Part shown: piece after piece, positions 1 through 64,000 of the stretch
Position numbering within the stretch: position 1 is the first letter of the stretch
How the letters are laid out: every line of letters starts with the position of its first letter
From: Candidatus Daviesbacteria bacterium
Lineage (GTDB): Bacteria; Patescibacteriota; Microgenomatia; Daviesbacterales; UBA10151
Reading direction: 5' to 3'
Length of the DNA stretch: 64,000 nucleotides
Assembly: GCA_030648645.1 (NCBI GenBank)
Contig: JAUSHL010000038.1
Coordinates: 3,657-67,656, forward strand
Notes under the pieces: model-generated
Databases searched by the model: none
Told to the model about the DNA's origin: nothing
What the model saw: the letters and a program-made list of their open reading frames with translations, nothing else
Translations under genes and position numbers: made by a program

Positions 1-12
1 GTAGCTCATAAT

Positions 13-510
13 TTGGAAATATCTCCCCCCAAATTTACCTCGCCGATAGGCGGGCCAAAACTAGTCAGAATAGCTCCCAGAATTTTACCTCCCCAACAAC
101 CCATACTTCCCCCATTACCCCAACCTATTCCTCAACCTGTAATTACCATTCCTCTACCACCAAAATTTACACCCTCAACTCCAGTTGTCACTATCGCCGA
201 AAAACCAAAAATGGTGCAAAAGTCTCTGGTTTTAACATCTTTACCCAATGTAGTCAATGGTATTGTGACTGATTTTTCCGGCAATTATATTGAAAATGTG
301 ATTGTGATTATTCACAATCAAGATGGAATTCCGGTTAGAGCCTCCAAAACCAATAAACTAGGTCAATTTTCCGGTGCCACTCCGCTTCCGGCCGGTCTTT
401 ATAATGTCACTTTTGAAAAAGAAGGATTAAGTTTTGAAACTTTACAGATTAATTTAAATAATGAAATTATGCCGGCCTTAAGTATTCAACCAATGAAAGG
501 AATCTCGTGA
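13..510 (+). CDS. Pro-rich protein with C-terminal carboxypeptidase-regulatory-like beta-sandwich motif; first visible gene of a T4SS-like operon (true N-terminus may lie outside window)
   Basis: ORF track; long PQP/PxP low-complexity stretch then VVNGIVTDFSGNYIENVIVII...GLYNVTFEKEG resembling CarbopepD_reg-like folds; stop overlaps GTG start of next gene (GTGA). Confidence 0.3.
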   Translation: MEISPPKFTSPIGGPKLVRIAPRILPPQQPILPPLPQPIPQPVITIPLPPKFTPSTPVVTIAEKPKMVQKSLVLTSLPNVVNGIVTDFSGNYIENVIVIIHNQDGIPVRASKTNKLGQFSGATPLPAGLYNVTFEKEGLSFETLQINLNNEIMPALSIQPMKGIS

Positions 511-1262
511 ATTCTTCCCAAAATTTCATACCAATTAAAAATATTCAGGACGATTTAGTTTTTTTGAATGATGGTGCAGCTAGTATGGTAATTTCCACTT
601 CAGCTGTAAATTTTGGATTATTATTTGAAACTGAACAAATTTCTATTATTGAATCATTTGCCGGTTTTTTAAATTCTTTGTCTTTTCCAATTCAAATTGT
701 AATTTTATCTCATCGGTTAGATATCTCTTCATATTTAAAAACATTAGACAAAGCTCAAAGTTTACAAACTAACCCCAAGCTAAAAGAATTAACCGCCCAT
801 TATCATCAATTCATTGAAAGTATTATTAAAGAAAATGATGTTTTAGATAAAAAATTTTATGTTTGCCTCAATGTTGGATCTGCTGAACTGGGACTATTAT
901 CAAAAAGCATTGCTGATACCAGTAGAAAAGCTTTTACTCTACTATCCCCCAGAAGAGATCATATTATCCGTCAATTAGGACGAATGGGGCTCAAAGCCAG
1001 ACAACTAACCACTAAAGAGCTCATTAAGCTCTTTTATGTGGTTTACAACGACTTGGAAGATATCATAATCGAGGAACCTACCTCACCAAATCCAGGCGGG
1101 ACTGCAAAAATTCCTACTCCAACTATCCCAACTCCACCTCCGGTTTTACAACCTGCTGTTTTACCTGTTGTTCCACCTCCTCAATCCATACCTATATCCA
1201 CACCCCAACCAATTAGCAGATCTGCGCCTTTTATTGTGGAGGAGTTAAATGATGACAACTGA
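507..1262 (+). CDS. VirB4-N-terminal-domain-like protein (resembles the N-terminal region of Gram-positive TrsE/TcpF/PrgJ-type conjugation ATPases) with Pro-rich C-terminal tail
   Basis: Motif IKNIQDDLVFLNDGAASMVISTSAVNFGLL resembles start of VirB4/TrsE proteins; overlaps downstream ATPase gene by 14 nt; ends in PTPTIPTPPPVLQPAVLPVVPPP tail. Confidence 0.4.
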   Translation: MNSSQNFIPIKNIQDDLVFLNDGAASMVISTSAVNFGLLFETEQISIIESFAGFLNSLSFPIQIVILSHRLDISSYLKTLDKAQSLQTNPKLKELTAHYHQFIESIIKENDVLDKKFYVCLNVGSAELGLLSKSIADTSRKAFTLLSPRRDHIIRQLGRMGLKARQLTTKELIKLFYVVYNDLEDIIIEEPTSPNPGGTAKIPTPTIPTPPPVLQPAVLPVVPPPQSIPISTPQPISRSAPFIVEELNDDN

Positions 1263-2988
1263 CCCTAAAAAAAATACTGTTGATTTTTCTTTGGCCGATG
1301 CCATTGCTCCTTTGGAAATTGAGGTAGATTTCGCTCATTTAAGATTAAATCAAACACTATACCGTACTTTTTTTGTTTCAGGCTACCCACGATTCGTTGC
1401 CCCAAATTGGCTGGAACCTTTAATTTCTTTTGAACATTCTTTAAATGTTTCAATGTTTATTTACCCGACTAAATCAGCCGGAGTTTTAGGTGAGTTAAAG
1501 CGAAAAATTGCCGAGATGGAAGCCACTATTCAAACCGATTCCGATCGCGGCAGGGAAATAGATCCGGCAGTATTGGCTTCGTTAGAAGATGCACAAGAGT
1601 TACAGGCACAAATGGTCCGCGGTGCCGAAAGATTTTTTCAATTTAGTTTATATGTCACTGTACCTGCGCAGAATAAAGAAGAATTAAATAATATTTCTAA
1701 ACTCGTGGAATCAACTCTGGGAAGTATCTCTATTACCACTCATCCTGTGACCTTACAGATGACTGAAGGTTTTTCTTCAACTGTTCCTTTGGGTGAAAAT
1801 CCCTTGTATCTAACTCATAACATGGATACAACGTCCTTAGCCACAACATTTCCTTTTACAACCTCAGAACTTACTTCACCTGAAGGAGTGGTTTATGGAA
1901 TCAATGAACACAATGATTCTTTAATTATTTATGACCGGTTTGCCGGAGAAAACGCCAATTCAGTGATACTTGCTACCTCAGGATCCGGCAAATCCTATTT
2001 TATAAAATTGGAAGCTTTAAGGTCATTAATGCTGGGAACAGATGTTATTATCATTGATCCGGAAAAAGAATATGCTCATTTGGCAGAAGCGGTTGGTGGT
2101 GACTATATTAATTTTTCTACCTCCTCTCCTGTTAAAATTAATCCTTTTGATTTGCCTTCTCCAACAACAGAGTCACAAGGTGAAGATGAGTTGGGTAGAA
2201 AAATATTATCGTTGATGGGATTTTTAAAATTGGTTTTAGGTGATCTGAATGCTAATGAAACAGCAATGCTGGATAGGGCAATTAATACTACTTACAGATT
2301 AAAAGGAATTACCAAATCAGCAGATTATCAACAGGGTATGCAACTGCCTTTAATGGAGGATTTATATAAGGTACTAATTGGCATGGAAGATGCGATGTCC
2401 CAAAGTTTGGCCCTGCGACTCGAAAGATTTATCAAAGGATCACTGGCCGGTATTTTTTCTGCCCAGTCAAATGTGCAGATTAATAATCAACTCACAGTAT
2501 TTTCAGTCAGGGATTTACCGGAATCCTTAAGACCATTGGCAATGTATCTAATTTTGGATTATATCTGGACCAAAATCAGATTTGAACTTAAAAAAAGAAT
2601 ACTAATCGTTGATGAAGCTTGGTACATGATGAAATATCCTGATTCGGCAGCATTCTTAGTAGAACTTGTGAAAAGAGCCAGAAAATATTATTTGGGAGTA
2701 ACAACGATCTCACAGGATGTAGAAGATTTTTGGGGAGAAAATAAAGGTAAGGAAATAATTTCCAACTCTGCTATGCAGGTACTATTTAAACAAGCTCCGG
2801 TTTCGATTGAAAGAATTGGAGACACTTTTAATTTATCTCAAGGAGAAAGAAGGTTACTACTTTCAGCAGGAGTTGGAAGAGGGATTTTTTTTGCCGGTAA
2901 TGTTCATGTAGCAATGAGAGTAGTAGCCTCTGAGGAGGAACATAAATTAATTACCACTAAACCGGAAGAGATCATTAAAGCAACATGA
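1249..2988 (+). CDS. virB4: VirB4/TraC/TrsE-family type IV secretion (conjugal transfer) ATPase
   Basis: Walker A ATSGSGKSYF, Walker B ILIVDEAWYM, conserved N-region YRTFFVSGYPRFVAPNWLEPL typical of the VirB4 family; operon with neighbours. Confidence 0.75.
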   Translation: MMTTDPKKNTVDFSLADAIAPLEIEVDFAHLRLNQTLYRTFFVSGYPRFVAPNWLEPLISFEHSLNVSMFIYPTKSAGVLGELKRKIAEMEATIQTDSDRGREIDPAVLASLEDAQELQAQMVRGAERFFQFSLYVTVPAQNKEELNNISKLVESTLGSISITTHPVTLQMTEGFSSTVPLGENPLYLTHNMDTTSLATTFPFTTSELTSPEGVVYGINEHNDSLIIYDRFAGENANSVILATSGSGKSYFIKLEALRSLMLGTDVIIIDPEKEYAHLAEAVGGDYINFSTSSPVKINPFDLPSPTTESQGEDELGRKILSLMGFLKLVLGDLNANETAMLDRAINTTYRLKGITKSADYQQGMQLPLMEDLYKVLIGMEDAMSQSLALRLERFIKGSLAGIFSAQSNVQINNQLTVFSVRDLPESLRPLAMYLILDYIWTKIRFELKKRILIVDEAWYMMKYPDSAAFLVELVKRARKYYLGVTTISQDVEDFWGENKGKEIISNSAMQVLFKQAPVSIERIGDTFNLSQGERRLLLSAGVGRGIFFAGNVHVAMRVVASEEEHKLITTKPEEIIKAT

Positions 2989-4607
2989 ATGAACAAAATC
3001 AATTTTCTGCAAAATTATTACAAAACACTAAGGATTTAGTTTCCCTTTATAATACCGACAGTGAATTTAAGAAAGTCTTCAATAGGTTAGTGACTGTTCC
3101 TAAAGTAACATATAAAGGACAACTTCTGCGTACTTACGTTCACATAATTGCTGTCACTACTCCTAAATATTATCCGTTTGAAAGAAAGGTTGGTAATTCA
3201 CCGGAAAAATATGAGGAGCTATTCACTTCTTTTTATAAAGATCCACGGGGATATTCTGTGCTTGCAAAAAATTTAACAGATATTAAAAATGGAAAATATT
3301 CTTTACCTTTGACTCCTCAGGAACTAAAACTTCTGCAGGAATTAGATAAAATGCCGGATGATAATTCCAAATTATCTGCCGGTGATAAAAAGAAAAAGGA
3401 AGAAATTATTACCAAAATATCCGGAGGTTCCGGACATACTGATCAGAAAATCGCTGAAGAAAATAAAATTAAAGAAGACAAAGAAAAACAGGAACAAACA
3501 CAGACAGAGGAGCAAAAACCGGCAGAAAAAACCGAAGAAAAAGTAGTCGAAACACCGGTAATAATTGTTCCGGAAACCTCAGGCTTAAAAGATGTTAATG
3601 GTGAGCCTTTAAAGGTTTACAATCCTCAACCTATTTCCGCAATCACTCCTCCCATTATTATTCCTACTATCACTTCTATTCCGATGTCTGATTCTGCCCC
3701 ATCCGGCTCTTCTTCTGCCTCTGGGCCATCCTTTCATCTTCCTTCAGTCCGTCTTCCTTCAAGTGTTAAAGAGGGTTTAAAAAACAGTATGTCAAAAGCT
3801 AAAATATCTGCCGGTAATTTTTTAAAGAAAACTTTCCCAAAAGCTTCAAAGGGTATATTAAAAGGCTTAGGACTGGGAGCAAAAACAGCTGCCGGACTGG
3901 GAGCCAAAGCGGGATTGGCTGCCACCGGAGTTGGTGCACCTGTCGCTGCCGCTTTAATGGCACCAGATATTATTAAAGCCGGATTAAAAATTGCAAAATA
4001 TGTTGCCATTATTGTTGGAGCAATTATATTTTACTTTTTATTTAGTGATGTAAACCAAACAGGTTCACTATTTTCTCCCGGTACAATCACTGAATCAGCC
4101 GTTTTGCCACCGGAAGACACATATATCGCCTCCTGTCCTGCCTCAGGAAAAATAAGTTACCCTTCATATCGTGAAAATGGTCATTGCTCCGAAGGCTATG
4201 GTTTTGGTTGTCCTTGCACTCCGGTCGGACAGGGAAGACGGGCCAATGCCATCGATGTTTACACAAATAATCAAAGCATTATTCTGCCAAAAATCGATGA
4301 ACAAAATGTTCAATGGCAATTAATTGCCAAAAATTATCCGGTTAATAGTTCGGAAGGTGGGGGGTTTGGAGATACTTTTAAAGCATCCGTGGGAGGTGAT
4401 ACTTGGTTTTTAGATTTAATCCATCTTCAATCAATCAATCTTGAAACAAATATATTGTATCCATCCGGACAATCTATTGCCCAATCTGACGGACCAATTG
4501 TTCATATTAGTATTGGTAAAAATATTCAAGATCCGGTAGTTATTAGTCCCGGCAGTAGTTATGATTGTTCACCTAATTGGATTCCGGCTGATTTTATGTG
4601 TCAATAA
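2985..4607 (+). CDS. T4SS-operon membrane protein: K/E-rich N-domain, Pro/Ser-rich linker, single TM segment, Cys-rich C-terminal extracytoplasmic domain (possible hydrolase)
   Basis: ORF track; hydrophobic stretch ...AKYVAIIVGAIIFYFLF; C-terminal region with many Cys/His (GHCSEGYGFGCPCT...); 4-nt overlap with virB4 stop. Confidence 0.3.
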   Translation: MNEQNQFSAKLLQNTKDLVSLYNTDSEFKKVFNRLVTVPKVTYKGQLLRTYVHIIAVTTPKYYPFERKVGNSPEKYEELFTSFYKDPRGYSVLAKNLTDIKNGKYSLPLTPQELKLLQELDKMPDDNSKLSAGDKKKKEEIITKISGGSGHTDQKIAEENKIKEDKEKQEQTQTEEQKPAEKTEEKVVETPVIIVPETSGLKDVNGEPLKVYNPQPISAITPPIIIPTITSIPMSDSAPSGSSSASGPSFHLPSVRLPSSVKEGLKNSMSKAKISAGNFLKKTFPKASKGILKGLGLGAKTAAGLGAKAGLAATGVGAPVAAALMAPDIIKAGLKIAKYVAIIVGAIIFYFLFSDVNQTGSLFSPGTITESAVLPPEDTYIASCPASGKISYPSYRENGHCSEGYGFGCPCTPVGQGRRANAIDVYTNNQSIILPKIDEQNVQWQLIAKNYPVNSSEGGGFGDTFKASVGGDTWFLDLIHLQSINLETNILYPSGQSIAQSDGPIVHISIGKNIQDPVVISPGSSYDCSPNWIPADFMCQ

Positions 4608-4625
4608 TGTATAATAATAAATAAG

Positions 4626-5105
4626 ATGCCAAAACTTAATTTAAAACAAATTATTATTGCAATTGTCACAATAATTGGAGCATTACTGATCTTAATTTTT
4701 GGCAGAGGGTTATATTCTTCCCCACCAGCTTCTCAAAAAAACACAGCAGTAAAATCTGCCCAAACAGAGACAAAAGATGAAAATAATAAAGAAATAAAAG
4801 TAGTTTCCACTAACCCTGAAGATCTGGACGGCTCAACAATTTTACCCAACCAAACCATCGAAATAACTTTCAATCAGCCAATGGAAAACAGAGGTGAATT
4901 TAAAAATAAAATTGAACCTCCCGCAGATTATGAAATCAAGCTTTCTGATGACCGGAAAACTGCCAAAATTATTTTAGCCAAACCATTTAAATTAGGCACA
5001 GGTTATACTTTATTTATAAAATCTGATACAAAATTCGATGGAAAGAAAACTTTAGATAAAGAAATAATTTATCATTTTAATACAATATCATACAAAGGAG
5101 TTTAA
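4626..5105 (+). CDS. small secreted/membrane-anchored protein (N-terminal TM, possible Ig-like domain)
   Basis: N-terminal hydrophobic IIIAIVTIIGALLILIF; last gene of same-strand cluster. Confidence 0.3.
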   Translation: MPKLNLKQIIIAIVTIIGALLILIFGRGLYSSPPASQKNTAVKSAQTETKDENNKEIKVVSTNPEDLDGSTILPNQTIEITFNQPMENRGEFKNKIEPPADYEIKLSDDRKTAKIILAKPFKLGTGYTLFIKSDTKFDGKKTLDKEIIYHFNTISYKGV

Positions 5106-5169
5106 TTTTAAATTTTTAATTTTAAATTTTAAAATTGATTTAAAATTTGATTTTTGAGTTTTAAAATTA

Positions 5170-6270
5170 TCAACTTAGATTCACCGGCATTATAATATAT
5201 TGTAACCCCTCTTCTCCAATTGGTTTAATTAAAGTCGCAGATAAAATCCCGGAAAATTCCATTACTACCTTTGTGGTATTTAAATTAGAAAAAGCATCAA
5301 TTAAAAACTTAGTATTAAAAGCAATAGCAATATCTTCTCCCTCTTTTTCTGCTTCAAATTGTTTTTCCTGACTCCCCAACTCTTTTGCCTCAGAACTTAA
5401 AATAATTTTTCCCTCCAGACAATTTAATTTAACAATATTGGCTTCATTTCGGGAAAACACAGCTGCCAATTTTACTGCTTTCAAAAATCCACTTCTGTCT
5501 AAAATAACTTTAGTAATTACTTTTTCCGGAATAATTTTTTCCCAAGCCGGAAATTGTCCTTCAATCAAGCGGGAGGATACTTGGGTATTACCAAAAGAAA
5601 AAATCATTTGATTATTATCTTCCGACACGGCAATTTTAACCAAATCAGCAGAATCTTCTGAAATTAAACGGACAATTTCTTCAAAAGTCCTCTTTGGCAC
5701 TAAAGCTTTAAAAGAAGATGTTTCGGCAATCGGCACAATTTTATGTGCCAGACGATAACCGTCGGTGGCAACCAATTGTAGTTTTTTATCTTTTATCTCC
5801 GTTAAAATTCCGGTTAAAGTTGGTCTGCCATCATCCATGGCGGCGGCAAAAATAATTTCCGGCAAAGATTTAACTAAAATTTCCGATTCAATTGAAACTG
5901 TATCTTTCCCAAGTAAAGGAATTGATGGAAATTCCAAAGCCGAAATACCGTTTAATTTGGAAGAAAAAGTCGGAGTAGAAATTTCTATTTGATCATTACT
6001 TCCACTTATTTCAATTTTTTCACCTGATAAATTAGCAATTACTTCCACAAAAGTTTTAGCCGGCACTGTCACTTCTCCTTCTTCTAAAATTTCGGCATTA
6101 ATAAATTTTACTACGCCAATTTCTAAGTTTGTGGAAGAAAGTTTTAATTTTCCGGAAGAAGCCTGAACTAAAACATTGCCCAAAACCGGAAGTTGTGCAC
6201 GCACACCAGTTGATCTGGCGACAGCTTGCAGTGTGGGTATTAAATCCTGTTGTAAGATTATAAATTTCAT
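5170..6270 (-). CDS. dnaN: DNA polymerase III beta subunit (sliding clamp)
   Basis: N-terminus MKFIILQQDLIPTLQAVARSTGVRAQLPVLGNVLV typical of DnaN; 366 aa; adjacent to dnaA. Confidence 0.9.
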   Translation of the reverse strand: MKFIILQQDLIPTLQAVARSTGVRAQLPVLGNVLVQASSGKLKLSSTNLEIGVVKFINAEILEEGEVTVPAKTFVEVIANLSGEKIEISGSNDQIEISTPTFSSKLNGISALEFPSIPLLGKDTVSIESEILVKSLPEIIFAAAMDDGRPTLTGILTEIKDKKLQLVATDGYRLAHKIVPIAETSSFKALVPKRTFEEIVRLISEDSADLVKIAVSEDNNQMIFSFGNTQVSSRLIEGQFPAWEKIIPEKVITKVILDRSGFLKAVKLAAVFSRNEANIVKLNCLEGKIILSSEAKELGSQEKQFEAEKEGEDIAIAFNTKFLIDAFSNLNTTKVVMEFSGILSATLIKPIGEEGLQYIIMPVNLS

Positions 6271-6354
6271 ATTTTTATAATGAGTATAATTTTAAATTTT
6301 AAATTTTAAATTTTAAAATTGCTTTAAAATTTTAATTTTGGATTTTAAAATTAC

Positions 6355-6816
6355 TCATTTTCCTCTGGTGACAAACCCATGTACTTCTTCTTCACTAACT
6401 TTAATCAATCTAAAATTAACTCTCCCGGTTGTAATTAGGTTTTTAATGTGTTTTTCCTCTTCTGTCAAGACATGAAAATTTCCTGACTTTACTTCAATAA
6501 AATCAATTCTCTCATTATTTTTAATACCAATAAAATCTACAGGCTGACCTAAAGGAATAATCCGGTCATAATCATATCTAAGTTCAGCATAAGTTAAAAG
6601 CTCAGCCATTTTCCCCTTTTGCGGATTAATTGATCCCTGAATAGTTTGCAATACTCTGGCTGGTAAATCCTGTAATCCTTTGTACAGATCAATTAAATCA
6701 GTTGGAATATCACTCCCACCCTTGCGGTGAAGCCTGCCAAACAAATAAGCTACCAATAAGGCTAAAATACCTATTAAAATGTAAATAAAAGTTTGATCCA
6801 TTGTTAGTTTGTCCAC
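6355..6816 (-). CDS. membrane-anchored protein with putative PD-(D/E)xK nuclease-like fold
   Basis: N-terminal TM helix; PVDFIGI...(11 aa)...DFIEVKSG resembles D...(D/E)xK core of Hjc/Mrr-like nucleases; sits between dnaA and dnaN. Confidence 0.3.
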   Translation of the reverse strand: MDKLTMDQTFIYILIGILALLVAYLFGRLHRKGGSDIPTDLIDLYKGLQDLPARVLQTIQGSINPQKGKMAELLTYAELRYDYDRIIPLGQPVDFIGIKNNERIDFIEVKSGNFHVLTEEEKHIKNLITTGRVNFRLIKVSEEEVHGFVTRGK

Positions 6817-7124
6817 ATAGAGCCTGAACTACTTTTTGTAATTAATAAAATAGTAGTAGTATTTATAGGCAGTGTTGATAAGTGTATAAATAGGGTATAT
6901 TTATGAGTAATTGATTGGTGGATAAGCATAGAATCATTTTACAGCTTCAACGAACAACAAACAACAGTCTGTTTACTCTCGAGCTTTTGTCTTATTTTCG
7001 TGTGTAAAAAGTATAGTCAACTTGGGGATAAGTTAGTGGATAACTTCATGTGTAATGTGGAAAACTCTGGAAGAATGAAGAATGAAGAATGAAGAATGAA
7101 GAATTAAGAATTAAGAATTAAGAA
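6808..7124. promoter_or_regulatory. dnaA-dnaN intergenic region with a cluster of DnaA-box-like 9-mers; candidate oriC segment
   Basis: TTGTCCACA (6808-6816), TGTTGATAA (6873-6881, reverse of TTATCAACA), GTGGATAAG (~6919), GGGATAAG (~7025), TGGATAAC (~7037); AT-rich; heptamer tandem repeat at 7071-7127. Confidence 0.6.
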
Positions 7125-7127
7125 TTA
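7071..7127. repeat. 7-nt tandem repeat (AAGAATG x3 then AAGAATT x4) abutting dnaA stop codon
   Basis: Directly visible: gaagaatgaagaatgaagaatgaagaattaagaattaagaattaagaatta. Confidence 0.9.
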
Positions 7128-8459
7128 ATCCAATAATTTTTGCTTTATCTCTCCAATAATTTTTTGAATTTCACTGTCTGTATTTAAAATTACCCCAATT
7201 TTTTCTACGCCGTGCATAATAGTTGTGTGATCTCTTCCTCCCAACATTTCACCGATCTTTTCATAAGGTAGTTTACAGTCTTGATATAAGATATACATAG
7301 CAATCTGACGGGATCTGACGAGATCTTTTTTACGGTTTGGTCCCACTAAATCTGCCATTTTAATATCAAAATATTGATTAATACCGGCTAAAACCTTTTT
7401 TTGATCAATTTTAAAGCCACTGGTTACACTTACTTTTCCCAACAGAAATCGGACATTTTCCTCATTAAATTCTTTCCCTGTGAGTTTTAAGGTTTGAATA
7501 ATCTGCATTAATTTACCTTCTAACTCACGCCCATTGGTAGAGATATTTTCAGCAATTAAAGTTAAACAATTTTCCGGAATATCATCCCCTTTTTCCTTAC
7601 ATTTAGCCTTTAAAATTGCGACCCTAGTATCAAAATCAGGAAGTTGAATATCAACCATCATTCCTCCCTGAAAACGGGAAGCCAAACGGGGTTCTAATTT
7701 CTGAATTTCATGAGGAGGACGGTCGGCTGTGACAATAATTTGGATATTTTTACCTTGTAGATCATTAAAAGTGTGAAAAAATTCTTCCTGTGTTGAATCA
7801 CGGCCGGATAAAAATTGGACATCATCAATTAGTAATAAATTACAGCTCCTATATTTAGTTCTAAATTGGGTCATACTTTTGGTCTGAATCCCCTGTACTA
7901 AATCATTGGTAAATTGCTCCAGTGGTGAGTAAATTATTTTTAAATTAGGATTTTTTTTAAGAAGAGCGTGTCCTACACCGACCATTAAATGAGTCTTTCC
8001 TACTCCGGTTCCGCCATATAAAAATAAAGGATTGTAAGAAAGTCCGGGATTGGCAATGACAGCTTGGGCTGCAGCATAGGCTAGATTGTTAGAAAGTCCA
8101 ACCACAAAATTCTCCAGAGAATATTTGGGATTTAAGTTGGTAATATTAGTTTTTGGGGTACTGGAAAATAAATTTAGTTCAAAATTATCATCTTCCGGAT
8201 TTTCTTCAGAGCGAGATTTAGTACTGCTCACTCTCAAATCAATTGGAATGGGCTTACCTAGGATCTGTTTTACAGCTTCTTCTAATACATCCTGATGTTT
8301 AGTATGGATTTCCTGCTTGATAAAATGAGTTGCTACAAAAATCACAAATTTTCCATCCACTTCCCCATCACAACTAGCCTTAGCAAACCACATTTTGTAA
8401 TTTATCGGAGAAACCTGATCTTTTATTATTTCCAGTACTTTATGCCATTCTTTATTCAT
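7125..8459 (-). CDS. dnaA: chromosomal replication initiator protein DnaA
   Basis: AAA+ Walker A GGTGVGKTHL, DnaA box-binding C-terminal domain; 444 aa; followed by dnaN. Confidence 0.95.
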   Translation of the reverse strand: MNKEWHKVLEIIKDQVSPINYKMWFAKASCDGEVDGKFVIFVATHFIKQEIHTKHQDVLEEAVKQILGKPIPIDLRVSSTKSRSEENPEDDNFELNLFSSTPKTNITNLNPKYSLENFVVGLSNNLAYAAAQAVIANPGLSYNPLFLYGGTGVGKTHLMVGVGHALLKKNPNLKIIYSPLEQFTNDLVQGIQTKSMTQFRTKYRSCNLLLIDDVQFLSGRDSTQEEFFHTFNDLQGKNIQIIVTADRPPHEIQKLEPRLASRFQGGMMVDIQLPDFDTRVAILKAKCKEKGDDIPENCLTLIAENISTNGRELEGKLMQIIQTLKLTGKEFNEENVRFLLGKVSVTSGFKIDQKKVLAGINQYFDIKMADLVGPNRKKDLVRSRQIAMYILYQDCKLPYEKIGEMLGGRDHTTIMHGVEKIGVILNTDSEIQKIIGEIKQKLLD

Positions 8460-8647
8460 ATGTTATATCCAAAATTCTTATTTTGGATTCAAGCCATTTA
8501 ATGAGAATTATGCATCCGAGTTAAATTGGCTTATCCACATCCCAGATTCTAGTGTATAAGTTATCCACATTGAAAGATGGAGGAAGTATAAATAACTAGA
8601 TCAATTTTTATATTTAAAGATAATAATTTTTGTGATACTGTAAATAT
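8460..8647. promoter_or_regulatory. dnaA upstream region with two perfect DnaA boxes; candidate oriC segment / dnaA autoregulation
   Basis: TTATCCACA at 8531-8539 and 8561-8569. Confidence 0.65.
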
Positions 8648-9298
8648 ATGACAAATAATGATTTAGTTTATGGATTTTTAGACGAGTCTCCTAATTTACA
8701 GGATAAATTTGCTTTCTTTTCAGTAGTTATTATATTAAGCACTAACCCAGATGAGAAAAGTTATAGATCAATTTTTAAAAAAACTCGCAAGAATGTTCTT
8801 AAAAAGAAACAGAAAGAAATCCCTGAATTAAAGTTTGCCAATTCTACTCCTCAAGTAAGAATTAAAATACTGAAGGCCATTGGTAAAAGATCTATTAAAA
8901 TATCTGCTTATATTTTGGATAAAGCAGGAAGACGTATACCAGATACGCCTGAAAATTATGGTATTGTGGCTGGTTTTGCGATTAGTGAGGTATTAAAGAA
9001 ATACCCTGTTATTGTTTTAACTTTTGATAAAAAATATACCAAAGTTAAAGATCAAGAAGAAGTGGAGAGAGTAACATTAAAAGTTGTAGCTAAAGTTTTA
9101 AAGAAAGGTGTATTACAGTTTAAGGAGCATGGTGATAGCAAAGCAAACAGTATACTTCAAATGGCAGATTTTGTAGCTGGGGCAGTAAGTTATAAATACA
9201 ATTTGAATGATAAGAGCTACTGGGAGTTGATAAAGGATTTAATTGAACAGGAAAATAAGGAATCATGGATAGATATTAAAGCAATTTATAAGCAATAA
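8648..9298 (+). CDS. DUF3800-like protein (accessory cassette gene)
   Basis: N-terminal VYGFLDESPN resembles the Y-x-DESG signature of DUF3800; bracketed by repeat modules. Confidence 0.3.
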   Translation: MTNNDLVYGFLDESPNLQDKFAFFSVVIILSTNPDEKSYRSIFKKTRKNVLKKKQKEIPELKFANSTPQVRIKILKAIGKRSIKISAYILDKAGRRIPDTPENYGIVAGFAISEVLKKYPVIVLTFDKKYTKVKDQEEVERVTLKVVAKVLKKGVLQFKEHGDSKANSILQMADFVAGAVSYKYNLNDKSYWELIKDLIEQENKESWIDIKAIYKQ

Positions 9299-9485
9299 AA
9301 AAGAATAGTCAATCCCTGGGCTCCGATTCTCACCGCCTTTTTCGAGGGTAAACCCCGATGGGTCTACTTTGCACGGAATAAGACCGCTATTGCTGGACTA
9401 GAGATCCCAGGACTTACTCGACTATTCTTGATTAAGATTGTACCAAATTTTCACCAATTTTTCAAGGCCCAGATTTTAAAATAAC

Positions 9486-9722
9486 TCAAGCAAAGGAAGG
9501 AAGTATAAGCTTATTTAGTTTCACTAAATATCTTGAACCCAAAATAAGTATTTTGGGTATAATCTAATTCAACTCAAGCTTGTAAAAATTCGTTGAATAT
9601 CTTGAATTCAAAATGAAGCATTTTGAATATAAACCAATTTAACTCGTCCACCAGTGGCGGACTCATTAAATAGTTTGAACCAAAAATTTGCAAATTTTTG
9701 GTATAAATAACTAGATCAATTT
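9486..9722. repeat. ~235-bp direct repeat copy 1 (three tandem -35/palindrome/-10-like modules plus a GC hairpin), left flank of the HEPN/MNT cassette
   Basis: Near-identical to 10586-10812; contains TTGAAC-ccaaaatNNNattttgg-gTATAAT style units. Confidence 0.85.
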
Positions 9723-9736
9723 TTGAGTTCTGGGAG

Positions 9737-10093
9737 TTATTGGATTTTATCTTTCACAAAGCTTGTAATTTCTTTAGCAAACTTATAAGCTTCTTCTGAT
9801 TTTTCCTTAGTAAAATGAATAAATTCTGAAAGATCTGGGTAGCGTGAAGGAATGTAATAGGTGTTAAGAGCAACACACTCGTTTCTTAAACTCTCAAAAG
9901 ACTGGTCACTTTTAATACATTCTTCAAGTAGTGCTCTTAAATCGTGAATTTTCTTGATGTCTTTTTCTTGACTAATCAAATAAGCTTTTAGAGCTTTTTC
10001 CACTGCTTGCTGGGATGTAAAACAAGCTCCATACCAAATTTTTCCTTCCAGACTATTTTTGTAACTATTCAGAGTTTCCCAGTAGACTGTCAT
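9737..10093 (-). CDS. HEPN domain protein (toxin component of HEPN/MNT pair)
   Basis: C-terminal YYIPSRYPD motif characteristic of HEPN proteins partnered with minimal nucleotidyltransferases; 118 aa. Confidence 0.6.
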   Translation of the reverse strand: MTVYWETLNSYKNSLEGKIWYGACFTSQQAVEKALKAYLISQEKDIKKIHDLRALLEECIKSDQSFESLRNECVALNTYYIPSRYPDLSEFIHFTKEKSEEAYKFAKEITSFVKDKIQ

Positions 10094-10157
10094 CGCGAGG
10101 GTCGAAACTTCGACCCGTGGCGATCTAATTAGATTGCTTCGCTACGCTCGCAATGAC
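10088..10157. mobile_element. MITE-like GC-rich palindromic element (tgtcatcgcgagg...ctcgcaatgac)
   Basis: Terminal inverted repeats shared with >10 other copies in window; its terminal tgtcat supplies the ATG of the HEPN gene. Confidence 0.6.
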
Positions 10158-10261
10158 GATTTTATTGGGAAGAACTAATTAGTTACCTATTTTTTGTCCA
10201 GGAAAGATCATCTAATGCATAATTAAGCCATTTCTGAGATGACTTATTTATTGATTTACGA

Positions 10262-10558
10262 TTATCCATATACAATTTTACCAGTCTCGTTAGCCTCTTT
10301 TATAAAAAGATTATCTAGTTTTGCTTTTTCGAATTCCTGGGGTGTTAACACAAATATGTCAACAGCAGTTACTGTTCTTAGAAGTAGATGTACTTGTTTT
10401 TGTCTTTCAAGAAAAGGCAGGGTAGTTTTTTTTATAACGACAAGATCTACATCACTATCTGAGCTGGGTTTACCATTAGCATAAGATCCAAAAAGAATTA
10501 TTTTTTCCGGGTTATAAGGCATAATTTGATCAATAATGTCTTGAACTACTGAATTCAT
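10262..10558 (-). CDS. minimal nucleotidyltransferase (MNT, antitoxin component of HEPN/MNT pair)
   Basis: LFGSYANGKPSSDSDVDLVVI = GS...D.D nucleotidyltransferase motif; 98 aa. Confidence 0.7.
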   Translation of the reverse strand: MNSVVQDIIDQIMPYNPEKIILFGSYANGKPSSDSDVDLVVIKKTTLPFLERQKQVHLLLRTVTAVDIFVLTPQEFEKAKLDNLFIKEANETGKIVYG

Positions 10559-10585
10559 GAGTACATTGTATCATAAAAAAAAAGG

Positions 10586-10812
10586 GGGGGGAGGAAGTAT
10601 AAGCTTATTTAGTTTCACTAAATATCTTGAACCCAAAATTTTGGAGAATTTTAGGTATAAACCAATTTAACTCAATTTTACAACTCTCGTTAAATGGCTT
10701 GAATTCAAAATGAAGCATTTTGAATATAAACCAATTTAACTCGTCCACCAGTGGCGGACTCATTAAATAGTTTGAACCAAAAATTTGCAAATTTTTGGTA
10801 TAAATAACTAGA
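10586..10812. repeat. ~230-bp direct repeat copy 2, right flank of the HEPN/MNT cassette
   Basis: Near-identical to 9486-9722 (shared ggaagtataagcttatttagtttcactaaatatcttgaaccc... and ...tccaccagtggcggactcattaaatagtttgaaccaaaaatttgcaaatttttggtataaataactagatca). Confidence 0.85.
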
Positions 10813-10863
10813 TCAGTTTTTGGGGTTGATAAATTATGCCTCTGTGGTTTATACTTAATAAGT

Positions 10864-11001
10864 ATGCCAAAGCGCACATATCAACCAAAAAAATTAAAAA
10901 GATTGCGAAAACATGGATTCATCAAAAGAATGGAAACTCGTGATGGACAAAAAGTTTTAAAAAGAAGAAGAGCCAGGGGTAGAAAAAAGTTGACGGTATA
11001 G
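10864..11001 (+). CDS. rpmH: 50S ribosomal protein L34 (absent from the ORF track because it is only 45 aa)
   Basis: Translates to [45 protein letters not shown], a classic L34; precedes rnpA. Confidence 0.9.
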
Positions 11002-11003
11002 TC

Positions 11004-11114
11004 TGTCATTCTGAGCACTTCGATGTCATTGCGAGCGAAGTGAAGCAATCTCAGTGTAAACTCAGCGAAGAATCTCTTGAGATTGCTTCTCCGGCTTCGC
11101 CGGATCGCAATGAC
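11004..11114. mobile_element. MITE-like palindromic element between rpmH and rnpA
   Basis: gtcattgcgagcgaagtgaagcaatctc ... gagattgcttctccggcttcgccggatcgcaatgac forms one long imperfect palindrome. Confidence 0.6.
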
Positions 11115-11125
11115 AATAAAATAAA

Positions 11126-11470
11126 ATGCTTCCAAAAAATAAAAGACTTAATCTCAACAAAGATTTTAGATGGGTGGCTTCTGGGAAAAGAATTGAAAAT
11201 AATCTGGTAAAGATGTTTTTAAAAATGAGTCCACCATCTGATGTAGAATTACCACAACCCAAAATAGGAATTTCTCTATCTAAAAATGTTTTTAAGAAAG
11301 CTGTGGATAGAAACAGAGCAAGGCGTCTTGTTTCCAAAGCTTTAGAAAACCTGTATAATGAATTGCCAAGCGGGTTAAATATTGTAGCAATGCCCAAAAA
11401 AGATATTCTGGAAATGAACTCAAATGAGATTACCAAGAACTTGGAAGAGCTATTAAAGAAAGTTTGGTGA
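11126..11470 (+). CDS. rnpA: ribonuclease P protein component
   Basis: Position after rpmH; basic 114-aa protein with RNase P protein-like N-terminus. Confidence 0.8.
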   Translation: MLPKNKRLNLNKDFRWVASGKRIENNLVKMFLKMSPPSDVELPQPKIGISLSKNVFKKAVDRNRARRLVSKALENLYNELPSGLNIVAMPKKDILEMNSNEITKNLEELLKKVW

Positions 11471-11562
11471 ATTTTAAATTTTTAATTTTAAATCAATTTT
11501 TAATTTTTAAACATTTAAACATTAGAAATTCATTAGAAATTATTAATTAGAAATTAAAAATT

Positions 11563-11763
11563 ATGAAACAGATTATAATTTGGCTAATAAATTTTTATCA
11601 GACCTTTTTATCTTTTGATAAAGGGATGTTGGCTATCTTTGCTCCGGGTGGGGCTTGCAAAAACTCCCCCACTTGTTCAGAATATACAAAACTTATGATT
11701 AAAAAACACGGAAGTGTTAAAGGTATAATAATGGGTGGAAGGAGAATTATCTCGTGCAGGTAA
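11563..11763 (+). CDS. yidD: membrane protein insertion efficiency factor YidD
   Basis: SPTCSEY motif (YidD family CxxCSxY); sits between rnpA and yidC. Confidence 0.7.
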   Translation: MKQIIIWLINFYQTFLSFDKGMLAIFAPGGACKNSPTCSEYTKLMIKKHGSVKGIIMGGRRIISCR

Positions 11764-12587
11764 TAACTGATATTTTTAATACTTTCTTCATGGGACCAAT
11801 CCTTAATTTATTGGTACTGATTTTGGATGGTCTAAATTTCCTGCATATTCCGGGAGCTTTTGGTTTATCTATTATTATCCTGACTATTTTAATTAGAATT
11901 TTAGTTTGGCCATTAATGACTAAACAGCTAAAATCTGCCAAGAAAATGCAGGATTTAAAACCTCATTTGGATGCTTTAAAAGTCAAACATAAAGGTGACA
12001 AGAAAGCCTTTGCGGCAGCACAAATGGATCTTTATAAACAACATGGAGTAAATCCTGCCGGTGGATGTTTGCCGGTTTTAATCCAATTCCCGGTGTTGAT
12101 TGCTCTTTATCAAACTATTTTTGCTTTTTTTAATGGCCCCACAGGTTTGGTTCAGATAAATAATATGCTCTATCCTTTTGTCCCTCACCTAAAAACAGTC
12201 CCCAGTTTAGATTTTCTTGGAATTAGTTTAGCAGTTAAGCCTTCAGAATTTAGTCAATATGGTTTTTTACTTTTAGCAATTCCGCTGATCACGGCTCTTC
12301 TAACTTTTTTCCAGTCAAAAATGATGATGCCACCAAAACCATTAAAGGAATACCCAGCAGATTCTCCTAAAGAAAAGAAAGACAAAGTAAGTACTGAGGA
12401 TGCAATGGGGGCAATGCAGGGACAAATGATGTACATGATGCCTGTAATGATTGGTTATTTTGCTTTTCAGTTCCCCATTGGTTTGGCTCTTTATTGGAAC
12501 ACCATGACAATTTTAGGAATTTACCAACAATACAAAGTTTCCGGCTGGGGTGGAATGGAGAGTTGGGTGAAGATTATTAAAAAGTAG
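11754..12587 (+). CDS. yidC: membrane protein insertase YidC (short Gram-positive-type form)
   Basis: YidC/Oxa1 core ...LYKQHGVNPAGGCLPVLIQFPVLIALY...; 277 aa with multiple TM segments. Confidence 0.85.
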   Translation: MQVITDIFNTFFMGPILNLLVLILDGLNFLHIPGAFGLSIIILTILIRILVWPLMTKQLKSAKKMQDLKPHLDALKVKHKGDKKAFAAAQMDLYKQHGVNPAGGCLPVLIQFPVLIALYQTIFAFFNGPTGLVQINNMLYPFVPHLKTVPSLDFLGISLAVKPSEFSQYGFLLLAIPLITALLTFFQSKMMMPPKPLKEYPADSPKEKKDKVSTEDAMGAMQGQMMYMMPVMIGYFAFQFPIGLALYWNTMTILGIYQQYKVSGWGGMESWVKIIKK

Positions 12588-12600
12588 AGATTTTTGTTGT

Positions 12601-12788
12601 GTCATTGCGATCCGGCGAAGCCGGAGTGGCAATCTTTTCTATCTACAATAAACTAATTTAACTCGTCCGCCAACCGGCGGACTCGTTAAATATTTTGAAC
12701 CCAAAATTTTGATTAAAAGTTGTAGACTGGAGTATTTTGGGTATAGATTGCTTCGTCGTCCGCCAGCTGGCGGACTCCTCGCAATGAC
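12601..12788. mobile_element. composite MITE-like element (gtcattgcga...ctcgcaatgac termini) enclosing a hairpin plus promoter-like module
   Basis: Termini match the MITE family; interior carries atttaactcgtccgccaaccggcggactcgttaaat hairpin and ttgaacccaaaatttt...attttgggtata unit. Confidence 0.5.
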
Positions 12789-12924
12789 AGTAATTTTTTC
12801 TGATTGACTGATCCTAGATTTTCCTTTATACCCACATTACTTTAATGGGTTCAAACTTTTTAATGAGACCGCCAGCTGGCGGTTGCAAAATCGAATTAAA
12901 ATAGTTTATACTTACCTTCATTGT

Positions 12925-13416
12925 ATGGAACAAAAAGTTTCGGAAATTTTAGAAAATATTTTAGGACTCCTGGCCCTTGAGGGTTCATTTGAAGTTGTAG
13001 AAAATCCGGAAGAAGTTAGTGTAACTATTGAAACTACAGACCCGGGAAGGCTGATTGGTTTTAGAGGAGAAACTTTAGATTCTTTACAACTCATTGTAAA
13101 TTTAATTTTAAGCAGACAAATAAGTGATGAGGAAAAGTTTAAAAGAGTAGTGATTGATGTTGAAGGCTGGAGAAAAAATAAGGAAGCAGATTTACAAAGA
13201 AGGGCAGAAGATTGGGGCAAAGAAGTACTGGAAACCGGAAAAGAAATAGAACTTGAACCAATGCCTTCTTGGCAAAGAAGAATTGTACATATGGTAATTT
13301 CAGAAACAAAAGGTGTGGAATCAGAAAGTATGGGAGATGGACGAGATAGACATTTAGTCCTCAGACCGGAAATTACTAAAAAAGAAGTTACCAAAAAAAC
13401 TGCAAAGAAAGAATAA
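12925..13416 (+). CDS. jag: Jag/KhpB-like RNA-binding protein (KH + R3H domains)
   Basis: R3H motif region RRIVHMVISETKGVES...GDGRDRHLVL; classic position after yidC; start moved to ATG 12925 because 12883-12924 lies inside a repeat element. Confidence 0.65.
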   Translation: MEQKVSEILENILGLLALEGSFEVVENPEEVSVTIETTDPGRLIGFRGETLDSLQLIVNLILSRQISDEEKFKRVVIDVEGWRKNKEADLQRRAEDWGKEVLETGKEIELEPMPSWQRRIVHMVISETKGVESESMGDGRDRHLVLRPEITKKEVTKKTAKKE

Positions 13417-13479
13417 AGAATAAAGCTTAATTCTTTATTCTGGTTGCTTAATTCTCCATTAATTGGATAGAATAAAGAA

Positions 13480-14751
13480 GTGGATATTATTAAGAAAATT
13501 TTACATCAAACAAGTTGGCAGATGGTGGCCAAGGTTGTATCTTCCCTTTCAACAATTATCATTTTAAGTTTGGTTGCCAGAAATTATGGCACTTCCGGCA
13601 CCGGAGTTTATACTCTAGCCGTTGCCTATCTCTCATTCTTTTATATTGCTGTTGATTTTGGCATCAATGCTCATGTCCTGCCAAACTTAATCAAAGAAAA
13701 TTTTGGCTCCCCTTTTCAAAAACTTCTGGGACTGCGAATTTTATGGGCATTTGTACTAATGATTTTGGCCTCATCTATAATTTTGCTCTGGCCAGATGTT
13801 AATAAAGATTTCCAGCAGGCAGTTTTAATTGCCATTCCAGCTATTTTAGGAGTTGGTGTCTTTGCAACTTCCACAGCCCTATTTCAGGGAAAATTAAAAT
13901 TTCAACTGGCAACTATTGCTTCTTCCTTTGGGGTCTTAATAACTCTTTTACTGACCATACTTGTTGTTTATTTAGGTTTAGGTGCTCCCGATTTATTATT
14001 TGCTCATGCCGTAGGTCTTATTTTAGGTGCAGTATTATCCCTATTTTTAATCCAATCATTTACCAAAATTATTCCCCTGTTTGATTTTTCCTATATTAAG
14101 AAAACCGTTTCGCAGTCGTGGCCGATATCTCTGACACTTTTATTAAATATTATCTATTTTAGAGCCGATGCTTTTATTTTAACTTCCTTAAAAAGTTTTG
14201 CTGAGGTTGGAATTTATAATGTTGCTTATCAGGTTTTTCAATCACTACTTGTGATCCCTGCTTTTATTATGAATAGTTTTTATCCAATTATGTTAAAAGA
14301 TTTTGCAGAAGATAAGCCAAAGTTTATAAATAATTTATTGAAAATGTCTCTCACTATGTTTGGATTATCTTTTGTCGGTATGCTTTTAACACTACTTTTT
14401 GCTCCCCTTGTCATCGATATTATCACCGGTGGTAAAAGCTTTGCCGGATCCATCTCATCACTCCGTATGTTATCTTTGGGCTTTCCTGCTTTTTTTGTAA
14501 CCTCAGTGCTCATGTGGACTTTGATAGTTTTGAAAAAATATAAAACAATGTTGATAATTTATTTGGTAGGAATGATCTTCAATATTTCTTTGAACTTCAT
14601 TCTAATTCCTGCATATTCCTATATTGGAGCATCGGGAGTCACAGTATTATCAGAGTACTTGATTTTAAGCCTCCAGTTAGTTATTCTGATTCCTGCATTA
14701 AAAGAAAACTCAAAATCCAAAACTCAAATTTTAAGACCTTTGCAATCGTAA
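13480..14751 (+). CDS. polysaccharide/oligosaccharide flippase family protein (MOP superfamily, Wzx-like)
   Basis: ~12 predicted TM segments; N-terminal region typical of Polysacc_synt family. Confidence 0.55.
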   Translation: MDIIKKILHQTSWQMVAKVVSSLSTIIILSLVARNYGTSGTGVYTLAVAYLSFFYIAVDFGINAHVLPNLIKENFGSPFQKLLGLRILWAFVLMILASSIILLWPDVNKDFQQAVLIAIPAILGVGVFATSTALFQGKLKFQLATIASSFGVLITLLLTILVVYLGLGAPDLLFAHAVGLILGAVLSLFLIQSFTKIIPLFDFSYIKKTVSQSWPISLTLLLNIIYFRADAFILTSLKSFAEVGIYNVAYQVFQSLLVIPAFIMNSFYPIMLKDFAEDKPKFINNLLKMSLTMFGLSFVGMLLTLLFAPLVIDIITGGKSFAGSISSLRMLSLGFPAFFVTSVLMWTLIVLKKYKTMLIIYLVGMIFNISLNFILIPAYSYIGASGVTVLSEYLILSLQLVILIPALKENSKSKTQILRPLQS

Positions 14752-14832
14752 TTCAATAGGTCGCAAGGTCTTGCGAACTTGAGAGCAAGTTCTTAAACCA
14801 AATTTAAAATTTAAAATTAAAAATTTAAAATT

Positions 14833-15246
14833 ATGAACAAGATTATTATAAATACAGATGGTGGGTCGAGAGGTAATCCGGGTCCAGGTGCTTGTGCTTT
14901 TGTGATCTCGGATGAACATGGAAAACAAATTGCCGGAGAAGGGAAGTTCTTGGGTGTTTGTACCAATAATGAAGCCGAATATGAAGCAGTTATTTTGGCC
15001 TTTGAGTGGGTGGTAAATAATTTGGCAAATAATTTACCTGAGAATATAGCGTTCAAAGCCGATTCGAAATTAGTGGTAGAGCAACTTTCTGGCAGGTTCA
15101 AAGTCAAAAATCCTCGTATTGCAGTGTTACATGGGCGGGTGAGGGTATTGGAAAAAAATATGTCTGAAATTACTTACACTTATATTCCGCGTGAGGAGAA
15201 TTATCAGGCAGACAATCTGGTAAATCAAATCCTGGATCTTCAGTAA
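14833..15246 (+). CDS. rnhA: ribonuclease HI
   Basis: NTDGGSRGNPGPGACAFVI...TNNEAEYEAVILAFEW... matches RNase H catalytic DEDD core. Confidence 0.85.
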   Translation: MNKIIINTDGGSRGNPGPGACAFVISDEHGKQIAGEGKFLGVCTNNEAEYEAVILAFEWVVNNLANNLPENIAFKADSKLVVEQLSGRFKVKNPRIAVLHGRVRVLEKNMSEITYTYIPREENYQADNLVNQILDLQ

Positions 15247-15368
15247 TTTTAAAATTAAAAATTTAAAATTTAAAATTGACGCAGTCTTATACCTTTCCTC
15301 TCTCTTGATTTGAGCATGAAATATTACTAAGATGTGTGAAGTGGGTGATATCTATCATCTAAATTAAT

Positions 15369-18176
15369 ATGATTACGCTTTCGCGAAACGTACCTCTAGC
15401 CTTAGTTGTGGGAGCTGCCGGTTTCATAGGATCTCATCTAACAGAAAAACTTCTGGAAAAAAATGTGCAGGTTTTGGCGATTGATAATCTTTCGTCCGGT
15501 AATCATTCAAATATTGAAGAAGCAACCAAGGATAAGAATTTTCATCTACTTCATCAGTCAATTGCCGATAAACTGGAATTAGATCTCCCCCGCCTTGATT
15601 ATGCTTTCTTTATAATTTCTGAAGATATTAGTAAAACTGATTACCGTACTGGTATAAGCAACTTTGTAAAATTATGTGAAAAGTGGAGTCCTAAAATAGT
15701 TTATGTTTCCTCAATCGATCTGTATGATAAAAAAAGTGAGGGTTTAGAAAATATCCGCGAAGCCGAAAGATTTTTGGCAACTCACGCTTTCGAGAATAAA
15801 TCAAATATCCGTGTGGTAAGGTTGAGTGAAATATATGGTCCCCGCATGCATTTTCGGGGTTCTGATCCAATTATTAGATTACTTAAAAGTGCCGGCTTAA
15901 ACAATATTCAGGAAGATGGATCCCCTCTGGATTTTACTACCAGAGCTATTTTTATCAATGATGCAGTGAACTTATTAATTAAGGCTTTGATGCACGGTGC
16001 AACAGCCCAGAAAATTTATGATGGGACACTACTCAATCCAATCAAAGTTGCAGAAATAAAACAAATTTTACTTGATCCGCTGTGGCATGAAAACCGGAAT
16101 TTTGCTCCAACCGAGCTTCCACCTTGGCCAACTCCTAATATTTTAAAAACAGAAAAAGAGCTTGCCTGGAAACCAAGTACTAATATTGTTTCAGCTCTCA
16201 GGCAAACCTTATATTTTCTAAAAGAAAATCAGGAAAGATTGAAAGAGCCAGAAGAACCATCCACCTACGCTGACAGCCGTCGGCCAGAGCCTATGGCGTC
16301 GGACGAAGCTTCGGTGGACAAGAAGGAGCCAAAGGAAATAAAGATTAAGGAATTTAAGAAAAAGGGGAGTGGTAAATTTGGAAAATATTTAATCACGGGA
16401 TTTGGTTTAGCGATAATTATTTATGCTTTATTTTATCCATTATTTATTTTTGTCTGGCAGGCGGTGGTGACTAAAAATTATTTACAAAGCTCTTTGAGTC
16501 AAGTACGTGCGGGCAATATAGATCAAGCTGAAAATGAGCTAAAAATGACCGGAGAGAGTGCGCAATTTTTTCAAAAATGGGTCAGCAATTTTCAGGCTTT
16601 GGGTAATGCCGGCATATTTAAATCACAGCTCCAATTTGGGGAAGATTCATTAAATATTATGACTGACGGGATTAAGGCAGTGTCTTTTTGGATCAATGGC
16701 ATTAAGGATTTAGAGATATCGATGCAAATATTATCCGGTGGAAAAGAGGGGAATCTGGAAGAAATATATGCCGATGCCAACACTAATTTTAATTCTGCCG
16801 GTGCCATTTTAAGTGATATTAATCAAAAATTAACTGATCCAAGATATCAGAGAATTAGTGATTATAAAAAAAGAGTCGAGTTTTATCAGAAATTAGTTGA
16901 AGATTCAAAAAATATCGCCCGTATTTTGCCAAGTATTTTTAGCAATTCAGATAAATTTTTAATTGTTTTGGTAGATAATGATTATCAAAGAGCCGGTGGA
17001 GGAAAACCAAAAACTGTTGCCCAATTAAGCTTAGATCAGGGAAAATTAAAAGAGATAAAAATTGACTCGGTTGAGTCCTTGGATAAGAAACTGACAGAAA
17101 ATATAGAAATTCCCTTAAATCTAAAAAATTATTTACCTAAAGGTAATTGGAAGATGGGGGATACGAATTTTGAAGTTGATAATCCTGCCAATGGAAAATT
17201 GTTCGAATGGTTTTACCAAAAAGAATCCGGAGAAAAAACTGCCGGAGTTTTAACTTTGGATAAAAATGGTTTAAATGAACTATTAAAAGTGGTGGGACCG
17301 ATAACTTTATCTAGTCAAAAGCAGGTTAGCAGTGATAATTTTCTGGCAATGTCAGAAGGGGGTAGTGACCAATTTTACAGTGATGTTTTACAAGGAGTTT
17401 TAAATAATATCTTTTTCCTCTCCAATCAAAATTATGTGGGACTGGCGATGAATTTAAACAAGGCATTTACAGAAAAGCATGCTTTAATTTATATGAATAA
17501 TCCTTTACTTTTTTCGGAGTTAAATTCTTTAGGAATAGCAGGGGTTTTACCAAGACAACAAACAAGTAAAATAGGGGAGAAAGATGAATTTTTGGCAATC
17601 TTTGAAACAGATTTAAGCAGTGAAAGTTTTTCATTAAGTAAAAACATTAATTTGCAAAGTACAATTGAAAATACAGAAACAATTACTCATCAACTCCAAA
17701 TTAATTTCATTAATCAGTCAGGAGCAGTGAATGCTAAATTTAATGAACAGGTCTTTTTACCAGCTGGGACCAAGCTAAACAAGGCATCGTTTGCCGGAAA
17801 AGATATATTAAAAATGATAAGTTCTTATAGTGATTTTGGCAGGGCTGTGTATGCTGTAAATTTAGAAGTTGGATCCCCTTCGACAGATTCGACAGGCTCA
17901 CTGCAAGCAAGCTCAGGGCAAGGTAAAGAGGTAAAAACACTGATCTTAGAATATCAGGACAATAAAAAATTGGAATTTGATGCAGGGGTAGTAACTATTA
18001 ATCTGGAAGTTTTAAAACAAGCAGGGGAGGGGGATAATAATTTTAATTATAAACTTATTTATCCCCAAAATTTCACCTTGGTTTCTCCAACTAAGGATCA
18101 AAATATTCCTCAGGAAGTTTCTTTTTCAACAGTGCTAGATACAGATAAAAACTTTCAAGTAGTATTGAAAAAATGA
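15369..18176 (+). CDS. fusion protein: N-terminal NAD-dependent sugar epimerase/dehydratase domain, TM helix, large C-terminal extracytoplasmic domain (DUF4012-like?)
   Basis: Rossmann motif VVGAAGFIGSHL; hydrophobic helix YLITGFGLAIIIYALFYPLFIFVW near residue 335; ~570-aa C-terminal domain of unknown function. Confidence 0.5.
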   Translation: MITLSRNVPLALVVGAAGFIGSHLTEKLLEKNVQVLAIDNLSSGNHSNIEEATKDKNFHLLHQSIADKLELDLPRLDYAFFIISEDISKTDYRTGISNFVKLCEKWSPKIVYVSSIDLYDKKSEGLENIREAERFLATHAFENKSNIRVVRLSEIYGPRMHFRGSDPIIRLLKSAGLNNIQEDGSPLDFTTRAIFINDAVNLLIKALMHGATAQKIYDGTLLNPIKVAEIKQILLDPLWHENRNFAPTELPPWPTPNILKTEKELAWKPSTNIVSALRQTLYFLKENQERLKEPEEPSTYADSRRPEPMASDEASVDKKEPKEIKIKEFKKKGSGKFGKYLITGFGLAIIIYALFYPLFIFVWQAVVTKNYLQSSLSQVRAGNIDQAENELKMTGESAQFFQKWVSNFQALGNAGIFKSQLQFGEDSLNIMTDGIKAVSFWINGIKDLEISMQILSGGKEGNLEEIYADANTNFNSAGAILSDINQKLTDPRYQRISDYKKRVEFYQKLVEDSKNIARILPSIFSNSDKFLIVLVDNDYQRAGGGKPKTVAQLSLDQGKLKEIKIDSVESLDKKLTENIEIPLNLKNYLPKGNWKMGDTNFEVDNPANGKLFEWFYQKESGEKTAGVLTLDKNGLNELLKVVGPITLSSQKQVSSDNFLAMSEGGSDQFYSDVLQGVLNNIFFLSNQNYVGLAMNLNKAFTEKHALIYMNNPLLFSELNSLGIAGVLPRQQTSKIGEKDEFLAIFETDLSSESFSLSKNINLQSTIENTETITHQLQINFINQSGAVNAKFNEQVFLPAGTKLNKASFAGKDILKMISSYSDFGRAVYAVNLEVGSPSTDSTGSLQASSGQGKEVKTLILEYQDNKKLEFDAGVVTINLEVLKQAGEGDNNFNYKLIYPQNFTLVSPTKDQNIPQEVSFSTVLDTDKNFQVVLKK

Positions 18177-18185
18177 CAGTTGTAC

Positions 18186-18317
18186 TGTCATCCCGGACTT
18201 CGTCCAAAGGACGATCAGCCTTTGGCTGATGATCCGGGATCCATGAATTTATTTATATAGATTCCTGCCCCTCGGTCCTGAGTCCCTCGGGATCGAAGGA
18301 CTTTCGCAGGAATGACA
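18186..18317. mobile_element. MITE-like element, subfamily 2 (tgtcatcccgg...caggaatgaca)
   Basis: First 60 bp nearly identical to the copy inside valS at 21304-21388. Confidence 0.6.
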
Positions 18318-18359
18318 ATGTTTCTTGCTTCAATGAACAAAATGTGGTAAATTATCACA

Positions 18360-19124
18360 ATGGATAGAATAGCTTTAAAAGCGGAAGAACGGGAAATATT
18401 GGGTAAAAAAGTTAAAAACCTTCGAAGTCAGGGTTTAATTCCGGCCCACGTTTTCGGAAAGGGACTTCAAACAGAGCATGTTACAGTAAGTGCTTTAGAA
18501 TTTAAAAAAGTTTATGACCAAGCCGGAGAAACCGGTTTGATTGATTTAAAGATCGGGGCAGAAAAAATCAGACCGGTGTTGATTCGGGGTGTTCAACTGG
18601 ATCCGGTCAGAGATAATCTTTTACACATTGATTTTTATCAAGTTAATTTATCGGTGAAAGTTAAAGTATTTGTACCGATTGAAATTATTGGGGAAGAGGC
18701 AGAAGCAGTACATACAGGGGAAGCTGTGGTTATTCAGCCAATGTCAGAGATTGAAGTTGAAGCTTTACCTGCCGATTTGCCGGAAAAAATTACTGTGGAT
18801 ATTACCTCACTTAAAGCAATTGATGATGCAATTTTAGTTTCCGGTTTATCTGTACCGGAGGGGGTGACAATTTTAGCCGAACCTGAAGCAGTGGTGGTAA
18901 AGCTTGATAGCGCAGTAACTGAAGAAATGAAGAGATTATTGGAAGAGCAAGCTGCTGAAGCTGCGGCGGCAGCTGCTGCACAGGCTCCTGCCGAAGGAGA
19001 ACCCGCCTCCGCTGAAGCTACGGCGGGCAAGGAAGCAGAGGGAGAAAAAGGTGCACAAGTTTCAACTGAGGCTGAACCCGCCTCCGCTGAAGCTACGGTG
19101 GGCAAGGAAGAAACTCCTGAATAA
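18360..19124 (+). CDS. rplY: 50S ribosomal protein L25 / general stress protein Ctc with Ala/Glu-rich C-terminal extension
   Basis: N-terminal L25 fold sequence ...REILGKKVKNLRSQGLIPAHVFGKG...; tail contains tandem EPASAEAT.GKE repeat. Confidence 0.85.
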   Translation: MDRIALKAEEREILGKKVKNLRSQGLIPAHVFGKGLQTEHVTVSALEFKKVYDQAGETGLIDLKIGAEKIRPVLIRGVQLDPVRDNLLHIDFYQVNLSVKVKVFVPIEIIGEEAEAVHTGEAVVIQPMSEIEVEALPADLPEKITVDITSLKAIDDAILVSGLSVPEGVTILAEPEAVVVKLDSAVTEEMKRLLEEQAAEAAAAAAAQAPAEGEPASAEATAGKEAEGEKGAQVSTEAEPASAEATVGKEETPE

Positions 19125-19223
19125 GCCCCCTGCGGTGATTTTACGTTAAATTTGCGGTAATTTCAGGCACAAACCTATTTAAATATTACTATCTAGCCCA
19201 TATTTTGCTAATATTTATGTACT

Positions 19224-19751
19224 ATGGAAGGTTATAAAAAGTTGGCAAGCTATATTTTAGCTACAGTGATTCATGATTTAACTGCTATATTTGTTAAACG
19301 TTGGATAAGTCCATATTCCCGGACAACAGATCAAATGGAACAGGCAGCCAGATCCGGTAAACAAAATATTGCCGAAGGGTATACAGTCCAAAGCCTGGAG
19401 AGTTATATAAAACTTTGTGGAGTAGCTGAAGGCTCAATTAAAGAACTGGCAATTGATTTTGAAGATTTTTTAAGACAAAGAGGATATTCTATTTGGGATA
19501 AGAATGATGAAAGAGTTAGGGGATTTAGGGCTTTTAGGGCTGTTTGGAAAATACCTAATATCCCCAATACCCCAAATTTACCTAATAATCCTGAAGAAGC
19601 AGCAAATATGCTTTTAACTTTTTGCCAGATGGAGTCTTTTCTTCTTCATAGGCAAATTGAAGCTTTAAGAAATAAGTTTATTTCAGAGGGTGGTTTTAGA
19701 GAAAATTTATTCAAAGAAAGGTTGATAGAAAAGAAAAAGCAAATTAGATAG
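19224..19751 (+). CDS. four-helix-bundle protein of the 23S rRNA intervening-sequence-encoded family (TIGR02436-like), with C-terminal extension
   Basis: MEGYKKLASYILATVIHDLTAIFVKRW...EQAARSGKQNIAEGY resembles IVS-protein family; here free-standing. Confidence 0.45.
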   Translation: MEGYKKLASYILATVIHDLTAIFVKRWISPYSRTTDQMEQAARSGKQNIAEGYTVQSLESYIKLCGVAEGSIKELAIDFEDFLRQRGYSIWDKNDERVRGFRAFRAVWKIPNIPNTPNLPNNPEEAANMLLTFCQMESFLLHRQIEALRNKFISEGGFRENLFKERLIEKKKQIR

Positions 19752-21996
19752 TTTTTGGCCAATTTTTAGTCATAATAGATTCTCCTGGAGCTATCTTTTG
19801 CCATAACTCTTCTGATAAAAAAGGCATAAAAGGATGGAGGAGCTTTAAGCAGGTTTGGAAAACATATTCTAAAACTGGTTGAGCCTCAGCTCTTCTGTCT
19901 TTGCTTTTTTCAATATAAACATCAGCAAACTTATGCCAGATAAATTCATATAATGTTTCTGTGGCCAGATGAAGCTGGAAGGATTCTAAATTTTTGGTCA
20001 CATCATTAATAGTTTTGTTTAGTTCTTCTAGTATTTTTTTATTATCGATATGAGATTGCTTCTCCGGCAATTGCCGGATCGCAATGACGTCAGTGCCGAG
20101 CGTTGTTGAAATGTCATTGCGAGGAGCCGTAGGCGACGTGGCAATCTCTTTTGGTTTTAGTTCATAAATAAATCTGTAAATATTTTTTATCTTTGTCCCA
20201 AAGTTCCGGTAATTTCTGCATCTTTCATCTATTATTTGTCGGGAGGTTCTGCCATCACGGCCGGGGGCAGAGTAGGAATAGAGTGCCATGCGGGTAGCAT
20301 CTACTCCCCACAGTTGTACCAAATCATAAGGATTAATACCATTGCCTAATGATTTGGAAAACTTTTTTCCATCTATTCCTCTGAGTGTTCCATGGAAAAA
20401 CATGTTTTTAAAAGGAATACTATCCTTAAACCAAAGACTTAACATAATTTGGCGGGCAATCCAAAGGTATTTAATCTCCGGAGCAGTTAGTTCAAAATCC
20501 CAGGGGAAGTATTTTTCCAATTCATCAGATTTGTCAGGTTTACCCTCCGAAGCTTTAGCGGAGGAGGGCCAATTAAGTGTAGATAAGGGCCACATTCCGG
20601 AAGAAAACCAAGTGTCTAAAACTTTCTCTTCCTGCACCCAGTCTTCTCCAGGTGAGTCTTTTGATACTTGTATTTGATTCCCTTTGTACCATATCGGTAT
20701 ACGGTGTCCCCACCAAAGATTGCGTGAGATACACCAATCATGAATTCCACTTAGCCAGTCTCCCAGAATTTTGTCATAGTTTTTGGGTAAAAAGTTGATT
20801 TTATCTAAATTCTTTAAAGCTTTTTCTGCCAATGGTTTCATTTTGATAAACCATTCCTCGGAGATTAAAGGCTCAACAGTAGTTTTGCATCTTTCGCAAA
20901 CAGGGACTGAATGAGTATATTCTTCTACTTTTTCGATTGTTCCATTTTGTTCTAAAATTTCAGCAACTTTTGCTCGGGCCTCGGCAATTTTTAAACCCTG
21001 CAAATCTCCGGCTAGATCAGTCATTTTTCCTAATTTATCAATGGCATGTAAAATCGGAAGGTTATGATCTTTGCCGATGGCAAAGTCCAAAGGATCATGA
21101 CCGGGGGTAATTTTTAAAGCCCCAGTCCCAAAATCTTTTTCAACACGGGTATCTTCAAAAATTGGGATTTGATTATTGTTTAATGGATTGATGGCAAATT
21201 TTCCAATAAATTTGGCAAATTTTGGATGATTGGGAAAAACTGCAATACCGCAATCTGCATAAATTGTTTCCGGACGGGCGGTGGCAATAGTAATAAATTG
21301 ATCTGTCATCCCGTACTTCGTCCAAAAGACGATCAGCCTTTGGCTGATGATACGGGATCCATGGATTCCCGCTTCCGCGGGAATGACATTATTGTTTTGT
21401 ATTTGATATTTAACATAATAAAGCTTTTCTTTTCTTTCCTCATATTCCATTTCCACATCTTCAATGGCAGTGTTGCATTTGGGACACCACTCTACAATAT
21501 AAGCCCCTTTATAAATTAAATCTTGCTCCCACAAAGTTTTAAATTCTACAAAAGTGGCTTGTTGAATTTTGGGATCCAAGGTAAAAACTTCTCTTGACCA
21601 GTCAGCCGAAATACCTAAAAAAGTCCAGGTGTTATGAAAAGAATTATAAATTTTTTCTTTAAATTTCCAAGCCCTTTTCATCCAACTATCATATCCTAAC
21701 TTTTGTTTGGAAAGATTTTCTTTGGCCAGTTCTTTGTTAAAAGTTGATTCAAAAATAATGCCGGCATGATCAACCCCCGGTAATAATAAAACATCAAATC
21801 CTTGCATTCGTTTGAAACGGGCAACTGCATCCAAAATTGATTGTTGCATAGCATGACCGAGGTGCAAATCTCCATTGACATTGGGTGGAGGCATTAAAAG
21901 GGAATAAGGTTTTTTAGAAGACTTAGGATCTGCTTTAAACAGCCCCGCCTTTTCCCAGAAATCATACAATTTTTGTTCTGAAGTTTGTTCATCCAT
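19744..21996 (-). CDS. valS: valine--tRNA ligase (short form) carrying two in-frame repeat-element insertions
   Basis: HIGH-type motif PPPNVNGDLHLGHA, KMSKS-type KFSKSLGN, editing-domain region WCPKCNTAIEDVEME; insertions at 20052-20148 and 21304-21388. Confidence 0.8.
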   Translation of the reverse strand: MDEQTSEQKLYDFWEKAGLFKADPKSSKKPYSLLMPPPNVNGDLHLGHAMQQSILDAVARFKRMQGFDVLLLPGVDHAGIIFESTFNKELAKENLSKQKLGYDSWMKRAWKFKEKIYNSFHNTWTFLGISADWSREVFTLDPKIQQATFVEFKTLWEQDLIYKGAYIVEWCPKCNTAIEDVEMEYEERKEKLYYVKYQIQNNNVIPAEAGIHGSRIISQRLIVFWTKYGMTDQFITIATARPETIYADCGIAVFPNHPKFAKFIGKFAINPLNNNQIPIFEDTRVEKDFGTGALKITPGHDPLDFAIGKDHNLPILHAIDKLGKMTDLAGDLQGLKIAEARAKVAEILEQNGTIEKVEEYTHSVPVCERCKTTVEPLISEEWFIKMKPLAEKALKNLDKINFLPKNYDKILGDWLSGIHDWCISRNLWWGHRIPIWYKGNQIQVSKDSPGEDWVQEEKVLDTWFSSGMWPLSTLNWPSSAKASEGKPDKSDELEKYFPWDFELTAPEIKYLWIARQIMLSLWFKDSIPFKNMFFHGTLRGIDGKKFSKSLGNGINPYDLVQLWGVDATRMALYSYSAPGRDGRTSRQIIDERCRNYRNFGTKIKNIYRFIYELKPKEIATSPTAPRNDISTTLGTDVIAIRQLPEKQSHIDNKKILEELNKTINDVTKNLESFQLHLATETLYEFIWHKFADVYIEKSKDRRAEAQPVLEYVFQTCLKLLHPFMPFLSEELWQKIAPGESIMTKNWPKTI

Positions 21997-22028
21997 AGGG
22001 TAAGTATAAAGCTAGTACTATCTCTTGG

Positions 22029-23348
22029 TCAATCAGAAAGAGAGATGTTAGGGTTTGCTTGTAGTTTGATTGGTTCAATTGGGTGATAGTTGTATAAAGC
22101 ACTAGTTGCAATATAGACAGCATTATCGGTACAAAGCTTGGGGGTAGGAATAGAAATTCGCACATTCATCTTTTTTTGCAAAGATTGTGCCACAAGCTTT
22201 TTGGCAAGAATTTGGTTGGCTGCAACTCCTCCTGCAACCAAAATTTGTTCAACTTTAAATGTTTGGACGGCTTTTAAAGTTTTGGCAACTAAAACATCGG
22301 TGATTGCTTCTTGGATAGAGGCTGAGAGGTTTGATATTTCTTGGGATTGCTTCTCCGGCAATTGCCGGATCGCAATGACATTGTTCTTCTTGTCATCGCG
22401 AGGAGTGTTAACGACGAAGCGATCTCTTGCAATATTTGAAATTGCAGTTTTTAAACCGGAAAAAGAAAAATCCCAGCCATAGGCTGGTCCGCCTTTGGCG
22501 GAAAAATTTCCATTCTCCAGCATTGGTCGGGGTAGTGGATATGCTTTGGGATTTCCTTTTTCTGCCATTTTTGAAATGGACGGACCTCCGGGATAAGGTA
22601 AACCCAGTAGCCTGGCAGATTTATCAAAACATTCACCGGCAGCATCGTCACGGGTTCCACCTAAATATTTATATTTACCATGATCTGTCATTAAAATTAA
22701 ATCTGTATGACCTCCTGAAACAAGAAGACCAATGGCGGGGAAGGTGGGTACTGTAAAATTGTCATTGCGAGGAAGGTCGATACTTCGACCCGGCGCGGCA
22801 ATCTTATTAATTGATTTGGCAGATTGTTTCGCGGAGTTTACGCTGAGATTGCTTCGCTCTGCTCGCAATGACGTCGAAGTGTTCGCAATGACAGGAGAAA
22901 TCCAATTTGCATAAAAATGACCCAGTAAGTGATTCACCGGTATTAATGGTTTATTCCAAACAGTTGCCAGAACTTTAGCAGTTTCTACTCCCACAAGGAG
23001 AGAACCAATTAGCCCCGGACCTTCGGTAACAGCAATGGCATCGATAGATTTTATTATCTCTTTATTGTCATGCTGAACTTGTTTCAGCATCTTGTCTGTG
23101 GATCCCGAAATAAATTCGGGATGACACTTTGCTTGAGTAAGTGCTTCCTGAATGACGGGAATAATGGATTTTAATTGTTCACGGGCTGCCTGTTCCGGGA
23201 TCACACCGCCGAATTTAGCTTGTAACTCAGCCGAGGATGCCACAATATTGGACAATATCGTTACTCGTTTCTCGTCACTCGCCACGATAGCACAAGCTGT
23301 CTCATCACAGGATGACTCAATTCCTAAAATGATACGGGGATTTTTCAT
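22029..23348 (-). CDS. tsaD: tRNA N6-adenosine threonylcarbamoyltransferase TsaD (Kae1/Gcp family) carrying two in-frame repeat-element insertions
   Basis: N-terminus ILGIESSCDETACAIV, HLLGHFYAN and LVSGGHT motifs; 439 aa vs ~340 typical; insertions at 22345-22436 and 22760-22893. Confidence 0.85.
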   Translation of the reverse strand: MKNPRIILGIESSCDETACAIVASDEKRVTILSNIVASSAELQAKFGGVIPEQAAREQLKSIIPVIQEALTQAKCHPEFISGSTDKMLKQVQHDNKEIIKSIDAIAVTEGPGLIGSLLVGVETAKVLATVWNKPLIPVNHLLGHFYANWISPVIANTSTSLRAERSNLSVNSAKQSAKSINKIAAPGRSIDLPRNDNFTVPTFPAIGLLVSGGHTDLILMTDHGKYKYLGGTRDDAAGECFDKSARLLGLPYPGGPSISKMAEKGNPKAYPLPRPMLENGNFSAKGGPAYGWDFSFSGLKTAISNIARDRFVVNTPRDDKKNNVIAIRQLPEKQSQEISNLSASIQEAITDVLVAKTLKAVQTFKVEQILVAGGVAANQILAKKLVAQSLQKKMNVRISIPTPKLCTDNAVYIATSALYNYHPIEPIKLQANPNISLSD

Positions 23349-23827
23349 GGAAACAAACTCTCTGCTTTTAGACCTGTAAATTGCTCTATTCCCTGAGTAT
23401 AAGCATTAACTTTGCTCAATATTGTTGTTTTCCAAGGTTCAATGGTTTCTCTTAAAGCTTGTTTTGTATTCAAATTGCTTCTCACGATTGCCTGAACAAT
23501 AGCTTGGGCGATTCTTTCCTGACGGTGGTTATCAGATAAAGATAGTTCAATACATTCACCTGCCACAAGTCTTTCATCAAATTTTCTGCATAAAGATATA
23601 AATTGATCTTTGGAACATCCTGCAATATATAAAAGAGATTCCGGTGTCCAACCATTTATTTTTTCAGAAATTGCTTTTAAGTGATAAGACGGAAGACCAA
23701 CAAGTTGAATGGGGGGATTTTCTAAACTTATAAGTTCAACTAAATCTTGTACAACAGTCACTGCTCCCTCTAGTTTATTAGGCTGATGTGGATGCCAATG
23801 TGTCTGATCATGTTCAGGAATAGCCAT
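23345..23827 (-). CDS. hypothetical protein translationally coupled to tsaD
   Basis: ORF track; stop overlaps tsaD start by 4 nt; His-rich N-terminus HDQTHWHPH. Confidence 0.3.
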   Translation of the reverse strand: MAIPEHDQTHWHPHQPNKLEGAVTVVQDLVELISLENPPIQLVGLPSYHLKAISEKINGWTPESLLYIAGCSKDQFISLCRKFDERLVAGECIELSLSDNHRQERIAQAIVQAIVRSNLNTKQALRETIEPWKTTILSKVNAYTQGIEQFTGLKAESLFP

Positions 23828-23863
23828 GTCGTAAAGTATTGTAGCATAATCGTAAACTGATTA

Positions 23864-24280
23864 TTAGGTAGAAATTTTAACAGAGTGGGCTTTTAACCAT
23901 TCGGATATTTGTTCCACTGAATAATTTTCATTTACTACTTTTCTTGTAAATTTGACTGCTTCTTTCCTTTTAATTTTTAAGGAATATTTATTATATTCAA
24001 GAAATAAAATAGCACAAAAAAGGGAAGTTCTTTTGTTTCCATCTAAAAAAGGATGGTTATTGATTATAGAATGAAATAAAGATGCACTTTTATCAAAAAT
24101 GGATTTATAAGCATCTTGAAATCCGATTGACATTTGAGGCCTACCTACAGAAGAACTTAATATATGTAAATCCCTTACACCATGAATGCCACCAAATTGA
24201 GACACCAATTCTTCATTGATAGCGATTATTTCTGCCTCAGAAAGATAGTGAATTATTATACTCTTGCCAGATCTTGCCAT
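23864..24280 (-). CDS. doc: Fic/Doc family toxin (death-on-curing)
   Basis: Fic motif HPFLDGNKRTSLF. Confidence 0.75.
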   Translation of the reverse strand: MARSGKSIIIHYLSEAEIIAINEELVSQFGGIHGVRDLHILSSSVGRPQMSIGFQDAYKSIFDKSASLFHSIINNHPFLDGNKRTSLFCAILFLEYNKYSLKIKRKEAVKFTRKVVNENYSVEQISEWLKAHSVKIST

Positions 24281-24495
24281 ACTCCTGCATATTTTTTAGA
24301 AATTTTTTTAATCAACTTTACTACTGTTGGGTCTATATCTGTTGGTTTTTTAGCCTTTTTCTCGTGCATCAAGAGCAATCCTTCATCGGTATTTTTCCAC
24401 TCAATAGTGGATCCATCTCTAATACTGAGTTGATGAGCATAAGCTTTTGGTACTGTTACTGCTAGAGAGTTGCCGTTTTTAAATACTTTTCTCAT
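24256..24495 (-). CDS. AbrB/MazE-fold antitoxin (Phd-like partner of Doc)
   Basis: SpoVT/AbrB-like N-terminus MRKVFKNGNSLAVTVPKAY; overlaps doc start. Confidence 0.6.
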   Translation of the reverse strand: MRKVFKNGNSLAVTVPKAYAHQLSIRDGSTIEWKNTDEGLLLMHEKKAKKPTDIDPTVVKLIKKISKKYAGVWQDLARV

Positions 24496-24568
24496 ACGAT
24501 TATTATATCACATTATGTACTGACAATGTACTGACCCCGATTTAATCGGGGCTGGCCTTTTTGCTATA

Positions 24569-24596
24569 TTGAAAGTATCATTCTCGGATGTATAAT
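24569..24596 (+). promoter_or_regulatory. sigma70-like promoter (TTGAAA-16-TATAAT) upstream of the 457-aa gene
   Basis: ttgaaagtatcattctcggatgtataat. Confidence 0.4.
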
Positions 24597-24604
24597 CTGT
24601 CTAT

Positions 24605-25978
24605 ATGTTGGAAACAGAACAGCTTGCCAAAGAGAATTTTGCCTCGGCTGTAGCTTTGGCAAAGACATTTGATTTTCGTTCGGATCAAATCCGGCTCAAT
24701 AGTCATATTGGAAAGTGTCTCGCAGGAGCAGGATTAGATTATTCTGCACAACTGCAATTTTTGAGTAAGATTCTACCCAGAGTAAAAGGTAAGAAGGAAG
24801 CAGAAGAAAGAAGATCCGCTCTATATGGAATGGCAGATATATATTTGGCCGGTAATGATCCGCAGTCAGCTTTTAAAATAATCTCCTTGGATAGAAATCG
24901 GCAGTCATTTTTGCGACCACATTTTGATCTAAAAATTGCCAGAGAGTTTGCCAAATTAGGGCAAGATCCAAGCAAAGCTTTAAAAAGAGTGTCATCTAAT
25001 ATCAGAAATGTAACAGGAGAGGATGGATTAAAGGATTTTATACAGGCTAATGATTATATTGGACTTGCCGAAACACAATATGATTTAGGTATTGATCATA
25101 AGCCTGCATTAACTAAAGCACATTCTCTATTTGAAAAATTAGGTTCAGAAAAATCAGTTGTCGAAGGTAAGTTAGCAAGGCTGTATGCTATATTCGGCGA
25201 TCCGGAGATGGTTTTGGATATAGTGGAGAAAATACAAGATCAAAATCCGGATCAAACCATTCATCGAAAAACAGAGGTTTTGCGGTCTGCATCCAGAGCA
25301 AGTTTGGCCAGAGGAGATGTTGATACCGCATTGGAAATTGCTGATGAGGAATCGGATTTGCTTATGGCTGAAATTGCTGCAGGTGGAGCAGTACAGGCAG
25401 TACAAAATAAAAATAGTGAATCAGCAGGTATTTTAATTGGAGTTGCAATGGATCATATAGATAGACCACAAGAGGAAGCATTGTCAGATTATGAGGAGGG
25501 GTGGCAGGCAGAAGTTTATTCTTTGATAGACCGAGCTAAGATTTTAACCGGAGTGAATCATGTTATGTATGGAGGAAGACCTTTTCTCCAGTCTTTAGAT
25601 ATTGCCTCTATTGTACGGGATGCACTATATCGTGCATCAACATATAATGAGATAGCCAAAAATCAGGCCTTAGTTGATATAGACGCAAAACCGGCTTGGA
25701 AATTAGCCCTTGAATCTGTTGCCAAAGAACTGAGACGTTCAGAAGGAAATAGTTGGACTGAGGGGGTGTGTTTACTCACCTTGGAAGATTTTACAAATGA
25801 TCAGGTTGAATGCGGTTACTATGATACAGCTTTGGATACAGTGGAGCAAATGATTAAAATTGATGAAATTACAAGCAAGAAGCTTACTAATAGATATTAT
25901 GAAGTATTTAAAACAGAGGTATTGGCAGATATTGGGTTAGCCCAGGTCAAAAAATCCCGCAAATTGGGGGCATCTTGA
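24605..25978 (+). CDS. alpha-helical repeat protein of unknown function (partner of Cas4-like nuclease)
   Basis: ORF track; predicted all-helical, locally higher GC than surroundings; stop 4 nt before next ATG. Confidence 0.3.
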   Translation: MLETEQLAKENFASAVALAKTFDFRSDQIRLNSHIGKCLAGAGLDYSAQLQFLSKILPRVKGKKEAEERRSALYGMADIYLAGNDPQSAFKIISLDRNRQSFLRPHFDLKIAREFAKLGQDPSKALKRVSSNIRNVTGEDGLKDFIQANDYIGLAETQYDLGIDHKPALTKAHSLFEKLGSEKSVVEGKLARLYAIFGDPEMVLDIVEKIQDQNPDQTIHRKTEVLRSASRASLARGDVDTALEIADEESDLLMAEIAAGGAVQAVQNKNSESAGILIGVAMDHIDRPQEEALSDYEEGWQAEVYSLIDRAKILTGVNHVMYGGRPFLQSLDIASIVRDALYRASTYNEIAKNQALVDIDAKPAWKLALESVAKELRRSEGNSWTEGVCLLTLEDFTNDQVECGYYDTALDTVEQMIKIDEITSKKLTNRYYEVFKTEVLADIGLAQVKKSRKLGAS

Positions 25979-25982
25979 ATAA

Positions 25983-26831
25983 ATGATTCAAAGGAAAAAG
26001 GCAGGTTTTGTTAAAAATGCCCTTTACTTATCTCACACCACTTTAAATGATTTTTTAAATTGCCCCCGTGCCTATTATTTAAAAAATATTTATCGTAATC
26101 CTGAGACCGGTTATAAATTACAAATTGCTTCCCCATATCTCAGCTTGGGTGCTACAGTGCATGATGCTATAAAATGGTTTTTGGAACAGGGATCAAAGTT
26201 GTTTTTCAATGATATTGAAGGGCAATACCGTAATCATTGGCAAAAATACCGTGGTAAAAAAGGTGGATTTAGTTCGGATGAGGAAGAAGCAATTTTTGGT
26301 AAGAGGGGATTGAAAATGCTTCAGAATTTTGTCGAAAATTCTTCTAAATTGGAAAAACTCCTACCACTTATAAATTTTCCTAAATATCCATTAACGGAAA
26401 ATATTATTTTGCACGGAAATATGGATTTTGTGGGGGAAAGAAAAGATGACAGTTTGCATGTTTTGGATTTTAAAACCGGCACCCGTGATGAAGACAGTCC
26501 AATTCAGCTTTATATTTATGCAATTTTGGCAGAAAATAATTATGAAAAGCCGGTTTCAAAGGCAAGTTTTTGGTATTTAGATCGGGATGAAAATCCCAAA
26601 GAAATAGTTATTGATTCTTTAGAACACACTATTGATTGGTTAAAAGAAAAGGGTTTACTCATGCAAAAAGCCATTGCCGAAAATAATTGGGTTTGTAAAA
26701 ATGGTCCCGCACCAGACGGTGCAGGATTGTGTAGAGATTGCAAGGAATATCAGGCAATAATTGATGGTAAAGGGGAATTTATGTTCTCAGATTATGCTTT
26801 TAAAAAGGATATATATTTTTTATCTCATTGA
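25983..26831 (+). CDS. PD-(D/E)xK nuclease of the Cas4/RecB family with four-Cys cluster
   Basis: N-terminal Cys (NCPRAYY), GNMDF, VLDFKTG (D-x-K), QLYIYA, C-terminal CKNGPAPDGAGLCRDC. Confidence 0.65.
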   Translation: MIQRKKAGFVKNALYLSHTTLNDFLNCPRAYYLKNIYRNPETGYKLQIASPYLSLGATVHDAIKWFLEQGSKLFFNDIEGQYRNHWQKYRGKKGGFSSDEEEAIFGKRGLKMLQNFVENSSKLEKLLPLINFPKYPLTENIILHGNMDFVGERKDDSLHVLDFKTGTRDEDSPIQLYIYAILAENNYEKPVSKASFWYLDRDENPKEIVIDSLEHTIDWLKEKGLLMQKAIAENNWVCKNGPAPDGAGLCRDCKEYQAIIDGKGEFMFSDYAFKKDIYFLSH

Positions 26832-27434
26832 ATGATCAGGTAAAGGTGGAATTTGAAAATATTTAAAAATCTTTTCCGGCAAAAGGGAAGTTTTAAACTC
26901 AGCGACTACAGGTTGATCTGTTAATTTATCAATAAATTTGTTTTCATTCTTTTTAACAACTGCCCGAAAGTGGGGCAATGAAGGTTTGGGCAGAGAAAGT
27001 TGTTGTTTAGGAAAATGATGAGGACAAAGGGTAAGAATATAGTGCAATTCTTCCTCTACGGTATGTTCCTGGTAACCTCCCGGATAAAAAAATCTGTTAA
27101 AAAAATAAACAAAACGGAGGCGATTGATAGGGAAAAGACCTAATTTTTCTAGCTTTGTAGCCTTATCTATTTTGTTGTGACTAATTGTATTGAACCCTAT
27201 TGAAATAAGTTCTGTGGAACAAACACCCAGGCCTTGGGCTTTTGCTGACTGATAAGCTTCTCTGTGCCTTAAAAAATTGAGATATTTATATTGTTCTTCT
27301 AATTCCAGATTTGCATTGCTGATTCTTGAGCGAAAGGTATCAAATTTTTTCTGCAGTTGGAGGTAAGCATCTCTGGCAGTATTGAATTCTTCCAAACCCT
27401 GTTCATAATTTTTTGGTAATAATTTTTCTGGCAT
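26820..27434 (-). CDS. hypothetical protein
   Basis: ORF track only. Confidence 0.3.
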   Translation of the reverse strand: MPEKLLPKNYEQGLEEFNTARDAYLQLQKKFDTFRSRISNANLELEEQYKYLNFLRHREAYQSAKAQGLGVCSTELISIGFNTISHNKIDKATKLEKLGLFPINRLRFVYFFNRFFYPGGYQEHTVEEELHYILTLCPHHFPKQQLSLPKPSLPHFRAVVKKNENKFIDKLTDQPVVAEFKTSLLPEKIFKYFQIPPLPDHSMR

Positions 27435-27537
27435 ATTTTTTGTTAATTACATTATAAAAATGATGGGGAATATTTTCCAGCCAAGAGAATTTGAGTCAAA
27501 ATTATTTGACCTTTGATGTATAATTCAGTCACAACCT

Positions 27538-28203
27538 ATGCACCCTATTCAAAAACACATCCTGCATGAATTAATTTTTCACTCCTTTCTCCCTTATTCT
27601 CGGTTGAAACCACAAGGTATTGAAAGCAATTTGTTTATCTATCATTTAAAACAGCTAATTTCGGAAGGTTTAATCCAAAAAAGAGCTGATGGTAAATATG
27701 AGTTAAGTCCGGAGGGGCAAAGTTTTATTGAACACTTAAGTCTAAAAAACCTAAAACCAATAATTCAACCTAAAATTGTGACTTTAATTGTTTGTCAAAA
27801 TAAAAATGGAGAATTTTTGCTCTACAAAAGAAATCACCAGCCATTTTTAGGCCTCGTTGGTTTTCCTTATGGGAAGATACATTTGGGAGAGACGATTGCG
27901 GAGGCTGCAGAGAGGGAGTTAAAAGAAAAAACTGACTTGTCTGCAGAGCTACAACATCGGGGGGATGTTTATCTGACAACGTTTCGGGATAAAAATTTAC
28001 TCACCCAGACATTTTGTCATATTTTTACAGCAAACAATGTCAAAGGGGAACTTCTGGCAAAATCAGAAATTGGGGAATGCTTCTGGTCAAAAATAGATTT
28101 TTCTGAAGAAAAATTGATACCGGGGTTTAAAGATGTATTAAATTTGGTTAAAAAATCTAAAAATAATCTCTTTTTCGCTGAGTTTATTTATCATCTAAAA
28201 TAA
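27538..28203 (+). CDS. NUDIX hydrolase with N-terminal winged-helix-like domain
   Basis: Nudix box GKIHLGETIAEAAERELKEKTDL. Confidence 0.7.
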   Translation: MHPIQKHILHELIFHSFLPYSRLKPQGIESNLFIYHLKQLISEGLIQKRADGKYELSPEGQSFIEHLSLKNLKPIIQPKIVTLIVCQNKNGEFLLYKRNHQPFLGLVGFPYGKIHLGETIAEAAERELKEKTDLSAELQHRGDVYLTTFRDKNLLTQTFCHIFTANNVKGELLAKSEIGECFWSKIDFSEEKLIPGFKDVLNLVKKSKNNLFFAEFIYHLK

Positions 28204-28243
28204 AACGAAAAAATAGAAACTAATTAGTTCTTCTCATAGAGTT

Positions 28244-28322
28244 TGTCATTCCGAGTGCATCCGAGGAATCTTCCGTCTTAAGCGGGAAGATTGCCACGCT
28301 CACTATGTTCGCTCGCAATGAC
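28244..28322. mobile_element. MITE-like element (tgtcattccgag...ctcgcaatgac)
   Basis: Termini match the MITE family. Confidence 0.55.
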
Positions 28323-28360
28323 ATTAATGGGAAATACTAAATAGTTGCCAAAATAGGTAT

Positions 28361-28389
28361 TTGACATATTGTCATATGTATGCTATAAT
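28361..28389 (+). promoter_or_regulatory. vapBC promoter TTGACA-17-TATAAT with embedded palindrome tgacatattgtcatatg (probable antitoxin operator)
   Basis: ttgacatattgtcatatgtatgctataat. Confidence 0.55.
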
Positions 28390-28395
28390 ACTTGT

Positions 28396-28626
28396 ATGTT
28401 GATGAGAACTACCTTAAGAATAGAAGAAAACCTAAAAAGAATTGCTGAGCTTAAAGCTTTGGAAGAAGATACTACCCTGCAGGCAATTTTTAACCTGGCT
28501 TTGGAAGATTATTTGGAAAAAGATGCCCGTCAGAACGCCAAAAAGATTATTTTTAAAACACATCATTTAGGAGTTCCTTTAGATAACTTAACTAGGGACG
28601 ATTTTTATCCTGATCCGAAGATTTAA
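28396..28626 (+). CDS. vapB: VapB-family antitoxin (start uncertain: ATG 28396 or 28402; ORF track begins 28369, which would overlap the promoter)
   Basis: Small acidic protein directly preceding PIN gene; stop 2 nt before vapC ATG. Confidence 0.5.
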   Translation: MLMRTTLRIEENLKRIAELKALEEDTTLQAIFNLALEDYLEKDARQNAKKIIFKTHHLGVPLDNLTRDDFYPDPKI

Positions 28627-28627
28627 C

Positions 28628-29038
28628 ATGATTATTGATAGTAATATTTTAATCTATGCAATTAACTCCGACTCTCCCAAAAACAAAAAAGCTCAGGAAT
28701 TTTTAAGAGAGAATTTAAAAAATTTAGAAGTTACTCATCAAAATATATTAGAAACTCTAAGAGTTTTAACCCATCCGAAATTTTCCAAAAAAATGAAATC
28801 ACAAGATGCTCTAGAATCAATTACAGGTATAATAAGAGTTGCCAGAATTATCCAGCCCAGATATGAAACCTATTATGTATTTTTGGAGTTACTAAAAAAA
28901 CACCAGTTTGGGGGAGATAAAATTTTTGATATATATCTTATAGCTACAGCTTTAAGTAATAATATTGAGACAATAGCTACAGATAATACAAAAGATTTTA
29001 TAAAATTCAAGGAGATCAAGACAATAAATCCTTTTTAG
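28628..29038 (+). CDS. vapC: PIN-domain ribonuclease toxin VapC
   Basis: MIIDSNILIYAIN... conserved acidic residues of PIN fold. Confidence 0.75.
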   Translation: MIIDSNILIYAINSDSPKNKKAQEFLRENLKNLEVTHQNILETLRVLTHPKFSKKMKSQDALESITGIIRVARIIQPRYETYYVFLELLKKHQFGGDKIFDIYLIATALSNNIETIATDNTKDFIKFKEIKTINPF

Positions 29039-29108
29039 CTTTGGAGAGTCTTTTTTTGCTGAATTTACGTACCATTTAAAATAAAACATTGCATGGTATA
29101 ATACTACT

Positions 29109-29321
29109 ATGCAAGCTACTGACTGGACAAAAATTTATAAGAATTTCCAAGGTCTTTGGGTGGCTTTAAAAGATGATGAACAAACTGTGATTGCTTCAGG
29201 TAAAAGCTTAAAGGAAACCTCAGAAAAAGCTCTAAAAAAGGGTTTTAGTGATCCTATCTTTATGCAAGTACCTCAAAAGTCAGCTTATTTTATAGGAAGC
29301 ACACATAAAAGTGATATTTAA
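29109..29321 (+). CDS. small protein (DUF5678-like?) preceding retropepsin-like protease
   Basis: ORF track; overlaps next gene by 11 nt. Confidence 0.3.
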   Translation: MQATDWTKIYKNFQGLWVALKDDEQTVIASGKSLKETSEKALKKGFSDPIFMQVPQKSAYFIGSTHKSDI

Positions 29322-29730
29322 ATATCGAAAAATTAATTTATCATCTCCATTTGCTCGTAACAAATATCTTTTAAGACCAATAATTCCGGTAAGTTTAAAT
29401 TATAAAAATCATGCGATTCATTATGAAGCTTTGATTGATTCCGGCGCAGATTTTAGTATTTTTCCCATAGAAATTGCCCAGAAACTGGGTGTTAATTTAA
29501 AGAAGAAAGATGGTATTTGTTTTTCTGGCTTGGGAGAAGAATTTATAGAGGGATTTAAAAGTAAAATTATTTTAAGAATAGATAAATTGGAGTTTAAAAC
29601 CAATGTGGTCTTTGCAGATTTAAGTGGCAAAAGTGGCATTTTAGGACAGAATGGATTTTTTGATTTATATAAGGTTAAATTTAGTTTACTACAAAAAGAA
29701 ATAGAAATAACTCCTTACAAAATTAATTAA
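29311..29730 (+). CDS. retropepsin-like (clan AA) aspartic peptidase
   Basis: ALIDSGADFSIFP contains the D-S/T-G-A catalytic signature; 139 aa single-lobe size. Confidence 0.55.
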   Translation: MIFKYRKINLSSPFARNKYLLRPIIPVSLNYKNHAIHYEALIDSGADFSIFPIEIAQKLGVNLKKKDGICFSGLGEEFIEGFKSKIILRIDKLEFKTNVVFADLSGKSGILGQNGFFDLYKVKFSLLQKEIEITPYKIN

Positions 29731-30313
29731 GGGGTATTTCGGCAATAGTGTTGTGTTTATGAAATCCTTCTTCCGGAATTGATTCAAAAAGTTTAACAGA
29801 GGTAATATTGATTGATTCAAAATCTTCTTTTACTGCCATTTCCTGTAATTTTTTTTCCTGTTCTTCTGATAAAAAATAATTACTGACTTTACCAATCGCA
29901 ATGTGAGGAACATACCTCCTTTCATCAGTATTCAAACCCAATTTAGCAATTCCATCTTTAATTCGTTCACGTAGAACAAACAATTTATCAATATCACCCT
30001 TAACTCCCACCCAGAAAGTGTCAGGATTGTGCAGATTAGGAAAAGCATCAATATAAGCAGGAATGATGGAAAAAGGGGAAATTCCAGATACAGCTTCTTT
30101 GATAATACTGGTAAAATCATCAATCATTTTTTCAGATTGCTCACCAATAAAAGCAATAGTCAGGTGCAGTTTTTCATTATTGGTCAGACGGACTTCAGGC
30201 ACAATCTGTTGCAGATCTTTTTGCACAGCTTTTAAAGACTCTCTGCAGCTATCGGGAATTTCTAAAGCAATGAAAAATCTCATATTATTGTTTAGACGAT
30301 TTTTCCAGTGCAA
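29723..30313 (-). CDS. thpR: RNA 2',3'-cyclic phosphodiesterase / 2'-5' RNA ligase (2H phosphoesterase, LigT/ThpR)
   Basis: Two H-x-T/S-x motifs: HLTIAF and HIAIGK. Confidence 0.7.
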   Translation of the reverse strand: MHWKNRLNNNMRFFIALEIPDSCRESLKAVQKDLQQIVPEVRLTNNEKLHLTIAFIGEQSEKMIDDFTSIIKEAVSGISPFSIIPAYIDAFPNLHNPDTFWVGVKGDIDKLFVLRERIKDGIAKLGLNTDERRYVPHIAIGKVSNYFLSEEQEKKLQEMAVKEDFESINITSVKLFESIPEEGFHKHNTIAEIPLN

Positions 30314-30515
30314 GCACTGTAAAGAATCTCATATGATTGTAATTTTAAAGGTAAGATCCTTTGCGACGCAAGGCGTCTTGAAAAATCTCATATTAGTTTA
30401 TAGTATATGGTTTATGGTTTATTGTAAAATAGAGAAAATAACTTATTGTATTTTTTCTCTTTGTAATTGGATTGCTAGGTTTTGTTATTTCATTGAGTTT
30501 ATTGGAGTTTATAAT

Positions 30516-30788
30516 CTACTTAAACTGTACTGAAAGAGAAGTATCTAGGGCATTTGCCAATCTTTTTAGAAGAGATAAAGAAGGAGTACTTTGGCCACTT
30601 TCTACTCGGGAAATAACAGATTGCTTAGTTTTGAGTTTTTTGGCAAGTTGTGTTTGTGTTAGCTGTTTTTTTACTCTTGCAAGAATTAAAGCCTTGGCAA
30701 TATCATATTCAAGCCTAGTTTCTTTCCAAGCTTTTCTAACCTCAGGGTCTTTCATTAATATTTTTCTGTGTTTTTCCCAAGTCATCAT
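30516..30788 (-). CDS. XRE-family HTH antitoxin (HigA-like)
   Basis: HTH LTQTQLAKKLKTKQSVISRVESG; directly downstream of toxin gene. Confidence 0.65.
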   Translation of the reverse strand: MMTWEKHRKILMKDPEVRKAWKETRLEYDIAKALILARVKKQLTQTQLAKKLKTKQSVISRVESGQSTPSLSLLKRLANALDTSLSVQFK

Positions 30789-30821
30789 AATATAAACATT
30801 ATATCATAATATTGTGATATT

Positions 30822-31187
30822 TCAAGAATTAGTTTCTAGATGTGATTTATAATCATTCAGTCTATTAATGGCAGTTTTTATCTCTCTTGTATCAGTTTTT
30901 TGCTTCTTTTTTTGGAAAGCATGGAGCAATAAAAATTGTCGATTCACTACTGCTACATAAAAGATTCTAATATTGTCACTCCCAAGAATACGAAGTTCCC
31001 ATAAGGGTGTGCCTATTAATTTCTTTGAGTGGGGAGAACCAATTAAGGTACCAAGTTGTTTTAACAAATCCATAACACCTATGACTTTGGATTTAATTTT
31101 AGGATCAAGATTTTGGATAAATTCAAAAGCAGGGGAGCTACCTTGAGAAGTTTCGTAATAGATAATTTTCCATTTCTGATCCATCAA
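30822..31187 (-). CDS. RelE/ParE-superfamily toxin, HigB/phage Gp49-like, upstream of its antitoxin
   Basis: Size, position (toxin-first arrangement), weak similarity to HigB-like proteins. Confidence 0.5.
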   Translation of the reverse strand: MMDQKWKIIYYETSQGSSPAFEFIQNLDPKIKSKVIGVMDLLKQLGTLIGSPHSKKLIGTPLWELRILGSDNIRIFYVAVVNRQFLLLHAFQKKKQKTDTREIKTAINRLNDYKSHLETNS

Positions 31188-31208
31188 TTTAGTCTAGCAT
31201 AACAAGGA

Positions 31209-32972
31209 TTACTGAGTTCCCACTAAGTATATTGCCTGCCAGGGTTTATATGCAGATTTCCAGGTTTCATTGAGTAAAATTTCACCATTTCTGATGACAG
31301 TCCTTTTGAAAGAAACATTGGCTCCCCAAGCTGACCAGTCAACTTGTTTAACAGTGCCTCTTGGTAATGTTGGATCATCTTGTCGGAGTTCTGCAGGGGG
31401 TGGAGTTTGATCAGAAATAATTGGTTTGGTTAAAGTGGTTATTCTTCCATCTGAAGCTCCATATAAATCAATCGTTAAACTTGTGCCATATACATGAGCC
31501 TGAATTAAAACATAAGATCCGGTGTCGTTTTTAAATTGAAAATCAACACTTGGGGAAAAAACAGTTGCATCCAATCCTGCAGGATACCCCTGTTCATAAT
31601 AACCAACTCTGTAGGCATGAGCCGTCCTTTTTGTTACAGGTAATCCGGAATTTAGTACAGCTCTAAATAAAGTTGTGGAAACCTGACAAACTCCGCCACC
31701 ATCATCCAAGACAGTTCTGCCTTCTTTAATTACATAAGCCTGTTTGTAACCGGAATGGGCAGAAATATCCCCCACAGTTTTATTAAAAGAAAAAGTTGCT
31801 CCCGGATCAATTAATGATCCGTTAATTCTGGATGATGCCAGTCCAATATTATAAATCCTATTTTCAATTGATCCTGAAAAATTTGATTGACCCCGACCTA
31901 ATAAATCAGTAATGCCAAAATTATTAGTTTGGGCTGTTGAGATATTTGGTTCAGTAATTTTAACCGGTAAAGTAATATTGGAGTTGGAATTTGAGACTAG
32001 TGCTTGTTCAATTAAATATTTTGTCTGGACTACATCCAATTCTCTTCCCTGTTCAGCCGGTTTAAATTCCGATACTCTTTTACTTGCCGGATCAAAAGTA
32101 AATTTAGCATTTTGGACCGGTTGATTAATTGCCAAAGACAAATCCTCCAAATATGCATCCAGTTTTTTTTGATCGATAATATTATTATCAAAAGTTATAT
32201 TTTGTCCGACTATATTTGAATTTAAAGAAGTGGAAGAATTTTCTTTAAAATCCAAAAGAGAAAGTAGTGTTATCTGATCAATAATTAAAGTTTGTTTTTG
32301 GTAAGTTAATTTGATGGAATTTTCTTTAATTTTTTCCAAAATAGTTTTGTAATATTGAGCATTTTCTGTACTGAATTTTGGTTTTAAAATCTTGATTGGT
32401 AAATCATTAGGTTTTATTCCTTGCAGATTTAAATAATCCTTAATTTGGGAAAGTAGTTTTTGATCATCTAATTCTTTGCCATCTAAAGATGGAGTAATAA
32501 TTACTTCCTGATTGGCAATGGTAATTTTAGCAGATACAGGTTTAACTTTTACAGATTGATTAATCAAAGAAATTTGGGAAATTAAAGATGAGGGGCGGTC
32601 AAATTTTAAAGTGGTAATAAAGTTTTGACCAAAAATTGCAGTTTGAATTTGCTGTTTGGAAAAAATTTGATTTAGAGTTTGATCAATATTTAAAGACGGA
32701 GATGAAGAAGATAAATCAATGACGATTTCATTATCATTTATTGTAAATTGCAAACTATCGTTTGATCTTTTCTTGAATTCCTCGTTTAATAGTGTTTTTG
32801 CCTGTATCTTTGTTTTTCCTTGCAGGGAAATGTTATTGACTTTAATTCCCGGGTAAAATTTATTGCCAAAATAGAAAGTAAAAGCAAGATATGAATAACA
32901 AACTAAGATGGCAATTATTAAAATTACCAGTAGACTAATTCTTAATATTTTGTGTTTGTTTTTTGTTTTCAT
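31209..32972 (-). CDS. VanW-domain protein with N-terminal TM anchor
   Basis: GGGVCQVSTTLFRAVLNSGLPVTKRTAHAY matches the VanW domain signature region. Confidence 0.6.
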   Translation of the reverse strand: MKTKNKHKILRISLLVILIIAILVCYSYLAFTFYFGNKFYPGIKVNNISLQGKTKIQAKTLLNEEFKKRSNDSLQFTINDNEIVIDLSSSSPSLNIDQTLNQIFSKQQIQTAIFGQNFITTLKFDRPSSLISQISLINQSVKVKPVSAKITIANQEVIITPSLDGKELDDQKLLSQIKDYLNLQGIKPNDLPIKILKPKFSTENAQYYKTILEKIKENSIKLTYQKQTLIIDQITLLSLLDFKENSSTSLNSNIVGQNITFDNNIIDQKKLDAYLEDLSLAINQPVQNAKFTFDPASKRVSEFKPAEQGRELDVVQTKYLIEQALVSNSNSNITLPVKITEPNISTAQTNNFGITDLLGRGQSNFSGSIENRIYNIGLASSRINGSLIDPGATFSFNKTVGDISAHSGYKQAYVIKEGRTVLDDGGGVCQVSTTLFRAVLNSGLPVTKRTAHAYRVGYYEQGYPAGLDATVFSPSVDFQFKNDTGSYVLIQAHVYGTSLTIDLYGASDGRITTLTKPIISDQTPPPAELRQDDPTLPRGTVKQVDWSAWGANVSFKRTVIRNGEILLNETWKSAYKPWQAIYLVGTQ

Positions 32973-33142
32973 GACTTTTGCATTGTACCTGTTTAAAAAA
33001 ACTCTGGCAATGATATAACGGACTTGTGTAAAATAATATTGTTCGATACGCCATTGGCGGAGAGAACTAACTTCTCACTTCGCTATGCTTGTTCGAAGAA
33101 TAGATACATAAGCTCTAATATAATCAGTGGTATAATTTATCC

Positions 33143-34423
33143 ATGAAAAAATGGGTGGTACTTGTAATTATTTTAGCAACTACTTTGGGAATTATTTTTT
33201 GGAAATATTATCCGGCGATTTCCAATATGGGTCAGGAAAAAATTAAACAGGTAACTTTAACTTATTGGGGGCTTTCTGAGGATGAACAGATAATGAGACC
33301 GTTAATTTCTGCCTTTGAATCACAGCATCCCAATATTAAAATTAATTTTGAAAAACAATCTCCTTTAAATTATCAAACCAGAGCTCAAACTCAAATTAAA
33401 GCCAGTCCGGCAACTGCCGGGAGTCCGGATATTATTACTATTCACGAAAGCTGGTTACCTGCGTTTTTTCCTGATTTGAAACCGGCTCCAGATTCTTCAA
33501 TATCCTTAGCAGATTTTTCCCAGACATTTTATCCTGTAGCCCGCGATTCTTTAGTAGTTAATAATAAAATTTATGCTATGCCTTTGGAGGTAGACGGTTT
33601 GGCTCTTTTTTATAATGATGATATTTTAAAAGCAGCAGGAGTTAAGGTGCCCAAAAGTTGGCAGGATTTTATCAATGTTTCCCGCACTTTAACGGTAAAA
33701 AATCAGGATGGACAAATTCAAACAGCCGGTGCATCAGTGGGTACTACCACTAATGTTGATTTTTGGCCGGAAATTATTGCTTTGCTTTTTTTGCAACAAC
33801 CGGGAGGGGATTTAAGGTCGCCGGCAAATAATGCCGGAATAGAAATAGTAAAATTTTATACCGGATTTGTAACTGATCCGCAAAATAAAACCTGGGATGT
33901 TAATTTACCAAATTCCACAAAAATGTTTGCTGATGGAAAATTAGCTTTTTATTTTGCTCCATCTTCGCAAATTTCAGTAATTAAAGAATTAAATCCTAAT
34001 TTAAATTTTAAAGTGGCAACTGTTCCACAACTGCCCGGAAAAATTGTTGATCTAGGATCTTTTTGGGTAAAAGCAGTTTCAGTAAACTCTCCTAATCAAA
34101 CTGAGGCTTGGGAATTTTTGAATTTTTTGGCAGGAGCTGAGGTAATGCAGAGTGTAAATATCAATAAACCCTATTCCCGAGTTGATTTGGCAGGATTACA
34201 AATTAATGATCCTTACTTAGGAGCTTATGTGGCAGAAGGGCCTTACTATAAAGCTTGGTTTTTAAATTCTAATACCGGTGATTTAGGGATCAATGAGGAA
34301 ATGATAAAAAGTTATAAAGAGGGGGTTGATGGAATACTTGCAGGCAGAGATCCAATGCAGATGTTACAAATTACTCAAACAGGAGTCGGGCAGGCTTTGG
34401 GAAAATATGGGGTAGGGAAATAA
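33143..34423 (+). CDS. ABC transporter extracellular solute-binding protein (family 1, sugar type)
   Basis: N-terminal signal/anchor; SBP-like length and W/Y-rich composition; weak. Confidence 0.5.
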   Translation: MKKWVVLVIILATTLGIIFWKYYPAISNMGQEKIKQVTLTYWGLSEDEQIMRPLISAFESQHPNIKINFEKQSPLNYQTRAQTQIKASPATAGSPDIITIHESWLPAFFPDLKPAPDSSISLADFSQTFYPVARDSLVVNNKIYAMPLEVDGLALFYNDDILKAAGVKVPKSWQDFINVSRTLTVKNQDGQIQTAGASVGTTTNVDFWPEIIALLFLQQPGGDLRSPANNAGIEIVKFYTGFVTDPQNKTWDVNLPNSTKMFADGKLAFYFAPSSQISVIKELNPNLNFKVATVPQLPGKIVDLGSFWVKAVSVNSPNQTEAWEFLNFLAGAEVMQSVNINKPYSRVDLAGLQINDPYLGAYVAEGPYYKAWFLNSNTGDLGINEEMIKSYKEGVDGILAGRDPMQMLQITQTGVGQALGKYGVGK

Positions 34424-34443
34424 ATCTAAAATTATGGTAAAAT

Positions 34444-34719
34444 ATGAGCATGTTAAAACAAACTACTAAAGTTTTAGAGTATGAATTACCAATTAAAATA
34501 ACTCCTCAGAAAGAAGGAGGGTTTGTAGTAACTTGTCCTGTTTGGTCTACCTGTTATGCTCAGGGAGAAACTGTGGAAGAGGCTGTATTAGAAGCTACTG
34601 CTGTAGCTCAATCACTAATTGAAATTTACAAAGAAGAAGGTTTAAAAATTCCTCTTAAGAAGCAAGAAGAAAAAAGAATGGAAATGTCATTTAATGTTCC
34701 TGTTATTGTGGCTGCATGA
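34444..34719 (+). CDS. hicB: HicB-family antitoxin
   Basis: UPF0150/HicB-like ...GGFVVTCPVWSTCYAQGETVEEAVLEA... Confidence 0.6.
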   Translation: MSMLKQTTKVLEYELPIKITPQKEGGFVVTCPVWSTCYAQGETVEEAVLEATAVAQSLIEIYKEEGLKIPLKKQEEKRMEMSFNVPVIVAA

Positions 34720-34934
34720 TTTACAGACCCTTATCTTACCGGGAGGTAATTAAAAAGGCTCGCAAAGCAGGTTTTGTGTTTCGCCGAAATACTGGTGGTA
34801 CTCATGAGATTTGGTGGAATGAGGAAAAGAAAAAAACTTGTGTTATTCCCCATCATCATGAAATCAAAGCAGGAACATTGAAGAGTATTATTAATCAAAT
34901 GGGCTTAAAATCGGAAGAATTTGAAAAACTTTAA
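34716..34934 (+). CDS. hicA: HicA-family mRNA interferase toxin
   Basis: YREVIKKARKAGFVFRRNTGGTHEIWW; 4-nt overlap with hicB. Confidence 0.6.
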   Translation: MIYRPLSYREVIKKARKAGFVFRRNTGGTHEIWWNEEKKKTCVIPHHHEIKAGTLKSIINQMGLKSEEFEKL

Positions 34935-35135
34935 AATAATTTATGAATTGGGCAAGCGCTTTACAATCAGGACAGAAAATAGTACTGGCGACTTCTTCAA
35001 AGGATAGTAAACCACATGGAAATAAAAGAAGTTTTGATCTTGATAAAAAGGAAAAAGTTTTTTAGTAGATGATAACAAAAAATCAATGGGACAAAACTCA
35101 GCTATAGCTTAATGTTGTCCCACTGAATTTAATAG

Positions 35136-35163
35136 TTGACATATGTAAGATTTTATGTATAAT
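35136..35163 (+). promoter_or_regulatory. sigma70-like promoter TTGACA-16-TATAAT for the phd/relE-like pair
   Basis: ttgacatatgtaagattttatgtataat followed by AGGAG ribosome-binding site and ATG at 35185. Confidence 0.5.
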
Positions 35164-35184
35164 TATATGTAGGAGATTATATAT

Positions 35185-35463
35185 ATGAATATACCTTTAG
35201 GAAATTATGTTTCTGTGTCTGATGTGCAAAGGGATTACCGCAGAGTCTTTGACAAGGCTAAAAAAACTAAACAAACAGTTATGGTTCTTCGCGACAACAA
35301 GCCTGATGTAGGTGTGGTTGACGCAAAAATATTAATGGAAAGAGAAAAAAGATTAGAAGAGTTGGAAATTGAGGATGCCTTAAGAGCAGTTAAAGAAGGA
35401 GAAGAAGAATATCGGACTGGAAAAATTATAAAAGCAAAATCTTTAGCTGATTTACTTAAATGA
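35185..35463 (+). CDS. Phd/YefM-family antitoxin
   Basis: N-terminal Phd/YefM-like sequence; acidic C-terminus; overlaps toxin gene. Confidence 0.55.
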   Translation: MNIPLGNYVSVSDVQRDYRRVFDKAKKTKQTVMVLRDNKPDVGVVDAKILMEREKRLEELEIEDALRAVKEGEEEYRTGKIIKAKSLADLLK

Positions 35464-35723
35464 TCATTAAAATAAATTATGCTAAAAGATTTCTTCGCGC
35501 TTTTAAAAAATTAACTCCGAATAAACAACAACTAGCTATCGAAAGAGAAAAAATTTTTATAAAAGATCCATTTTCTTTAACACTGAAAACTCATAAATTA
35601 TCAGGAGAGCTGAAAGAATACTGGTCTTTTTCTATTACATATCAAGATAGGGTAATGTTTCGTTTTGTAAATGATCATGAGGTGATTTTTTATAGAATTG
35701 GTAGCCATGATATTTATAAATAA
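35460..35723 (+). CDS. RelE/ParE-family toxin
   Basis: C-terminal ...RVMFRFVNDHEVIFYRIGSHDIYK matches RelE/ParE consensus tail. Confidence 0.6.
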   Translation: MIIKINYAKRFLRAFKKLTPNKQQLAIEREKIFIKDPFSLTLKTHKLSGELKEYWSFSITYQDRVMFRFVNDHEVIFYRIGSHDIYK

Positions 35724-35734
35724 AACATATGCAG

Positions 35735-35835
35735 TACCAATTTAGTGGACGACCCGCCGGCTAACGCCTGAGCGCCCGCCCGCTTCGATATGCGAAGCAT
35801 TTCGTGCAGGTAGCGATGGCGGGCAGGTCGCATCA
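35735..35835. other. GC-rich (~65%) nested-hairpin element between convergent genes; candidate structured ncRNA or MITE
   Basis: Outer stem taccaatt/aattggta, inner GC stems (gacgacccgccgg / cggcgggcaggtcgc, gcttcg-atat-gcgaagc). Confidence 0.4.
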
Positions 35836-36558
35836 TGAATTGGTATGGAAAACACGTTTAGTAAATTTTTTAAAAATTCTCAATTGATCAGTGTTTGTTT
35901 GAAGATATAAATTCATTATATTGTCTACTCTCAAAATTATTTCTGCTGTGGCAGGATTTTTATTGGAAATACTATTATTTAACTCATAATATAAAGTTGC
36001 AGTTGGATTATTGGGTTTTATATTTAACATGGTGTATCTGAAATATCCTGTTTTATCTACAGAAATAAAATTATGAATTTTTTCATTTCTTTGTCTGTAA
36101 TCTAAAGGTTTTTTATCAAAACTTATTTCCAGCTTGTTTATATCCGGATCAGAAATATAATAAGTAATTTGTAATATTTCATCATTTATTTTTATTTCGC
36201 GTTGATAGGCAAAAGGGTTTGGTTTTGTTGTTTTTTTATCCTGTAATAATTTATCAATAATTAATTGTCTTAAAGTTTTGATTCTATTGAAGGTTTGCAG
36301 TTTTTCAGCATCTATAATATTTTGTTGTTCTTGGAGAACCGTTTTTTCTTCGAAGGTTTCAAGAAATGTACTTACGGGAACATTGGTATCTAAACACAAC
36401 CATGTTTCAACTTGTTCAATAATTTTTGTATAGGCAGTTATCGGGGTATAGGGTTGACCAATGGAGGTAGAAAATCGTTTACTTTCAACTAAAACTTCCA
36501 GATATTTTAATCTGTCATTAAAAGTTGGTTGACCAGTTGTTTCTTTTTCCTGCAACAT
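35833..36558 (-). CDS. hypothetical protein
   Basis: ORF track only; last codons lie inside the GC-rich element. Confidence 0.3.
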   Translation of the reverse strand: MLQEKETTGQPTFNDRLKYLEVLVESKRFSTSIGQPYTPITAYTKIIEQVETWLCLDTNVPVSTFLETFEEKTVLQEQQNIIDAEKLQTFNRIKTLRQLIIDKLLQDKKTTKPNPFAYQREIKINDEILQITYYISDPDINKLEISFDKKPLDYRQRNEKIHNFISVDKTGYFRYTMLNIKPNNPTATLYYELNNSISNKNPATAEIILRVDNIMNLYLQTNTDQLRIFKKFTKRVFHTNS

Positions 36559-36596
36559 AGACCTATATTATAACCGATAGTATAAGTAAATTCAAA

Positions 36597-37544
36597 TTAT
36601 AGTGGTGGTAGATTGATAAATTGAACTTCAGGTTCTAGGATAATTCCAAATTTTTCTTTTACTTCCTGCATTAAATTATGAGACAATTGCCAGACATCCG
36701 AAGCTTTGCCGTGCCCTTTATTAATTATCAAATTAGCATGAAAATTGGAAACTTCAATATCACCTATTTTTTTGCCTTTAGCTCCAATTAAATCCAAAAG
36801 TACTCCAGCCGGAACTTTTCCATAAACAATTTTATCTTTTGGAATAAGATTTAATCCGGCACCTGCCGGATCTGCAGGAATTTTTTCAACCGGAATATTT
36901 TTAAAAAATGATCCTGGACATTTTAATCCCTGAGGGTATTTGGCCATTCTTTGAGCCAGAATTTCCAGAGATTCTTTACTTAAAAGATCAGTATCTCCTT
37001 TAGGAAATTTAAAATAGGCTTCTAGAATAATTAGTCCGCCGACCGCCGAATTTCTTTTGAAGATACTTTCTCTGTAAGCAAACTCACATTGATTTTTGGG
37101 TAAAAGTTTAATTTCTGTACTATCTAAATAGGCCACTTCGGTTAAATAATCAGCAATAGTTTGTCCATAAGCTCCGGCATTGCCAAAAATTGCCCCACCG
37201 ACTGTGCCGGGAATTCCTGCCATTTTTTGTATTCCTGCCAAACCATTTTCGATACTGTAATCTACCAATTGAGAGAGTTTAGTTCCGCCCTGAACAATCA
37301 ATTCACCATCTTTCTTAATTCCCGAAATATCATTTTTAATAACCAGTCCGGCAAAACCTTCATCAGAGATAAGTAGATTACTGCCACTGCCTAAAATTAA
37401 AACAGGCAGATTTTTGGTCTTAGCCCATTTCACTCCTTCAATTAAATCTGCCTGATTATTTATTACCAGAAAATATTTAGCCGGACCACCAATATCAAAA
37501 GTGGTGAAAGGTGCCAGAGGAATATTTTCTTGAATACTGATCAT
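36597..37544 (-). CDS. murB: UDP-N-acetylenolpyruvoylglucosamine reductase
   Basis: N-terminus ...PLAPFTTFDIGGPAKYF...LPVLILGSGSNLL typical of MurB FAD-binding domain. Confidence 0.85.
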   Translation of the reverse strand: MISIQENIPLAPFTTFDIGGPAKYFLVINNQADLIEGVKWAKTKNLPVLILGSGSNLLISDEGFAGLVIKNDISGIKKDGELIVQGGTKLSQLVDYSIENGLAGIQKMAGIPGTVGGAIFGNAGAYGQTIADYLTEVAYLDSTEIKLLPKNQCEFAYRESIFKRNSAVGGLIILEAYFKFPKGDTDLLSKESLEILAQRMAKYPQGLKCPGSFFKNIPVEKIPADPAGAGLNLIPKDKIVYGKVPAGVLLDLIGAKGKKIGDIEVSNFHANLIINKGHGKASDVWQLSHNLMQEVKEKFGIILEPEVQFINLPPL

Positions 37545-37567
37545 AGTTTAATTATACTCCTTTAAAA

Positions 37568-39190
37568 TCAAAGACCCGGTAAACAGGAGATATAATCTTC
37601 CAAATCAGGCCCATGGGTTGAATAAATTGTTGGAGCAATCGTTCTACTTAAAAATAGTAGACATCTTTTAATCTCAGGAGGCAGATCTTTTAGATTTTTT
37701 GCTTTTATTGTTTTTGCTTCATCACAACCTGCAAATTCAATACAGTGAGCATCTAAATTATTTAACATTTGCTGATAGGGTATATATGGTGTTTCCAGAC
37801 CGGATTTTCTATCACTGTAGTGGGTAATAACCCGCATGGGCTGGTTTGGCCGGATAGCATCTAAATGAGTAACTGCCAGAAAATCATAACCGGCAACTCT
37901 TCGTAAATATTCCAATATAGATAAAGGAATAGGAGAAATACCTCTAAGTCGGCCTGTAGATTTACCTTTTTCCTTAAATTCTATTTGAATATCAGTTTCC
38001 CACTGTTCATTTTTGACATTTGGTAAATTTCTACAACCAACACTGGAGGTGTACGTTTTAAGTGTACCCATTCTATAGGCAATCTCATTCGGTATAATCC
38101 GTCCATATGTTGCATCGGAAATAAAATTTGATCCTGGACGACTGGCTGTTACATCCGGATAAACACCATGATAAGGATCAAGACCCATACCTTGGGCTCC
38201 TTCAAAGGTAATAGGGATGGAAGGATTATTCCAGACTGTTCCTAAAAGATGATAAGCATCTTTTAACAAATGTGGTTTCAAAACTTCACGGCACAACTCA
38301 AGTTTTTCAATAAATTCTCTTTTTGTTCCCACTGGTCGTTCAACTGGTTTACTCGATTTTAATGATTCTTTCATATTATAAACAGAAATTTCTGCTAAAT
38401 TGGCACCGAACCCCCAAAGTTGTTTTTCGCAAAAATCATAATGATTACCAAAAATTTCTTGATAATCCGGTTCAAACAAATCATTAAAGAAAACTGCATT
38501 GCGAAGGAGTAAACTGCTATAAGCAGGAGCAATGCCCCTACCGGTGGATCCCTTTGATCCGGGAAGATCTTGTTTATAAATTTTCTCGATTGCCCGGTGA
38601 GTGTCCAAAGCAAGTGGAGTAAAACCATCAATAAGTAAATTGGCAGGAAGTTTTGTTCCCAAGCTTTGTTCGACTGCATCCATTTCAACAATCAATTCGG
38701 TTGGATGTATTACCATGCCACGGGAGATAATAGCTGTTGCACCCTCTTGTGCAATTGCCATTGGTAATTGATGAGTTACTACAGTTAGTCCATTGAAAAC
38801 AGCTTCATGACCGGCATTTCCTCCTCCATTATATCTTAATGAATAAAGTTGATGATGTTTTTCGTATAATTGGTGGTTTATTTTTGCCATGACTGCACCT
38901 TTGCCTTCATCACCAAAAAGAGCTCCCTCGACACCGTAACTGTTTGGTCTGATATTAGATGTTTGGGATCTATTTAAAGAGTTGGTAAGACATTCGGAAA
39001 GTTCTTTGGTAAGAGTAGTGTCACTTAAGTTTTGTACATAATCATAAAAATATAAAATTTCTGTGCTTATCATTGTAAACAGGCAACCGGACAATTTTAA
39101 CAAATCAAAGAAAGAAAGCAAGTCCTTGACAATAGCAAGAAGCATGTTTAAAATATCAACCCAGAGAGTAATCTGCCAGCTCTTCGACAA
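37568..39190 (-). CDS. purA: adenylosuccinate synthetase-like protein with ~80-aa N-terminal extension
   Basis: FGDEGKG, GGGNAGH and GSTGRGIAPAY motifs match AdSS signatures. Confidence 0.65.
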   Translation of the reverse strand: MSKSWQITLWVDILNMLLAIVKDLLSFFDLLKLSGCLFTMISTEILYFYDYVQNLSDTTLTKELSECLTNSLNRSQTSNIRPNSYGVEGALFGDEGKGAVMAKINHQLYEKHHQLYSLRYNGGGNAGHEAVFNGLTVVTHQLPMAIAQEGATAIISRGMVIHPTELIVEMDAVEQSLGTKLPANLLIDGFTPLALDTHRAIEKIYKQDLPGSKGSTGRGIAPAYSSLLLRNAVFFNDLFEPDYQEIFGNHYDFCEKQLWGFGANLAEISVYNMKESLKSSKPVERPVGTKREFIEKLELCREVLKPHLLKDAYHLLGTVWNNPSIPITFEGAQGMGLDPYHGVYPDVTASRPGSNFISDATYGRIIPNEIAYRMGTLKTYTSSVGCRNLPNVKNEQWETDIQIEFKEKGKSTGRLRGISPIPLSILEYLRRVAGYDFLAVTHLDAIRPNQPMRVITHYSDRKSGLETPYIPYQQMLNNLDAHCIEFAGCDEAKTIKAKNLKDLPPEIKRCLLFLSRTIAPTIYSTHGPDLEDYISCLPGL

Positions 39191-39205
39191 GCTCAGGGTA
39201 AAAAT

Positions 39206-39535
39206 ATGGTAAAAAAAATAACTAGAACCTATAACCTAGAACCTAAAACCTCAGTCAAACCATTGGCAGGTTATGTTTTAATAGAACCTGCTGAAGCGGA
39301 AACTAAAACTTCTTCAGGTATAATCCTTCCGGAAAATGCTCAGGAAAAACCCAGTTTGGGAACAGTTTTAGCTTGTGGAGAAAGTTTGATCTTAGAAAAT
39401 GGCAAAACTATTGGATCCCCAGTCAAACCTGGGGACAAGGTTTATTTTAAAAAATGGGGCAGTGATGATATTAAAATTGAAGGAAAGGAATTAAAATTAG
39501 TCAAATTTGATGATCTGATGGCTATCGTTGAGTGA
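39206..39535 (+). CDS. groES: co-chaperonin GroES
   Basis: ...KPLAGYVLIEPAEAETKTSSGIILPENAQEKPSLGTVLACG... Confidence 0.85.
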   Translation: MVKKITRTYNLEPKTSVKPLAGYVLIEPAEAETKTSSGIILPENAQEKPSLGTVLACGESLILENGKTIGSPVKPGDKVYFKKWGSDDIKIEGKELKLVKFDDLMAIVE

Positions 39536-39554
39536 AGTTGACCCGCCTCTGGCG

Positions 39555-39704
39555 AGGTCATCCTGAGCGTAGTCGAAGGATTGATGACTTAATGGCAATA
39601 GTGGAGTGAGATTGCTTCTCCGCCAGTTGGCGGATCGCAATGACGCCAGCACTGAGTGTAGTTGAAGTGTCATTGCGAGGAGCCGAAGGCGACGTGGCAA
39701 TCTA
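39555..39704. mobile_element. MITE-like element immediately downstream of groES
   Basis: gaggtcatcctgagcg ... gagattgcttctccgccagttggcggatcgcaatgac ... gtcattgcgaggagccgaaggcgacgtggcaatct. Confidence 0.6.
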
Positions 39705-39722
39705 TGAAAAAGGGAGAAAAAT

Positions 39723-40109
39723 ATGGTTATAGAAACAAATAGACAATTTGAAGTGGATGCTAAATCGGTGGAATTAATTGATAGTGGGTTAGTGGCAAAA
39801 TCTGTAGATGGTACTAAACTGTTTAAGTGGGTTGATTACGGGAGCTCTATTATATTCGCCTATGCCCGACACTTATCAGATGACAAATCAGCAATAGAGA
39901 TGTTGGATAACATGTGTCAAGCACGAAATGGTAATATGTCAGCTTTAACTCAATATCGTAGTTTAGTAGAGTCATCATTAAAGCATTATCAACAACTGCA
40001 TCCAGAATATGAGAACTGTGTTTTAGGGGTGGATGTTTCAATTGAAAGAAGGGAACAGATAAAATATAATCATCGTGAAATTGGTATTTGGAAGCCAATT
40101 AGTATTTAA
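39723..40109 (+). CDS. hypothetical protein (gene 1 of 3 inserted between groES and groEL)
   Basis: ORF track; preceded by AGGGAGAAAAATATG. Confidence 0.4.
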   Translation: MVIETNRQFEVDAKSVELIDSGLVAKSVDGTKLFKWVDYGSSIIFAYARHLSDDKSAIEMLDNMCQARNGNMSALTQYRSLVESSLKHYQQLHPEYENCVLGVDVSIERREQIKYNHREIGIWKPISI

Positions 40110-40120
40110 AGGAGAAAAAT

Positions 40121-40573
40121 ATGACAGAAATAGTATCAGAAATAAAACAATTACAGATTAATCCCAGAACTATTAGAAGAAGTGAGGGGGAGTTTTTCGC
40201 AACAGGTAGAAATGGAGTAGATATTTTTTGTCTCTTAGGTAGTGTAGGAAGTTTGCTGGATGAATATCTTACTTATAAGCATTTAGCTGGTCAAAAATTA
40301 TCAGAAGAATTATCAGGCGAATATAGAGATTTAGCCAAAAGAGCTCTTGATTGGTATATAAAAGAAAATTTTGAAAATAGAAGGGATATGGCTTTAGGTG
40401 TTCTGGTTGATGAGAATGAAGAAGGAGAATTAATGTATAAGCATGATGATCTGGGTTATTGGAAAAAAGTTGGCAAAAAAGCTAGACATGCTGGAGGAGT
40501 AATAAGGATAAGGAGACAAAATGGTTATGCGGATGGATATTCATGGAGAATAGTAGAGATACCAGTAACTTAA
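40121..40573 (+). CDS. hypothetical protein (gene 2 of 3 inserted between groES and groEL)
   Basis: ORF track; preceded by TAAAGGAGAAAAATATG. Confidence 0.4.
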   Translation: MTEIVSEIKQLQINPRTIRRSEGEFFATGRNGVDIFCLLGSVGSLLDEYLTYKHLAGQKLSEELSGEYRDLAKRALDWYIKENFENRRDMALGVLVDENEEGELMYKHDDLGYWKKVGKKARHAGGVIRIRRQNGYADGYSWRIVEIPVT

Positions 40574-40583
40574 GGAGAAAAAT

Positions 40584-40865
40584 ATGGCAAATATTTATTT
40601 TGAAATAAGAACAGACCCATCTATAATAAAACAGTTGATAAATTCAAGTCAATGTTTGTGGAATAAAGTTTATGACAATGCCGTGGCAGTTGTTAAAGGG
40701 CAGGAAAAACCGGATTTTCGTGTGAATATTGCATATCTTGAAATCAAAAGGGATTTGGCTACTTTAACCGGGGATATTCATGAAGAAGGCAGACTGAATG
40801 ATTTAAGAAGAAATTTGGAAAGATCATCGAGCACATCCTCTGCTGAAAGAAGAAGGGGATATTAA
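40584..40865 (+). CDS. hypothetical protein (gene 3 of 3 inserted between groES and groEL)
   Basis: ORF track; preceded by TAAGGAGAAAAATATG. Confidence 0.4.
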   Translation: MANIYFEIRTDPSIIKQLINSSQCLWNKVYDNAVAVVKGQEKPDFRVNIAYLEIKRDLATLTGDIHEEGRLNDLRRNLERSSSTSSAERRRGY

Positions 40866-40880
40866 TTAAAGGAAAAAAAT

Positions 40881-42518
40881 ATGGCTAAAATATTGAAATT
40901 TGATAGTGAAGCAAGAGAGAAATTATTAAAAGGGATTAATATCCTGACTGAGGCTGTGGCTTCAACACTGGGACCCAAGGGAAGAAATGTTGCCATAGAT
41001 CGCAAATGGGGTGCTCCCAATGTGGTCCATGACGGAGTAACTGTTGCCAAAGAAATTGAACTGGAAGATCCATTTGAAAATATGGGGGCTCAACTGATTA
41101 AGGAAGCAGCCTCCAAAACCAATGATGTGGCAGGAGATGGAACCACCACTGCTACTATTTTGGCTCAAGCCATTGTGGCAGAAGGCTTAAAAAATATTCA
41201 GGCCGGAGCCAATCCAATGATTTTGCGACACGGTATTGAAAAGGCAGTTGATATTTTAGTTGAGGAATTGAAGAAAATGAGCAAAAAACTTACTCTGCCT
41301 TCAGAAATTACTCAGGTTGCCACTATTTCTGCTCAGGATGAAGTAATCGGTAAAATAATTTCTGATGCTATTTCCCGGGTTGGTAAAGATGGAGTAATTA
41401 CAGTTGAGGAGGGAAAAACTATGGAAATGAGCGTTGATTATAAGGAAGGTATGGAATTTGAAAAAGGCTATGCTTCTCCTTATTTTGTCACTGACACTGA
41501 TAAGATGGAATCTTCTATTGAAGATGCTCACATCTTAATTACTGATAAGAAAATCTCCAATATGGCCGAACTTTTGCCTTTCCTGGAAAAGTTTGTCCAA
41601 GTTTCGAAAAATTTAGTCATTATTGCTGATGAGATTGAGGGAGAAGCCTTAACTACATTGGTGGTTAATAAACTTCGGGGAGTATTTAATGTTTTGGCAG
41701 TAGGAGCACCAGGGTTTGGCGATCGAAGAAAAGAAATGCTTTCCGATATTGCTATTTTAACTGGTGGAACAATAATTTCCGAAGATACCGGCCGAAAACT
41801 TGATTCAGTTGAAGTGACTGATTTAGGTAGAGCTGGAAGAGTCACCTCTTCCAAAGATACAACTTTAATTGTTGATGGAAAAGGATCAAAGAGTAAAATT
41901 GATGCCCGAGTTTTGCAAATAAGAAAAGAACTGGAAAATTCTGATTCAGAATTTGATAAAGAAAAACTGGCTGAAAGATTGGCAAAACTTACCGGTGGAG
42001 TAGCAGTGATAAATGTGGGAGCAGCAACTGAGGTGGAAATGAAAGAGAAAAAAGAAAGAGTGATTGATGCAGTGGCTGCCACTAAAGCTGCCATTGAAGA
42101 AGGAATTGTGGCTGGAGGAGAGATTGCTTTACTTAGAGTAGTCTCAGTTTTAGATAAAACAAAAGCTGACCCTTCAACAGGCTCAGGGCAAGAGGAAAAA
42201 GTGGGAGTGGAAATTATCAAAAAAGCGATTGAACAGCCCTTTAGAAGATTAATGAGTAATGCCGGTTTTGATCCAGGGGTAATGCTTGCTAAAGTTTTAG
42301 AATCTGCAGGGAATATGGGGATAGATGTGTTGGATGGTAGTGTGAAAGATTTAGTCAAAGCAGGTATTATTGATCCGGTTAAAGTTACCAGAACAGCTTT
42401 GCAAAATGCCTCATCGGTGGCTATTATGGTGATGAGTACTAATTGTTTAATTACAGATTTACCGGAGAAAAATTCTCCAGCCATGCCCCAAATCCCTCAG
42501 GGAATGGGTGAATATTAA
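40881..42518 (+). CDS. groEL: chaperonin GroEL
   Basis: MAKILKFDSEAREKLLKGINILTEAVASTLGPKGRNV...AGDGTTTATILAQAIV; 545 aa. Confidence 0.95.
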   Translation: MAKILKFDSEAREKLLKGINILTEAVASTLGPKGRNVAIDRKWGAPNVVHDGVTVAKEIELEDPFENMGAQLIKEAASKTNDVAGDGTTTATILAQAIVAEGLKNIQAGANPMILRHGIEKAVDILVEELKKMSKKLTLPSEITQVATISAQDEVIGKIISDAISRVGKDGVITVEEGKTMEMSVDYKEGMEFEKGYASPYFVTDTDKMESSIEDAHILITDKKISNMAELLPFLEKFVQVSKNLVIIADEIEGEALTTLVVNKLRGVFNVLAVGAPGFGDRRKEMLSDIAILTGGTIISEDTGRKLDSVEVTDLGRAGRVTSSKDTTLIVDGKGSKSKIDARVLQIRKELENSDSEFDKEKLAERLAKLTGGVAVINVGAATEVEMKEKKERVIDAVAATKAAIEEGIVAGGEIALLRVVSVLDKTKADPSTGSGQEEKVGVEIIKKAIEQPFRRLMSNAGFDPGVMLAKVLESAGNMGIDVLDGSVKDLVKAGIIDPVKVTRTALQNASSVAIMVMSTNCLITDLPEKNSPAMPQIPQGMGEY

Positions 42519-42521
42519 GCG

Positions 42522-42788
42522 TTAATACACTTGATTGTGTGAGCCAATATCCATAAAAATAACTTCATCTTCTGAGATCGGCATATAAGTTATACGAATA
42601 TCTCCGGTAACAGAAAAAGAATCTAATCCCTTTTTAGCTCCGGATAGCTCGTGATTTTCTAAAAGGGGATTTCTTAAATTAGCTTTAAACAAATTTATTC
42701 TTGTTTCTGTCTGAAGCACCAATTTCTTATTAAGAGAGATTCTGATTTTGTAAGATTTTTTAAATTTACGATGAAGTCTAATTCTCAT
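42522..42788 (-). CDS. relE: RelE/StbE-family toxin
   Basis: C-terminal ...IRITYMPISEDEVIFMDIGSHNQVY RelE/ParE tail. Confidence 0.6.
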   Translation of the reverse strand: MRIRLHRKFKKSYKIRISLNKKLVLQTETRINLFKANLRNPLLENHELSGAKKGLDSFSVTGDIRITYMPISEDEVIFMDIGSHNQVY

Positions 42789-43062
42789 TCAAATGCTTCA
42801 TTAAGTCACTGACATTTGTAAATGTTGTAAGCTTTGCCTTGCCTGATTCTATTTCATCAATCATCTTGTCATATCGTTTAATAGCTTTAGGGGAGAGTTG
42901 AATAGCTTCTTCAAATTTGAGATTAACTTCTCCGACAGCTATTTTATTGATAAATAATCTTATAATCTCCTGTAAAGAAGAAAAACCCATTTTTTCCACT
43001 CTTAAAGTAGCCTGATCGCGTACGCTTTTATTTATAGGAACCTGTAAAGTAACACTGTTCAT
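42778..43062 (-). CDS. relB: RelB/DinJ-family antitoxin
   Basis: Position upstream of and overlapping relE; small acidic protein. Confidence 0.5.
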   Translation of the reverse strand: MNSVTLQVPINKSVRDQATLRVEKMGFSSLQEIIRLFINKIAVGEVNLKFEEAIQLSPKAIKRYDKMIDEIESGKAKLTTFTNVSDLMKHLNEN

Positions 43063-43143
43063 AGTAATATAATTATACTGTTTTGATATTATTTGTCAAG
43101 ACTAGTAGTAGCGAGATGATGAAAATTGTGTACAATATAGTTA

Positions 43144-43734
43144 ATGGCAAAACTGCACTATCAAAAACCACCAACAGAAAAAGAAAAAAAAGATTATGCC
43201 AAGTTTTTGGCAGAGGATGAAGAATTAGTTTTAATCACCGGTTTGGGAAAAATATATCTTCGATCTTATTTTATCATTGGAATTGCCTGGCCGGGAGGGA
43301 TTTTTTTAATCTTAGGTTTAATTGCTTCTTATTTATTAAGAGTAAATTTAGCTTGGGGTTTAAGTTTTGGTCTGATTTTGGCTTGTGTGGTGGCCTTTGT
43401 AAAAACAAGTTATACCAATCATGCCAATAAATATTTACTAACTACCAGACGGGTAATTATTAAAAAAAGTATTGTGGCTGTAAAACTTACAGCAGCCTTG
43501 TATGACAAAATTACTCACATTGAAGTAGAACAATCGTTTGCAGATAAAATCTTTTATCAACACGGAACAATAATTATTAACACTGCCGGAACAAATAAAG
43601 GTGAAATTACTTTAAAATATATTGATTATCCGGTTGAATTTAAGAATTTATTGGAAAGATTAATTAATAGAGAAAGAGAGCAATATGGATTTAGGGCTGG
43701 GCATTTGGAGACAATAGAAGGGGAAGTAGTTTAG
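43144..43734 (+). CDS. membrane protein with bacterial PH (bPH_2/YdbT-like) domain
   Basis: Two TM helices followed by ...HGTIIINTAGTNKGEITLKYIDYPVEFKNLL typical of bPH_2. Confidence 0.5.
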   Translation: MAKLHYQKPPTEKEKKDYAKFLAEDEELVLITGLGKIYLRSYFIIGIAWPGGIFLILGLIASYLLRVNLAWGLSFGLILACVVAFVKTSYTNHANKYLLTTRRVIIKKSIVAVKLTAALYDKITHIEVEQSFADKIFYQHGTIIINTAGTNKGEITLKYIDYPVEFKNLLERLINREREQYGFRAGHLETIEGEVV

Positions 43735-44359
43735 GTAAAATAAGTTCAGGATTAAAATATTCTCCATTTTTAGTAGTTTCCAAGTGAGTGTGTGGTCCAC
43801 TGGTGCGTCCGGTCATTCCAACTTCCCCTAAAATTGAATTTTGGGTAACAATATCATCTTTTTTTACAAAAATTCTGCCCATATGGCCATAAGTAGATTT
43901 AATGCCCTGTTCATGTTCAATTACTACATAATGTCCTAATCCAAAATAACCAAAAGAGACTTCTATAATTTTACCGGAATTGATCGGATGTATCGGCATT
44001 CCTAATCCCGTGGCGATATCTACTCCAGGATGTCCCGCTGAAAAACTGGTAGTTTTATAACCCGGATGAGGTAGAATAAAAGGATCCTTGAAGCTGGAAT
44101 TTTGGATAATTTGTTCCTGAGAAAATTCAGCTTTGACAATTGATTGGGTAATAGGCGGAATATCTAAAGTAGGCTGGTATCCGGAAAAATAAAATAACAA
44201 AGAGAGCCCCAAAATGACTTTGGAGAGTAAGGAACACTTGAATATTTTTAGCTTTTCGGAACCCCTAACCCTGAAGCTATGTTGGGAAACTATACGATTT
44301 AGGGCGACCCTTTCGTGTAGTTTCTTAGGCAAAAGGCTTTTTAACCTATCTTTAAACAA
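43691..44359 (-). CDS. M23-family peptidoglycan metalloendopeptidase
   Basis: HPGVDIA...GHYVVIEHEQGIKSTYGHM...GPHTHLE (HxxxD and HxH motifs). Confidence 0.8.
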   Translation of the reverse strand: MFKDRLKSLLPKKLHERVALNRIVSQHSFRVRGSEKLKIFKCSLLSKVILGLSLLFYFSGYQPTLDIPPITQSIVKAEFSQEQIIQNSSFKDPFILPHPGYKTTSFSAGHPGVDIATGLGMPIHPINSGKIIEVSFGYFGLGHYVVIEHEQGIKSTYGHMGRIFVKKDDIVTQNSILGEVGMTGRTSGPHTHLETTKNGEYFNPELILPKLLPLLLSPNAQP

Positions 44360-44475
44360 ACTTGTGAATTATAAGCCAATTTAACTCAAATTGCAACTTT
44401 CGTTAAATGGCTTGAGCCCAAATTAAAGTATTTGGGCATAACAAAATTTAGGCACAAAAGCAAATCTGGGTGCGA

Positions 44476-44643
44476 TTAAACTTCCACAAAAGCTCTAATA
44501 GCTTTTTCTGTGTTCTCATAAGCTTCTTTTTTAGTTTTACCCTGTGACATACATCCATATAAATTTACCACATCAGACACATAACCTTTATAGTCCTTGT
44601 CATAAGTCAATTTAATTATGTAATCCAATTTGTCGTGTCTCAT
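44476..44643 (-). CDS. small HicB-like (UPF0150) protein, 55 aa, absent from the ORF track; orphan
   Basis: Translates to MRHDKLDYIIKLTYDKDYKGYVSDVVNLYGCMSQGKTKKEAYENTEKAIRAFVEV; pattern Y.A..E.D.dGGY....P.LPGC.SQGDT.eEA..N..EAI. Confidence 0.35.
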   Translation of the reverse strand: MRHDKLDYIIKLTYDKDYKGYVSDVVNLYGCMSQGKTKKEAYENTEKAIRAFVEV

Positions 44644-45220
44644 CTTTCAATTATACCATCAAATTTCAATATGGTATACTAAAAAGGTGAACACTTCGAA
44701 GCTCAGTGCAAGTCAAAAAGGTTTCGCTACCATTTTAATTTTGGTTGGAATATTGGTAATAGTAGCAGTAGTTGGTGGGACATATTATTTTGATAAATTC
44801 CAAATTTCTAAATCTCAGCCTCAAAGTTCAGTGGCACAAGCCGTGCAGCCGACTATTGTTTTACAACCTACATTAGCAACGAATAACCTGAACACGAATG
44901 AATTGCAAGGGTTTCCAGCTTATCCTAATGCTATCTATATAGGAAAACAACCTATTGTTCCTTGTAGTAACGGCACTGAGCAAAATGGATTCAGTACATG
45001 TAATGCTGTGATTTATTCATGGAAAACATCAGACGATTATGATCAAGTAATACTCTATTATAGAAATAAAGAGTGGTTGTGTGGTGGAGCTGGTTCATAT
45101 GATGGACCAAGGAGTGCTTCTGGGGGAGGTAATAATTGTACCAAGAATAATAGGCGTTTTGGGACTTTTTTTGATGCTTCTGCTAAAGAAACGAAGATAG
45201 ATTTTGCACTATACCCTTAA
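44630..45220 (+). CDS. secreted protein with prepilin-like N-terminus (KG/FATILILVG...); true start probably downstream of the annotated ATG
   Basis: SQKGFATILILVGILVIVAVVGG resembles class III signal peptide but lacks Glu at +5; annotated start overlaps the HicB-like ORF. Confidence 0.3.
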   Translation: MSCLIFQLYHQISIWYTKKVNTSKLSASQKGFATILILVGILVIVAVVGGTYYFDKFQISKSQPQSSVAQAVQPTIVLQPTLATNNLNTNELQGFPAYPNAIYIGKQPIVPCSNGTEQNGFSTCNAVIYSWKTSDDYDQVILYYRNKEWLCGGAGSYDGPRSASGGGNNCTKNNRRFGTFFDASAKETKIDFALYP

Positions 45221-45314
45221 CTCATCAAATTCTTTCCACTTTTAGATTCAACTAATGATCACTACAAGTAAACTTACTCAGTAAATCACAAACTCTTGGA
45301 CGGCCACATCATAA

Positions 45315-45404
45315 ATATCACACCCTTGTGTGTCATATCACACCCCAAGGGTGTGATATGACACACCCTTGGGGTGTGATATGACATTGGGGTGTGATAT
45401 GACA
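45315..45404. repeat. array of 15-16-bp repeats GGGTGTGATATGACA (one inverted pair followed by direct copies)
   Basis: atatcacaccc, tgtcatatcacacccc, gggtgtgatatgaca, ggggtgtgatatgaca, ggggtgtgatatgaca in 90 bp. Confidence 0.85.
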
Positions 45405-45500
45405 AAGGATTAATTTCATACCAATTGCTTGGACGATCGTACACTAAATTGGTTTAACTTTTTCTAATCTTTCAAACTGGTATAATAGATGTAATCTTTT

Positions 45501-46292
45501 ATGAAAAAGAAAATTTTTGTTATTTTAATAGTTTTGAGTGTTTTAGCCTTGCTTTTTCGTTTTGGAGTGCCAATGCTCGCTAGTTTGTGGGAAAATCCTA
45601 AATCAGGGCTGCAGATTAGCTCAACTCCCGAAGCTGATGTTTTATTTGATGGTCAACCAGTGGGCAGAACTCCTTATGAAAATAATGATTTAAAAGTAAG
45701 AGATTATAAAATTACACTTAAAGCAGGAGAATCTATCTGGCAGGGAATGATTCCAACAACAGCAGGTACGGTTTCTATTCTAAATAGAGATTTAGCTCCC
45801 AATATTGCTTCTTCTTCCGGAGAAGCTTTGGTATTAAGAAAAGGAAAAGGGGTTTTTTTAACTTCAACTCCCTCTGAGACAGAAATAGAAATTAATGGGA
45901 AAGTTTATGGTAAAACTCCTCTTTTAATTTCAGATTTAGCACCTGCCGAATATGTTTTTTTGTTATCTCATTCAGGATATAATAAGAGACAAATTAGAGT
46001 AGTTTTACCACCTCAAATGCAACTAAATATTAATACCGACTTAGCTGTCACGGAAGTTGATTTAGGAGTAAGTTCCAATATTCCTAAAGTAAGTTCTGAA
46101 ACTAAAGTTACAGTCAAACAAACTCCCACAGGATTTTTGAGAGTAAGAAATAAACCATCAACTACGGGAAAGGAATTAGCCAGAGTTTCTGCTGGCGATA
46201 GTTTAATTTTATTGGAAGAAGGTACTTGGGATAAAATCAGGACTACTGATGGAATAGAAGGTTATGTTTCCGGGGTTTATATAATTAAGTGA
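45501..46292 (+). CDS. PEGA-domain protein with C-terminal SH3b domain
   Basis: Two PEGA-like segments (PEADVLFDGQPVGRTPY; PSETEIEINGKVYGKTP) and SH3_3-like C-terminus. Confidence 0.5.
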   Translation: MKKKIFVILIVLSVLALLFRFGVPMLASLWENPKSGLQISSTPEADVLFDGQPVGRTPYENNDLKVRDYKITLKAGESIWQGMIPTTAGTVSILNRDLAPNIASSSGEALVLRKGKGVFLTSTPSETEIEINGKVYGKTPLLISDLAPAEYVFLLSHSGYNKRQIRVVLPPQMQLNINTDLAVTEVDLGVSSNIPKVSSETKVTVKQTPTGFLRVRNKPSTTGKELARVSAGDSLILLEEGTWDKIRTTDGIEGYVSGVYIIK

Positions 46293-46295
46293 TTT

Positions 46296-47228
46296 TTAAC
46301 CTCCCAAGTAGTAGATAATTACTATAATAGTGATTAACCAAAGAATAACTGTAGCCAAAATTGGAGTATCAGTTAAAATGACTCTTTCCGGAGACTCTCC
46401 CTCTCTTTTTTCATAAATAATGTAAAGATATCTCATCACTCCATAAAGCACTAAAGGTACAGTGATCATTAAATATTTAGCTTCAATAAAAGGAATAGCA
46501 GCGATATTGAAAAAACCTGTAAAGATAGGTTTTATAATAATAGGGGGTTGTTGAAAAGCAAATAAAGCGTAGGTAAGCCAAGCAGACGTGGCAAACATCG
46601 CAGTTAAAATATCCAAAAAATTTTCCGGGTAATGAAGTAATGTCTCTCTTTGTTTGCCAGCTTCTTTTCGCCAAAGAGTAAGTTCTGATCTTCTTTTTCC
46701 AATTGCTAAAAAGAGAGCGCAGGCAATAATTGAAAGTAAAAACCAAACATTTAAATGAGCATCGATTACCCAAATTCCGGCATAAATTCGAAGGACAAAT
46801 CCGGCTGCAATAACTATTACATCTATTAAAATAATAGATTTTAAATAAGCAGAATATAAAAGTTGTAGTATCAAATAGCCCAAACCTGCATAGAAAAATG
46901 AAGGATTAAGACGGTATGAAAGCGGTAACAAGATGGCAATTAAAACTATGGCGATAGTTATAGCTACTTTGGGTGAAATTAAACCTGAGGCGATAGGGCG
47001 GCGTTTTTTAAATGGATGTTGTCTGTCGCGATTAATATCAAAAACATCATTAATAAAATATGTCGCAGAAGAAAGTCCGCAAAAAATTATAAAAGCCTGA
47101 GTAACAATAAACAGAGAATTTGAATTATCCAGTTGTCCAGAAAAAATTAACCCAGCAAAGAGGGCAAAGTTTTTTATCCATTGTCGCGGTCTGGCCGTTT
47201 TGATAAGTCCCCAAAGGAATTTAGCCAT
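46296..47228 (-). CDS. UbiA-family prenyltransferase, decaprenyl-phosphate phosphoribosyltransferase-like
   Basis: N-terminal ARPRQWIKN motif plus multiple TM segments. Confidence 0.6.
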   Translation of the reverse strand: MAKFLWGLIKTARPRQWIKNFALFAGLIFSGQLDNSNSLFIVTQAFIIFCGLSSATYFINDVFDINRDRQHPFKKRRPIASGLISPKVAITIAIVLIAILLPLSYRLNPSFFYAGLGYLILQLLYSAYLKSIILIDVIVIAAGFVLRIYAGIWVIDAHLNVWFLLSIIACALFLAIGKRRSELTLWRKEAGKQRETLLHYPENFLDILTAMFATSAWLTYALFAFQQPPIIIKPIFTGFFNIAAIPFIEAKYLMITVPLVLYGVMRYLYIIYEKREGESPERVILTDTPILATVILWLITIIVIIYYLGG

Positions 47229-48295
47229 AAAATAAATCCTACAAATATTGTTGATACTGCAATTAAAGCAAATATTTTACTTTGAGTATCGACAAATAAT
47301 GCAATTGCTCCTAAGATAACACTTCCGAAAATATAAAACAAGCTGATTTTTTGATGTGACCAGCCAAGATCATCATATAATCTATGATGCAAGTGTCCGC
47401 GGTCTCCCCAAACGGGTGAGTGACCGGATTTTACTCTTCGATAAAAGGTATAAATAAAATCAGCAGTGGGAATACCTAAAACAAGTAGGGCTGTTGCCAA
47501 TTTTGCTCCGGATAAAATTGCTAAAATTGCCAAAAGATAAGCCAGTATTGTTGATCCGGAAAAACCCGGAAAAATTTTTGCCGGATGCCAATTAAAAATC
47601 AAAAATCCCAAAGATACTCCGGCTGTAATAAAGGCAAGTTTGGCAATGGGTAATTGATTAATATCTCCCTGAATATAAAATTTTAAGGAGAGTATTCCCA
47701 AGACAATAGCTGCAACCATTGTTATCCCGGGCATTTGCCCATCAACTCCTTTGGACCAATTAATAATTTGAGTTAGAGCTACGATCCAAATGAAGGCTAA
47801 AATATCTGCTAATAAAATTATCTTGTGAGTTCCATAAAAATCTACAGGAATAATAATTTGATCTAAGCTTAAAATTGGCGTAGTTAAATTAATTGGTAAA
47901 AGGGGAATATGAGTTAACGGATTGTTAATAAAAGCAACACCAATACCTGCTCCGACAGCACAGCCTGCTGCCAAAAAAATTAATACCAGTCGGAAGTAAG
48001 GGCTAAAATTTCTTTTTTTATCATCAATTAAACCTGTGATTAGAAGGATAGTAATACCTATAAATATGCCAATGAAAGCTTTAGTAATGGGTAAAAATAA
48101 TAAAACGCTGATTACTACTCCAATATAAATAGCTAATCCTCCAGCCCGGGGAATAATATCCAAATGGATATGAGCAGGGTGTGGTCTATTTTTAGGATTA
48201 TCAACTAAATCATATTTTTTGGCCAGTTTAATTACAAATGGTATGGACAGAATAGTTATTAAACAAGAAAAAATAAAAATTAATAAAATTTCCAT
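47174..48295 (-). CDS. glycosyltransferase family 4 polyprenyl-phosphate sugar-1-phosphate transferase (MraY/WecA family)
   Basis: ...KKYDLVDNPKNRPHPAHIHLDIIPRAGGLAIY... typical of WecA/MraY; 11 TM segments. Confidence 0.7.
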   Translation of the reverse strand: MEILLIFIFSCLITILSIPFVIKLAKKYDLVDNPKNRPHPAHIHLDIIPRAGGLAIYIGVVISVLLFLPITKAFIGIFIGITILLITGLIDDKKRNFSPYFRLVLIFLAAGCAVGAGIGVAFINNPLTHIPLLPINLTTPILSLDQIIIPVDFYGTHKIILLADILAFIWIVALTQIINWSKGVDGQMPGITMVAAIVLGILSLKFYIQGDINQLPIAKLAFITAGVSLGFLIFNWHPAKIFPGFSGSTILAYLLAILAILSGAKLATALLVLGIPTADFIYTFYRRVKSGHSPVWGDRGHLHHRLYDDLGWSHQKISLFYIFGSVILGAIALFVDTQSKIFALIAVSTIFVGFILWLNSFGDLSKRPDRDNG

Positions 48296-48301
48296 AACTT
48301 T

Positions 48302-48661
48302 TTATAAAAAAATAGATAATATTTTTAAGAAAGTGGTTAAAATAATCAAATCAATAAATATTAAACTGAGCATTAATAATCTTTTTAAAACTTTTTGCAA
48401 AGGATGAAGTTGAGAAACAATGAAAGTATTGATTAATATTATAACCGATAAAACAATCGGCAATAGAAATAATTGTTGTTTTGAAACCAATTGATTATCT
48501 CCCCAAGATAAAGAATAAAAAAGAGGTAATTGTGGTGGTAGTGATATAAAAAAAATCCAAATTAATATGGTAATTAACAGCACTGTAAATAAGGATATTA
48601 AAAGGGGAATTAAAAAATATTGATCTTTGGATTCAAAAATGAGAGATAGTTTTTTTTTCAT
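48302..48661 (-). CDS. small integral membrane protein
   Basis: ORF track; three hydrophobic segments; 4-nt overlap with upstream GT2 gene. Confidence 0.3.
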   Translation of the reverse strand: MKKKLSLIFESKDQYFLIPLLISLFTVLLITILIWIFFISLPPQLPLFYSLSWGDNQLVSKQQLFLLPIVLSVIILINTFIVSQLHPLQKVLKRLLMLSLIFIDLIILTTFLKILSIFL

Positions 48662-50457
48662 TTTGTAGAAATTCTGGCTTTATTAGTAGTTCTAAATTCC
48701 ATATATTTTCCCAGCATTAGTCGAGTTTGAGCATCAAGTGCGGGAATAGTTAAAATGGATACAAGAGCAATGGGAATAAAAACCCATTGGATATAAGACC
48801 AAATTTTTTGCCAAATATTCCAAGTAGATGGTCTTTTGGGAGCCAATTTTTCATTTACATAAATAGTGGAAAAAAGCCCGATAAAAGCGGCTGTTAAAAT
48901 CCAAGAGGCAATTATATTTAAATTATGCGAAACTACCGATTCGGAATAACCCGGATTAATCAACGGAATAAAAAACCCACCAAAAGTAATAAATAGTGCC
49001 AATGTTCCCCATTTAAAATATGACCAAAGAATAAAGGTTAATTTGTCCATTCTATCATTAAAGTTCATATCTTTATTTTTGAAAAATTGCATGATAATAA
49101 AAGGAATATGTTCCACACCATAAGCCCATCTTTTAAGTTGCAAATATTGATTTTGGAAAGTTTTGACTAAAGTTGTATCCAAACAGGCATCGGCCGAAAT
49201 AGGTAAATAATGAGGAATAACTTTATAATCGCCTTTGAAATGATAATAAGCTTTCCAATAAAAACCGGAGTCGTCATTAACTTTATTGGGGATCCATAGT
49301 CCAATATCCAGTAATGTTTTCATATTAATTGATAGAGAGGAGAAATTAATATATTTATCGGATCCGACCATTTCGGATAATTGCCAAAAGGCAGTACCTG
49401 TAGCAATAATTCTCATGGGAGTTGGAGCCTGCCAGTAATTATTGTTATAGAGAAAAGTTCCGGTGAATGATCTTTTATTTCTTTCATTTTCCGGCGTTTT
49501 CAAATATTTATGCAAAGCACCAGTTAAAAATTGTTTATTAATTACAAAATCGGCATCGAGTGTAGTAACTATTACCTGCTCAGGTTTGATATTTAATTTA
49601 TTAAATTCTTTGATGGCACAATTTATCATCCAATTTCTGTTTGTAGCCGGTCCGGGAATTTCTCCTTCCAGTTCTACAGGATGTAAAGTTGCAAAAACTC
49701 CGCCAATTTTGGAAGAAAGTTTTTTCACGGCATTCATTCTTGTCTTTACTCCTTCCGGATCTTTTTGCATCATCCGATCTTCAAAACCAACTATTAAAAA
49801 AACTTTTTTCTTGGGATAATCAGAATCAATTACGGCATTAATAGCCGGCATAATTACCTCCGATCCTTCGTTATAAGTCGGTAAGACTAACAAATGGTAA
49901 TAATTTTCCCAAGTATCAGGAAAATCATGTTTCAATTTTTCCAGCCAATTTTGTTTCTTGGCAAAATCCATTCTTTTATATCCAACATAAAGTAAAACGG
50001 AAATTCTAATAGCCGAAATGAACCAATAAACATCAGCTAAAATTATCAGATATGCAACAGCAAAGGGGAGTGCAAATGATAACCAAATCGGGGAAGTTAG
50101 AGCCAACCAAGTTAAGGCTCCTGGTAAAATTTCTAGTAATCTTTCAATAGTGCTCTCATGTTTTTTGGCAAAACGCATTTCAATGTCTTCGGAAAGAATA
50201 TAACTTTTGGAAAAAAGATGATGAAAAATTAAACCAAAGCCTGAGCCAATTAAAAAAATAGAAAACAAATATTTAAGAGGTTCAGAAGATGTGAAGAATA
50301 ATCCTGTAAATCCTGCAAAAATTAAAAAAATACCAAAAATACTATGATTGATATGGATTATTTTATTCAGGCCAATTTTTCTGACTAAAGATACCAGGAT
50401 TTCTGCTAAATAAAAACAGATTATTAACCCGACCAGAAAACTTAATAATATTCTCAT
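48658..50457 (-). CDS. membrane glycosyltransferase family 2 (processive, cellulose/chitin-synthase-like, QxxRW)
   Basis: TLDADF (DxD region) and QLKRWAYG (QxxRW) with N- and C-terminal TM bundles. Confidence 0.6.
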   Translation of the reverse strand: MRILLSFLVGLIICFYLAEILVSLVRKIGLNKIIHINHSIFGIFLIFAGFTGLFFTSSEPLKYLFSIFLIGSGFGLIFHHLFSKSYILSEDIEMRFAKKHESTIERLLEILPGALTWLALTSPIWLSFALPFAVAYLIILADVYWFISAIRISVLLYVGYKRMDFAKKQNWLEKLKHDFPDTWENYYHLLVLPTYNEGSEVIMPAINAVIDSDYPKKKVFLIVGFEDRMMQKDPEGVKTRMNAVKKLSSKIGGVFATLHPVELEGEIPGPATNRNWMINCAIKEFNKLNIKPEQVIVTTLDADFVINKQFLTGALHKYLKTPENERNKRSFTGTFLYNNNYWQAPTPMRIIATGTAFWQLSEMVGSDKYINFSSLSINMKTLLDIGLWIPNKVNDDSGFYWKAYYHFKGDYKVIPHYLPISADACLDTTLVKTFQNQYLQLKRWAYGVEHIPFIIMQFFKNKDMNFNDRMDKLTFILWSYFKWGTLALFITFGGFFIPLINPGYSESVVSHNLNIIASWILTAAFIGLFSTIYVNEKLAPKRPSTWNIWQKIWSYIQWVFIPIALVSILTIPALDAQTRLMLGKYMEFRTTNKARISTK

Positions 50458-50583
50458 TTTTTATGGCAAGTTAGTTAATTATATCCAAAACACTCGCTTA
50501 ATCAAAGTTTTGGATTCAAGCTATTTAACGAGACCGCCAGCTGGCGGTTGCAAATTCGAGTTAAATTAGCTTATACTTAAAAT

Positions 50584-51417
50584 TTAGGAGAAATGGAAAA
50601 GTATCTGGGCGTTGTGGAAAGTGACTTGAGCAATTTTCTCACAAGATAAGTCTTTAATTTGGGCAATGACTTTGACCACTTCCACTACATCAGCCGGTTC
50701 ACATCTTTGTCCGCGTTTACTTTGTGGCGGTAAAAAAGGACAATCTGTTTCAGTTAAAATCTTATCTTGTGGCATGAATTTAATAATTTCCCGGAGATAT
50801 TCATTTTTAGGGTAAGTAATAATACAGGAAAATGATAAATAAAATCCTAAATTTAAGGCTTTTTGGGCATCATCAAAGTTGGAAGTAAAACTATGAAAGA
50901 CACCACTTATACCTGTAAAATCAAAATTAAAAATATCTTCCCAAGCCGATCTGCAATGAATTATTAATGGTAGATTGAGCTTTCTGGCTAAATCAATTTG
51001 GGCCTGGAAAAGTTTTTTCTGGATAAACACCTCCGAGGTGGGCTTTGACTCCTCGGAGGTGGAAAAGAAATCCAAACCACATTCACCAACGCCAATCACT
51101 TTTTGCGGATTTGCTAAATATATTTTTTCCAAAGCTCTTATTTTTTCCGGAATAGATTTTGCCGGATTTGCAATTGGCACATATTCAGGGTGTAATCCAA
51201 TGGTAGAAAACATTTTAATTTGATCATTTTCTAATTGGGTTGCTGCCTTAGCAGAATTAACACTGGGCCCAATATTTATAATAGTTGTGACTCCGGCTAT
51301 TTTGGCTCTTTCAATAACATTCTCAAAATCAGGCTTAAATTGCTTCACATCCAGATGTGCATGAGTGTCAATAAGTTGATTCATATAAAAATAAATTAAT
51401 TTTAATTTAGGGAACAA
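50584..51417 (-). CDS. tatD: TatD-family metal-dependent hydrolase/DNase
   Basis: LIDTHAHLD N-terminal motif; ~277 aa. Confidence 0.8.
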   Translation of the reverse strand: MFPKLKLIYFYMNQLIDTHAHLDVKQFKPDFENVIERAKIAGVTTIINIGPSVNSAKAATQLENDQIKMFSTIGLHPEYVPIANPAKSIPEKIRALEKIYLANPQKVIGVGECGLDFFSTSEESKPTSEVFIQKKLFQAQIDLARKLNLPLIIHCRSAWEDIFNFDFTGISGVFHSFTSNFDDAQKALNLGFYLSFSCIITYPKNEYLREIIKFMPQDKILTETDCPFLPPQSKRGQRCEPADVVEVVKVIAQIKDLSCEKIAQVTFHNAQILFHFS

Positions 51418-51451
51418 TTAATCGCTATAGCGACTCGTTGTCCCCCTTTGG

Positions 51452-52081
51452 TCATTTAGACTTTTGGCCAATAAATTTAATTAATTTTACTTTATCTTTA
51501 TATGATTTTCCCTCATGATCCATGATTAAAGTCTTAAATTGGTAAGAAAATTTTTCCATTGATTGAATACTAAAAAATCGTTTAGTAATTCCCGGTAGTA
51601 ATTCAAAAAAATCATTTTCAATTTTATTGCCAGTATTATATTCAGGATCTTTTGTAGAATTAACAATTACAGCTAGTATTCCTTCTGGTTTCAGGACTCT
51701 GTAAATTTCAGAAAATATTTGTGTAGTAATTTTATTATCAAAAAAATGAATTGCAAGGTGTGCATAAATAATGTTGAATTCGTTATCATTAAAAGGGAAG
51801 ACTTTTTTTAGATTTAATTTTTGAATTGAAATTTGTTTAAGGGAGTGTTTTTGTAAATTATATTTTAGAGCTGTTTCTGAAAAATCCGTAGAAATAACTG
51901 AGTATCCTTTGGTTGCAAAAAAATTACCATCTTGACCATGACCAGCGCCTAATTCTAATAATTTGCCGTTTTTGGGAAAAAATTGAATAGCCCACTTTGC
52001 AAAAATAGAGGGTTTATCAATCCATTTTTCTTTGGAATATCCTGTGATTTTTTTATCCCAATAATTTTGCTGATTATCCAT
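51452..52081 (-). CDS. class I SAM-dependent methyltransferase
   Basis: Motif I LLELGAGHGQDGNFFA. Confidence 0.6.
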   Translation of the reverse strand: MDNQQNYWDKKITGYSKEKWIDKPSIFAKWAIQFFPKNGKLLELGAGHGQDGNFFATKGYSVISTDFSETALKYNLQKHSLKQISIQKLNLKKVFPFNDNEFNIIYAHLAIHFFDNKITTQIFSEIYRVLKPEGILAVIVNSTKDPEYNTGNKIENDFFELLPGITKRFFSIQSMEKFSYQFKTLIMDHEGKSYKDKVKLIKFIGQKSK

Positions 52082-52084
52082 AAG

Positions 52085-53476
52085 TTAAATTCTGGGAAAA
52101 AGTGGTGGGGCGGATTTTATTTCACCAGAAAATTGTTTCATAATTTTTTCTGCAGTTTCTGGGAGGAATGGTTTTAAATTAAAGGCAATTTGCTGGATTT
52201 TTAAAACTAAATCTTCCAGAATTGGTTTGGCTTTTTCTTGATCCAATTCCCATGGTTTTGTTTCATTGATTTTTTTATCTGCTTCAGTAATTTCTGACCA
52301 GATATAACTTAAAGCCTCATTTAATTTATATTCTTCAATTAAAGTGCCGAGATTTTTTGCTATTGCAAGATTTCTCGTCACCCCACTAATATTATTATTC
52401 TCACATAGTTTGGCAACGCGGGCTATCAAATTTCCCAAACCATTGGCGAGGTCACTATTGTATTTTTCATTAAACCAAGCAAAATCAACTTCACTATCAG
52501 AATTGTAAGGCATACTGACAGCGAGTAAGTAACGTGTTCCGTCAGTACCATATTTTTCTAACAAATCATCGACAGTAACAGCATTCCCCAAAGATTTTCC
52601 AACTTTTTTTCCTTCAACATTATAATATCCATGAACAAAGATTTTTTTAGGTAGGGGAAGTTCTAGTGAAAGAAGCAGTGCCGGCCAGATTACAGAATGA
52701 AACCAATTATTTCCTTTACCTAAAAAATGTAAATCTGCCGGCCAAAAATCATCTTTTTTAAAAATTTTTGTAGCAGTGTAATAATTCATTAAAGCTTCTA
52801 CCCAAACGTAAACAGTTTGTTGTTCATCCCAAGGTAATTTAATTCCCCAAGGAACATTTTGGCGGGAAATGGATAAATCATGAATTTCGCCATCCAAACG
52901 TGCAAGAATTTCTTTCTTTTTGCTTTCCGGTTCTAAGGGTAATGTGCCATCAAGAATATATTTTTTAATAGTAGGGATATATTTTGTTAATTTGAAAAAA
53001 TAATTTTCTTCTTCTTTTGTTGAAATTTGATCAGAGCGATGTTCAGGACAATGACCATCAACCAAATCCCTTTCCGATTTAAATTCTTCACAACCCACAC
53101 AATACACTCCTGTATAAGTTGCTTTATAAATATCTCCATTTTCTTTGATTTGATTTAAAAGTTTGGCAACTATTTCTTTGTGTTCAGGCAGAGTCGTTCT
53201 CATAAAAATATCATGGCTGATATTTAATTTTTGCCAATAATCCTGCCATTTTTGGGCAAGTTCATCAACAAATTGTTGAGGTTCTTTATCTTCCTTCTTT
53301 GATGCCAGATAAACTTTTTCTCCATGTTCATCTAAACCTGTTAAGAAAAGTACATCATTTTCTTTTAATCTGTTATATCTGGCAATAATATCAGCAAAAA
53401 TAGTTGTGCCGATGTGTCCAATATGAGGATTATCATTGGCATAATAGATTGGCGTAGTCAGATAAAATTTTTTCAT
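52085..53476 (-). CDS. metG: methionine--tRNA ligase (short form)
   Basis: YYANDNPHIGHIGTT (HIGH region), KVGKSLGN (KMSKS), Zn-knuckle-like CVGCEEF...GHCPEH. Confidence 0.85.
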   Translation of the reverse strand: MKKFYLTTPIYYANDNPHIGHIGTTIFADIIARYNRLKENDVLFLTGLDEHGEKVYLASKKEDKEPQQFVDELAQKWQDYWQKLNISHDIFMRTTLPEHKEIVAKLLNQIKENGDIYKATYTGVYCVGCEEFKSERDLVDGHCPEHRSDQISTKEEENYFFKLTKYIPTIKKYILDGTLPLEPESKKKEILARLDGEIHDLSISRQNVPWGIKLPWDEQQTVYVWVEALMNYYTATKIFKKDDFWPADLHFLGKGNNWFHSVIWPALLLSLELPLPKKIFVHGYYNVEGKKVGKSLGNAVTVDDLLEKYGTDGTRYLLAVSMPYNSDSEVDFAWFNEKYNSDLANGLGNLIARVAKLCENNNISGVTRNLAIAKNLGTLIEEYKLNEALSYIWSEITEADKKINETKPWELDQEKAKPILEDLVLKIQQIAFNLKPFLPETAEKIMKQFSGEIKSAPPLFPRI

Positions 53477-53573
53477 ATTATATTTTTAAGGTTAAAATTT
53501 TGATGCTTAGCTTAAAACGTAAAAAGTTTTAATGCTACGCAATATATATTTCATGGCTAAATTGTATCCTTAC

Positions 53574-53813
53574 TTATAACTTTTGTAAATTAGATAGTTT
53601 AGGAATTTTTTTGGACGAGATTTTTTTGGGAATTTTTTTAAAAAACATTTTAAAGATCAGATTAAGTAAAAAGAATAAAAATAAAAACAGGGGAATAAAA
53701 AATAATCCTAATTGTAAAACGGAAGCAAAAGCAAGATCTTTTGGAGGAGTTACTTGATTTATAATAATAATGAAAATGGCTCCAAAAAATAAAATGGGCA
53801 CTAATTTTTTCAT
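53574..53813 (-). CDS. small membrane protein
   Basis: ORF track; two hydrophobic segments. Confidence 0.25.
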   Translation of the reverse strand: MKKLVPILFFGAIFIIIINQVTPPKDLAFASVLQLGLFFIPLFLFLFFLLNLIFKMFFKKIPKKISSKKIPKLSNLQKL

Positions 53814-53982
53814 TAGTTTATTTTAACTGTTTCAGAAGACAGAATGAAGTCTTTACTTTGTTTAAATCATTGATATAAGATGGATATAAGCTAATTTAAC
53901 TCGAGTATGTAGCTCTCGTTAAATATCTTGAACCCAAAATATTATAATATTTTGGGTATAGAGCAAGAAAGGAAAGTTTTAA

Positions 53983-54192
53983 ATGAAAGCAAAGAAACAT
54001 TCAACAGCCAAAATCCAGAAAAAACAAAAAAATTCATTAACTTCCATTCATGGAATGGGAATTGGAGCCGTTGTTATGGCAATTGGCTGGCTGATTGCAG
54101 CCAGTATGGTTACCATAATCGGAGTCTTGATTTTTGTTCCATCAGCAGGCATGGCTCTTGCCAAACATTTTAAAAAGATAAAAAAACACTAA
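53983..54192 (+). CDS. small membrane protein
   Basis: ORF track; hydrophobic core GIGAVVMAIGWLIAASMVTIIGVLIFV. Confidence 0.25.
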   Translation: MKAKKHSTAKIQKKQKNSLTSIHGMGIGAVVMAIGWLIAASMVTIIGVLIFVPSAGMALAKHFKKIKKH

Positions 54193-54575
54193 GGTATGTC
54201 CGTAGTGTCGGCTTCAGCTTCAGCTTTAGTTTTATGGATAACTCCATCCTTGTGATTTGCTGGGCTATAAATTGTGTAAAGTTTTAGTCCGGTACCTCCT
54301 GCGATCACATTATGTTGTGTGCCTGCTGGAACGACGATTGCAAATCCATCGGAAATTTGATGTTGCTCACCATTCATTACAACTTTTCCGGATCCTTTTT
54401 CTATCCTAAAAAATTGGTCAACATTTTCGTGCATTTCCATACCAATTTCCTTATTCGGATTAAGGCTCATTAAAACAAGTTGTGAATGTGGCGCGGTGAA
54501 AATTACTTTTCGGAAATTATCGTTACCTAAAGTGTCAGTGTCTATATTGGTTACAAATCCTGCCATTAAATTCAC
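54189..54575 (-). CDS. cupin-domain protein
   Basis: Cupin_2-like ...GFAIVVPAGTQHNVI... Confidence 0.55.
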   Translation of the reverse strand: MNLMAGFVTNIDTDTLGNDNFRKVIFTAPHSQLVLMSLNPNKEIGMEMHENVDQFFRIEKGSGKVVMNGEQHQISDGFAIVVPAGTQHNVIAGGTGLKLYTIYSPANHKDGVIHKTKAEAEADTTDIP

Positions 54576-54748
54576 CCCCTTTAGAAGTTCAGTATATCAT
54601 GTTGGGTATTTTTAAATGGTTCCATATTTATAATTTATACATATGCTTGAAACATACCAAAATTTCGCTGGAGCGAATAATTGGTATGAAATATATAAAT
54701 ATCATTCTCACTGATTTTAAATTATAATTAGCTAGAATTTACTAAAGT

Positions 54749-55399
54749 ATGAATAGTTTTTTTGAAATCACAAAATATGATCCAAAAATAGATTCTGAAG
54801 AACTTTTAAAAGAGCAAGTAAATAACGCCTATGAGGCAAATAAATTATTTTTTGGGCAGGATGTAGAAATAAAAATAAATATTATTTATAAGCGGGAAGA
54901 AATGAATCAAGTACAGGGTAGAAAAACTGATGATTGGATAGTTGGTACAGCCAGAAATGATCAGATAACAATATTTAGTCCGGAAGTATTTGATAAAGTT
55001 TCAAATCATTCTCGATCTGATTTTAATTTTGTGCTTACTCATGAGATTACACATATATTTACAGATAAAATGTATGGATTTAAATTTCCTGTGTGGTTTA
55101 AAGAAGGATTGGCAGGTTATGTAGCAGAACAATATAAACAAAGTACCATAAATACGGAAAATGTTCAGGATTTTCAAATGTTGCATGGTTATAAAGATTG
55201 GCAGGAACATCCAAATTATAGGCAGGCTTATTCTTTTATTAATTATATAGTCAAAAATGCAGGAAAAGATAAATTGTTCGAATTTTGTTCTAAATTAGAA
55301 GAAAAAGAATCTTATGAAGATTTTTGTCAAAAATTTAAAGAAAATTTTGGTGATGATTTAGATAAATATAAACAAAAGTGGATGCAAAAATTAATTTAA
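54749..55399 (+). CDS. putative HExxH zinc metallopeptidase-like protein
   Basis: VLTHEITHIF motif. Confidence 0.35.
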   Translation: MNSFFEITKYDPKIDSEELLKEQVNNAYEANKLFFGQDVEIKINIIYKREEMNQVQGRKTDDWIVGTARNDQITIFSPEVFDKVSNHSRSDFNFVLTHEITHIFTDKMYGFKFPVWFKEGLAGYVAEQYKQSTINTENVQDFQMLHGYKDWQEHPNYRQAYSFINYIVKNAGKDKLFEFCSKLEEKESYEDFCQKFKENFGDDLDKYKQKWMQKLI

Positions 55400-55430
55400 T
55401 TGAATTATAGAGGTACAATTAGTCGCATCA

Positions 55431-55450
55431 GATTCGTCAGCTGACGAATC
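55431..55450 (+). terminator. perfect 10-bp inverted repeat hairpin after the HExxH gene
   Basis: gattcgtcag/ctgacgaatc; no clear T-run. Confidence 0.3.
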
Positions 55451-55508
55451 GCAAGCTCTGTTTATAGCGATTCATTGCACCCCTAAAATTTCATTGTAGA
55501 TTCGGAAG

Positions 55509-56720
55509 GTGTGTTTTAGTATACTCATACTCAACTTACACAAAAAAATAATCATGACCAATTCTAATAACAAAATGACTGTAACCTGTCCAAAATGCCA
55601 GCATAAATTTTCTGTTGATGAGGCACTGGTTCCGCAAATTGCCGAAGCCCGTTCTCAAATTGAAACAGAACTCCGCCAAAAAATGCTTGATTGGCAAAAA
55701 AATAAAGAAGAAATACTAAATAAGGATGTGGAAGAGAAATTAAAAGCACTAAAAAAAGAAAATGAAAAAAAGACAGAAGAACTTAAAAAAACCCGTGAGT
55801 TGGAACTGAAACTATTAAATGAGAAAAAAGCTTTTGAAGATGAAAAACAAACCTTTGAATTAAAAGTTCAACGGCAGATGAATGAAGAAAGAGAAAAAAT
55901 CCGGGAAAATGTCAGTAAAGTATTAATGGAAGAGCATCAACTTAAGGATGCTGAGAATTTGAAAAAAATTGCTGATATGTCCAAAATGATTGAGGAACTT
56001 AAATTAAAAGCCGGACAAGGTTCACAGCAATTACAGGGTGAAGTTTTGGAATTAGAACTGGAAGAATTACTTATTAAAACTTTTCCTTTGGATGAAATTT
56101 TACCGGTTGGTAAAGGGATTACCGGAGCGGATGTCGTACAAAAAGTTCGTGACACACAGGGTAAAGTGTGTGGGTCAATTATTTGGGAATCAAAAAGAAC
56201 TAAAAACTGGACAGAAGGATGGGTTATGAAATTAAAAGATGATTTGCGCGCGTCAAAAGGAAATGTGGCAGTACTGGTTACTTCAGTTTTACCACCGGAG
56301 ATTAATAAATTTGGTCCCCGCGATGGAATTTATGTGACTAATTTTGAAAGTTTCTTAAGTGTTGCCTCACTACTCCGGATTGCTTTAATTGAACAAAATA
56401 AAACAAAACTTTCTGTGGTGGGAAAAAATGAAAAAATGGATGCAATTTATAATTATTTATCAGGAAGTGAGTTCCGTCAAAGAGTGGAGGCAATCGTCGA
56501 AAGCTTTTCCGGAATGCAATCTGATTTGGAAAAAGAAAAAAGAATGTATACCCAAATTTGGGCAAAAAGAGAAAAACAAATTCAAAAAGTTTTGGATTCA
56601 ACCATTGGTATGCATGGAGATTTACAAGGATTAATGGGAGCATCTTTACCCCAACTACCAAGCTTAGATATTGAAATTGATGAAATTGAAATTATGATTG
56701 AAGAAAATTTAGAAAAATGA
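55509..56720 (+). CDS. DUF2130/RmuC-like protein: N-terminal C4 zinc ribbon, long coiled coil, conserved C-terminal domain (start may be the ATG at 55554)
   Basis: CPKCQHKF zinc ribbon; E/K-rich heptads; C-terminal GSIIWESKRTKNWTEGWVMKLKDD resembles DUF2130. Confidence 0.45.
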   Translation: MCFSILILNLHKKIIMTNSNNKMTVTCPKCQHKFSVDEALVPQIAEARSQIETELRQKMLDWQKNKEEILNKDVEEKLKALKKENEKKTEELKKTRELELKLLNEKKAFEDEKQTFELKVQRQMNEEREKIRENVSKVLMEEHQLKDAENLKKIADMSKMIEELKLKAGQGSQQLQGEVLELELEELLIKTFPLDEILPVGKGITGADVVQKVRDTQGKVCGSIIWESKRTKNWTEGWVMKLKDDLRASKGNVAVLVTSVLPPEINKFGPRDGIYVTNFESFLSVASLLRIALIEQNKTKLSVVGKNEKMDAIYNYLSGSEFRQRVEAIVESFSGMQSDLEKEKRMYTQIWAKREKQIQKVLDSTIGMHGDLQGLMGASLPQLPSLDIEIDEIEIMIEENLEK

Positions 56721-59700
56721 TTTCTAATACTTTTGATAAACTTTATAAACGATTAAATCCGGAACAAAAATTAGCTGTTGATGAGATAGAAGGACCAGTG
56801 ATGGTGATTGCCGGTCCGGGGACCGGAAAGACTCAAATTCTCACACTTCGGATTGCTAATATTTTAATTAAAACTCAAGTTAATCCGGAAAATATTCTGG
56901 CTCTAACTTTTACAGAATCTGCCAAATCAGAAATGAGGCAAAGATTAGTAGAAATTATTGGCACGCCGGCATACCGTGTACAAATTAATACTTTTCATGG
57001 TTTTTCCAATGAAGTTATAAAATCAAATCCAGAAAATTTTCCTCATTTAATTTCCTCAGAAAGTATTACTGAAGTTGAACAAATTGAAAGTTTGGAAAAA
57101 ATTATAACTAACACGGATTTGCAATTTTTAAAACCATTTGGTGATCCGCTGTATTATTTAAAACCCTCTTTATCGGAAATCAGTAATCTAAAAAAAGAGG
57201 GGATTGATTCAAATTTATTGGAGGAAGCAATAAAAAAATGGGAAGATGATTTTACTAAAATTGATGACTTATATCATGAAAAAGGAAAATACGCAGGAGA
57301 AATGAAAGGTAAATATCAAGACGAACTGAAAAGTATTAATAAGACAAAAGAACTGTTATTAATTTATAAAAAATATCAGGAATATTTATTAAAAGAAAGA
57401 AAATATGATTTTAATGACATGCTCTTGGAAGTAAAAAAAGCTTTGGAAAATGATAAAGGCTTATTACTTAGATTACAAGAAAAATATCAATACATTTTAA
57501 TTGATGAACATCAGGATACTAATGCAGTGCAAAATAAAATTGCTGAACTTTTAGGAAGTTTTTTCGAAGACAACCCAAATCTTTTTGTAGTGGGGGATGA
57601 AAAACAGGCAATTTTCCGTTTTCAAGGAGCCTCTCTGGAGAATTTTTTATATTTTCAAAAAAAATATCCAAAAGCTAAAATTATAAAACTTACAGAAAAT
57701 TACCGGTCGCATCAAAAAATCTTAGATGCTGTTGATAGTTTGATTTCTAATAATATTACCGCGAATTTATTATCTCCCAAGAAAATTATTTTGCATGCCC
57801 AATCAAAAAAAATATCTGAACCAATAAAACTGGCGGTGTTAAATAATTATTTTACTGAATATCAATTTATAGTTGATGATATTTCGAAAAAAATTAAACA
57901 AGGAATTCCACTGGAAGAAATTGCTATTATTGGCCGTAATAATAAAGATTTAAAAGTTGTTGCAGAATCCTTGGAAAGAAATGGTATTCCATATTCACTG
58001 CATAGTGATCAAAATATTTTTAATGATTTATATATGCAAAAATTGATCCTGATACTGGAAGCAGTAGGATCTGTGGGAAAGGACTTTGAACTATTAAAAG
58101 TCATGCATATTGATTTATTCAACATTGAGCCTTTGGACATTTATAAAATAATGGGGTATGCCCGCAAAAATAGAAGCTCCGTGTACGAGGTTTTGAGTAC
58201 TTTGAACAAAAGCTTAGCAAAAGAATTAAAACTTAAAAGTTTTGATTCATTAATTTCTTTTTATCAAAAATTAAATAATTGGCAAAAGACTGTACACAAC
58301 GAAAGTTTTGAAAAATTATTTATACAGGTTATAAACGAATCAGGATTTAAGGAAGCAATTTTAAAAAGTCCAAAAAGATTGGAACTTTTAGATAAATTGA
58401 TTACACTTTTTGAAGAAATTAAATCATTGGTTGAAAAAAATCCCAAATTCGGATTAAAGGATTTTTTAGATTATTTGCAGATGTGTCAAAAACATGAGTT
58501 ACCTTTAAAAAGTCATGTAATTTCGATTGATCAAAAAGCAGTAAAACTGATGACGGCACACCGTTCCAAAGGATTGGAATTTGATTATGTTTATATTGTT
58601 AATGCTTACGATGGACATTGGGGAAATGCTAAAAAAAGATCAGCTGGGCTTAAAATTCCTTGGGATATTTTAGGAATTACTTTAAATCTGGATACTGAAA
58701 ATGAAGATGAAAGAAGATTATTTTATGTAGCAATGACCCGCGCCCGCCAAGATATTATTATTACTTATTCAACACGCTGCCTTGAAGGAACAGAAAAAAT
58801 TCCATCACAATTTTTATCAGAAATTAATCCAAAATTAGTTGAAAAAATTGACACGGAGAAATTTGAAAAAGATTTTTTGCAGAAAAAAGAGGTAATTTTT
58901 GATGTAAGTACTGCGGTAAAAATTCCAGTGAAGAATGAATCTTCTCGAGGAGAAGCTTCTCCTAGAAAGGATCAACAATTTTTTAAAGAACTTTTTTTGC
59001 TTAGGGGATTATCAGCAACCGGACTTGATAATTATTTGAAATGTCCATGGCAATATTTTTACCGTAATTTATTGCAGTTTCCTGAAAGTAAAGAGAATTA
59101 TTTAATTTTTGGAACTGCAATCCACTTTGCTTTGGATTCTTTTATTTATCAAAGAAAAATAAAAAAATTAACTGGTAATTTTCTGGTAGAAAAATTTTCG
59201 GAAAGTTTAGATAATGAATTTCTTGTTGAACAAGACCGCAAAACACTTTTAGAAAAAGGTAAAAAAGCTCTACTTGGATACTTTGAAAATATTATTCCAA
59301 CTTGGGGGAAGGAAACCATGAGTGAGTTAAAAATATCTGGAGTAAAATTAACTGAAAATGTAACAATAACCGGAAGATTGGATATGATTGAAATAATTTC
59401 AGGAAACAGTGTTGCAGTACATGATTTTAAAACCGGAAAAATAAAATCCAGATCACAAATTGATGAGACAAATGAAAAAAGTGATTACCATTATTTGCGC
59501 CAGTTAACTTTTTATAAAATCTTATTAGATCGAAGTAAAAACGGATTAATGAAAATGACAGAAGGGGTAATAGATTTTATTGAACCAAATGAAAAAGGAA
59601 TATTTAAAAGTGAGAAATTTGAAGTGACAGAAATAATGGCAAAAGATTTGGAAAAAGAAATTATTAAAGTATCAAATGAGATTATAAATTTAGAATTTTG

Positions 59701-59767
59701 GGATAAAAGATGTGATGATCTAAAATGTGAATATTGTAAATTAAGAGATTTAACTATTTCAGAATAA
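56717..59767 (+). CDS. UvrD/PcrA-like superfamily-1 helicase fused to a C-terminal Cas4/AddB-like PD-(D/E)xK nuclease with Cys cluster
   Basis: Walker A AGPGTGKTQIL, DEHQDTN, VGDEKQAIFRFQGA, ENYRS; C-terminal CPWQYF...HDFKTGK...YLRQLTFY...CDDLKCEYCKL. Confidence 0.75.
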   Translation: MISNTFDKLYKRLNPEQKLAVDEIEGPVMVIAGPGTGKTQILTLRIANILIKTQVNPENILALTFTESAKSEMRQRLVEIIGTPAYRVQINTFHGFSNEVIKSNPENFPHLISSESITEVEQIESLEKIITNTDLQFLKPFGDPLYYLKPSLSEISNLKKEGIDSNLLEEAIKKWEDDFTKIDDLYHEKGKYAGEMKGKYQDELKSINKTKELLLIYKKYQEYLLKERKYDFNDMLLEVKKALENDKGLLLRLQEKYQYILIDEHQDTNAVQNKIAELLGSFFEDNPNLFVVGDEKQAIFRFQGASLENFLYFQKKYPKAKIIKLTENYRSHQKILDAVDSLISNNITANLLSPKKIILHAQSKKISEPIKLAVLNNYFTEYQFIVDDISKKIKQGIPLEEIAIIGRNNKDLKVVAESLERNGIPYSLHSDQNIFNDLYMQKLILILEAVGSVGKDFELLKVMHIDLFNIEPLDIYKIMGYARKNRSSVYEVLSTLNKSLAKELKLKSFDSLISFYQKLNNWQKTVHNESFEKLFIQVINESGFKEAILKSPKRLELLDKLITLFEEIKSLVEKNPKFGLKDFLDYLQMCQKHELPLKSHVISIDQKAVKLMTAHRSKGLEFDYVYIVNAYDGHWGNAKKRSAGLKIPWDILGITLNLDTENEDERRLFYVAMTRARQDIIITYSTRCLEGTEKIPSQFLSEINPKLVEKIDTEKFEKDFLQKKEVIFDVSTAVKIPVKNESSRGEASPRKDQQFFKELFLLRGLSATGLDNYLKCPWQYFYRNLLQFPESKENYLIFGTAIHFALDSFIYQRKIKKLTGNFLVEKFSESLDNEFLVEQDRKTLLEKGKKALLGYFENIIPTWGKETMSELKISGVKLTENVTITGRLDMIEIISGNSVAVHDFKTGKIKSRSQIDETNEKSDYHYLRQLTFYKILLDRSKNGLMKMTEGVIDFIEPNEKGIFKSEKFEVTEIMAKDLEKEIIKVSNEIINLEFWDKRCDDLKCEYCKLRDLTISE

Positions 59768-59799
59768 ATTTAATGTGTAATTTTTAATTAACTGCTATA

Positions 59800-60366
59800 A
59801 TGAAACAATCAATGAAAGCTACACAGCAATTAAAAGACGAACATCAAGGTGTACTCATAGCTCTTTCCATATTGGAAAAAATTAACAAGAAACTTAAAAA
59901 GGGTGAAAATGTTGATTATAAACATCTTGAACAACTTTTAGAATTTATAAGGGTATTTGTCGATAAATGCCATCATGGTAAAGAAGAAGATTTACTTTTT
60001 CCGGCGATGGAAAAAGCTGGAATCCCAAATGAGGGCGGACCAATTGGGATGATGTTAGAAGAACATAATTTAGGAAGAAATTATGTCAAAAATTTTGCTC
60101 AAGCTATAGAAGATTTTAAAACAGGTGATCCAAAAGCTGCTAATAAAATTATCAAAAGTACTAGTAGTTATATCGCTCTATTGAAAGACCATATTGATAA
60201 AGAGGATAATATTTTATACATGATTGCCGATGCTCATCTTTCCCAAAAAACTCAAAAAGATTTATTAGAGAAATTTGAGATAGTTGAGAATGAAAAAGTT
60301 GGTAAAGGAAAACATGAAGAATTTCATAAAATGCTGGATAATTTACAAAAGATTTATCTGAGCTAA
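59800..60366 (+). CDS. hemerythrin-like (HHE cation-binding) domain protein
   Basis: H/E/D ligands in helical repeats: DEHQGV, CHHGKEEDLLFP, EEHNLG, HIDKED. Confidence 0.6.
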   Translation: MKQSMKATQQLKDEHQGVLIALSILEKINKKLKKGENVDYKHLEQLLEFIRVFVDKCHHGKEEDLLFPAMEKAGIPNEGGPIGMMLEEHNLGRNYVKNFAQAIEDFKTGDPKAANKIIKSTSSYIALLKDHIDKEDNILYMIADAHLSQKTQKDLLEKFEIVENEKVGKGKHEEFHKMLDNLQKIYLS

Positions 60367-60393
60367 AATTTATTTTATTCTTGAACCAGAATA

Positions 60394-60469
60394 CCTCGCA
60401 GCTTGCTGCGAGGATGAATGGTTCACAGAAGAACTTGCCCGAAGGGATACTCCGCAATTTATTGCGGAG
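60394..60469. terminator. two perfect palindromes between convergent genes (likely bidirectional terminators)
   Basis: cctcgcagc-tt-gctgcgagg (60394-60413) and ctccgcaat-tt-attgcggag (60450-60469). Confidence 0.4.
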
Positions 60470-60476
60470 TAGTTCA

Positions 60477-61262
60477 TTATTTCTTCTGCCAACCAGTAAT
60501 GACATGATTTTTAAATCTTCGGGGGTCGAAAATTTCTAAAATATCTGTTTTTTGAAATTTAGTTTTTAAATATTTTTCCAATTCAAATCCACCATTTCTT
60601 GATTCTTGATTATGAGCAGGTCTGTTAAAAATAATCATGCCATCATTTTTTAAAAATGGCATAATTTTTTCAATAAAGTTTGGCTGATTAGAATTTAAAG
60701 AAACATAGGGTGGTTGCCCGGTAAAAATATCAACAATTATAATATCGAATAAAGAATTAAGAATAAAGAATTTAGAATAAGCGGAGCTTGCGAGCAGATG
60801 CTCTTTAAGAATCTGAAATGCGTCAGCTTTTAAAATCTGATAATTGGGTAATTGATCCAGATTAAAATATTTTCGGCAGGCTTCAATTATAAATTTATCT
60901 ATTTCAATAATAGTCTGAAGAATTTTGGGATTTTTTTGAGCAATTAAACTAGGAATAGTGTTTGCCCCTAATCCCAAAAGTAGTACTTGGCTATTCTTCC
61001 TTGAAGAACAAAATTTAACTACTAATTCTGCTACGGTGAACCAATAACTTTTTTCGATACTTTGATCTTTAATGGAAACTCCCTGAGGATATGAATTTAT
61101 CGTTAAAACTTTTTCTTTATTATATTTTTCAAAAACTTCAATTTTTCCCAAAATAAGGGATTTATAAATTGCTATTTTTTTTAACCGGAGTCTCCAATAA
61201 AAAAATAACAAAATTGGAATTAATATTAAAGTAAAAATTATTAAGGTAAAATTTTGCTGCAT
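60477..61262 (-). CDS. membrane-anchored spermidine-synthase-like / class I methyltransferase-fold protein
   Basis: N-terminal TM; LLLGLGANT glycine-rich motif, IIIVDIF acidic motif. Confidence 0.4.
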   Translation of the reverse strand: MQQNFTLIIFTLILIPILLFFYWRLRLKKIAIYKSLILGKIEVFEKYNKEKVLTINSYPQGVSIKDQSIEKSYWFTVAELVVKFCSSRKNSQVLLLGLGANTIPSLIAQKNPKILQTIIEIDKFIIEACRKYFNLDQLPNYQILKADAFQILKEHLLASSAYSKFFILNSLFDIIIVDIFTGQPPYVSLNSNQPNFIEKIMPFLKNDGMIIFNRPAHNQESRNGGFELEKYLKTKFQKTDILEIFDPRRFKNHVITGWQKK

Positions 61263-62173
61263 AAATATAATAACTTATAAACCGGATTATAAATTTTTAT
61301 AAAAGATCCGGGATATTCAATGACATTACCATGAAATCTTTTTTTGAACTCAGAAAAATTTTTCCATGATTTTCTCTCTTTCGGAAATCTTGGATCATAA
61401 ATTCCTTCAAAATCAAAAATAGGCAATTTTTTACTTTTGGCAAATTTAATACTTTCCCAAACCAATAAATAATTTGCTAAGGTTTCATAGCCTACTTTGG
61501 TAATACCTGTGTTCATATAAACAGCCCGATCTTCTAAAATTCCCAGCCAAACAGCTGCGACGGGTTGAGAAGATTGCTTCTCCGGCTTTCGCCGGATCGC
61601 AATGACATTATGATAGGCAAATAAAATATATGAAGAGTTTTTAAAAGCCATCATTTTTTTATGAAATTCGGAATGTCCCGGAATATAAAATTTTTTTAAA
61701 TGAGTTAAATTAGATAAAAGAGAATAAAATTTTTTAAATTGTAAATCACGGTCGCTATCTTTTAATGAAATTATTTTAATTTCTAAATTATTATTTTGCG
61801 CCTTTTTAATATTTCTTCTGGCATTTTCGGAAAATCCGGATAAAATTTTATTCTCTGATTTATTTATATCAATATAAATTGTTGAAGTGTGAGTGAGAGA
61901 GCTTTTCGATCGAACATATCCATTTTTTAAAACAGCTTCTTTATTAAAGTTATTTTTATCCGGTTCTAAAATTACAAATAAAGAATGATGCTTTTTGGCA
62001 AATTTATCAATTTCGGAAAATGATAAATTATTTTGAGGATGTTGAATTTTAATAACTGAATATTTTAAAAATGGTAAATTTCGAATAAAGACCCGAGAGT
62101 TTCCGATTTTTTCTACTTTCCAGCCAATTGAAGATAAATAATCTCCCCATTCTTTTGATTGTCTGATGTCCAT
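61241..62173 (-). CDS. FemAB-family peptidoglycan aminoacyltransferase-like protein carrying an in-frame repeat half-element
   Basis: FemAB-like N-terminus ...SKEWGDYLSSIGW...; VAIRRKPEKQSS encoded by MITE half-copy 61572-61616. Confidence 0.5.
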   Translation of the reverse strand: MDIRQSKEWGDYLSSIGWKVEKIGNSRVFIRNLPFLKYSVIKIQHPQNNLSFSEIDKFAKKHHSLFVILEPDKNNFNKEAVLKNGYVRSKSSLTHTSTIYIDINKSENKILSGFSENARRNIKKAQNNNLEIKIISLKDSDRDLQFKKFYSLLSNLTHLKKFYIPGHSEFHKKMMAFKNSSYILFAYHNVIAIRRKPEKQSSQPVAAVWLGILEDRAVYMNTGITKVGYETLANYLLVWESIKFAKSKKLPIFDFEGIYDPRFPKERKSWKNFSEFKKRFHGNVIEYPGSFIKIYNPVYKLLYLCSKILP

Positions 62174-62244
62174 AAAAAATTTCTAATTTCTAATTTCTAA
62201 TTTCTAATAAGCGAAGCTTGAAAACTCAGTTTTCAAGCAAGCTT

Positions 62245-63342
62245 TCAAACTTCGTTTATTAACCTAAGAAGTAATAATTTTAGTGGCATAAATTTTTCAA
62301 CTATATTAAATAAAATATAAATTGGCCAATTTAAAATTAAATCATAAGTTCCAATATATTCTATAAGTTCGGCACCCAACCCTCCTTTAAATTTAGTAAA
62401 TCCAAAATAAGAATCTTTTTCTCCTTTACTGAGATCTGCTGCTCCCCAAAGATCAAATTTTTTTAATCCCAATTTTTTACCCAATCTGATGGCATCCCAA
62501 GCCAATAAATTAGATGACATTACATTACGGTGTAATTCTGATGAGCCACCATAAGGATAATATAATGTATCTTTAAAATTTATTAACATCCAAGCGGTTA
62601 AAGGAATTTTTTCATAATAAGCAACTAATACTCTAACCATATTTTCTTTTTTCAGAGATTGCCAGACTGATTTGTGATAACTCATATTGTGTCCATGATA
62701 GCCTTGTCGTTTGGTAGTATCGAAATATAATTTTATGTAATCTGCAAAAAGCTGATCATCTGTGCCTTCTTTGATTATGACTTCATGTTTTTTTGCTACC
62801 TTGATGTTATATCTAAATTTTTGATGCATGTTTTGTAAAATTTCATCTTCGGATTTGGTTAAATCTAAAACATAATTGAATTTGGTAAAAAGTGGTTTAG
62901 GCGATGGTTTAAATTTTTTTGATATCAATGTGTTGTCATTGCGAGGAGCTCCGGCAGAGCCGGACGACGAAGCAATCTCTGTTTCAGATTGCTTCTCCGG
63001 CAATTGCCGGATCGCAATGACATCAGGTTCAATCTTAATGAAGGCACAATTATTTTCTTTGCCAATTTGTGTTAGGGCTTTGGCCAAATTTTTATCAGGA
63101 AATGGGCCTTTTGGTAAATATCCTACAAAATATTTTGTCAGAGGAATTTTATGAAAAGTAATTTGAAAAGCAGTTACTAATTGATTATTTTCAAAAAGAC
63201 CATATCTTTTTAATTTTGTATCCAAACTTTTTCTAAACTGCCCCCAAGCCCATGATTGCATGAGATGAGATACTGATTTATTGTAAATATTTTTTTCTTT
63301 TTCAGTAATTTCTCGCAAGTCCATAGCTGAATTATATATCAA
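62245..63342 (-). CDS. FemAB-family peptidoglycan aminoacyltransferase (FemX-like) carrying an in-frame repeat element
   Basis: ...HLMQSWAWGQFRKS...YLPKGPF... FemAB signature; insertion PDVIAIRQLPEKQSETEIASSSGSAGAPRNDNTLIS from 62934-63021. Confidence 0.6.
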   Translation of the reverse strand: MIYNSAMDLREITEKEKNIYNKSVSHLMQSWAWGQFRKSLDTKLKRYGLFENNQLVTAFQITFHKIPLTKYFVGYLPKGPFPDKNLAKALTQIGKENNCAFIKIEPDVIAIRQLPEKQSETEIASSSGSAGAPRNDNTLISKKFKPSPKPLFTKFNYVLDLTKSEDEILQNMHQKFRYNIKVAKKHEVIIKEGTDDQLFADYIKLYFDTTKRQGYHGHNMSYHKSVWQSLKKENMVRVLVAYYEKIPLTAWMLINFKDTLYYPYGGSSELHRNVMSSNLLAWDAIRLGKKLGLKKFDLWGAADLSKGEKDSYFGFTKFKGGLGAELIEYIGTYDLILNWPIYILFNIVEKFMPLKLLLLRLINEV

Positions 63343-63372
63343 AAAGGTGGTTTGTGGTAAAATACCCTAGTT

Positions 63373-63969
63373 ATGGATCAAAGAAACAAAGTTATCATTT
63401 TTGGAGGGGTGGGTTTGCTTATTTTAGCCGTAGTTTTTGTGTCTTTATTTTATATTTTAAAATCTTCTAAAATTACGAAGGTAACACAGTCGGCAAATGT
63501 GCCCAATTCTTTATCCAGACTTCCCAGTGTGGCAACTACTCCTTCTATAGTTTCTGATTTATCGCCTACACCAGTTTTATCAAATGATAAAATTTTTAAA
63601 GGTTTAGGTTATACTTTAAACTTTCCCAATAATTGGGGACTTTTAACTTGTAATAATTCCAATAATTTTGAGTTTGATCCAAGCGGTGAAAACAGAAAAG
63701 ATATAGTTTGTGATAGCGCCTTAAAACCGGTGACATTTTTGATAGTAAATAAGTTAAATTGCAGTGGCGAACCAATTAAATTAGGTGATAATCATGCGAC
63801 CAAAACAAAAACTTTAAGTGATAATGGGGATATTTCTTATAGATGGTGCTCAGCAGTAAGAGGTACGAATTTTGATATTTCTCACAGAGTATCACAGGAC
63901 GGAAGCCGGGCTACAAGTAAAAATGATTTTTCTAAGGAAGTGGAACAGATTATTTCTTCAATTAAATGA
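63373..63969 (+). CDS. membrane-anchored secreted protein, unknown function
   Basis: N-terminal TM VIIFGGVGLLILAVVFVSLFYIL; four Cys in ectodomain. Confidence 0.3.
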   Translation: MDQRNKVIIFGGVGLLILAVVFVSLFYILKSSKITKVTQSANVPNSLSRLPSVATTPSIVSDLSPTPVLSNDKIFKGLGYTLNFPNNWGLLTCNNSNNFEFDPSGENRKDIVCDSALKPVTFLIVNKLNCSGEPIKLGDNHATKTKTLSDNGDISYRWCSAVRGTNFDISHRVSQDGSRATSKNDFSKEVEQIISSIK

Positions 63970-64000
63970 AATCTAGAAGATAGAAACTTTAGCAGATGAT

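Follow-up and report, generated by a model that had tools for sequence, protein, structure and literature searches.

A TPR-like gene and a conserved AddB/ACE1-type nuclease gene, probably joined by chance in an accessory-gene hot spot of Daviesbacteria

The close apposition, in one Daviesbacteria genome, of a gene for a 457-aa helical protein and a gene for a 282-aa nuclease is best explained overall as the joining of two unrelated genes when sequence was inserted or deleted locally at a hot spot for accessory genes, an account that we consider likely. From the comparison of loci, the 'pair' appears to be an accident of this gene-insertion hot spot rather than a new two-gene defence system, as which it had been put forward in an earlier note on this DNA. 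The features on which the argument draws are given below; the window is the whole 64-kb stretch of DNA that was analysed.

22029..23348, − strand: tsaD; left-hand synteny anchor, divergent from the nuclease gene
23864-24280, − strand: doc; Pfam Fic/DOC PF02661, E 2.9e-16
24256-24495, − strand: phd; Pfam MazE_antitoxin PF04014, E 1.5e-10
24516..24535, no strand: direct repeat TGTACTGAC-AA-TGTACTGAC, adjoining the phd start; read from the sequence
24535..24562, + strand: hairpin CCCCGATTTAATCGGGG followed by a T-run, between the putative phd operator and the helical-gene promoter
24569..24596, + strand: helical-gene promoter TTGAAA-16-TATAAT with a TG upstream; promoter scan
24605-25978, + strand: helical gene; ORF for a 457-aa TPR-like α-solenoid
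25979..25982, + strand: 4-nt spacer ATAA, between the stop codon TGA of the helical gene (25976-25978) and the nuclease ATG at 25983
25983-26831, + strand: nuclease gene; 282-aa free-standing PD-(D/E)XK protein with a four-Cys (1+3) 'iron staple' layout
29723..30313, − strand: ligT (2′-5′ RNA ligase family); right-hand synteny anchor
56717..59767, + strand: UvrD/PcrA-type helicase with a C-terminal PDDEXK_1 fusion, 1016 aa; Pfam

Genomic contexts of the two genes

The surroundings of the two genes are largely as the earlier note had described them. The ORFs are 4 nt apart (TGA, ATAA, ATG), and Pfam matches place them between Doc/Phd and NUDIX/VapBC modules (NUDIX PF00293 and PIN/VapC PF01850 in the downstream flank), in a variable stretch that is indeed rich in toxin–antitoxin (TA) and accessory genes. 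The doc and phd genes overlap by 25 nt and classify as a type II TA system of the Phd/Doc kind, and inserted between the nuclease gene and ligT in this genome are orf204, NUDIX, VapBC, DUF5678 and an aspartyl-protease-like ORF (Pfam). The nuclease was rightly said to stand apart from CRISPR and cas genes: no CRISPR-like array occurs in the 64-kb window, and no cas family came up either in the 39 ORFs of the window that were compared with Pfam or in the genes that neighbour the nuclease in the related loci examined.

A search for co-occurrence across genomes finds the two genes adjacent in this genome only. With HMM profiles at E<=10, a helical-family gene lies within 6 kb of the nuclease in 0/38 species-level loci; conversely, the nuclease is next to a helical-family gene in 0/5 independent contexts with a visible neighbour. 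The helical-family neighbours are doc (L001), S20/PilN/PilO (L007/L008), FabD/SDR (L047), BrnT-CopG with an unknown gene (L051) and RNase H/DUF4012 (L052); these contexts come from exact-protein look-ups only, and one further contig, L048, shows no neighbour. Scans of metagenome contigs with two closer helical-family alignments found no relatives. In L001, the locus of the closest relative, the helical gene has the same promoter, but doc downstream of it. A 455-aa gene in L050, situated between tsaD and doc/phd upstream of the nuclease, was considered, from its size, as a second instance of the pair and proved unrelated (BLASTP E 0.77). In PADLOC, the two proteins match no single known defence system in common. 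The earlier note had itself held that a defence pair would not stand if there were no co-occurrence beyond this genome or if the setting were a housekeeping one; both are what the loci show. Since an insertion can place unrelated genes in one compact operon, here with 4 nt between them and one promoter for both, close packing observed in just one genome says nothing in favour of a functional pair. The candidate defence pair is not supported, and there is no basis here for phage-challenge work.

The nuclease and its relatives

Judged by its position and conservation, the nuclease appears to be a conserved, vertically inherited syntenic core chromosomal gene of Daviesbacteria. Its homologues (n=537, 277-300 aa, 55-69 % identity) are, where named, from Daviesbacteria or Patescibacteria. 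Across 38 loci of GTDB species the gene order is L25(+) valS(-) tsaD(-) ... nuclease(+) ligT(-) vanW-like(-) SBP(+), in a sample that was found with two peptide patterns and consists mostly of relatives of at least 54 % identity. The tsaD gene lies upstream on the opposite strand in 28 of these loci (phmmer), and ligT lies downstream in 27, where it often overlaps the nuclease 3′ end. The closest orthologue (69 %) has tsaD directly divergent from it, with no TA genes and no helical gene. Mean pairwise identity is 58.5 % for the nuclease, 58.6 % for TsaD and 54.8 % for ValRS. The Spearman correlation of pairwise identities between the nuclease and ValRS (-0.02) or TsaD (0.14) is uninformative because divergence is saturated and star-like, that of the nuclease being flat at 54-64 % and ValRS identity being bimodal; the case for vertical inheritance of the nuclease is accordingly built on synteny and not on a phylogenetic tree.

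The nuclease belongs to the PF12705 AddB/AdnA/ACE1 branch of the Cas4–RecB superfamily. Residues 16-253 align with positions 2-240 of the 247-position PF12705 PDDEXK_1 profile (E 6e-18, 66.1 bits versus a cut-off of 22; Pfam), and 39-40 of 40 locus copies carry the RecB-type motifs D148, D162-F-K164 and Q175...Y179. An alignment of 30 orthologues shows no variation at C27, H60, D148, D162-x-K164, Q175, Y179, C238, C250 and C253. The protein has exactly four cysteines (C27, C238, C250 and C253), which, from this layout, are expected to hold a [4Fe-4S] 'iron staple'. The one N-terminal and three C-terminal cysteines had been recognized correctly, although the C-terminal spacing in the window copy is C-X11-C-X2-C and not the CX10CX2C first given. 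Across the family the first gap ranges from 5 to 17 residues, most often 6. The resulting C-X(5-17)-C-X2-C pattern differs from the canonical AddB/Cas4 C-terminal spacing, C-X2-C-X5-C, which is also that of SSO0001. The AlphaFold2 (AF2) model (pLDDT 91) has ACE1 (9iab/9iac) as its top Foldseek match (E 1e-10, TM 0.58-0.64), followed by the nuclease domains of AdnA (E 1e-7), AddB (E 7e-7) and Dna2, whereas canonical Cas4 reaches only E 3e-3 to 1e-2. A loop insert of 5-7 aa is shared with orthologues that have no TPR neighbour.

The name Cas4-like thus holds in the broad sense of a free-standing Fe-S-type nuclease of the Cas4/AddB family, but not in the strict one. Both Cas4 profiles score below their cut-offs (PF01930, 14.6 bits versus 22.7; TIGR00372, 35.3 versus 65). 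Cas4 sensu stricto (PF01930/TIGR00372/COG1468) was rejected on account of these low scores, with neither cas1/cas2 nor a CRISPR array nearby. PADLOC returns only generic Cas4, Aga-nuclease and DruK nuclease models for this protein, the best being 'Aga_Cas4-like_Nuc' (3e-10).

ACE1, an ssDNA endonuclease that needs a DNA end and contains an Fe4S4 cluster, is reported only from cyanobacteria, where a long-A prokaryotic Argonaute is co-encoded with it in the ACE1/APACE1 system; it works in a heterodimer with this pAgo, which modulates ACE1 activity (PMC12094033). The two nucleases are alike in being free-standing and of about 270-280 aa, with a PD-(D/E)XK core, D-DxK and the 1+3 Cys layout, and ACE1 is the best sequence match of the nuclease in the PDB (E 9e-9; fold TM 0.61-0.64, 18-22 % identity). 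In contrast to ACE1, the Daviesbacteria nuclease has no Argonaute neighbour in the window or in any related locus examined, and it is a syntenic core gene rather than part of a defence operon. With AddB and AdnA (PDB 3U44, 4CEJ, 6PPR) it shares PF12705 and the Fe-S 'iron staple' RecB fold (Foldseek E 1e-7 to 1e-6); unlike the subunits of AddAB and AdnAB, it is a stand-alone protein of 282 aa with neither an SF1 helicase-like body nor an adjacent gene for a helicase-nuclease partner.

Solo nucleases of the Cas4 family have already been described in CPR bacteria and DPANN archaea, in a survey by Hudaiberdiev et al. (2017) that centred on PF01930/COG1468 and treated PF12705 briefly (PMC5704561). 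Like those solo-Cas4 proteins (PMC5704561), the present nuclease is a member of the Cas4 superfamily outside CRISPR-cas, in a small-genome CPR lineage, apparently vertical and under ordinary purifying selection; it differs in failing the PF01930 and TIGR00372 cut-offs. An Fe-S nuclease at a fixed position, conserved like TsaD, would be a concrete syntenic case of the reported and unexplained excess of solo Cas4-family proteins in small-genome CPR, and it points to a role in DNA-end processing. Conservation and homologues make a housekeeping role in DNA-end processing, repair or recycling the most likely one; a role in constitutive defence, which has been proposed for some solo proteins of the Cas4 family, would be equally compatible with these observations. 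By analogy with its structural relatives, the enzyme would most likely thread a free ssDNA end into a narrow channel and then cut it.

The window encodes a single UvrD-nuclease gene, 30 kb from the solo nuclease. Its product (Pfam UvrD-helicase 1e-63, UvrD_C 1e-38, PDDEXK_1 1.5e-20) has PcrA, UvrD, AddA and AdnB as PDB relatives, and its nuclease domain carries a C...C-X4-C-X2-C layout of the same 1+3 type as the solo protein, with which the fusion is 26 % identical (E 2e-11). The fusion appears from this similarity to be a paralogue of the solo nuclease, and a working partnership is possible, in which the solo nuclease may act alongside the fusion helicase encoded in the same genome. On a more specific reading, the solo nuclease would be a minimal AddB/AdnA-like subunit, the second one of a reduced two-nuclease end-resection machine whose motor is the UvrD-PDDEXK fusion. 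The shared nuclease type and Cys layout and the 26 % identity favour such an arrangement, which we nonetheless regard as rather unlikely: the genes lie 30 kb apart in separate operons, and the solo protein has no helicase-like scaffold for contact with a partner, the element through which AddB and AdnA contact theirs (structures 3u44, 6ppr), while domains of this type can be active with no helicase, as in ACE1. This reading concerns mechanism and is compatible with the joining of two unrelated genes.

The helical protein

Structure prediction agrees with the all-helical character that had been read from the 457-aa sequence: the AF2 model contains 22 helices and no strands (pLDDT 93, pTM 0.91). 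Where the earlier note had wondered about a TPR/HEAT protein or a sensor, the model points to a TPR/PPR-like solenoid, matched by Foldseek with probability 1.0 to designed PPR, LGN, IFIT5 and TTC7B at TM-scores of 0.25-0.38. It resembles these TPR/PPR scaffolds in its all-helical hairpin repeats; it differs in that no specific family is matched and in that its family has a repeat with its own G-x-D-P turn motif and its own C-terminal tail. The window protein stays below the Pfam gathering scores (TPR_14, 20.2 versus 23.5; TPR_4, 18.5 versus 27), and relatives reach TPR_19 at 5e-8 and TPR_12 at 1.5e-5. A single close homologue, 49 % identical and encoded in L001, is found among 5.8 billion proteins, and a family profile search yields 69 cluster representatives, mostly of 440-520 aa; broad family alignments contain no conserved stretch of 7-10 columns. 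Going by the model, the protein is a TPR-like α-solenoid; it belongs to a small, divergent family, and its gene is a lineage-specific accessory gene. It may serve as a cytoplasmic protein-binding scaffold of a fast-evolving family that travels with its own leaderless-type promoter. A possible Septu-like link, from a 16-bit PADLOC match over 60 residues to the C terminus of PtuA, was rejected as similarity between helical regions.

The gene is, as first noticed, richer in GC than its surroundings (39.1 % versus 34.1 % for the window, which puts it at the 95th percentile among stretches of its size), yet its GC3 (27.7 %) is unremarkable beside those of the nuclease gene (26.9 %) and dnaA (27.2 %). 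Because GC3 equals that of the neighbours, the GC excess is attributed to the amino acids encoded and not to codon usage of foreign type, and a foreign origin inferred from GC content was rejected on the same ground; tsaD (42.6 %) and groEL (39.4 %) have a GC content equal to or above that of the helical gene.

A C-terminal tail of ~35 aa that is conserved in homologues is missing from the window protein, and a search of the window for a frameshifted or displaced remnant of it returned noise only. The lost tail could be taken to mean that the 457-aa ORF is a decaying remnant, or spurious, and that a cryptic promoter inside it drives the nuclease; a weak promoter-like site does lie within the ORF at 25833-25860, and the family member in L051 is interrupted by a stop codon. 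We consider this very improbable, as the frame stays open for all 457 codons, its product can be aligned from one end to the other with full-length homologues, AF2 confidence is high throughout and the promoter is conserved.

The predicted operon junction and the accessory-gene hot spot

The promoter that the earlier note had assigned to the helical gene, TTGAAA-16-TATAAT, is the best of 16 promoter-like sites in the scan (11/12 matches). The total is no higher than expected from shuffled sequence (17.2). This particular site is held to be more than chance, and to belong to the helical gene, because it is kept almost base for base upstream of the L001 homologue (TTGAAAGTATTATTAAGGGATGTATAATCTGT). 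Its -10 hexamer ends 8 nt before the helical ATG, so the mRNA is predicted to be leaderless or nearly so. Upstream of the promoter, the TGTACTGAC direct repeat is probably the Phd/Doc operator. It is also kept upstream of phd in six other loci (L003, L014, L016, L017, L031, L038), in which phd and the nuclease gene adjoin it on either side, and thus seems to mark the ancestral phd-nuclease intergenic region. In other species the phd-nuclease spacers have no counterpart of the hairpin CCCCGATTTAATCGGGG; the terminator scan does not call this hairpin because its T-run begins 6 nt after the stem.

On the other side of the helical gene, a TAnn[AT]T hexamer ends 4-12 nt before the nuclease start in 25/34 orthologues, against a background of 13 %, and no -10-like hexamer was found in this interval before the window nuclease ATG. 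Given the 4-nt spacing and the loss of this -10 box, the two genes are almost certainly co-expressed in this genome, presumably by co-transcription. The missing helical tail and the missing nuclease -10 box therefore suggest that the operon is a local fusion. In the sequence of events that we propose, the helical gene would have landed in this lineage in the space that separates the phd operator from the start of the nuclease gene, and two elements would have been lost in the process, the C-terminal tail of the helical protein and the -10 box proper to the nuclease gene. As a result, the nuclease would now be read from the helical-gene transcript and probably translated by termination-reinitiation across UGA-AUAA-AUG.

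Such a fusion might have been followed by functional association, the TPR protein becoming a regulatory or targeting partner of the nuclease, so that the two genes would form a recent module for defence or repair. A nascent module of this kind would accord with the gap of 4 nt, the presence of one promoter and the nuclease without a separate -10 box; partnership through protein binding is typical of TPR solenoids, ACE1, which is the closest of the solved structures, acts in an activity-modulating heterodimer, and TA and accessory genes abound nearby. We judge it very improbable nevertheless. The arrangement occurs in one genome only, the sole close homologue of the TPR gene precedes doc, the truncation of the TPR gene relative to its family looks like damage and not adaptation, and on the nuclease side the invariant positions are all unchanged, with no feature peculiar to this lineage besides the loop insert, which orthologues without a TPR neighbour have too.

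The joining of unrelated genes is in keeping with the behaviour of the whole region, as the tsaD-nuclease and nuclease-ligT intervals appear, from the compared loci, to form a well-defined accessory-gene hot spot. Doc and Phd occupy the tsaD-nuclease gap in 12/38 loci, with phd at the contig edge in a thirteenth. Elsewhere, the place just upstream of the nuclease is taken by genes for Sigma70_r4, Bro-N/AbiJ_NTD4, SLFN-AlbA_2+HATPase_c_4, AAA_15, Fic, RVT_1 or RhuM proteins, for a RelE-like TA pair or for a product without assigned function. Among the upstream genes on the nuclease strand, only those for the Bro-N proteins of L015 and L025 are related to each other. Occupants on the opposite strand are about equally many (Doc/Phd in 12-13 loci, RhuM, large secreted proteins), many genomes (L002, L013, L035, L039, L049) have tsaD directly divergent from the nuclease with nothing between, and the interval downstream of the nuclease is equally variable. 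No integrase or attachment site was identified at the hot spot.

In 12/38 loci, an ORF on the nuclease strand terminates no more than about 70 nt from the start of the nuclease gene, and in five of those 12 (L010, L019, L025, L036, L037) the nuclease has no -10 box of its own, as in this genome. These observations, and the fact that several upstream proteins come from families known in defence systems, would suit a modular locus in which the nuclease is a shared effector or processing enzyme and the upstream genes (TPR, Fic, Schlafen/AlbA, AAA_15, Bro-N) are interchangeable sensors or regulators. If so, the tsaD-nuclease interval would be a 'plug-in' defence locus and the TPR-nuclease operon one working instance of it. 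This we find very improbable: plain TA pairs, a sigma/HTH protein, a predicted secreted protein and unknowns are also found in this position, and opposite-strand occupants are about equally frequent; many genomes have an empty gap with tsaD directly divergent; the downstream region varies just as much; and a simpler account of all these features is an insertion hot spot with core genes on its flanks.

Hot spots of accessory and defence genes flanked by core genes have been described in other bacteria. The present one resembles them in that tsaD, the nuclease gene and ligT bracket variable cargo rich in TA and defence-type genes, and differs in being seen in Daviesbacteria (CPR), where its two intervals should be useful for mining defence and TA cargo.

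The nuclease and its conserved locus

The genes that frame the analysis are, in window coordinates:

22029-23348, minus strand, tsaD
23864-24280, minus strand, doc
24256-24495, minus strand, phd
24605-25978, plus strand, helical ORF, 457 aa
25983-26831, plus strand, nuclease ORF, 282 aa
29723-30313, minus strand, ligT

The domain assignment of the earlier note, a PD-(D/E)XK nuclease of Cas4 type, is correct at the superfamily level: the protein gives a full-domain match to PF12705 (PDDEXK_1) at 66 bits, the cut-off being 22. The Cas4 models themselves are missed, with scores of 14.6 against a cut-off of 22.7 for PF01930 and 35 against 65 for TIGR00372. The protein contains exactly four cysteines (residues 27, 238, 250 and 253), one N-terminal and three C-terminal as described, with the spacing C-X11-C-X2-C, one residue more than the X10 then given; across the family the second-to-third cysteine gap spans 5-17 residues, 6 being the commonest. 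Residues C27, H60, D148, D162-F-K164, Q175, Y179, C238, C250 and C253 are invariant in 30 aligned orthologues and correspond to the RecB-type active site and the 1+3 cysteine set. Word-indexed searching of 5.8 billion proteins returned 537 homologues, the best 120 of which are 267-310 aa long and 56-69 % identical to the query; the named ones among these 120 are from Daviesbacteria or Patescibacteria. Top fold matches of the AlphaFold2 model (pLDDT 91) are both ACE1 structures (E 1e-10, TM 0.58-0.64), with AdnA, AddB and Dna2 nuclease domains next and canonical Cas4 structures no better than E 3e-3 to 1e-2. The single significant sequence match in the PDB is again ACE1. ACE1 is described by its authors as an end-requiring ssDNA endonuclease whose four conserved cysteines carry an Fe4S4 cluster, with its active site in a narrow channel and its own closest likeness to AdnA and AddB (PMC12094033). 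The window protein is a solo Cas4-superfamily nuclease of CPR bacteria, of the PF12705 branch and of a kind already known. By homology and fold, it is predicted to be a Mg2+-dependent RecB-type enzyme stabilised by a four-cysteine Fe-S staple, and its substrate would be free single-stranded DNA ends, as for the ACE1, AddB and AdnA nuclease domains. The claimed absence of CRISPR-Cas also holds, with no CRISPR-like array in the window and no cas family among the 39 window ORFs scanned.

Genomic context was compared through three look-ups on long contigs and by matching 38 loci of GTDB species representatives against the window proteins. The recurring gene order is L25(+), valS(-), tsaD(-), nuclease(+), ligT(-), vanW-like(-) and solute-binding protein(+). 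An opposite-strand tsaD precedes the nuclease in 28 of the 38 loci, and ligT follows it in 27, frequently overlapping the nuclease 3′ end; next to the closest orthologue (69 % identity) tsaD is directly divergent and the gap is empty. Because this synteny recurs and the nuclease averages 58.5 % pairwise identity, at the level of TsaD (58.6 %), the nuclease behaves, by these measures, as a vertically inherited core gene. This agrees with solo-Cas4 genes in general, which are over-represented in CPR genomes and show mostly vertical descent and ordinary selection (Hudaiberdiev et al., PMC5704561). At the same syntenic position, identity to the window ValRS is bimodal over loci L002-L043 of other genomes (35-44 %, n=19; 58-67 %, n=8), whereas TsaD and nuclease identities change smoothly over these loci, which suggests that some lineages replaced valS in situ with a distant version.

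The fixed position and conservation of the nuclease point to a role in cellular DNA-end processing or repair; alternatively, it may serve in constitutive defence. A 1016-aa UvrD/PcrA-type helicase encoded elsewhere in the window (56717-59767, plus strand) is fused to a C-terminal PDDEXK_1 domain, which has the cysteine layout of the solo nuclease (C...C-X4-C-X2-C) and 26 % identity to it. The fusion is an AddA/AdnB-like single-chain helicase-nuclease of Fe-S type, paralogous to the solo nuclease. The two might conceivably be partnered like a reduced AddAB or AdnAB, although 30 kb separates their genes. Just before the fusion, and sharing 4 nt with its start, is a DUF2130 gene (55509-56720; 55509-59767 together).

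The helical protein and its adjacency to the nuclease

A word-indexed search with the helical protein recovered only itself and one 49 %-identical homologue. An exhaustive profile search over 1.8 billion cluster representatives yielded 69 family representatives at E<=1e-3 and 31 at E<=1e-10, mostly 440-520 aa long and matched end to end. Given an alignment of 28 family members, AlphaFold2 predicts an all-α solenoid of 22 helices (pLDDT 93, pTM 0.91), which Foldseek matches to designed PPR proteins, LGN, IFIT5, TTC7B, CNOT10 and Tom70 with probability 1.0 and low TM-scores; Pfam TPR models match the window protein weakly and its relatives more strongly. The helical protein is a TPR-like scaffold of generic type, without a catalytic domain. 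Its homologues have in common a C-terminal tail of ~35 aa (consensus GLSxxELxxLPxxxIRxIL...AKEAVxYFGL), which the window protein lacks and of which no remnant is encoded nearby.

The reported 4-nt gap is exact, the helical-gene TGA at 25976-25978 being followed by ATAA and the nuclease ATG, and the flanks are as described, with Doc (PF02661) and a MazE/Phd-type antitoxin upstream and NUDIX and PIN/VapC proteins downstream. The proposal that the two proteins form a co-evolved defence pair is not supported. Helical-family HMMs, at a threshold as loose as E<=10, gave no match within ±6 kb of the nuclease at any of the 38 loci, and the nuclease profile had zero matches in the helical-family loci of other genomes listed here:

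L001: convergent with doc
L007, L008: rpsT before, pilN/pilO after
L047: flanked by fabD-like and SDR genes
L051: BrnT/CopG pair before, 370-aa gene of unknown function after
L052: RNase H and DUF4012 protein after

Among the loci compared, the two genes were adjacent in this genome only, and the nuclease occupies its conserved syntenic position, outcomes that on the terms of the earlier note refute the proposal. At locus L050, the gene of 455 aa in the corresponding region upstream of the nuclease, considered as a second instance, is unrelated to the helical protein; two metagenome scans gave no further helical relatives.

Each of the two proteins is matched at 100 % identity by an entry from a Candidatus Daviesbacteria MAG, and the dnaA, dnaN, groEL, valS, metG-like and murB genes mark the window as ordinary, origin-proximal chromosome. 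The helical gene is indeed richer in G+C than the window (39.1 % versus 34.1 %); tsaD and groEL are equal or higher. Since its GC3 (27.7 %) equals that of its neighbours, the excess is an effect of amino-acid content, not of foreign origin.

Accessory genes, promoters and a possible history of the insertion

What lies directly upstream of the nuclease changes from species to species, and the tsaD-nuclease interval is, judged from loci L009-L046, an accessory-gene hot spot.

Upstream cargo of the nuclease in other genomes
Sigma70_r4 protein
Bro-N/AbiJ_NTD4 proteins (L015, L025)
Schlafen-AlbA_2/HATPase_c_4 protein (L019)
614-aa AAA_15 ATPase (L026)
Fic (L036)
Reverse transcriptase (L037, 4211-5230)
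RhuM (L012)
RelE-like pair
Large secreted proteins, ~900 aa, opposite strand (L018, L030, L033)
Several proteins without known function

Doc/Phd lies within this gap in 12 of the 38 loci, and a thirteenth shows phd alone at a contig edge. Among the same-strand upstream genes only the two Bro-N proteins are related to each other, and the large opposite-strand secreted proteins are related among themselves. A role of the nuclease as common effector, serving any accessory gene that plugs in upstream, is very improbable. In locus L044 a second PDDEXK_1 protein (227 aa) is divergent from the nuclease. The nuclease-ligT stretch is also variable and contains, in the window, a 204-aa ORF, NUDIX, VapBC, a DUF5678 protein and an aspartyl-protease-like ORF. 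The small DUF5678 protein and the 139-aa retropepsin-like aspartyl protease ORF that comes after it overlap by 11 nt (29109-29730), and the pair recurs in L025 and L038. The 204-aa ORF (26820-27434, minus strand) has a convergent 12-nt overlap with the nuclease 3′ end, and a 160-aa ORF (23345-23827, minus strand) shares 4 nt with the start of tsaD; both are without match in Pfam, NCBIfam and PADLOC and absent from the syntenic loci of other species.

The claimed TTGAAA-16-TATAAT promoter of the helical gene was recovered at 24569-24596 as the top site of a 5-kb scan, in which promoter-like sites overall are no more numerous than in shuffled sequence. It recurs with almost the same bases in front of the L001 homologue, where doc and not the nuclease lies downstream; this predicted promoter belongs to the helical gene. 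The last base of its -10 box is only 8 nt upstream of the ATG, so that the predicted transcript would be leaderless or nearly so. At the nuclease gene, 25 of 34 orthologues carry a -10-like hexamer that ends 4-12 nt short of the start codon, against a background of 13 %, and many genes of the window have the same leaderless-type arrangement. A TAnAAT box, often with TG or GG just upstream, ends 6-13 nt before the starts at 24495(-), 24605, 27538, 29109, 32972(-), 33143 and 18360. No Shine-Dalgarno sequence is evident at these starts or at the nuclease starts of L013-L050, and leaderless-type promoters appear to be the rule in the window and at the latter. The window nuclease has no -10-like box at its start, nor do several orthologues with a same-strand gene abutting upstream.

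In the simplest history, a cassette of promoter and TPR gene would have been inserted into the phd-nuclease spacer, and a later deletion would have taken away the TPR tail together with the spacer and the nuclease -10 box. The nuclease would now be read from the TPR transcript, by co-transcription, with translation restarting across UGA-AUAA-AUG. Between the helical-gene promoter and a putative phd operator stands a G+C-rich hairpin, CCCCGATTTAATCGGGG, with a T-run after it (24535-24562); it has no upstream plus-strand gene to terminate, is absent from the spacers of other species and may have come in with the cassette. The direct repeat TGTACTGAC-AA-TGTACTGAC (24516-24535) adjoins the phd start, is kept across species, recurring in the phd-proximal spacers of six loci (L003, L014, L016, L017, L031 and L038), and is probably the Phd/Doc operator.

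Other features of the window

A TraG/VirD4-like P-loop ATPase gene (PF19044, AAA_10; 1249-2988) lies near dnaN and dnaA, and the 540-aa ORF that follows it has no family match. A dispersed 35-nt hairpin repeat, GATTGCTTCTCCGGCAATTGCCGGATCGCAATGAC, occurs in 5 copies against 0 expected.

Positions of the repeat and its group
Copies of the 35-nt repeat: 20054-20088, 22345-22379, 39610-39644, 61572-61606, 62987-63021
Further positions of the group: 12776, 20113, 22392, 22761, 22860, 39669, 62935

Its stem shows compensatory changes among copies (CCGGCAATTGCCGG / CCGCCAGTTGGCGG / CCGGCTTTCGCCGG), and a companion motif, GTCATTGCGAGGA, has 7 occurrences. The window TsaD (439 aa) is longer than its relatives (340-364 aa), and the window ValRS (750 aa) was likewise taken as longer than its relatives, which measure 690-771 aa. 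Coding genes, namely valS, tsaD and two FemAB-like genes, contain four of the five copies in frame, and this pattern resembles Rickettsia-type palindromic elements, which insert into ORFs.

Follow-up and report, generated by a model that had tools for sequence, protein, structure and literature searches.

We found two nested elements at the 3′ end of a gene in a metagenome-assembled genome of Candidatus Daviesbacteria (CPR, Microgenomates): a small two-tier hairpin repeat and, at its apex, a GC-rich segment of 75 nt that is missing from the same site in a related genome, that parsimony favors as an insertion, and that has no relative in the collections searched. The reading that we prefer goes further, and we hold it with about even confidence: the GC-rich segment would be derived from a mobile element, would have entered the hairpin in this lineage only, and would now have a passive role at the 3′ end of the gene. 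The window, that is, the whole stretch of DNA that was analyzed (64 kb), is AT-rich, with a GC content of 34.1%.

Anatomy and setting of the composite element

The composite element is located between a Phd/YafQ toxin-antitoxin operon on the plus strand and, convergent with it, a gene for a 241-aa protein on the minus strand, which is followed on that strand by murB and then purA. The preliminary description of this DNA had singled out a GC-rich island between convergent genes, and the island proved to be sharp, since the GC content was 61.4% over 35735-35835 and 67.9% over the 84-nt core (35748-35831) versus 34.1% in the window and 27-29% in the flanks. The features of the locus are as follows.

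35185-35463, plus strand: Phd/YefM-type antitoxin gene (ORFs and Pfam)
35460-35723, plus strand: YafQ/RelE-like toxin gene, the convergent neighbor, ending 11 nt before the left arm of the element (Pfam and ORFs)
35734-35744: left arm of the outer stem, with the 8-mer TACCAATT at 35735-42; it pairs with 35836-35846, is the same in the orthologous contig L001 and is common to paralog B
35748-35831: 84-nt GC-rich imperfect hairpin, composed of the insertion plus ancestral apical bases; it folds on both strands
~35751-35825: GC-rich insertion of 75 nt (67% GC), placed to within about ±3 nt as a single 75-column gap in the MAFFT alignment with L001
35753-58 and 35775-80 (within 35753-35784), plus strand: two direct CCCGCC boxes (repeat search)
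35782-35798: perfect apical hairpin GCTTCG-ATATG-CGAAGC, with arms at 35782-87 and 35793-98 and a 5-nt loop
35833-35835, minus strand: TGA stop of ORF 35833-36558, in the internal loop that separates the core from the outer arm
35836-35851: right arm of the outer stem plus conserved flank, with AATTGGTA at 35838-45 (fold and comparison with L001)
35833-36558, minus strand: gene for the 241-aa protein, without a Pfam family; its last four codons are within the hairpin arm

The full structure covers 35734-35846 and is closed by an outer stem of 11 bp (35734-44 with 35836-46), which on the plus strand includes two G-U pairs. The 8-bp outer stem noticed earlier was recovered with its two partners, TACCAATT and AATTGGTA, but its right arm was found at 35838-35845, ten bases past the boundary first drawn for the element at 35835. 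On the minus strand, this right arm reads TTTCCATACCAATT and codes for F-H-T-N-S of the 241-aa ORF. It had been thought to supply the last codons together with the stop of this gene; the codons for H, T, N and S indeed lie in the arm, but the TGA belongs to the internal loop. The extended stem-loop falls in both 3′ untranslated regions, since it begins 11 nt past the toxin stop on one strand and reaches into the last codons of the 241-aa gene on the opposite strand. The 241-aa protein is 100% identical to the NCBI protein Q7R97_04850 and has only one or two homologs among 5.8 billion proteins, one of which, P0002, is 55% identical to it.

The insertion carries CCCGCC and GGCGGG at its ends, a 6-bp inverted repeat, and contains short internal direct repeats. 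On the plus strand it forms a rod of ~27 bp whose pairing is broken at 1x1 mismatches and at a larger internal loop, and on this strand CGACC (35750-54) pairs with GGTCG (35826-30), which formerly made up the apical loop GGUC(G) of the short form of the hairpin. Both CCCGCC boxes are able to pair with the single GGCGGG at 35818-23, which gives rise to alternative pairings, and since the two boxes compete for one partner, the minimum-energy folds on the two strands differ. The perfect apical hairpin reported before is present, with ATATG as its loop.

Folding strength was evaluated for the whole element, for the core and for the insert. The whole element (111 nt) folds with -48.9 kcal/mol on the plus strand and -49.5 kcal/mol on the minus strand; a regression of folding energy on GC content across the window predicts -31.8, and the element is ~3.2 sd more stable than that, with z values against shuffles of -2.9 and -3.5. 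The 84-nt core alone reached -38.4 kcal/mol on the plus strand (z -2.06, with 8 of 200 shuffles as stable) and -41.9 kcal/mol on the minus strand (z -2.74), and the self-complementarity of the 75-nt insert as DNA was not above that of mononucleotide shuffles (p ~0.47). In the window-wide folding scan, five other loci were more stable, which places the element roughly sixth. These data indicated that the folding and palindromy of the GC-rich core are only marginally above chance for its composition.

The orthologous site and the hairpin family

The homologous protein P0002 comes from the Logan contig L001 (3.3 kb), in which purA, murB and the gene in question follow one another in the same order. 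Across murB and the 241-aa gene, the window and L001 share 74.7% DNA identity, and P0002 ends in FHTNS*, as does the 241-aa protein. At the end of its gene L001 carries the hairpin ataccaatt catgatgcgacc gcacacta aattggtat, which has the same outer stem and a short interior of 20 nt. MAFFT placed one clean gap of 75 columns in L001, between identical flanks of 27 nt (ttttccataccaattcatgatgcgacc) and 13 nt. Since L001 has no core and yet keeps the outer stem and the final codons of the gene, neither of them is part of the GC-rich piece, and the core represents an indel at the tip of a hairpin that already existed. A filled and an empty site were found in related genomes between conserved flanks, and paralog B, described below, agrees with the empty site of L001.

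The gene end together with the first 55 nt of the insert was also found, identical, in L020, an independent Logan assembly from another run whose contig stops inside the insert. The insert does not, therefore, depend on a single assembler. Four more contigs, L012, L013, L014 and L065, were reached through their MurB neighbors and examined for the orthologous site; they come from more distant relatives, none has the hairpin, and they provided no further outgroup. Downstream of murB, L012 and L014 encode a 213-aa homolog with ~20% identity, in which the C-terminal 50 residues are missing; this position is without a gene in L013, and L065 has a 227-aa gene and no hairpin.

Relatives of the outer hairpin were found within the window itself, where paralog B emerged from the folding scan (45230-45500) and provided an outgroup for deciding between insertion and deletion. 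The copies and candidate copies are the following.

45413-45457, plus strand: paralog B, a short hairpin without the GC-rich core, TTCATACCAATT GCTTGG ACGATCGT ACACTA AATTGGTTTAA
54654-54692: possible third member C, CATACCAAAATT TCGC TGGA GCGA ATAATTGGTATG, with the same two-tier design (z -6.1)
54434-47: solo arm TTTCCATACCAATT

Paralog B and the composite element have an exact 10-mer, CATACCAATT, and an exact 12-mer, CACTAAATTGGT, in common. B aligned with the short hairpin of L001 without a gap (31/43 positions identical), and when the L001 hairpin alone was used as an nhmmer query, B was its only non-orthologous match, with an E value of 0.0023. C shares the 14-mer ATTTCATACCAATT with B and matched the family profile weakly (E 0.36). 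With two mismatches or fewer, the arm motif occurs 8 times versus 2.1 expected. At least one of these occurrences, the copy of ATTTCATACCAATT at 523-536, lies within a coding N terminus and was not counted as a family member. In IMG/VR, the hairpin pattern gave 24 matches, all of which belonged to one homologous phage coding segment, and they were set aside as a single chance resemblance. The outer hairpin thus has 2-3 copies in 64 kb, which share a layout in which the AT-rich outer stem (CATACCAATT / AATTGGTATG) leads through a small internal loop to a palindromic center that is short and GC-rich. The center is CGACCG in L001, CGATCG in B and TCGC-TGGA-GCGA in C, the consensus for the short form being CGAYCG. 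This small hairpin repeat has apparently not been described before.

The family also gives the indel a direction. L001 and B are both short and align to each other without gaps, and with two short copies against one long copy, insertion into the composite copy is favored. Deletion is less parsimonious because it would need two independent precise events. Moreover, the short form is unlike a deletion scar, as the hairpins of L001 (z -5.6) and C (z -6.1) are well formed. From these sequences, which amount to one ortholog and one paralog with an E value of only 0.0023, the insertion direction appears to be modestly supported.

The history that we propose begins with a two-tier hairpin repeat of ~40-45 nt where the 241-aa gene ends; it provides the last four codons of this gene and was already in place in the common ancestor of the window genome and L001. 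A segment of 75 nt and 67% GC would then have been inserted at the dyad center of this hairpin, in the lineage of the window genome only, so that an apical mini-hairpin of 4 bp would have grown into the imperfect GC-rich hairpin of 84 nt.

Origin of the GC-rich insert

Relatives of the core were searched for at several scales. In the 64-kb window, neither blastn (word size 7) nor pattern searches yielded a second copy; the element had been called isolated, and this holds for the core, but the outer stem has its paralog at 45413-45457. Searching ~137 kb of related Daviesbacteria loci by nhmmer, with the core and with the hairpin profile, returned only L001 and L020. Among k-mers of the core searched in IMG/VR, CCCGCCCGCTTCGNNNNGCGAAGC and ACCCGCCGGCTAACGCCT had 0 matches each, GGTAGCGATGGCGGGCAG had 1 chance match and GCGCCCGCCCGCTTCGAT had 4; the core 19-mer GCGAAGCATTTCGTGCAGG gave 9 matches in JGI metagenomes, all by chance, and the core 20-mer CCGGCTAACGCCTGAGCGCC gave 1 chance match in the GTDB species genomes. 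The hosts of these public k-mer matches were GC-rich and the flanks unrelated. Plasmid and phage collections yielded only chance matches by blastn. At the protein level, six-frame peptides of the element, joined as one query, had no match at an E value of ≤10 among 5.8 billion proteins, and a 40-aa ORF on the minus strand had 0 phmmer matches among 1.84 billion representatives. This tiny ORF stays in frame owing to the 75-nt length of the insert and is probably meaningless. As a positive control, an 18-mer of the window's other GC-rich repeat retrieved 17 IMG/VR contigs, and 17 of 17 were true full-length units, which indicates that a widespread family of the core would have been detected. Among the collections searched, no source of the insert DNA was identified and relatives of it were absent.

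In the reading that we prefer, the insert would most likely derive from a small, non-autonomous element that forms hairpins, akin to REP, MITE or "GC cluster" sequences, either as its solitary copy or as a remnant of it, and the landing site would be the exposed center of a palindrome. The preliminary description had offered a distinct mobile element as one of two possibilities; the filled and empty sites and the lineage-specific insertion of 75 nt speak for it, but no second copy was found, and its mobility is what we infer from these sites. A Pfam scan of 38 window ORFs revealed no transposase or integrase, Y1/RAYT included.

The lack of another copy in any search would also be expected if the core were one-off, non-mobile DNA with neither a family nor a function, either filler taken up when a break at the tip of the hairpin was repaired or the outcome of in situ palindrome growth by template switching or duplication. 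In line with such an origin, the insert carries short internal direct repeats, no convincing target-site duplication was found at its junctions, and the GACC at its 5′ end pairs, as its reverse complement, with the GGTC of the former apical loop. When the insert was aligned with the ancestral hairpin and compared with shuffles, neither direct nor inverted similarity was significant (p 0.72 and 0.15, respectively), and growth of the palindrome in situ cannot therefore explain most of the insert, GACC being the exception. Besides, a template of 67% GC was not at hand locally, the flanks having 27-29% GC. Captured foreign DNA, on the other hand, is indistinguishable from a solitary mobile-element copy on the present data. 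All in all, we consider a one-off origin somewhat unlikely.

A bolder version of the preferred history would make the two-tier hairpin repeat (CATACCAATT ... CGAYCG ... AATTGGTATG), which CPR genomes of this lineage may carry, a landing pad at its dyad center for a separate, nested GC-rich module that targets hairpins. Such a module would be non-autonomous and lack a known transposase; given that the last four codons and the stop region of one gene already come from the hairpin, it could reshape gene 3′ ends. We regard this version as unlikely.

The preliminary description had also considered a small structured RNA, and the core could accordingly be read as a lineage-specific small RNA gene or a cis-acting RNA element, acting, for example, on the toxin-antitoxin operon or on the mRNA of the 241-aa protein. 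A GC-rich island in an AT-rich genome is often the mark of a structural RNA; here both strands fold stably, the two CCCGCC boxes facing one GGCGGG box permit alternative pairings, and G-U pairs extend the outer stem on the plus strand only. The searches nonetheless spoke against an RNA. Rfam at the gathering score gave nothing at the element, its only match in the window being DUF3800-III at 9302-9428, and at an E value of ≤10 only four weak, irrelevant matches were obtained over 35600-35980; ARAGORN called no tRNA or tmRNA. Neither the only ortholog nor the paralog has the core, its fold is only marginally above shuffles, and no promoter-like site placed to drive it was found. Covariation had been suggested as the check, with the absence of homologs bearing compensatory changes counting against an RNA, and no search returned a homolog of the core that could carry such changes. 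We thus consider an RNA quite unlikely. For RNA-gene prediction in AT-rich genomes, this case is a caution that a GC-rich, well-folding island is insufficient, as this one is gone in the nearest relative. Readings of the element as SRP RNA, a tRNA-like structure, a hammerhead or attC were dropped after inspection of the sequence by eye, the defining motifs being absent.

Just as doubtful is a history in which the long GC-rich form came first, under selection as a bidirectional terminator or 3′-end stabilizer, and in which L001 lost the top of the hairpin by palindrome-stimulated deletion. Long palindromes are known to be deletion prone, as passages of PMC3733652 also state, and the indel is centered on the dyad, as expected from cleavage of a hairpin tip followed by rejoining; the site also lies between convergent genes with a spacer, unlike most convergent pairs of the window. 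Against this stand the well-formed two-tier hairpin of L001 and the paralog B, which is also short and ungapped against it. An ancestral stretch of 67% GC in a 34% GC genome would, in addition, have needed constant selection, yet it would have been dispensable in the sister lineage. As for a terminator, a U-tract directly after the stem was absent on both strands, the nearest T-runs beginning ≥8 nt after the stem, and a terminator consensus scan called no site.

An assembly artifact is hardly credible: the contig comes from a short-read metagenome-assembled genome and the independent Logan contig breaks within the insert, but a second assembler arrived at an identical gene end followed by an identical first 55 nt of the insert, the junctions are clean with conserved flanks, and the insert is novel sequence rather than an inverted copy of local DNA.

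Known palindromic elements and a candidate role

Passages of PMC3733652 describe REPs as short GC-rich imperfect palindromes just past stop codons, with a preference for intervals between convergent or unidirectional genes, and as folding into larger hairpins that are thought to act as RNA 3′-end stabilizers or terminators. According to the same passages (PMC3733652), REP units measure 20-40 bp, bear a terminal unpaired GTAG/CGTC tag and occur in many copies per genome, the GTAG type being linked to RAYT transposases. The element resembles REP, BIME and REPIN sequences in being GC-rich, hairpin-forming and situated at gene 3′ ends between convergent genes. It is unlike them in that its core is 75-84 nt long and single-copy in everything searched, in that no RAYT (Y1/IS200-like) was found among the 38 ORFs, and in that its GACG and GTAG tetramers are internal to the core and do not form a terminal unpaired tag beside an 8-9 bp stem. 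The outer TACCAATT hairpin, at ~40 nt and with 2-3 copies in 64 kb, comes nearer to REP, although it has no tag and is rich in AT.

By analogy with REP elements, the most reasonable role for the composite element would be that of a passive 3′-end structure or read-through barrier: a stable stem-loop at the shared 3′ ends of two convergent units may protect the ends of their RNAs and hinder read-through from one into the other. In most convergent pairs of the window a spacer is almost absent, so a stem-loop between convergent genes is no general requirement here. The element shares with intrinsic (Rho-independent) terminators a stable GC-rich stem-loop right after the stops of two convergent units; it differs from them in the missing U-tract and in a far longer stem-loop (84-111 nt).

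Insertion into palindromes has precedents elsewhere. IS1397 inserts in the loops of BIMEs in Escherichia coli, and insertions into palindrome centers involve either a full IS, of ~1.4 kb in this case, or MITE families with inverted repeats and target duplications. Like these, the present locus has a second element nested in a pre-existing palindromic repeat; unlike them, its insert is a 75-nt orphan with an inverted repeat of only 6 bp. The hallmarks of MITEs, namely, terminal inverted repeats, target-site duplication and multiple copies, are not displayed by the core.

Integron attC sites are imperfect palindromes at gene 3′ ends, with conserved outer boxes and a center of variable length, and toxin-antitoxin genes are often near them. 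The element is similar in that it is an imperfect palindrome at a gene 3′ end, its center varies in length and toxin-antitoxin genes are nearby, but its outer arms, TACCAATT and AATTGGTA, lack the RYYYAAC...GTTRRRY boxes and there is only one internal GTTAGCC-like site. The genes, furthermore, are convergent instead of being lined up in one direction as in a cassette array, and the ORFs that were scanned included no integrase.

In yeast mitochondria, GC clusters, like other hairpin-forming elements of organelles, are short GC-rich palindromes in an AT-rich genome that differ in presence and absence between close relatives (PMC4478555). They belong to multi-copy organelle families with documented proliferation and can merge or nest into new elements (PMC4478555). 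The insert is like them a GC-rich hairpin in an AT-rich genome, present in one relative and absent from another, and unlike them it resides in a bacterial host, where no second copy was found. We class the GC-rich core as a solitary new example of an insert of the REP/MITE/"GC cluster" type, although in the sequences searched it does not show the copy number, tags, inverted repeats and target duplication by which these families are defined.

Should the 75-nt module be found at other hairpin centers, it would represent a new bacterial counterpart of the mitochondrial GC clusters. If the proposed history is true, the locus exemplifies how gene 3′ ends may change in the compact AT-rich genomes of the candidate phyla radiation: a hairpin repeat gives a gene its last codons, and a GC-rich insertion then lands in the exact center of that hairpin, which leaves a very stable stem-loop separating the toxin-antitoxin operon from its convergent neighbor. 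The finding is real but ordinary; it would not surprise a specialist and opens no long-standing question.

The window holds a further set of GC-rich repeats, the REP-like "MITE" family, with units GAGATTGC...TCGCAATGAC / GTCATTGCGA...GCAATCTC. The composite element had been said not to share the termini of this family, and we confirmed that GAGATTGC...GCAATGAC / GTCATTGC...GCAATCTC are absent from 35735-35845 and that blastn finds no similarity between the core and the "MITE" units. The two are alike as GC-rich, hairpin-forming inserts at an intergenic site or gene end. The "MITE" units, present as at least three dimers in the window, set a precedent in this same DNA, in which at least one family of GC-rich palindromic units has proliferated.

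The two-tier hairpin repeat and the target's outer stem

The window carries a small two-tier hairpin repeat of the design CATACCAATT ... CGAYCG ... AATTGGTATG, present in 2-3 copies plus a solo arm within the 64 kb, and one copy of this repeat forms the outer stem of the target, the hairpin at 35734-35846 with its GC-rich insert. A search of about 137 kb of loci from more distantly related Daviesbacteria did not recover this repeat.

Occurrences of the two-tier hairpin repeat elsewhere in the window
45413-45457, plus strand, copy (copy B)
54654-54692, possible further copy
54434-54447, solo arm

Two short motifs are doubled around the target's right arm, as listed below, and because the 3′ end of the toxin gene and the right arm each carry these repeats, the left arm TACCAATT has two candidate pairing partners. 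The doubling of GAATTGGTA and ATCATGA may be due to chance or may represent a remnant.

Motifs occurring twice around the right outer arm
35695-35703 (3′ end of the toxin gene) and 35837-35845 (right outer arm), GAATTGGTA
35674-35680 (3′ end of the toxin gene) and 35832-35838 (right outer arm), ATCATGA

An independent Logan contig of the target locus (L020, 930-985) ends within the GC-rich insert, at ...GAAGCGGGCGGG; low coverage could account for this stop, as could an assembly-graph branch arising from a variant or second copy in that metagenome.

No hairpin locus in the window is more stable than the one directly adjoining copy B (45315-45404; −72 kcal/mol per 111 nt), where the 15-mer GGGTGTGATATGACA occurs in 5-6 direct and inverted copies at a spacing of 18-23 nt. 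Together with the ORF 44630-45220, this locus constitutes a lineage-specific insert that separates the M23 peptidase gene from the PEGA/SH3 gene; in the relatives L062, L066, and L068 these two genes are next to each other.

The REP-like repeat

We also observed a GC-rich REP-like repeat of ~40-nt units (GAGATTGC..TCGCAATGAC and the complement GTCATTGCGA..GCAATCTC), which are paired as dimers, either head-to-head or tail-to-tail. Two dimers lie within unbroken ORFs of conserved genes, and in this they resemble the Rickettsia palindromic elements, which are inserted in frame. An 18-mer of the unit matched 17 IMG/VR contigs (51-67% GC), all 17 with full units; the unit is widespread.

REP-like repeats and the ORFs that host dimers
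20054-20155, 62929-63029, and 39603-39709, repeat
near 22755-22810 and 28240-28335, more units
near 18250-18315, variant
19744-21996, host ORF, class-I aminoacyl-tRNA synthetase
62245-63342, host ORF, FemAB gene

Toxin-antitoxin modules and other features

Toxin-antitoxin modules concentrate at 34444-35723, between murB (or the next gene) and a convergent solute-binding-protein gene. Judged by comparison with L012, L014, L062, L065, L066, and L068, this interval is a toxin-antitoxin hot spot: module content differs in each relative compared, with HicAB and Phd/YafQ in the window and HicAB, Phd, PIN/MazE, or YafQ in the relatives. An exact match to the sigma-70 consensus promoter (TTGACA, 16 nt, TATAAT) was located at 35136-35163, 22 nt 5′ of the antitoxin start codon.

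No tRNA genes were found in the whole 64 kb. A DUF3800-III RNA (Rfam RF02962; 52 bits, E 2e-9) was identified on the minus strand at 9302-9428, immediately after a DUF3800 protein gene (8648-9298). At the end of the gene for ribosomal protein L25/TL5 (18360-19124) is a tail (18996-19108) that is GC-rich and rich in Ala/Glu; it has the highest GC of any stretch in the window and contains GAACCCGCCTCCGCTGAAGCTACGG(C/T)GGGCAAGGAAG twice, 75 nt apart. Since dnaN (5170-6270) and dnaA (7125-8459) both lie at 5170-8459, a replication origin is probably close by.

Follow-up and report, generated by a model that had tools for sequence, protein, structure and literature searches.

Small, apparently promoterless genes between groES and groEL in Candidatus Daviesbacteria and related Patescibacteria

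Organization of the groES-groEL locus

The groES and groEL genes form one of the most conserved bacterial gene pairs and are usually regarded as a fixed bicistron. The window analysed here is a stretch of 64,000 nucleotides from a Candidatus Daviesbacteria contig (JAUSHL010000038.1). Its Cpn10 and Cpn60 genes follow one another on the + strand as in other chaperonin operons, while the short spacer that also characterizes such operons is replaced by a distance of 1345 nt, matching the split of about 1.35 kb recorded in the initial annotation. The genes of the locus and its candidate promoter are the following (positions are those of the window):

39126-39154, + strand: promoter-like sequence TTGACA-17 nt-TAAAAT preceding groES, with 11 of 12 consensus matches
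39206-39535, + strand: groES, co-chaperonin of 109 aa (Pfam Cpn10, E 3.5e-26, profile matched full-length)
39723-40109, + strand: cassette ORF1, 128 aa, family A (ORF call; paralog of ORF2)
40121-40573, + strand: cassette ORF2, 150 aa, family A (ORF call; paralog of ORF1)
40584-40865, + strand: cassette ORF3, 93 aa, family B (homologs inside the groES-groEL gaps of other loci)
40881-42518, + strand: groEL, chaperonin of 545 aa (Cpn60, E 6.4e-73, profile positions 1-487 of 490)

The groES protein ends in LVKFDDLMAIVE and GroEL begins with MAKILKFD. The 9 nt coding for KFD (AAATTTGAT) are identical in the groES tail and the groEL head.

The site at 39126-39154 is presumed from its sequence to be the only promoter of the whole unit, from groES through the three cassettes to groEL. 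Further promoter-like matches, also of 11 out of 12 positions, lie inside ORF1 and inside ORF3, and the total of 16 such matches is not above expectation (11.8 +/- 3.3 in shuffles). The search for terminator-like sites gave none between the two chaperonin genes, and co-transcription of groES, cassettes and groEL is plausible. A search of Rfam with positions 38800-43000 gave no RNA family match. The neighbourhood codes for PurA, MurB, VanW, an SBP, bPH_2, PEGA, UbiA and GT4. The Pfam scan of 13 neighbouring ORFs (31-50 kb) assigned housekeeping families and a YafQ-like toxin, whose gene is found just downstream on the opposite strand, and left four ORFs without a match; it detected no integrase or transposase within about 8 kb of the gap.

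ORFs 1 to 3 were initially described as lacking recognisable motifs, in agreement with the absence of any match in Pfam, NCBIfam, PHROGs or PADLOC. They do not represent pieces of one known protein. Each matched only itself in a search of 5.8 billion proteins. Exhaustive HMMER comparison of ORF2 with 1.84 billion representatives returned ORF2 and one further protein, P0004, which was discarded as spurious, its score being the sum of many weak repeat matches. ORFs on the same strand cover 98% of positions 39723-40880, as compared to a maximum of 31% in 1000 dinucleotide shuffles, and the GC3 and purine content of the three ORFs is like that of groES and groEL. The ORF1 and ORF2 products are paralogs (BLASTP E 3e-6). 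ORF2 is predicted to adopt a compact fold with an alpha/beta core of three strands, two helices and two strands (core pLDDT about 80), and ORF3 is predicted at low confidence to be a three-helix protein (pLDDT 56, single sequence).

The repeat block downstream of groES

Three elements are found between the groES stop codon and the first cassette:

39539-39582, + strand: small hairpin element immediately 3' of the groES stop, with hairpin GACCCGCC...GGCGAGGTC followed by the core TCCTGAGCGTAGTCGAAGGAT
39583-39609, + strand: relic duplicate of the groES 3' end, GATGACTTAATGGCAATAGTGGAGTGA, coding for DDLMAIVE and a stop; a recombination scar
39609-39703, + strand: 95-nt palindromic dispersed repeat (MITE/REP-like) with a long hairpin, repeat families D2 and D6

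Positions 39555-39704 had been assigned to a single MITE copy. Only the segment 39609-39703 is both palindromic and multicopy; a copy of 89% identity lies at 20051-20147, and the 41-nt arm of the repeat occurs five times in the window (including 22344, 61571 and 62986); the rest of the presumed MITE consists of the hairpin element and the relic groES tail. The core of the hairpin element is conserved and single-copy in the window. Its hairpin is present in the predicted RNA fold of the region (39530-39725, -69.8 kcal/mol, z = -3.8). Orthologous hairpin elements occupy the same position in four of the related loci, designated by L numbers throughout (L010, L062, L091 and L043), in each case with a relic groES tail after them. 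The relic tail of the window has 6 mismatches in 27 nt to the functional groES tail and is closer than the latter to the clade consensus. For a classic target-site duplication it is too long and too diverged.

Gap content in related genomes

The comparison covered 149 loci with both genes, with 115 distinct loci from related Patescibacteria (CPR). Over the 149 loci the groES-groEL gap varies between about 0 and 2760 nt, and it measures 36-102 nt in nearly all non-CPR outgroups. It is of 15 nt or less in 43 of the 115 distinct CPR loci, while 56 hold one to six small + strand ORFs apparently without a promoter of their own, amounting to 79 distinct proteins (40 loci with a single cassette, 12 with two and 4 with three or more). 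In gaps longer than 200 nt, + strand ORFs mostly account for 85-100% of the length (range 60-102%). An untranslated structured leader of 94-197 nt is present in addition in the window, L062, L043 and L022.

Filling and content of the gap differ among genomes whose GroELs are 1-3% apart. L010 has 95 nt without an ORF and L026 a 99-aa cassette at a GroEL distance of 0.008; a 4-nt gap in L008 is opposed to a family A cassette in L021 (distance 0.027), and a 4-nt gap in L123 to an 85-aa cassette in L084 (distance 0.019). The empty site reads GGAGTAA, AAAT and ATGGCAAA in succession, and both flanks are retained in filled sites. The same gene pair thus encloses different cassettes or none in close relatives, and its flanks are conserved (60-78% amino acid identity for groES, 81-100% for GroEL). 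These data agree with the cassette-wise insertion between groES and groEL proposed initially.

MAG assemblies could contain errors. Cassettes are however found in independent assemblies that include the closed chromosome CP066688.1 (L062) and JGI contigs of up to 1 Mb, and the cassette structure of L062 is present also in L060 and L081. The full text of the literature searched contained no account of a CPR bacterium with genes in this gap. The groES-groEL gap is a previously undescribed cargo site in about half of the Daviesbacteria relatives, and that of the window is one of its larger fills, composed of a repeat/scar block, two family A paralogs and one family B gene.

A common translation start block

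The three cassettes of the window and groEL are each preceded by a variant of one 14-mer that extends into the start codon:

39712-39725, + strand: ORF1 initiation block GGGAGAAAAATATG, one mismatch to the 14-mer, starting GGGAG and without a preceding TAA
40110-40123, + strand: ORF2 initiation block AGGAGAAAAATATG, exact 14-mer
40573-40586, + strand: ORF3 initiation block AGGAGAAAAATATG, exact 14-mer
40870-40883, + strand: groEL initiation block AGGAAAAAAATATG, one mismatch to the 14-mer

The start of groES itself carries a two-mismatch variant at 39195. Matches to the 14-mer with up to two mismatches number 7 in the 64 kb, versus 2.3 expected, and 5 of the 7 are in the operon. The initial view that one and the same junction, running from TAA to ATG, precedes every ORF and groEL has to be amended, the junctions being near-identical rather than identical and TAA being absent at ORF1. 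Its placement of the cassette boundary at the ribosome-binding site stands, with the SD/ATG block bounding each cassette. The junctions between ORFs in the window span 11-15 nt and contain a stop codon, the SD and the spacer only.

The block conserved across cassettes of all loci comprises the SD, AAAAAT, ATG and RCA GAA A. Gaps contain 27 occurrences of the motif AAA[AT]ATG[GA]CAGAAA, as opposed to a single one in 2.8 Mb of other sequence, an enrichment of about 1700-fold, and 35 of the 79 cassettes start with M[AT]E compared to 0.9% of 350 background genes (p = 1e-50). Sequence conservation between cassettes ends after codon 4, and one superfamily with a common long N-terminal helix was rejected on this ground. 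The conserved block could also stem from selection for efficient translation and not from common descent or recombination.

Cassette families, evolution and cargo

Family A groups ORF1 and ORF2 with gap ORFs of L021, L060 and L062 (hhalign probability 84.7%, E 6.7e-6), an assignment whose statistics are weak. Three further ORFs with motifs alike by eye (L160_5782, L116_2254 and L150_1194) were not retained, their hhalign probability being 4% or less. Homologs of ORF3, defining family B, are present in the gaps of L054 (E 5e-9), L055, L146 and L029, and the family reaches 8 members after HMM iteration. HMMs of both families were run on 1.4 Mb of loci translated in six frames and detected gap ORFs only, except for one frameshifted family A-like ORF that follows groEL directly in L104. 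No unrelated context was found for the genes.

The two families recur independently. Family A is found without B in L021 and L062, family B without A in L055, L146 and L083, and family B beside an unrelated partner in L054, L051 and L029; both are present in L060 in a different order, among six cassettes. The trio is therefore not a fixed combination. Together with the paralogy of ORF1 and ORF2, this does not fit the initial suggestion of one three-gene system. Its putative relation to stress, phages or toxins found no support either in Pfam, NCBIfam, PHROGs and PADLOC or among phage genomes: tblastn of 27 cassettes, including ORF1 to 3, against 50,697 phage records, few of them from CPR phages, gave no match at E<=1e-3, and PADLOC on 78 cassettes identified no defence or toxin model. 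Cassette homologs outside the groESL locus were not found in phages or in the 5.8 billion proteins.

No known family was matched by 76 of the 78 cassettes scanned with Pfam, NCBIfam, PHROGs and PADLOC. The cassette of L147 is a 23S-rRNA-IVS four-helix protein. That of L030 codes for a Cys-rich protein of 230 aa with weak similarity to HNH endonucleases, fused to a duplicated groEL head (MAKILKF). Some other cassettes code for predicted membrane proteins. Recognisable motifs of families A and B persist across lineages whose synonymous sites are saturated. Omega is 0.4-0.65 in most cassette pairs, which is high for bacterial genes, and as low as 0.24 between L091 and L113. The GroELs of L055 and L146 are 100% identical over 300 aa (dN 0.001, dS 0.37) and their cassettes 73% identical (dN 0.17, dS 0.30, omega 0.58); non-synonymous change is more than 100 times faster in cassettes than in the almost invariant GroEL. 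The cassette proteins are probably real, and are weakly constrained, fast evolving and heterogeneous.

Recombination footprints and proposed cassette turnover

Four loci carry a fusion of the groEL head to the groES tail, MAKILKFDDLMAILE followed by a stop, joined exactly at the common 9-nt microhomology AAATTTGAT. The resulting mini-ORF separates cassettes in L024, L034 and L054. A degraded version is present in L051, where it overlaps the next start as ATGA. This geometry, a joint at microhomology with duplication of sequence, is that of homology-facilitated illegitimate recombination (HFIR). Relic groES tails after the hairpin element are present in the window, L010, L043, L062 and L091.

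These footprints, together with the arrangement of signals, lead us to favour the hypothesis that the Daviesbacteria groES-groEL junction is probably a lineage-wide hotspot, built by recombination without an integrase, for promoterless small genes that are expressed from the groES promoter. A single transcript would start at that promoter, and each cassette would be translated from its own groEL-like block composed of Shine-Dalgarno, AAAAAT spacer, ATG and a small second residue, so that the cargo would be made together with the chaperonin. Cassettes would move by recombination without a dedicated integrase, a step supported in part by the footprints. Whole alleles may be exchanged via the long conserved groES and groEL flanks. 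Stacking of cassettes would proceed by HFIR with one end anchored in groES and the other joining at AAATTTGAT, the KFD codons present both in the groES tail (...KFDDLMAILE and stop) and in the groEL head (MAKILKFD...), and would leave the fusion scar MAKILKFDDLMAILE with its stop between cassettes. Related events may leave relic groES tails like that at 39583-39609. The head-to-tail scar is present in only 4 of the 16 multi-cassette loci and the junctions between ORFs 1, 2 and 3 consist of the SD-ATG block with no scar; for these reasons the mechanism that placed the trio of the window is extrapolated from other loci.

Comparison with known systems

Minimal mobile elements (MMEs) of Neisseria, as reportedly described by Saunders and Snyder, are sites between two conserved genes where strains carry different whole-gene cassettes, with exchange through homologous recombination in the flanks. 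The groESL site resembles them in its conserved flanks (0.3 kb and 1.6 kb of homology), in that close relatives differ by carrying unrelated cassettes or an empty site, and in the lack of a mobility gene in the cassette or nearby. It differs by its location inside an essential, co-translated operon, by presumably promoterless cassettes with a conserved initiation block, by arrays of up to 6 cassettes with head-to-tail scars, and by a cargo almost wholly without known relatives.

Like integrons, groESL loci hold arrays of small, mostly ORFan genes that are highly variable between relatives and lie in one orientation; expression from one upstream promoter, with no promoters in the cassettes, would be a further likeness. 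Unlike in integrons, no IntI is found nearby (Pfam scan, 13 ORFs, 31-50 kb), the repeat search revealed no attC-type inverted repeat at the window junctions, the conserved element is at the 5' end of the cassette (translation start) instead of the 3' end, and the footprints indicate microhomology or homologous recombination. The hyperplastic regions of T4-type phages, attributed to Arbiol et al. in 2010, are said to contain PeSL regulatory cassettes, where recombination at short conserved regulatory sequences in front of each ORF shuffles small novel ORFs. The groESL locus shares with them small ORFans, each after a short conserved expression signal, and modules that are gained, lost and shuffled between conserved genes; it is however on a cellular chromosome, its signal is a SD/start block and not a promoter with stem-loop, and no phage homologs were found for the 27 cassettes compared with phage records.

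HFIR is reportedly known from naturally transformable bacteria through work of 2002 by de Vries and Wackernagel and by Prudhomme et al. The scars have the geometry expected of it, with a groES anchor, an illegitimate joint at AAATTTGAT and duplication of the intervening sequence, a likeness that concerns footprints only. A resemblance to free-standing homing endonuclease genes located between conserved genes is restricted to the HNH-like cassette of L030, which starts with the duplicated groEL head. ORFs 1 to 3 and all other cassettes lack nuclease similarity; most of the cargo cannot be accounted for by homing.

Alternative explanations

The cassettes could be a filler that keeps translation going: inserted DNA would survive only if translated, sparing groEL Rho-dependent polarity and mRNA decay, and the ORFs would be selected for openness and good initiation instead of protein function. 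Conservation of the block from SD to codon 4 alone across otherwise unrelated cassettes, the ORF filling of most gaps, scars that are themselves intact translatable mini-ORFs (including the ATGA overlap of L051), the high omega and the 76 cassettes without a known family agree with this explanation. Yet the motifs of families A and B persist at saturated synonymous sites, and purifying selection on the protein is therefore required; the omega of the L091-L113 pair and the compact fold predicted for ORF2 point the same way. Moreover, the window, L062, L043 and L022 tolerate their untranslated leaders, so continuous translation is not obligatory, and the origin of the inserted DNA is left unexplained. 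We consider the filler explanation unlikely. That the proteins serve GroES/GroEL as lineage-specific co-factors or regulators, or are its obligate clients, co-expressed in stoichiometric amounts, would fit the confinement of families A and B to the groESL operon (in the gap and once after groEL, in L104), the native-like composition of cassettes and their presumed co-expression with the chaperonin. It appears quite improbable considering that 43 of the 115 relatives have no cassette, that near-identical GroELs are paired with unrelated cassettes or none, that the cargo is heterogeneous (predicted membrane proteins, an HNH-like nuclease, a 23S-IVS protein) and that it changes so much faster than GroEL. 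The cassette proteins are probably not obligate chaperonin parts.

Insertion of all three genes together, as a module for defence, toxicity or stress, is very improbable. The ORFs are tightly packed on one strand and apparently promoterless, fast-evolving ORFans are typical of conflict genes, and a YafQ-like toxin gene is close by on the other strand; against it, ORF1 and ORF2 are paralogs and not distinct parts, other genomes have A alone, B alone, B with an unrelated partner or the changed order of L060, and PADLOC, Pfam, PHROGs and the 50,697 phage genomes gave no match. An artefact, either a contig chimeric at groEL or ORFs that are chance open frames, is scarcely conceivable. The source is a MAG and assemblers can mis-join at the conserved groEL, but ORF coverage is far above that of the 1000 shuffles, homologous cassettes are found in the same gap of independent assemblies, CP066688.1 and the long JGI contigs included, composition fits the flanking genes, and cassette pairs have omega below 1. 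Within the recombination-built hotspot that we favour, our committed guess is that the cassettes code for dispensable accessory or hitch-hiking proteins exploiting strong groESL expression; an involvement in phage or host conflict is possible, also as a guess.

Significance

In an entire CPR lineage the 4-nt junction of a conserved gene pair serves as a variable cargo site, in organisms with genomes of roughly 1 Mb where each gene is expected to count. It gives easy access to a large collection of unknown small proteins whose synthesis presumably reaches chaperonin levels, and calls for caution in annotation or typing based on groESL synteny or spacer length in Patescibacteria. The locus is also a natural system for integrase-free cassette capture with legible footprints, the head-to-tail scars and relic tails. 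We regard as doubtful the broader reading that the gap is a dedicated, recombinase-free platform for gene capture and expression, an integron analogue built from groES tail, groEL head and a portable start block, which would serve as a nursery for new or fast-evolving proteins with chaperonin-level expression and GroEL/ES-aided folding. If it were true, the roughly 80 dark-matter cassettes would represent a locus-specific pool of evolving novelties. The locus makes testable the idea that co-expression with the chaperonin may shelter rapidly evolving or newly arisen proteins.

Organization of the groES-groEL interval

In the window, which is part of a Candidatus Daviesbacteria MAG contig of 68 kb (Patescibacteria/CPR), the genes groES and groEL, recognized by Pfam as Cpn10 (E 3.5e-26) and Cpn60 (E 6.4e-73), are set apart by 1345 nt on the + strand, as the initial annotation stated. 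The region is organized as follows:

39126-39154, promoter-like sequence TTGACA-17-TAAAAT, 5' of groES
39206-39535, + strand, groES
39539-39582, hairpin element, core single-copy in the window
39583-39609, relic groES 3' end, a copy of the last eight groES codons and stop
39609-39703, palindromic dispersed repeat of 95 nt, from the repeat search of the window
39723-40109, + strand, ORF1, 128 aa
40121-40573, + strand, ORF2, 150 aa
40584-40865, + strand, ORF3, 93 aa
40881-42518, + strand, groEL
42522-43062, - strand, YafQ-like toxin gene (88 aa) and overlapping upstream 94-aa ORF, directly 3' of groEL

The three + strand ORFs fill segment 39723-40880 with a spacing of just 11-15 nt and cover 98% of it, whereas coverage never exceeded 31% when the sequence was shuffled 1000 times with dinucleotides preserved. 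In base composition (GC, GC3, purines) they are like groES and groEL. The junctions preceding the ORFs and groEL, initially described as identical, are so at ORF2 and ORF3, which share the exact 14-mer AGGAGAAAAATATG; variants are found at ORF1 (GGGAGAAAAATATG) and groEL (AGGAAAAAAATATG), and also at groES (AGGGTAAAAATATG). Five of the seven matches to the 14-mer in the window (two mismatches at most) lie within the groESL operon. The block described as a MITE is a composite, in which the dispersed repeat is confined to 39609-39703 (copy at 20051-20147, 89% identical; arm present four more times in the window), the rest being the hairpin element and the relic groES tail. The block, folded as 39530-39725, has a strong predicted structure (-69.8 kcal/mol, z = -3.8). 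Other dispersed repeats of the window (9495-10822, 12594-12914, 44369-44443, 50508-50579, 53885-53966), unrelated to the gap, include TAAATATCTTGAACCCAAAAT-type units and a 136-nt repeat whose copies at 9590 and 10687 are 97% identical.

No terminator-like site was found between window groES and groEL, and an Rfam scan around the operon matched no family. We infer that the ORFs, hereafter cassettes like any small + strand ORF in such a gap, are co-transcribed from the groES promoter, each being translated from its own SD. Within ~8 kb the operon is surrounded by genes of housekeeping type (PurA, MurB, VanW, a solute-binding protein, bPH_2, PEGA, UbiA, GT4), and no integrase or transposase was found within ~8 kb on each side of the window operon. 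The YafQ-like gene (Pfam E 1.4e-6, slightly under the gathering score) and its overlapping ORF probably form a type II toxin-antitoxin pair. Window GroEL has a 6-aa in-frame loop insertion at 42171-42191 (codons ~431-437, ADPSTGSGQ region) that most relatives lack, DSSASSGQ in locus L021 being similar (L-numbers denote groES-groEL loci fetched from other genomes or metagenomes). Its DNA, GACCCTTCAACAGGCTCAGGGCAA, looks like the short GC-rich repeats that CPR genomes often contain, one of which may have inserted in frame into the essential groEL.

A lineage-wide cassette site with fast turnover

A GroES probe served to fetch 160 loci, 80 of them in species-representative genomes and the other 80 in metagenomes. 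Gap length varies from ~0 to 2760 nt in the 149 loci with both genes. Removal of duplicates and non-CPR outgroups left 115 distinct loci. The gap is at most 15 nt long in 43 of them and contains ORFs in 56 (one ORF in 40, two in 12, three or more in 4). Six ORFs were called in each of L060 and L081, seven in a looser count; the window array is within the top five by size in this survey. Gaps longer than 200 nt have a + strand ORF coverage mostly of 85-100% (range 60-102%). The 79 distinct cassette proteins (median 117 aa, range 65-230 aa) are nearly all singletons by BLAST.

Loci with near-identical GroEL differ in content: L010 (95 nt, hairpin only) and L026 (99-aa cassette) at a GroEL distance of 0.008, L123 (4 nt) and L084 (85-aa cassette) at 0.019, and L008 (4 nt) and L021 (167-aa cassette of family A, defined below) at 0.027. 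The empty site reads GGAGTAA, AAAT, ATGGCAAA, and both edges are retained when it is filled. L024 and L034 have a common leader and scar framework with different cassettes. The cassette-wise insertion proposed initially is thus borne out by the filled gaps of 56 of 115 related loci and by these differences.

Comparable homologous cassettes evolve far faster than their flanking genes. Over 300 aa, GroEL does not differ between L055 and L146 (100% identity; dN 0.001, dS 0.37), whereas their cassette is 73% identical (dN 0.17, dS 0.30, omega 0.58). Omega is 0.24 for the L091 and L113 cassettes and 0.37-0.65 for more distant pairs, in which dS is saturated. Such values mark the cassettes as protein-coding rather than noise, with purifying selection that is weak to moderate.

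The cargo is heterogeneous. The gap of CPR locus L147 encodes a 23S-rRNA-IVS four-helix-bundle protein (930-1283; PF05635, E 1.6e-29). That of L030 holds a 230-aa Cys-rich cassette (6665-7357) that has a duplicated groEL head (MAKILKF) as N-terminus and weakly resembles phage HNH endonucleases (E 2e-4). Some cassettes, read by eye, look like membrane proteins. The groEL behind the L030 cassette seemingly starts at 7359 with ATT rather than ATG (ATTTCTAAAATC); this would reflect an unusual start codon, translational coupling or, alternatively, an error in the assembly. A 116-aa ORF similar by eye to that of L147 lies in the 423-nt gap of Flavobacteriales outgroup L075 (6319-6669), so occasional use of the groES-groEL gap is not limited to CPR. 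Many TPA MAG records sharing the cassette site (L001, L002, L009, L010 and others) are titled 'uncultured Gammaproteobacteria bacterium'; their GroES/GroEL group with Daviesbacteria (GroES 60-78% identical to that of the window), and the record taxonomy appears wrong.

Two cassette families

As first noted, ORFs 1-3 carry no recognisable motif, without a match in Pfam, NCBIfam, PHROGs or PADLOC. Each retrieved itself only among 5.8 billion proteins, as did ORF2 in an exhaustive HMMER search of 1.84 billion representatives, where the sole other match was dismissed as a repeat-protein artefact. ORF1 is a paralog of ORF2 (BLASTP E 3e-6, 20% identity, 131 columns). Both are placed in family A together with ORFs from the gaps of L021, L060 and L062 (the last a closed chromosome, CP066688.1), based on reciprocal next-best HMM matches and hhalign (probability 84.7%, E 6.7e-6, 115 columns). 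ORF3, predicted as three helices with low confidence (pLDDT 56), has homologs in the same gap of L054 (E 5e-9), L055, L146 and L029; HMM iteration adds L051, L060 and L083, bringing family B to eight members.

In six-frame translations of all fetched DNA (1.4 Mb), HMMs of both families match gap ORFs only, except in L104; the window ORFs belong to two families tied to the groES-groEL site. The L104 match is an apparently frameshifted family-A-like ORF immediately 3' of groEL (7277-7731, HMM E 0.0018); such cassettes may be accepted 3' of the operon as well. Family A occurs without B in L021 and L062, and B without A, alone or with other partners, in L055, L146, L083, L054, L051 and L029. L060 has both, in another order, among six cassettes. 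This independent distribution means that the trio is not a conserved module.

Cassette boundaries and recombination scars

Cassettes have a conserved 5' block composed of an SD (GGAG/GGAT), AAAAAT, ATG and RCA GAA A. The motif AAA[AT]ATG[GA]CAGAAA is found 27 times in gaps (0.67 per kb) and a single time in 2.8 Mb outside them. M[AT]E opens 35 of 79 cassettes, compared with 0.9% of the 350 genes taken as background (p = 1e-50). No conservation among cassettes was found beyond codon 4. The ancestral junction GGAGTAAAAATATGGCAAAA, made up of groES stop, spacer and groEL start, is similar to this block.

Between two cassettes of L024, L034 and L054, and degraded in L051, lies a scar in which a groEL head is fused to a groES tail. 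It is an intact mini-ORF, ATGGCTAAGATATTAAAATTTGAC joined to GACTTAATGGCAATTTTGGAG, encoding MAKILKFDDLMAILE and a stop. The joint is at AAATTTGAT, the KFD codons common to the groES tail (ending in LVKFDDLMAILE and stop) and the groEL head (MAKILKFD); the same 9-nt identity exists in the window. Relic groES tails are present in the window, L010, L043, L062 and L091, ordered as functional groES stop, small hairpin element and relic. The functional tail is 'recoded' there, the relic being closer to the clade consensus; the relic can be read as the product of the same kind of one-sided event as the head-tail scar.

The joint can be compared to homology-facilitated illegitimate recombination (HFIR). 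Incoming DNA carrying groES, a cassette and the groEL head would anchor by homology in groES, and its other end would join illegitimately at the KFD microhomology in the recipient groES tail. The new cassette would be stacked ahead of the resident one, leaving the head-tail product.

A leader of ~50 nt with GTATTAAGTATAAAG-like tandem units follows the groES stop in three related loci (L024 6304-6355, L034 6304-6354, L084 ~5292-5332), with a different first cassette behind it in each; in L136, L151 and L152, cassettes are preceded by AAGTATTAAG motifs of a similar kind. In L060, the largest array, two of the six cassettes (6320-6697 and 7744-8130) have a common 42-aa C-terminal segment (69% identity, ending in IGDRRIPLNVADDFKGLKLPVIGRGDFNI) and unrelated N-terminal parts, suggesting that arrays undergo partial duplication or internal recombination.

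Nature of the site and of its cargo

A full-text literature search found no description of such a groES-groEL arrangement. The closest system in its working is the Neisseria-type minimal mobile element, which likewise has alternative cassettes between conserved flanks. Integron arrays look similar, with ORFan cassettes in one orientation that are promoterless and under one promoter, as those of the window may be, but the window site has neither an IntI gene within ~8 kb nor attC and is not an integron by the defining tests. As in T4-type hyperplastic regions with PeSL cassettes, a short conserved expression signal precedes each small ORF.

The cargo, which we infer to be dispensable, is best read as accessory or hitch-hiking. 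The next-ranked explanation, a filler that keeps translation going, is at odds with the conserved motifs of families A and B, the fold-like model of ORF2 and the tolerance of untranslated leaders. Cassettes encoding accessory subunits of the chaperonin, ranked third, would hardly be so heterogeneous or vary in presence among near-identical GroELs. Ranked last is the initial suggestion of a single three-gene defence or toxin system; it is unlikely for a trio that comprises two paralogs, belongs to independently distributed families and matches no model. We thus retain accessory or hitch-hiking cargo and class the groES-groEL site as a genomic cassette hotspot with uncharacterised cargo. Its content turns over fast across the lineage, probably by exchange through the conserved flanks together with HFIR-type stacking.
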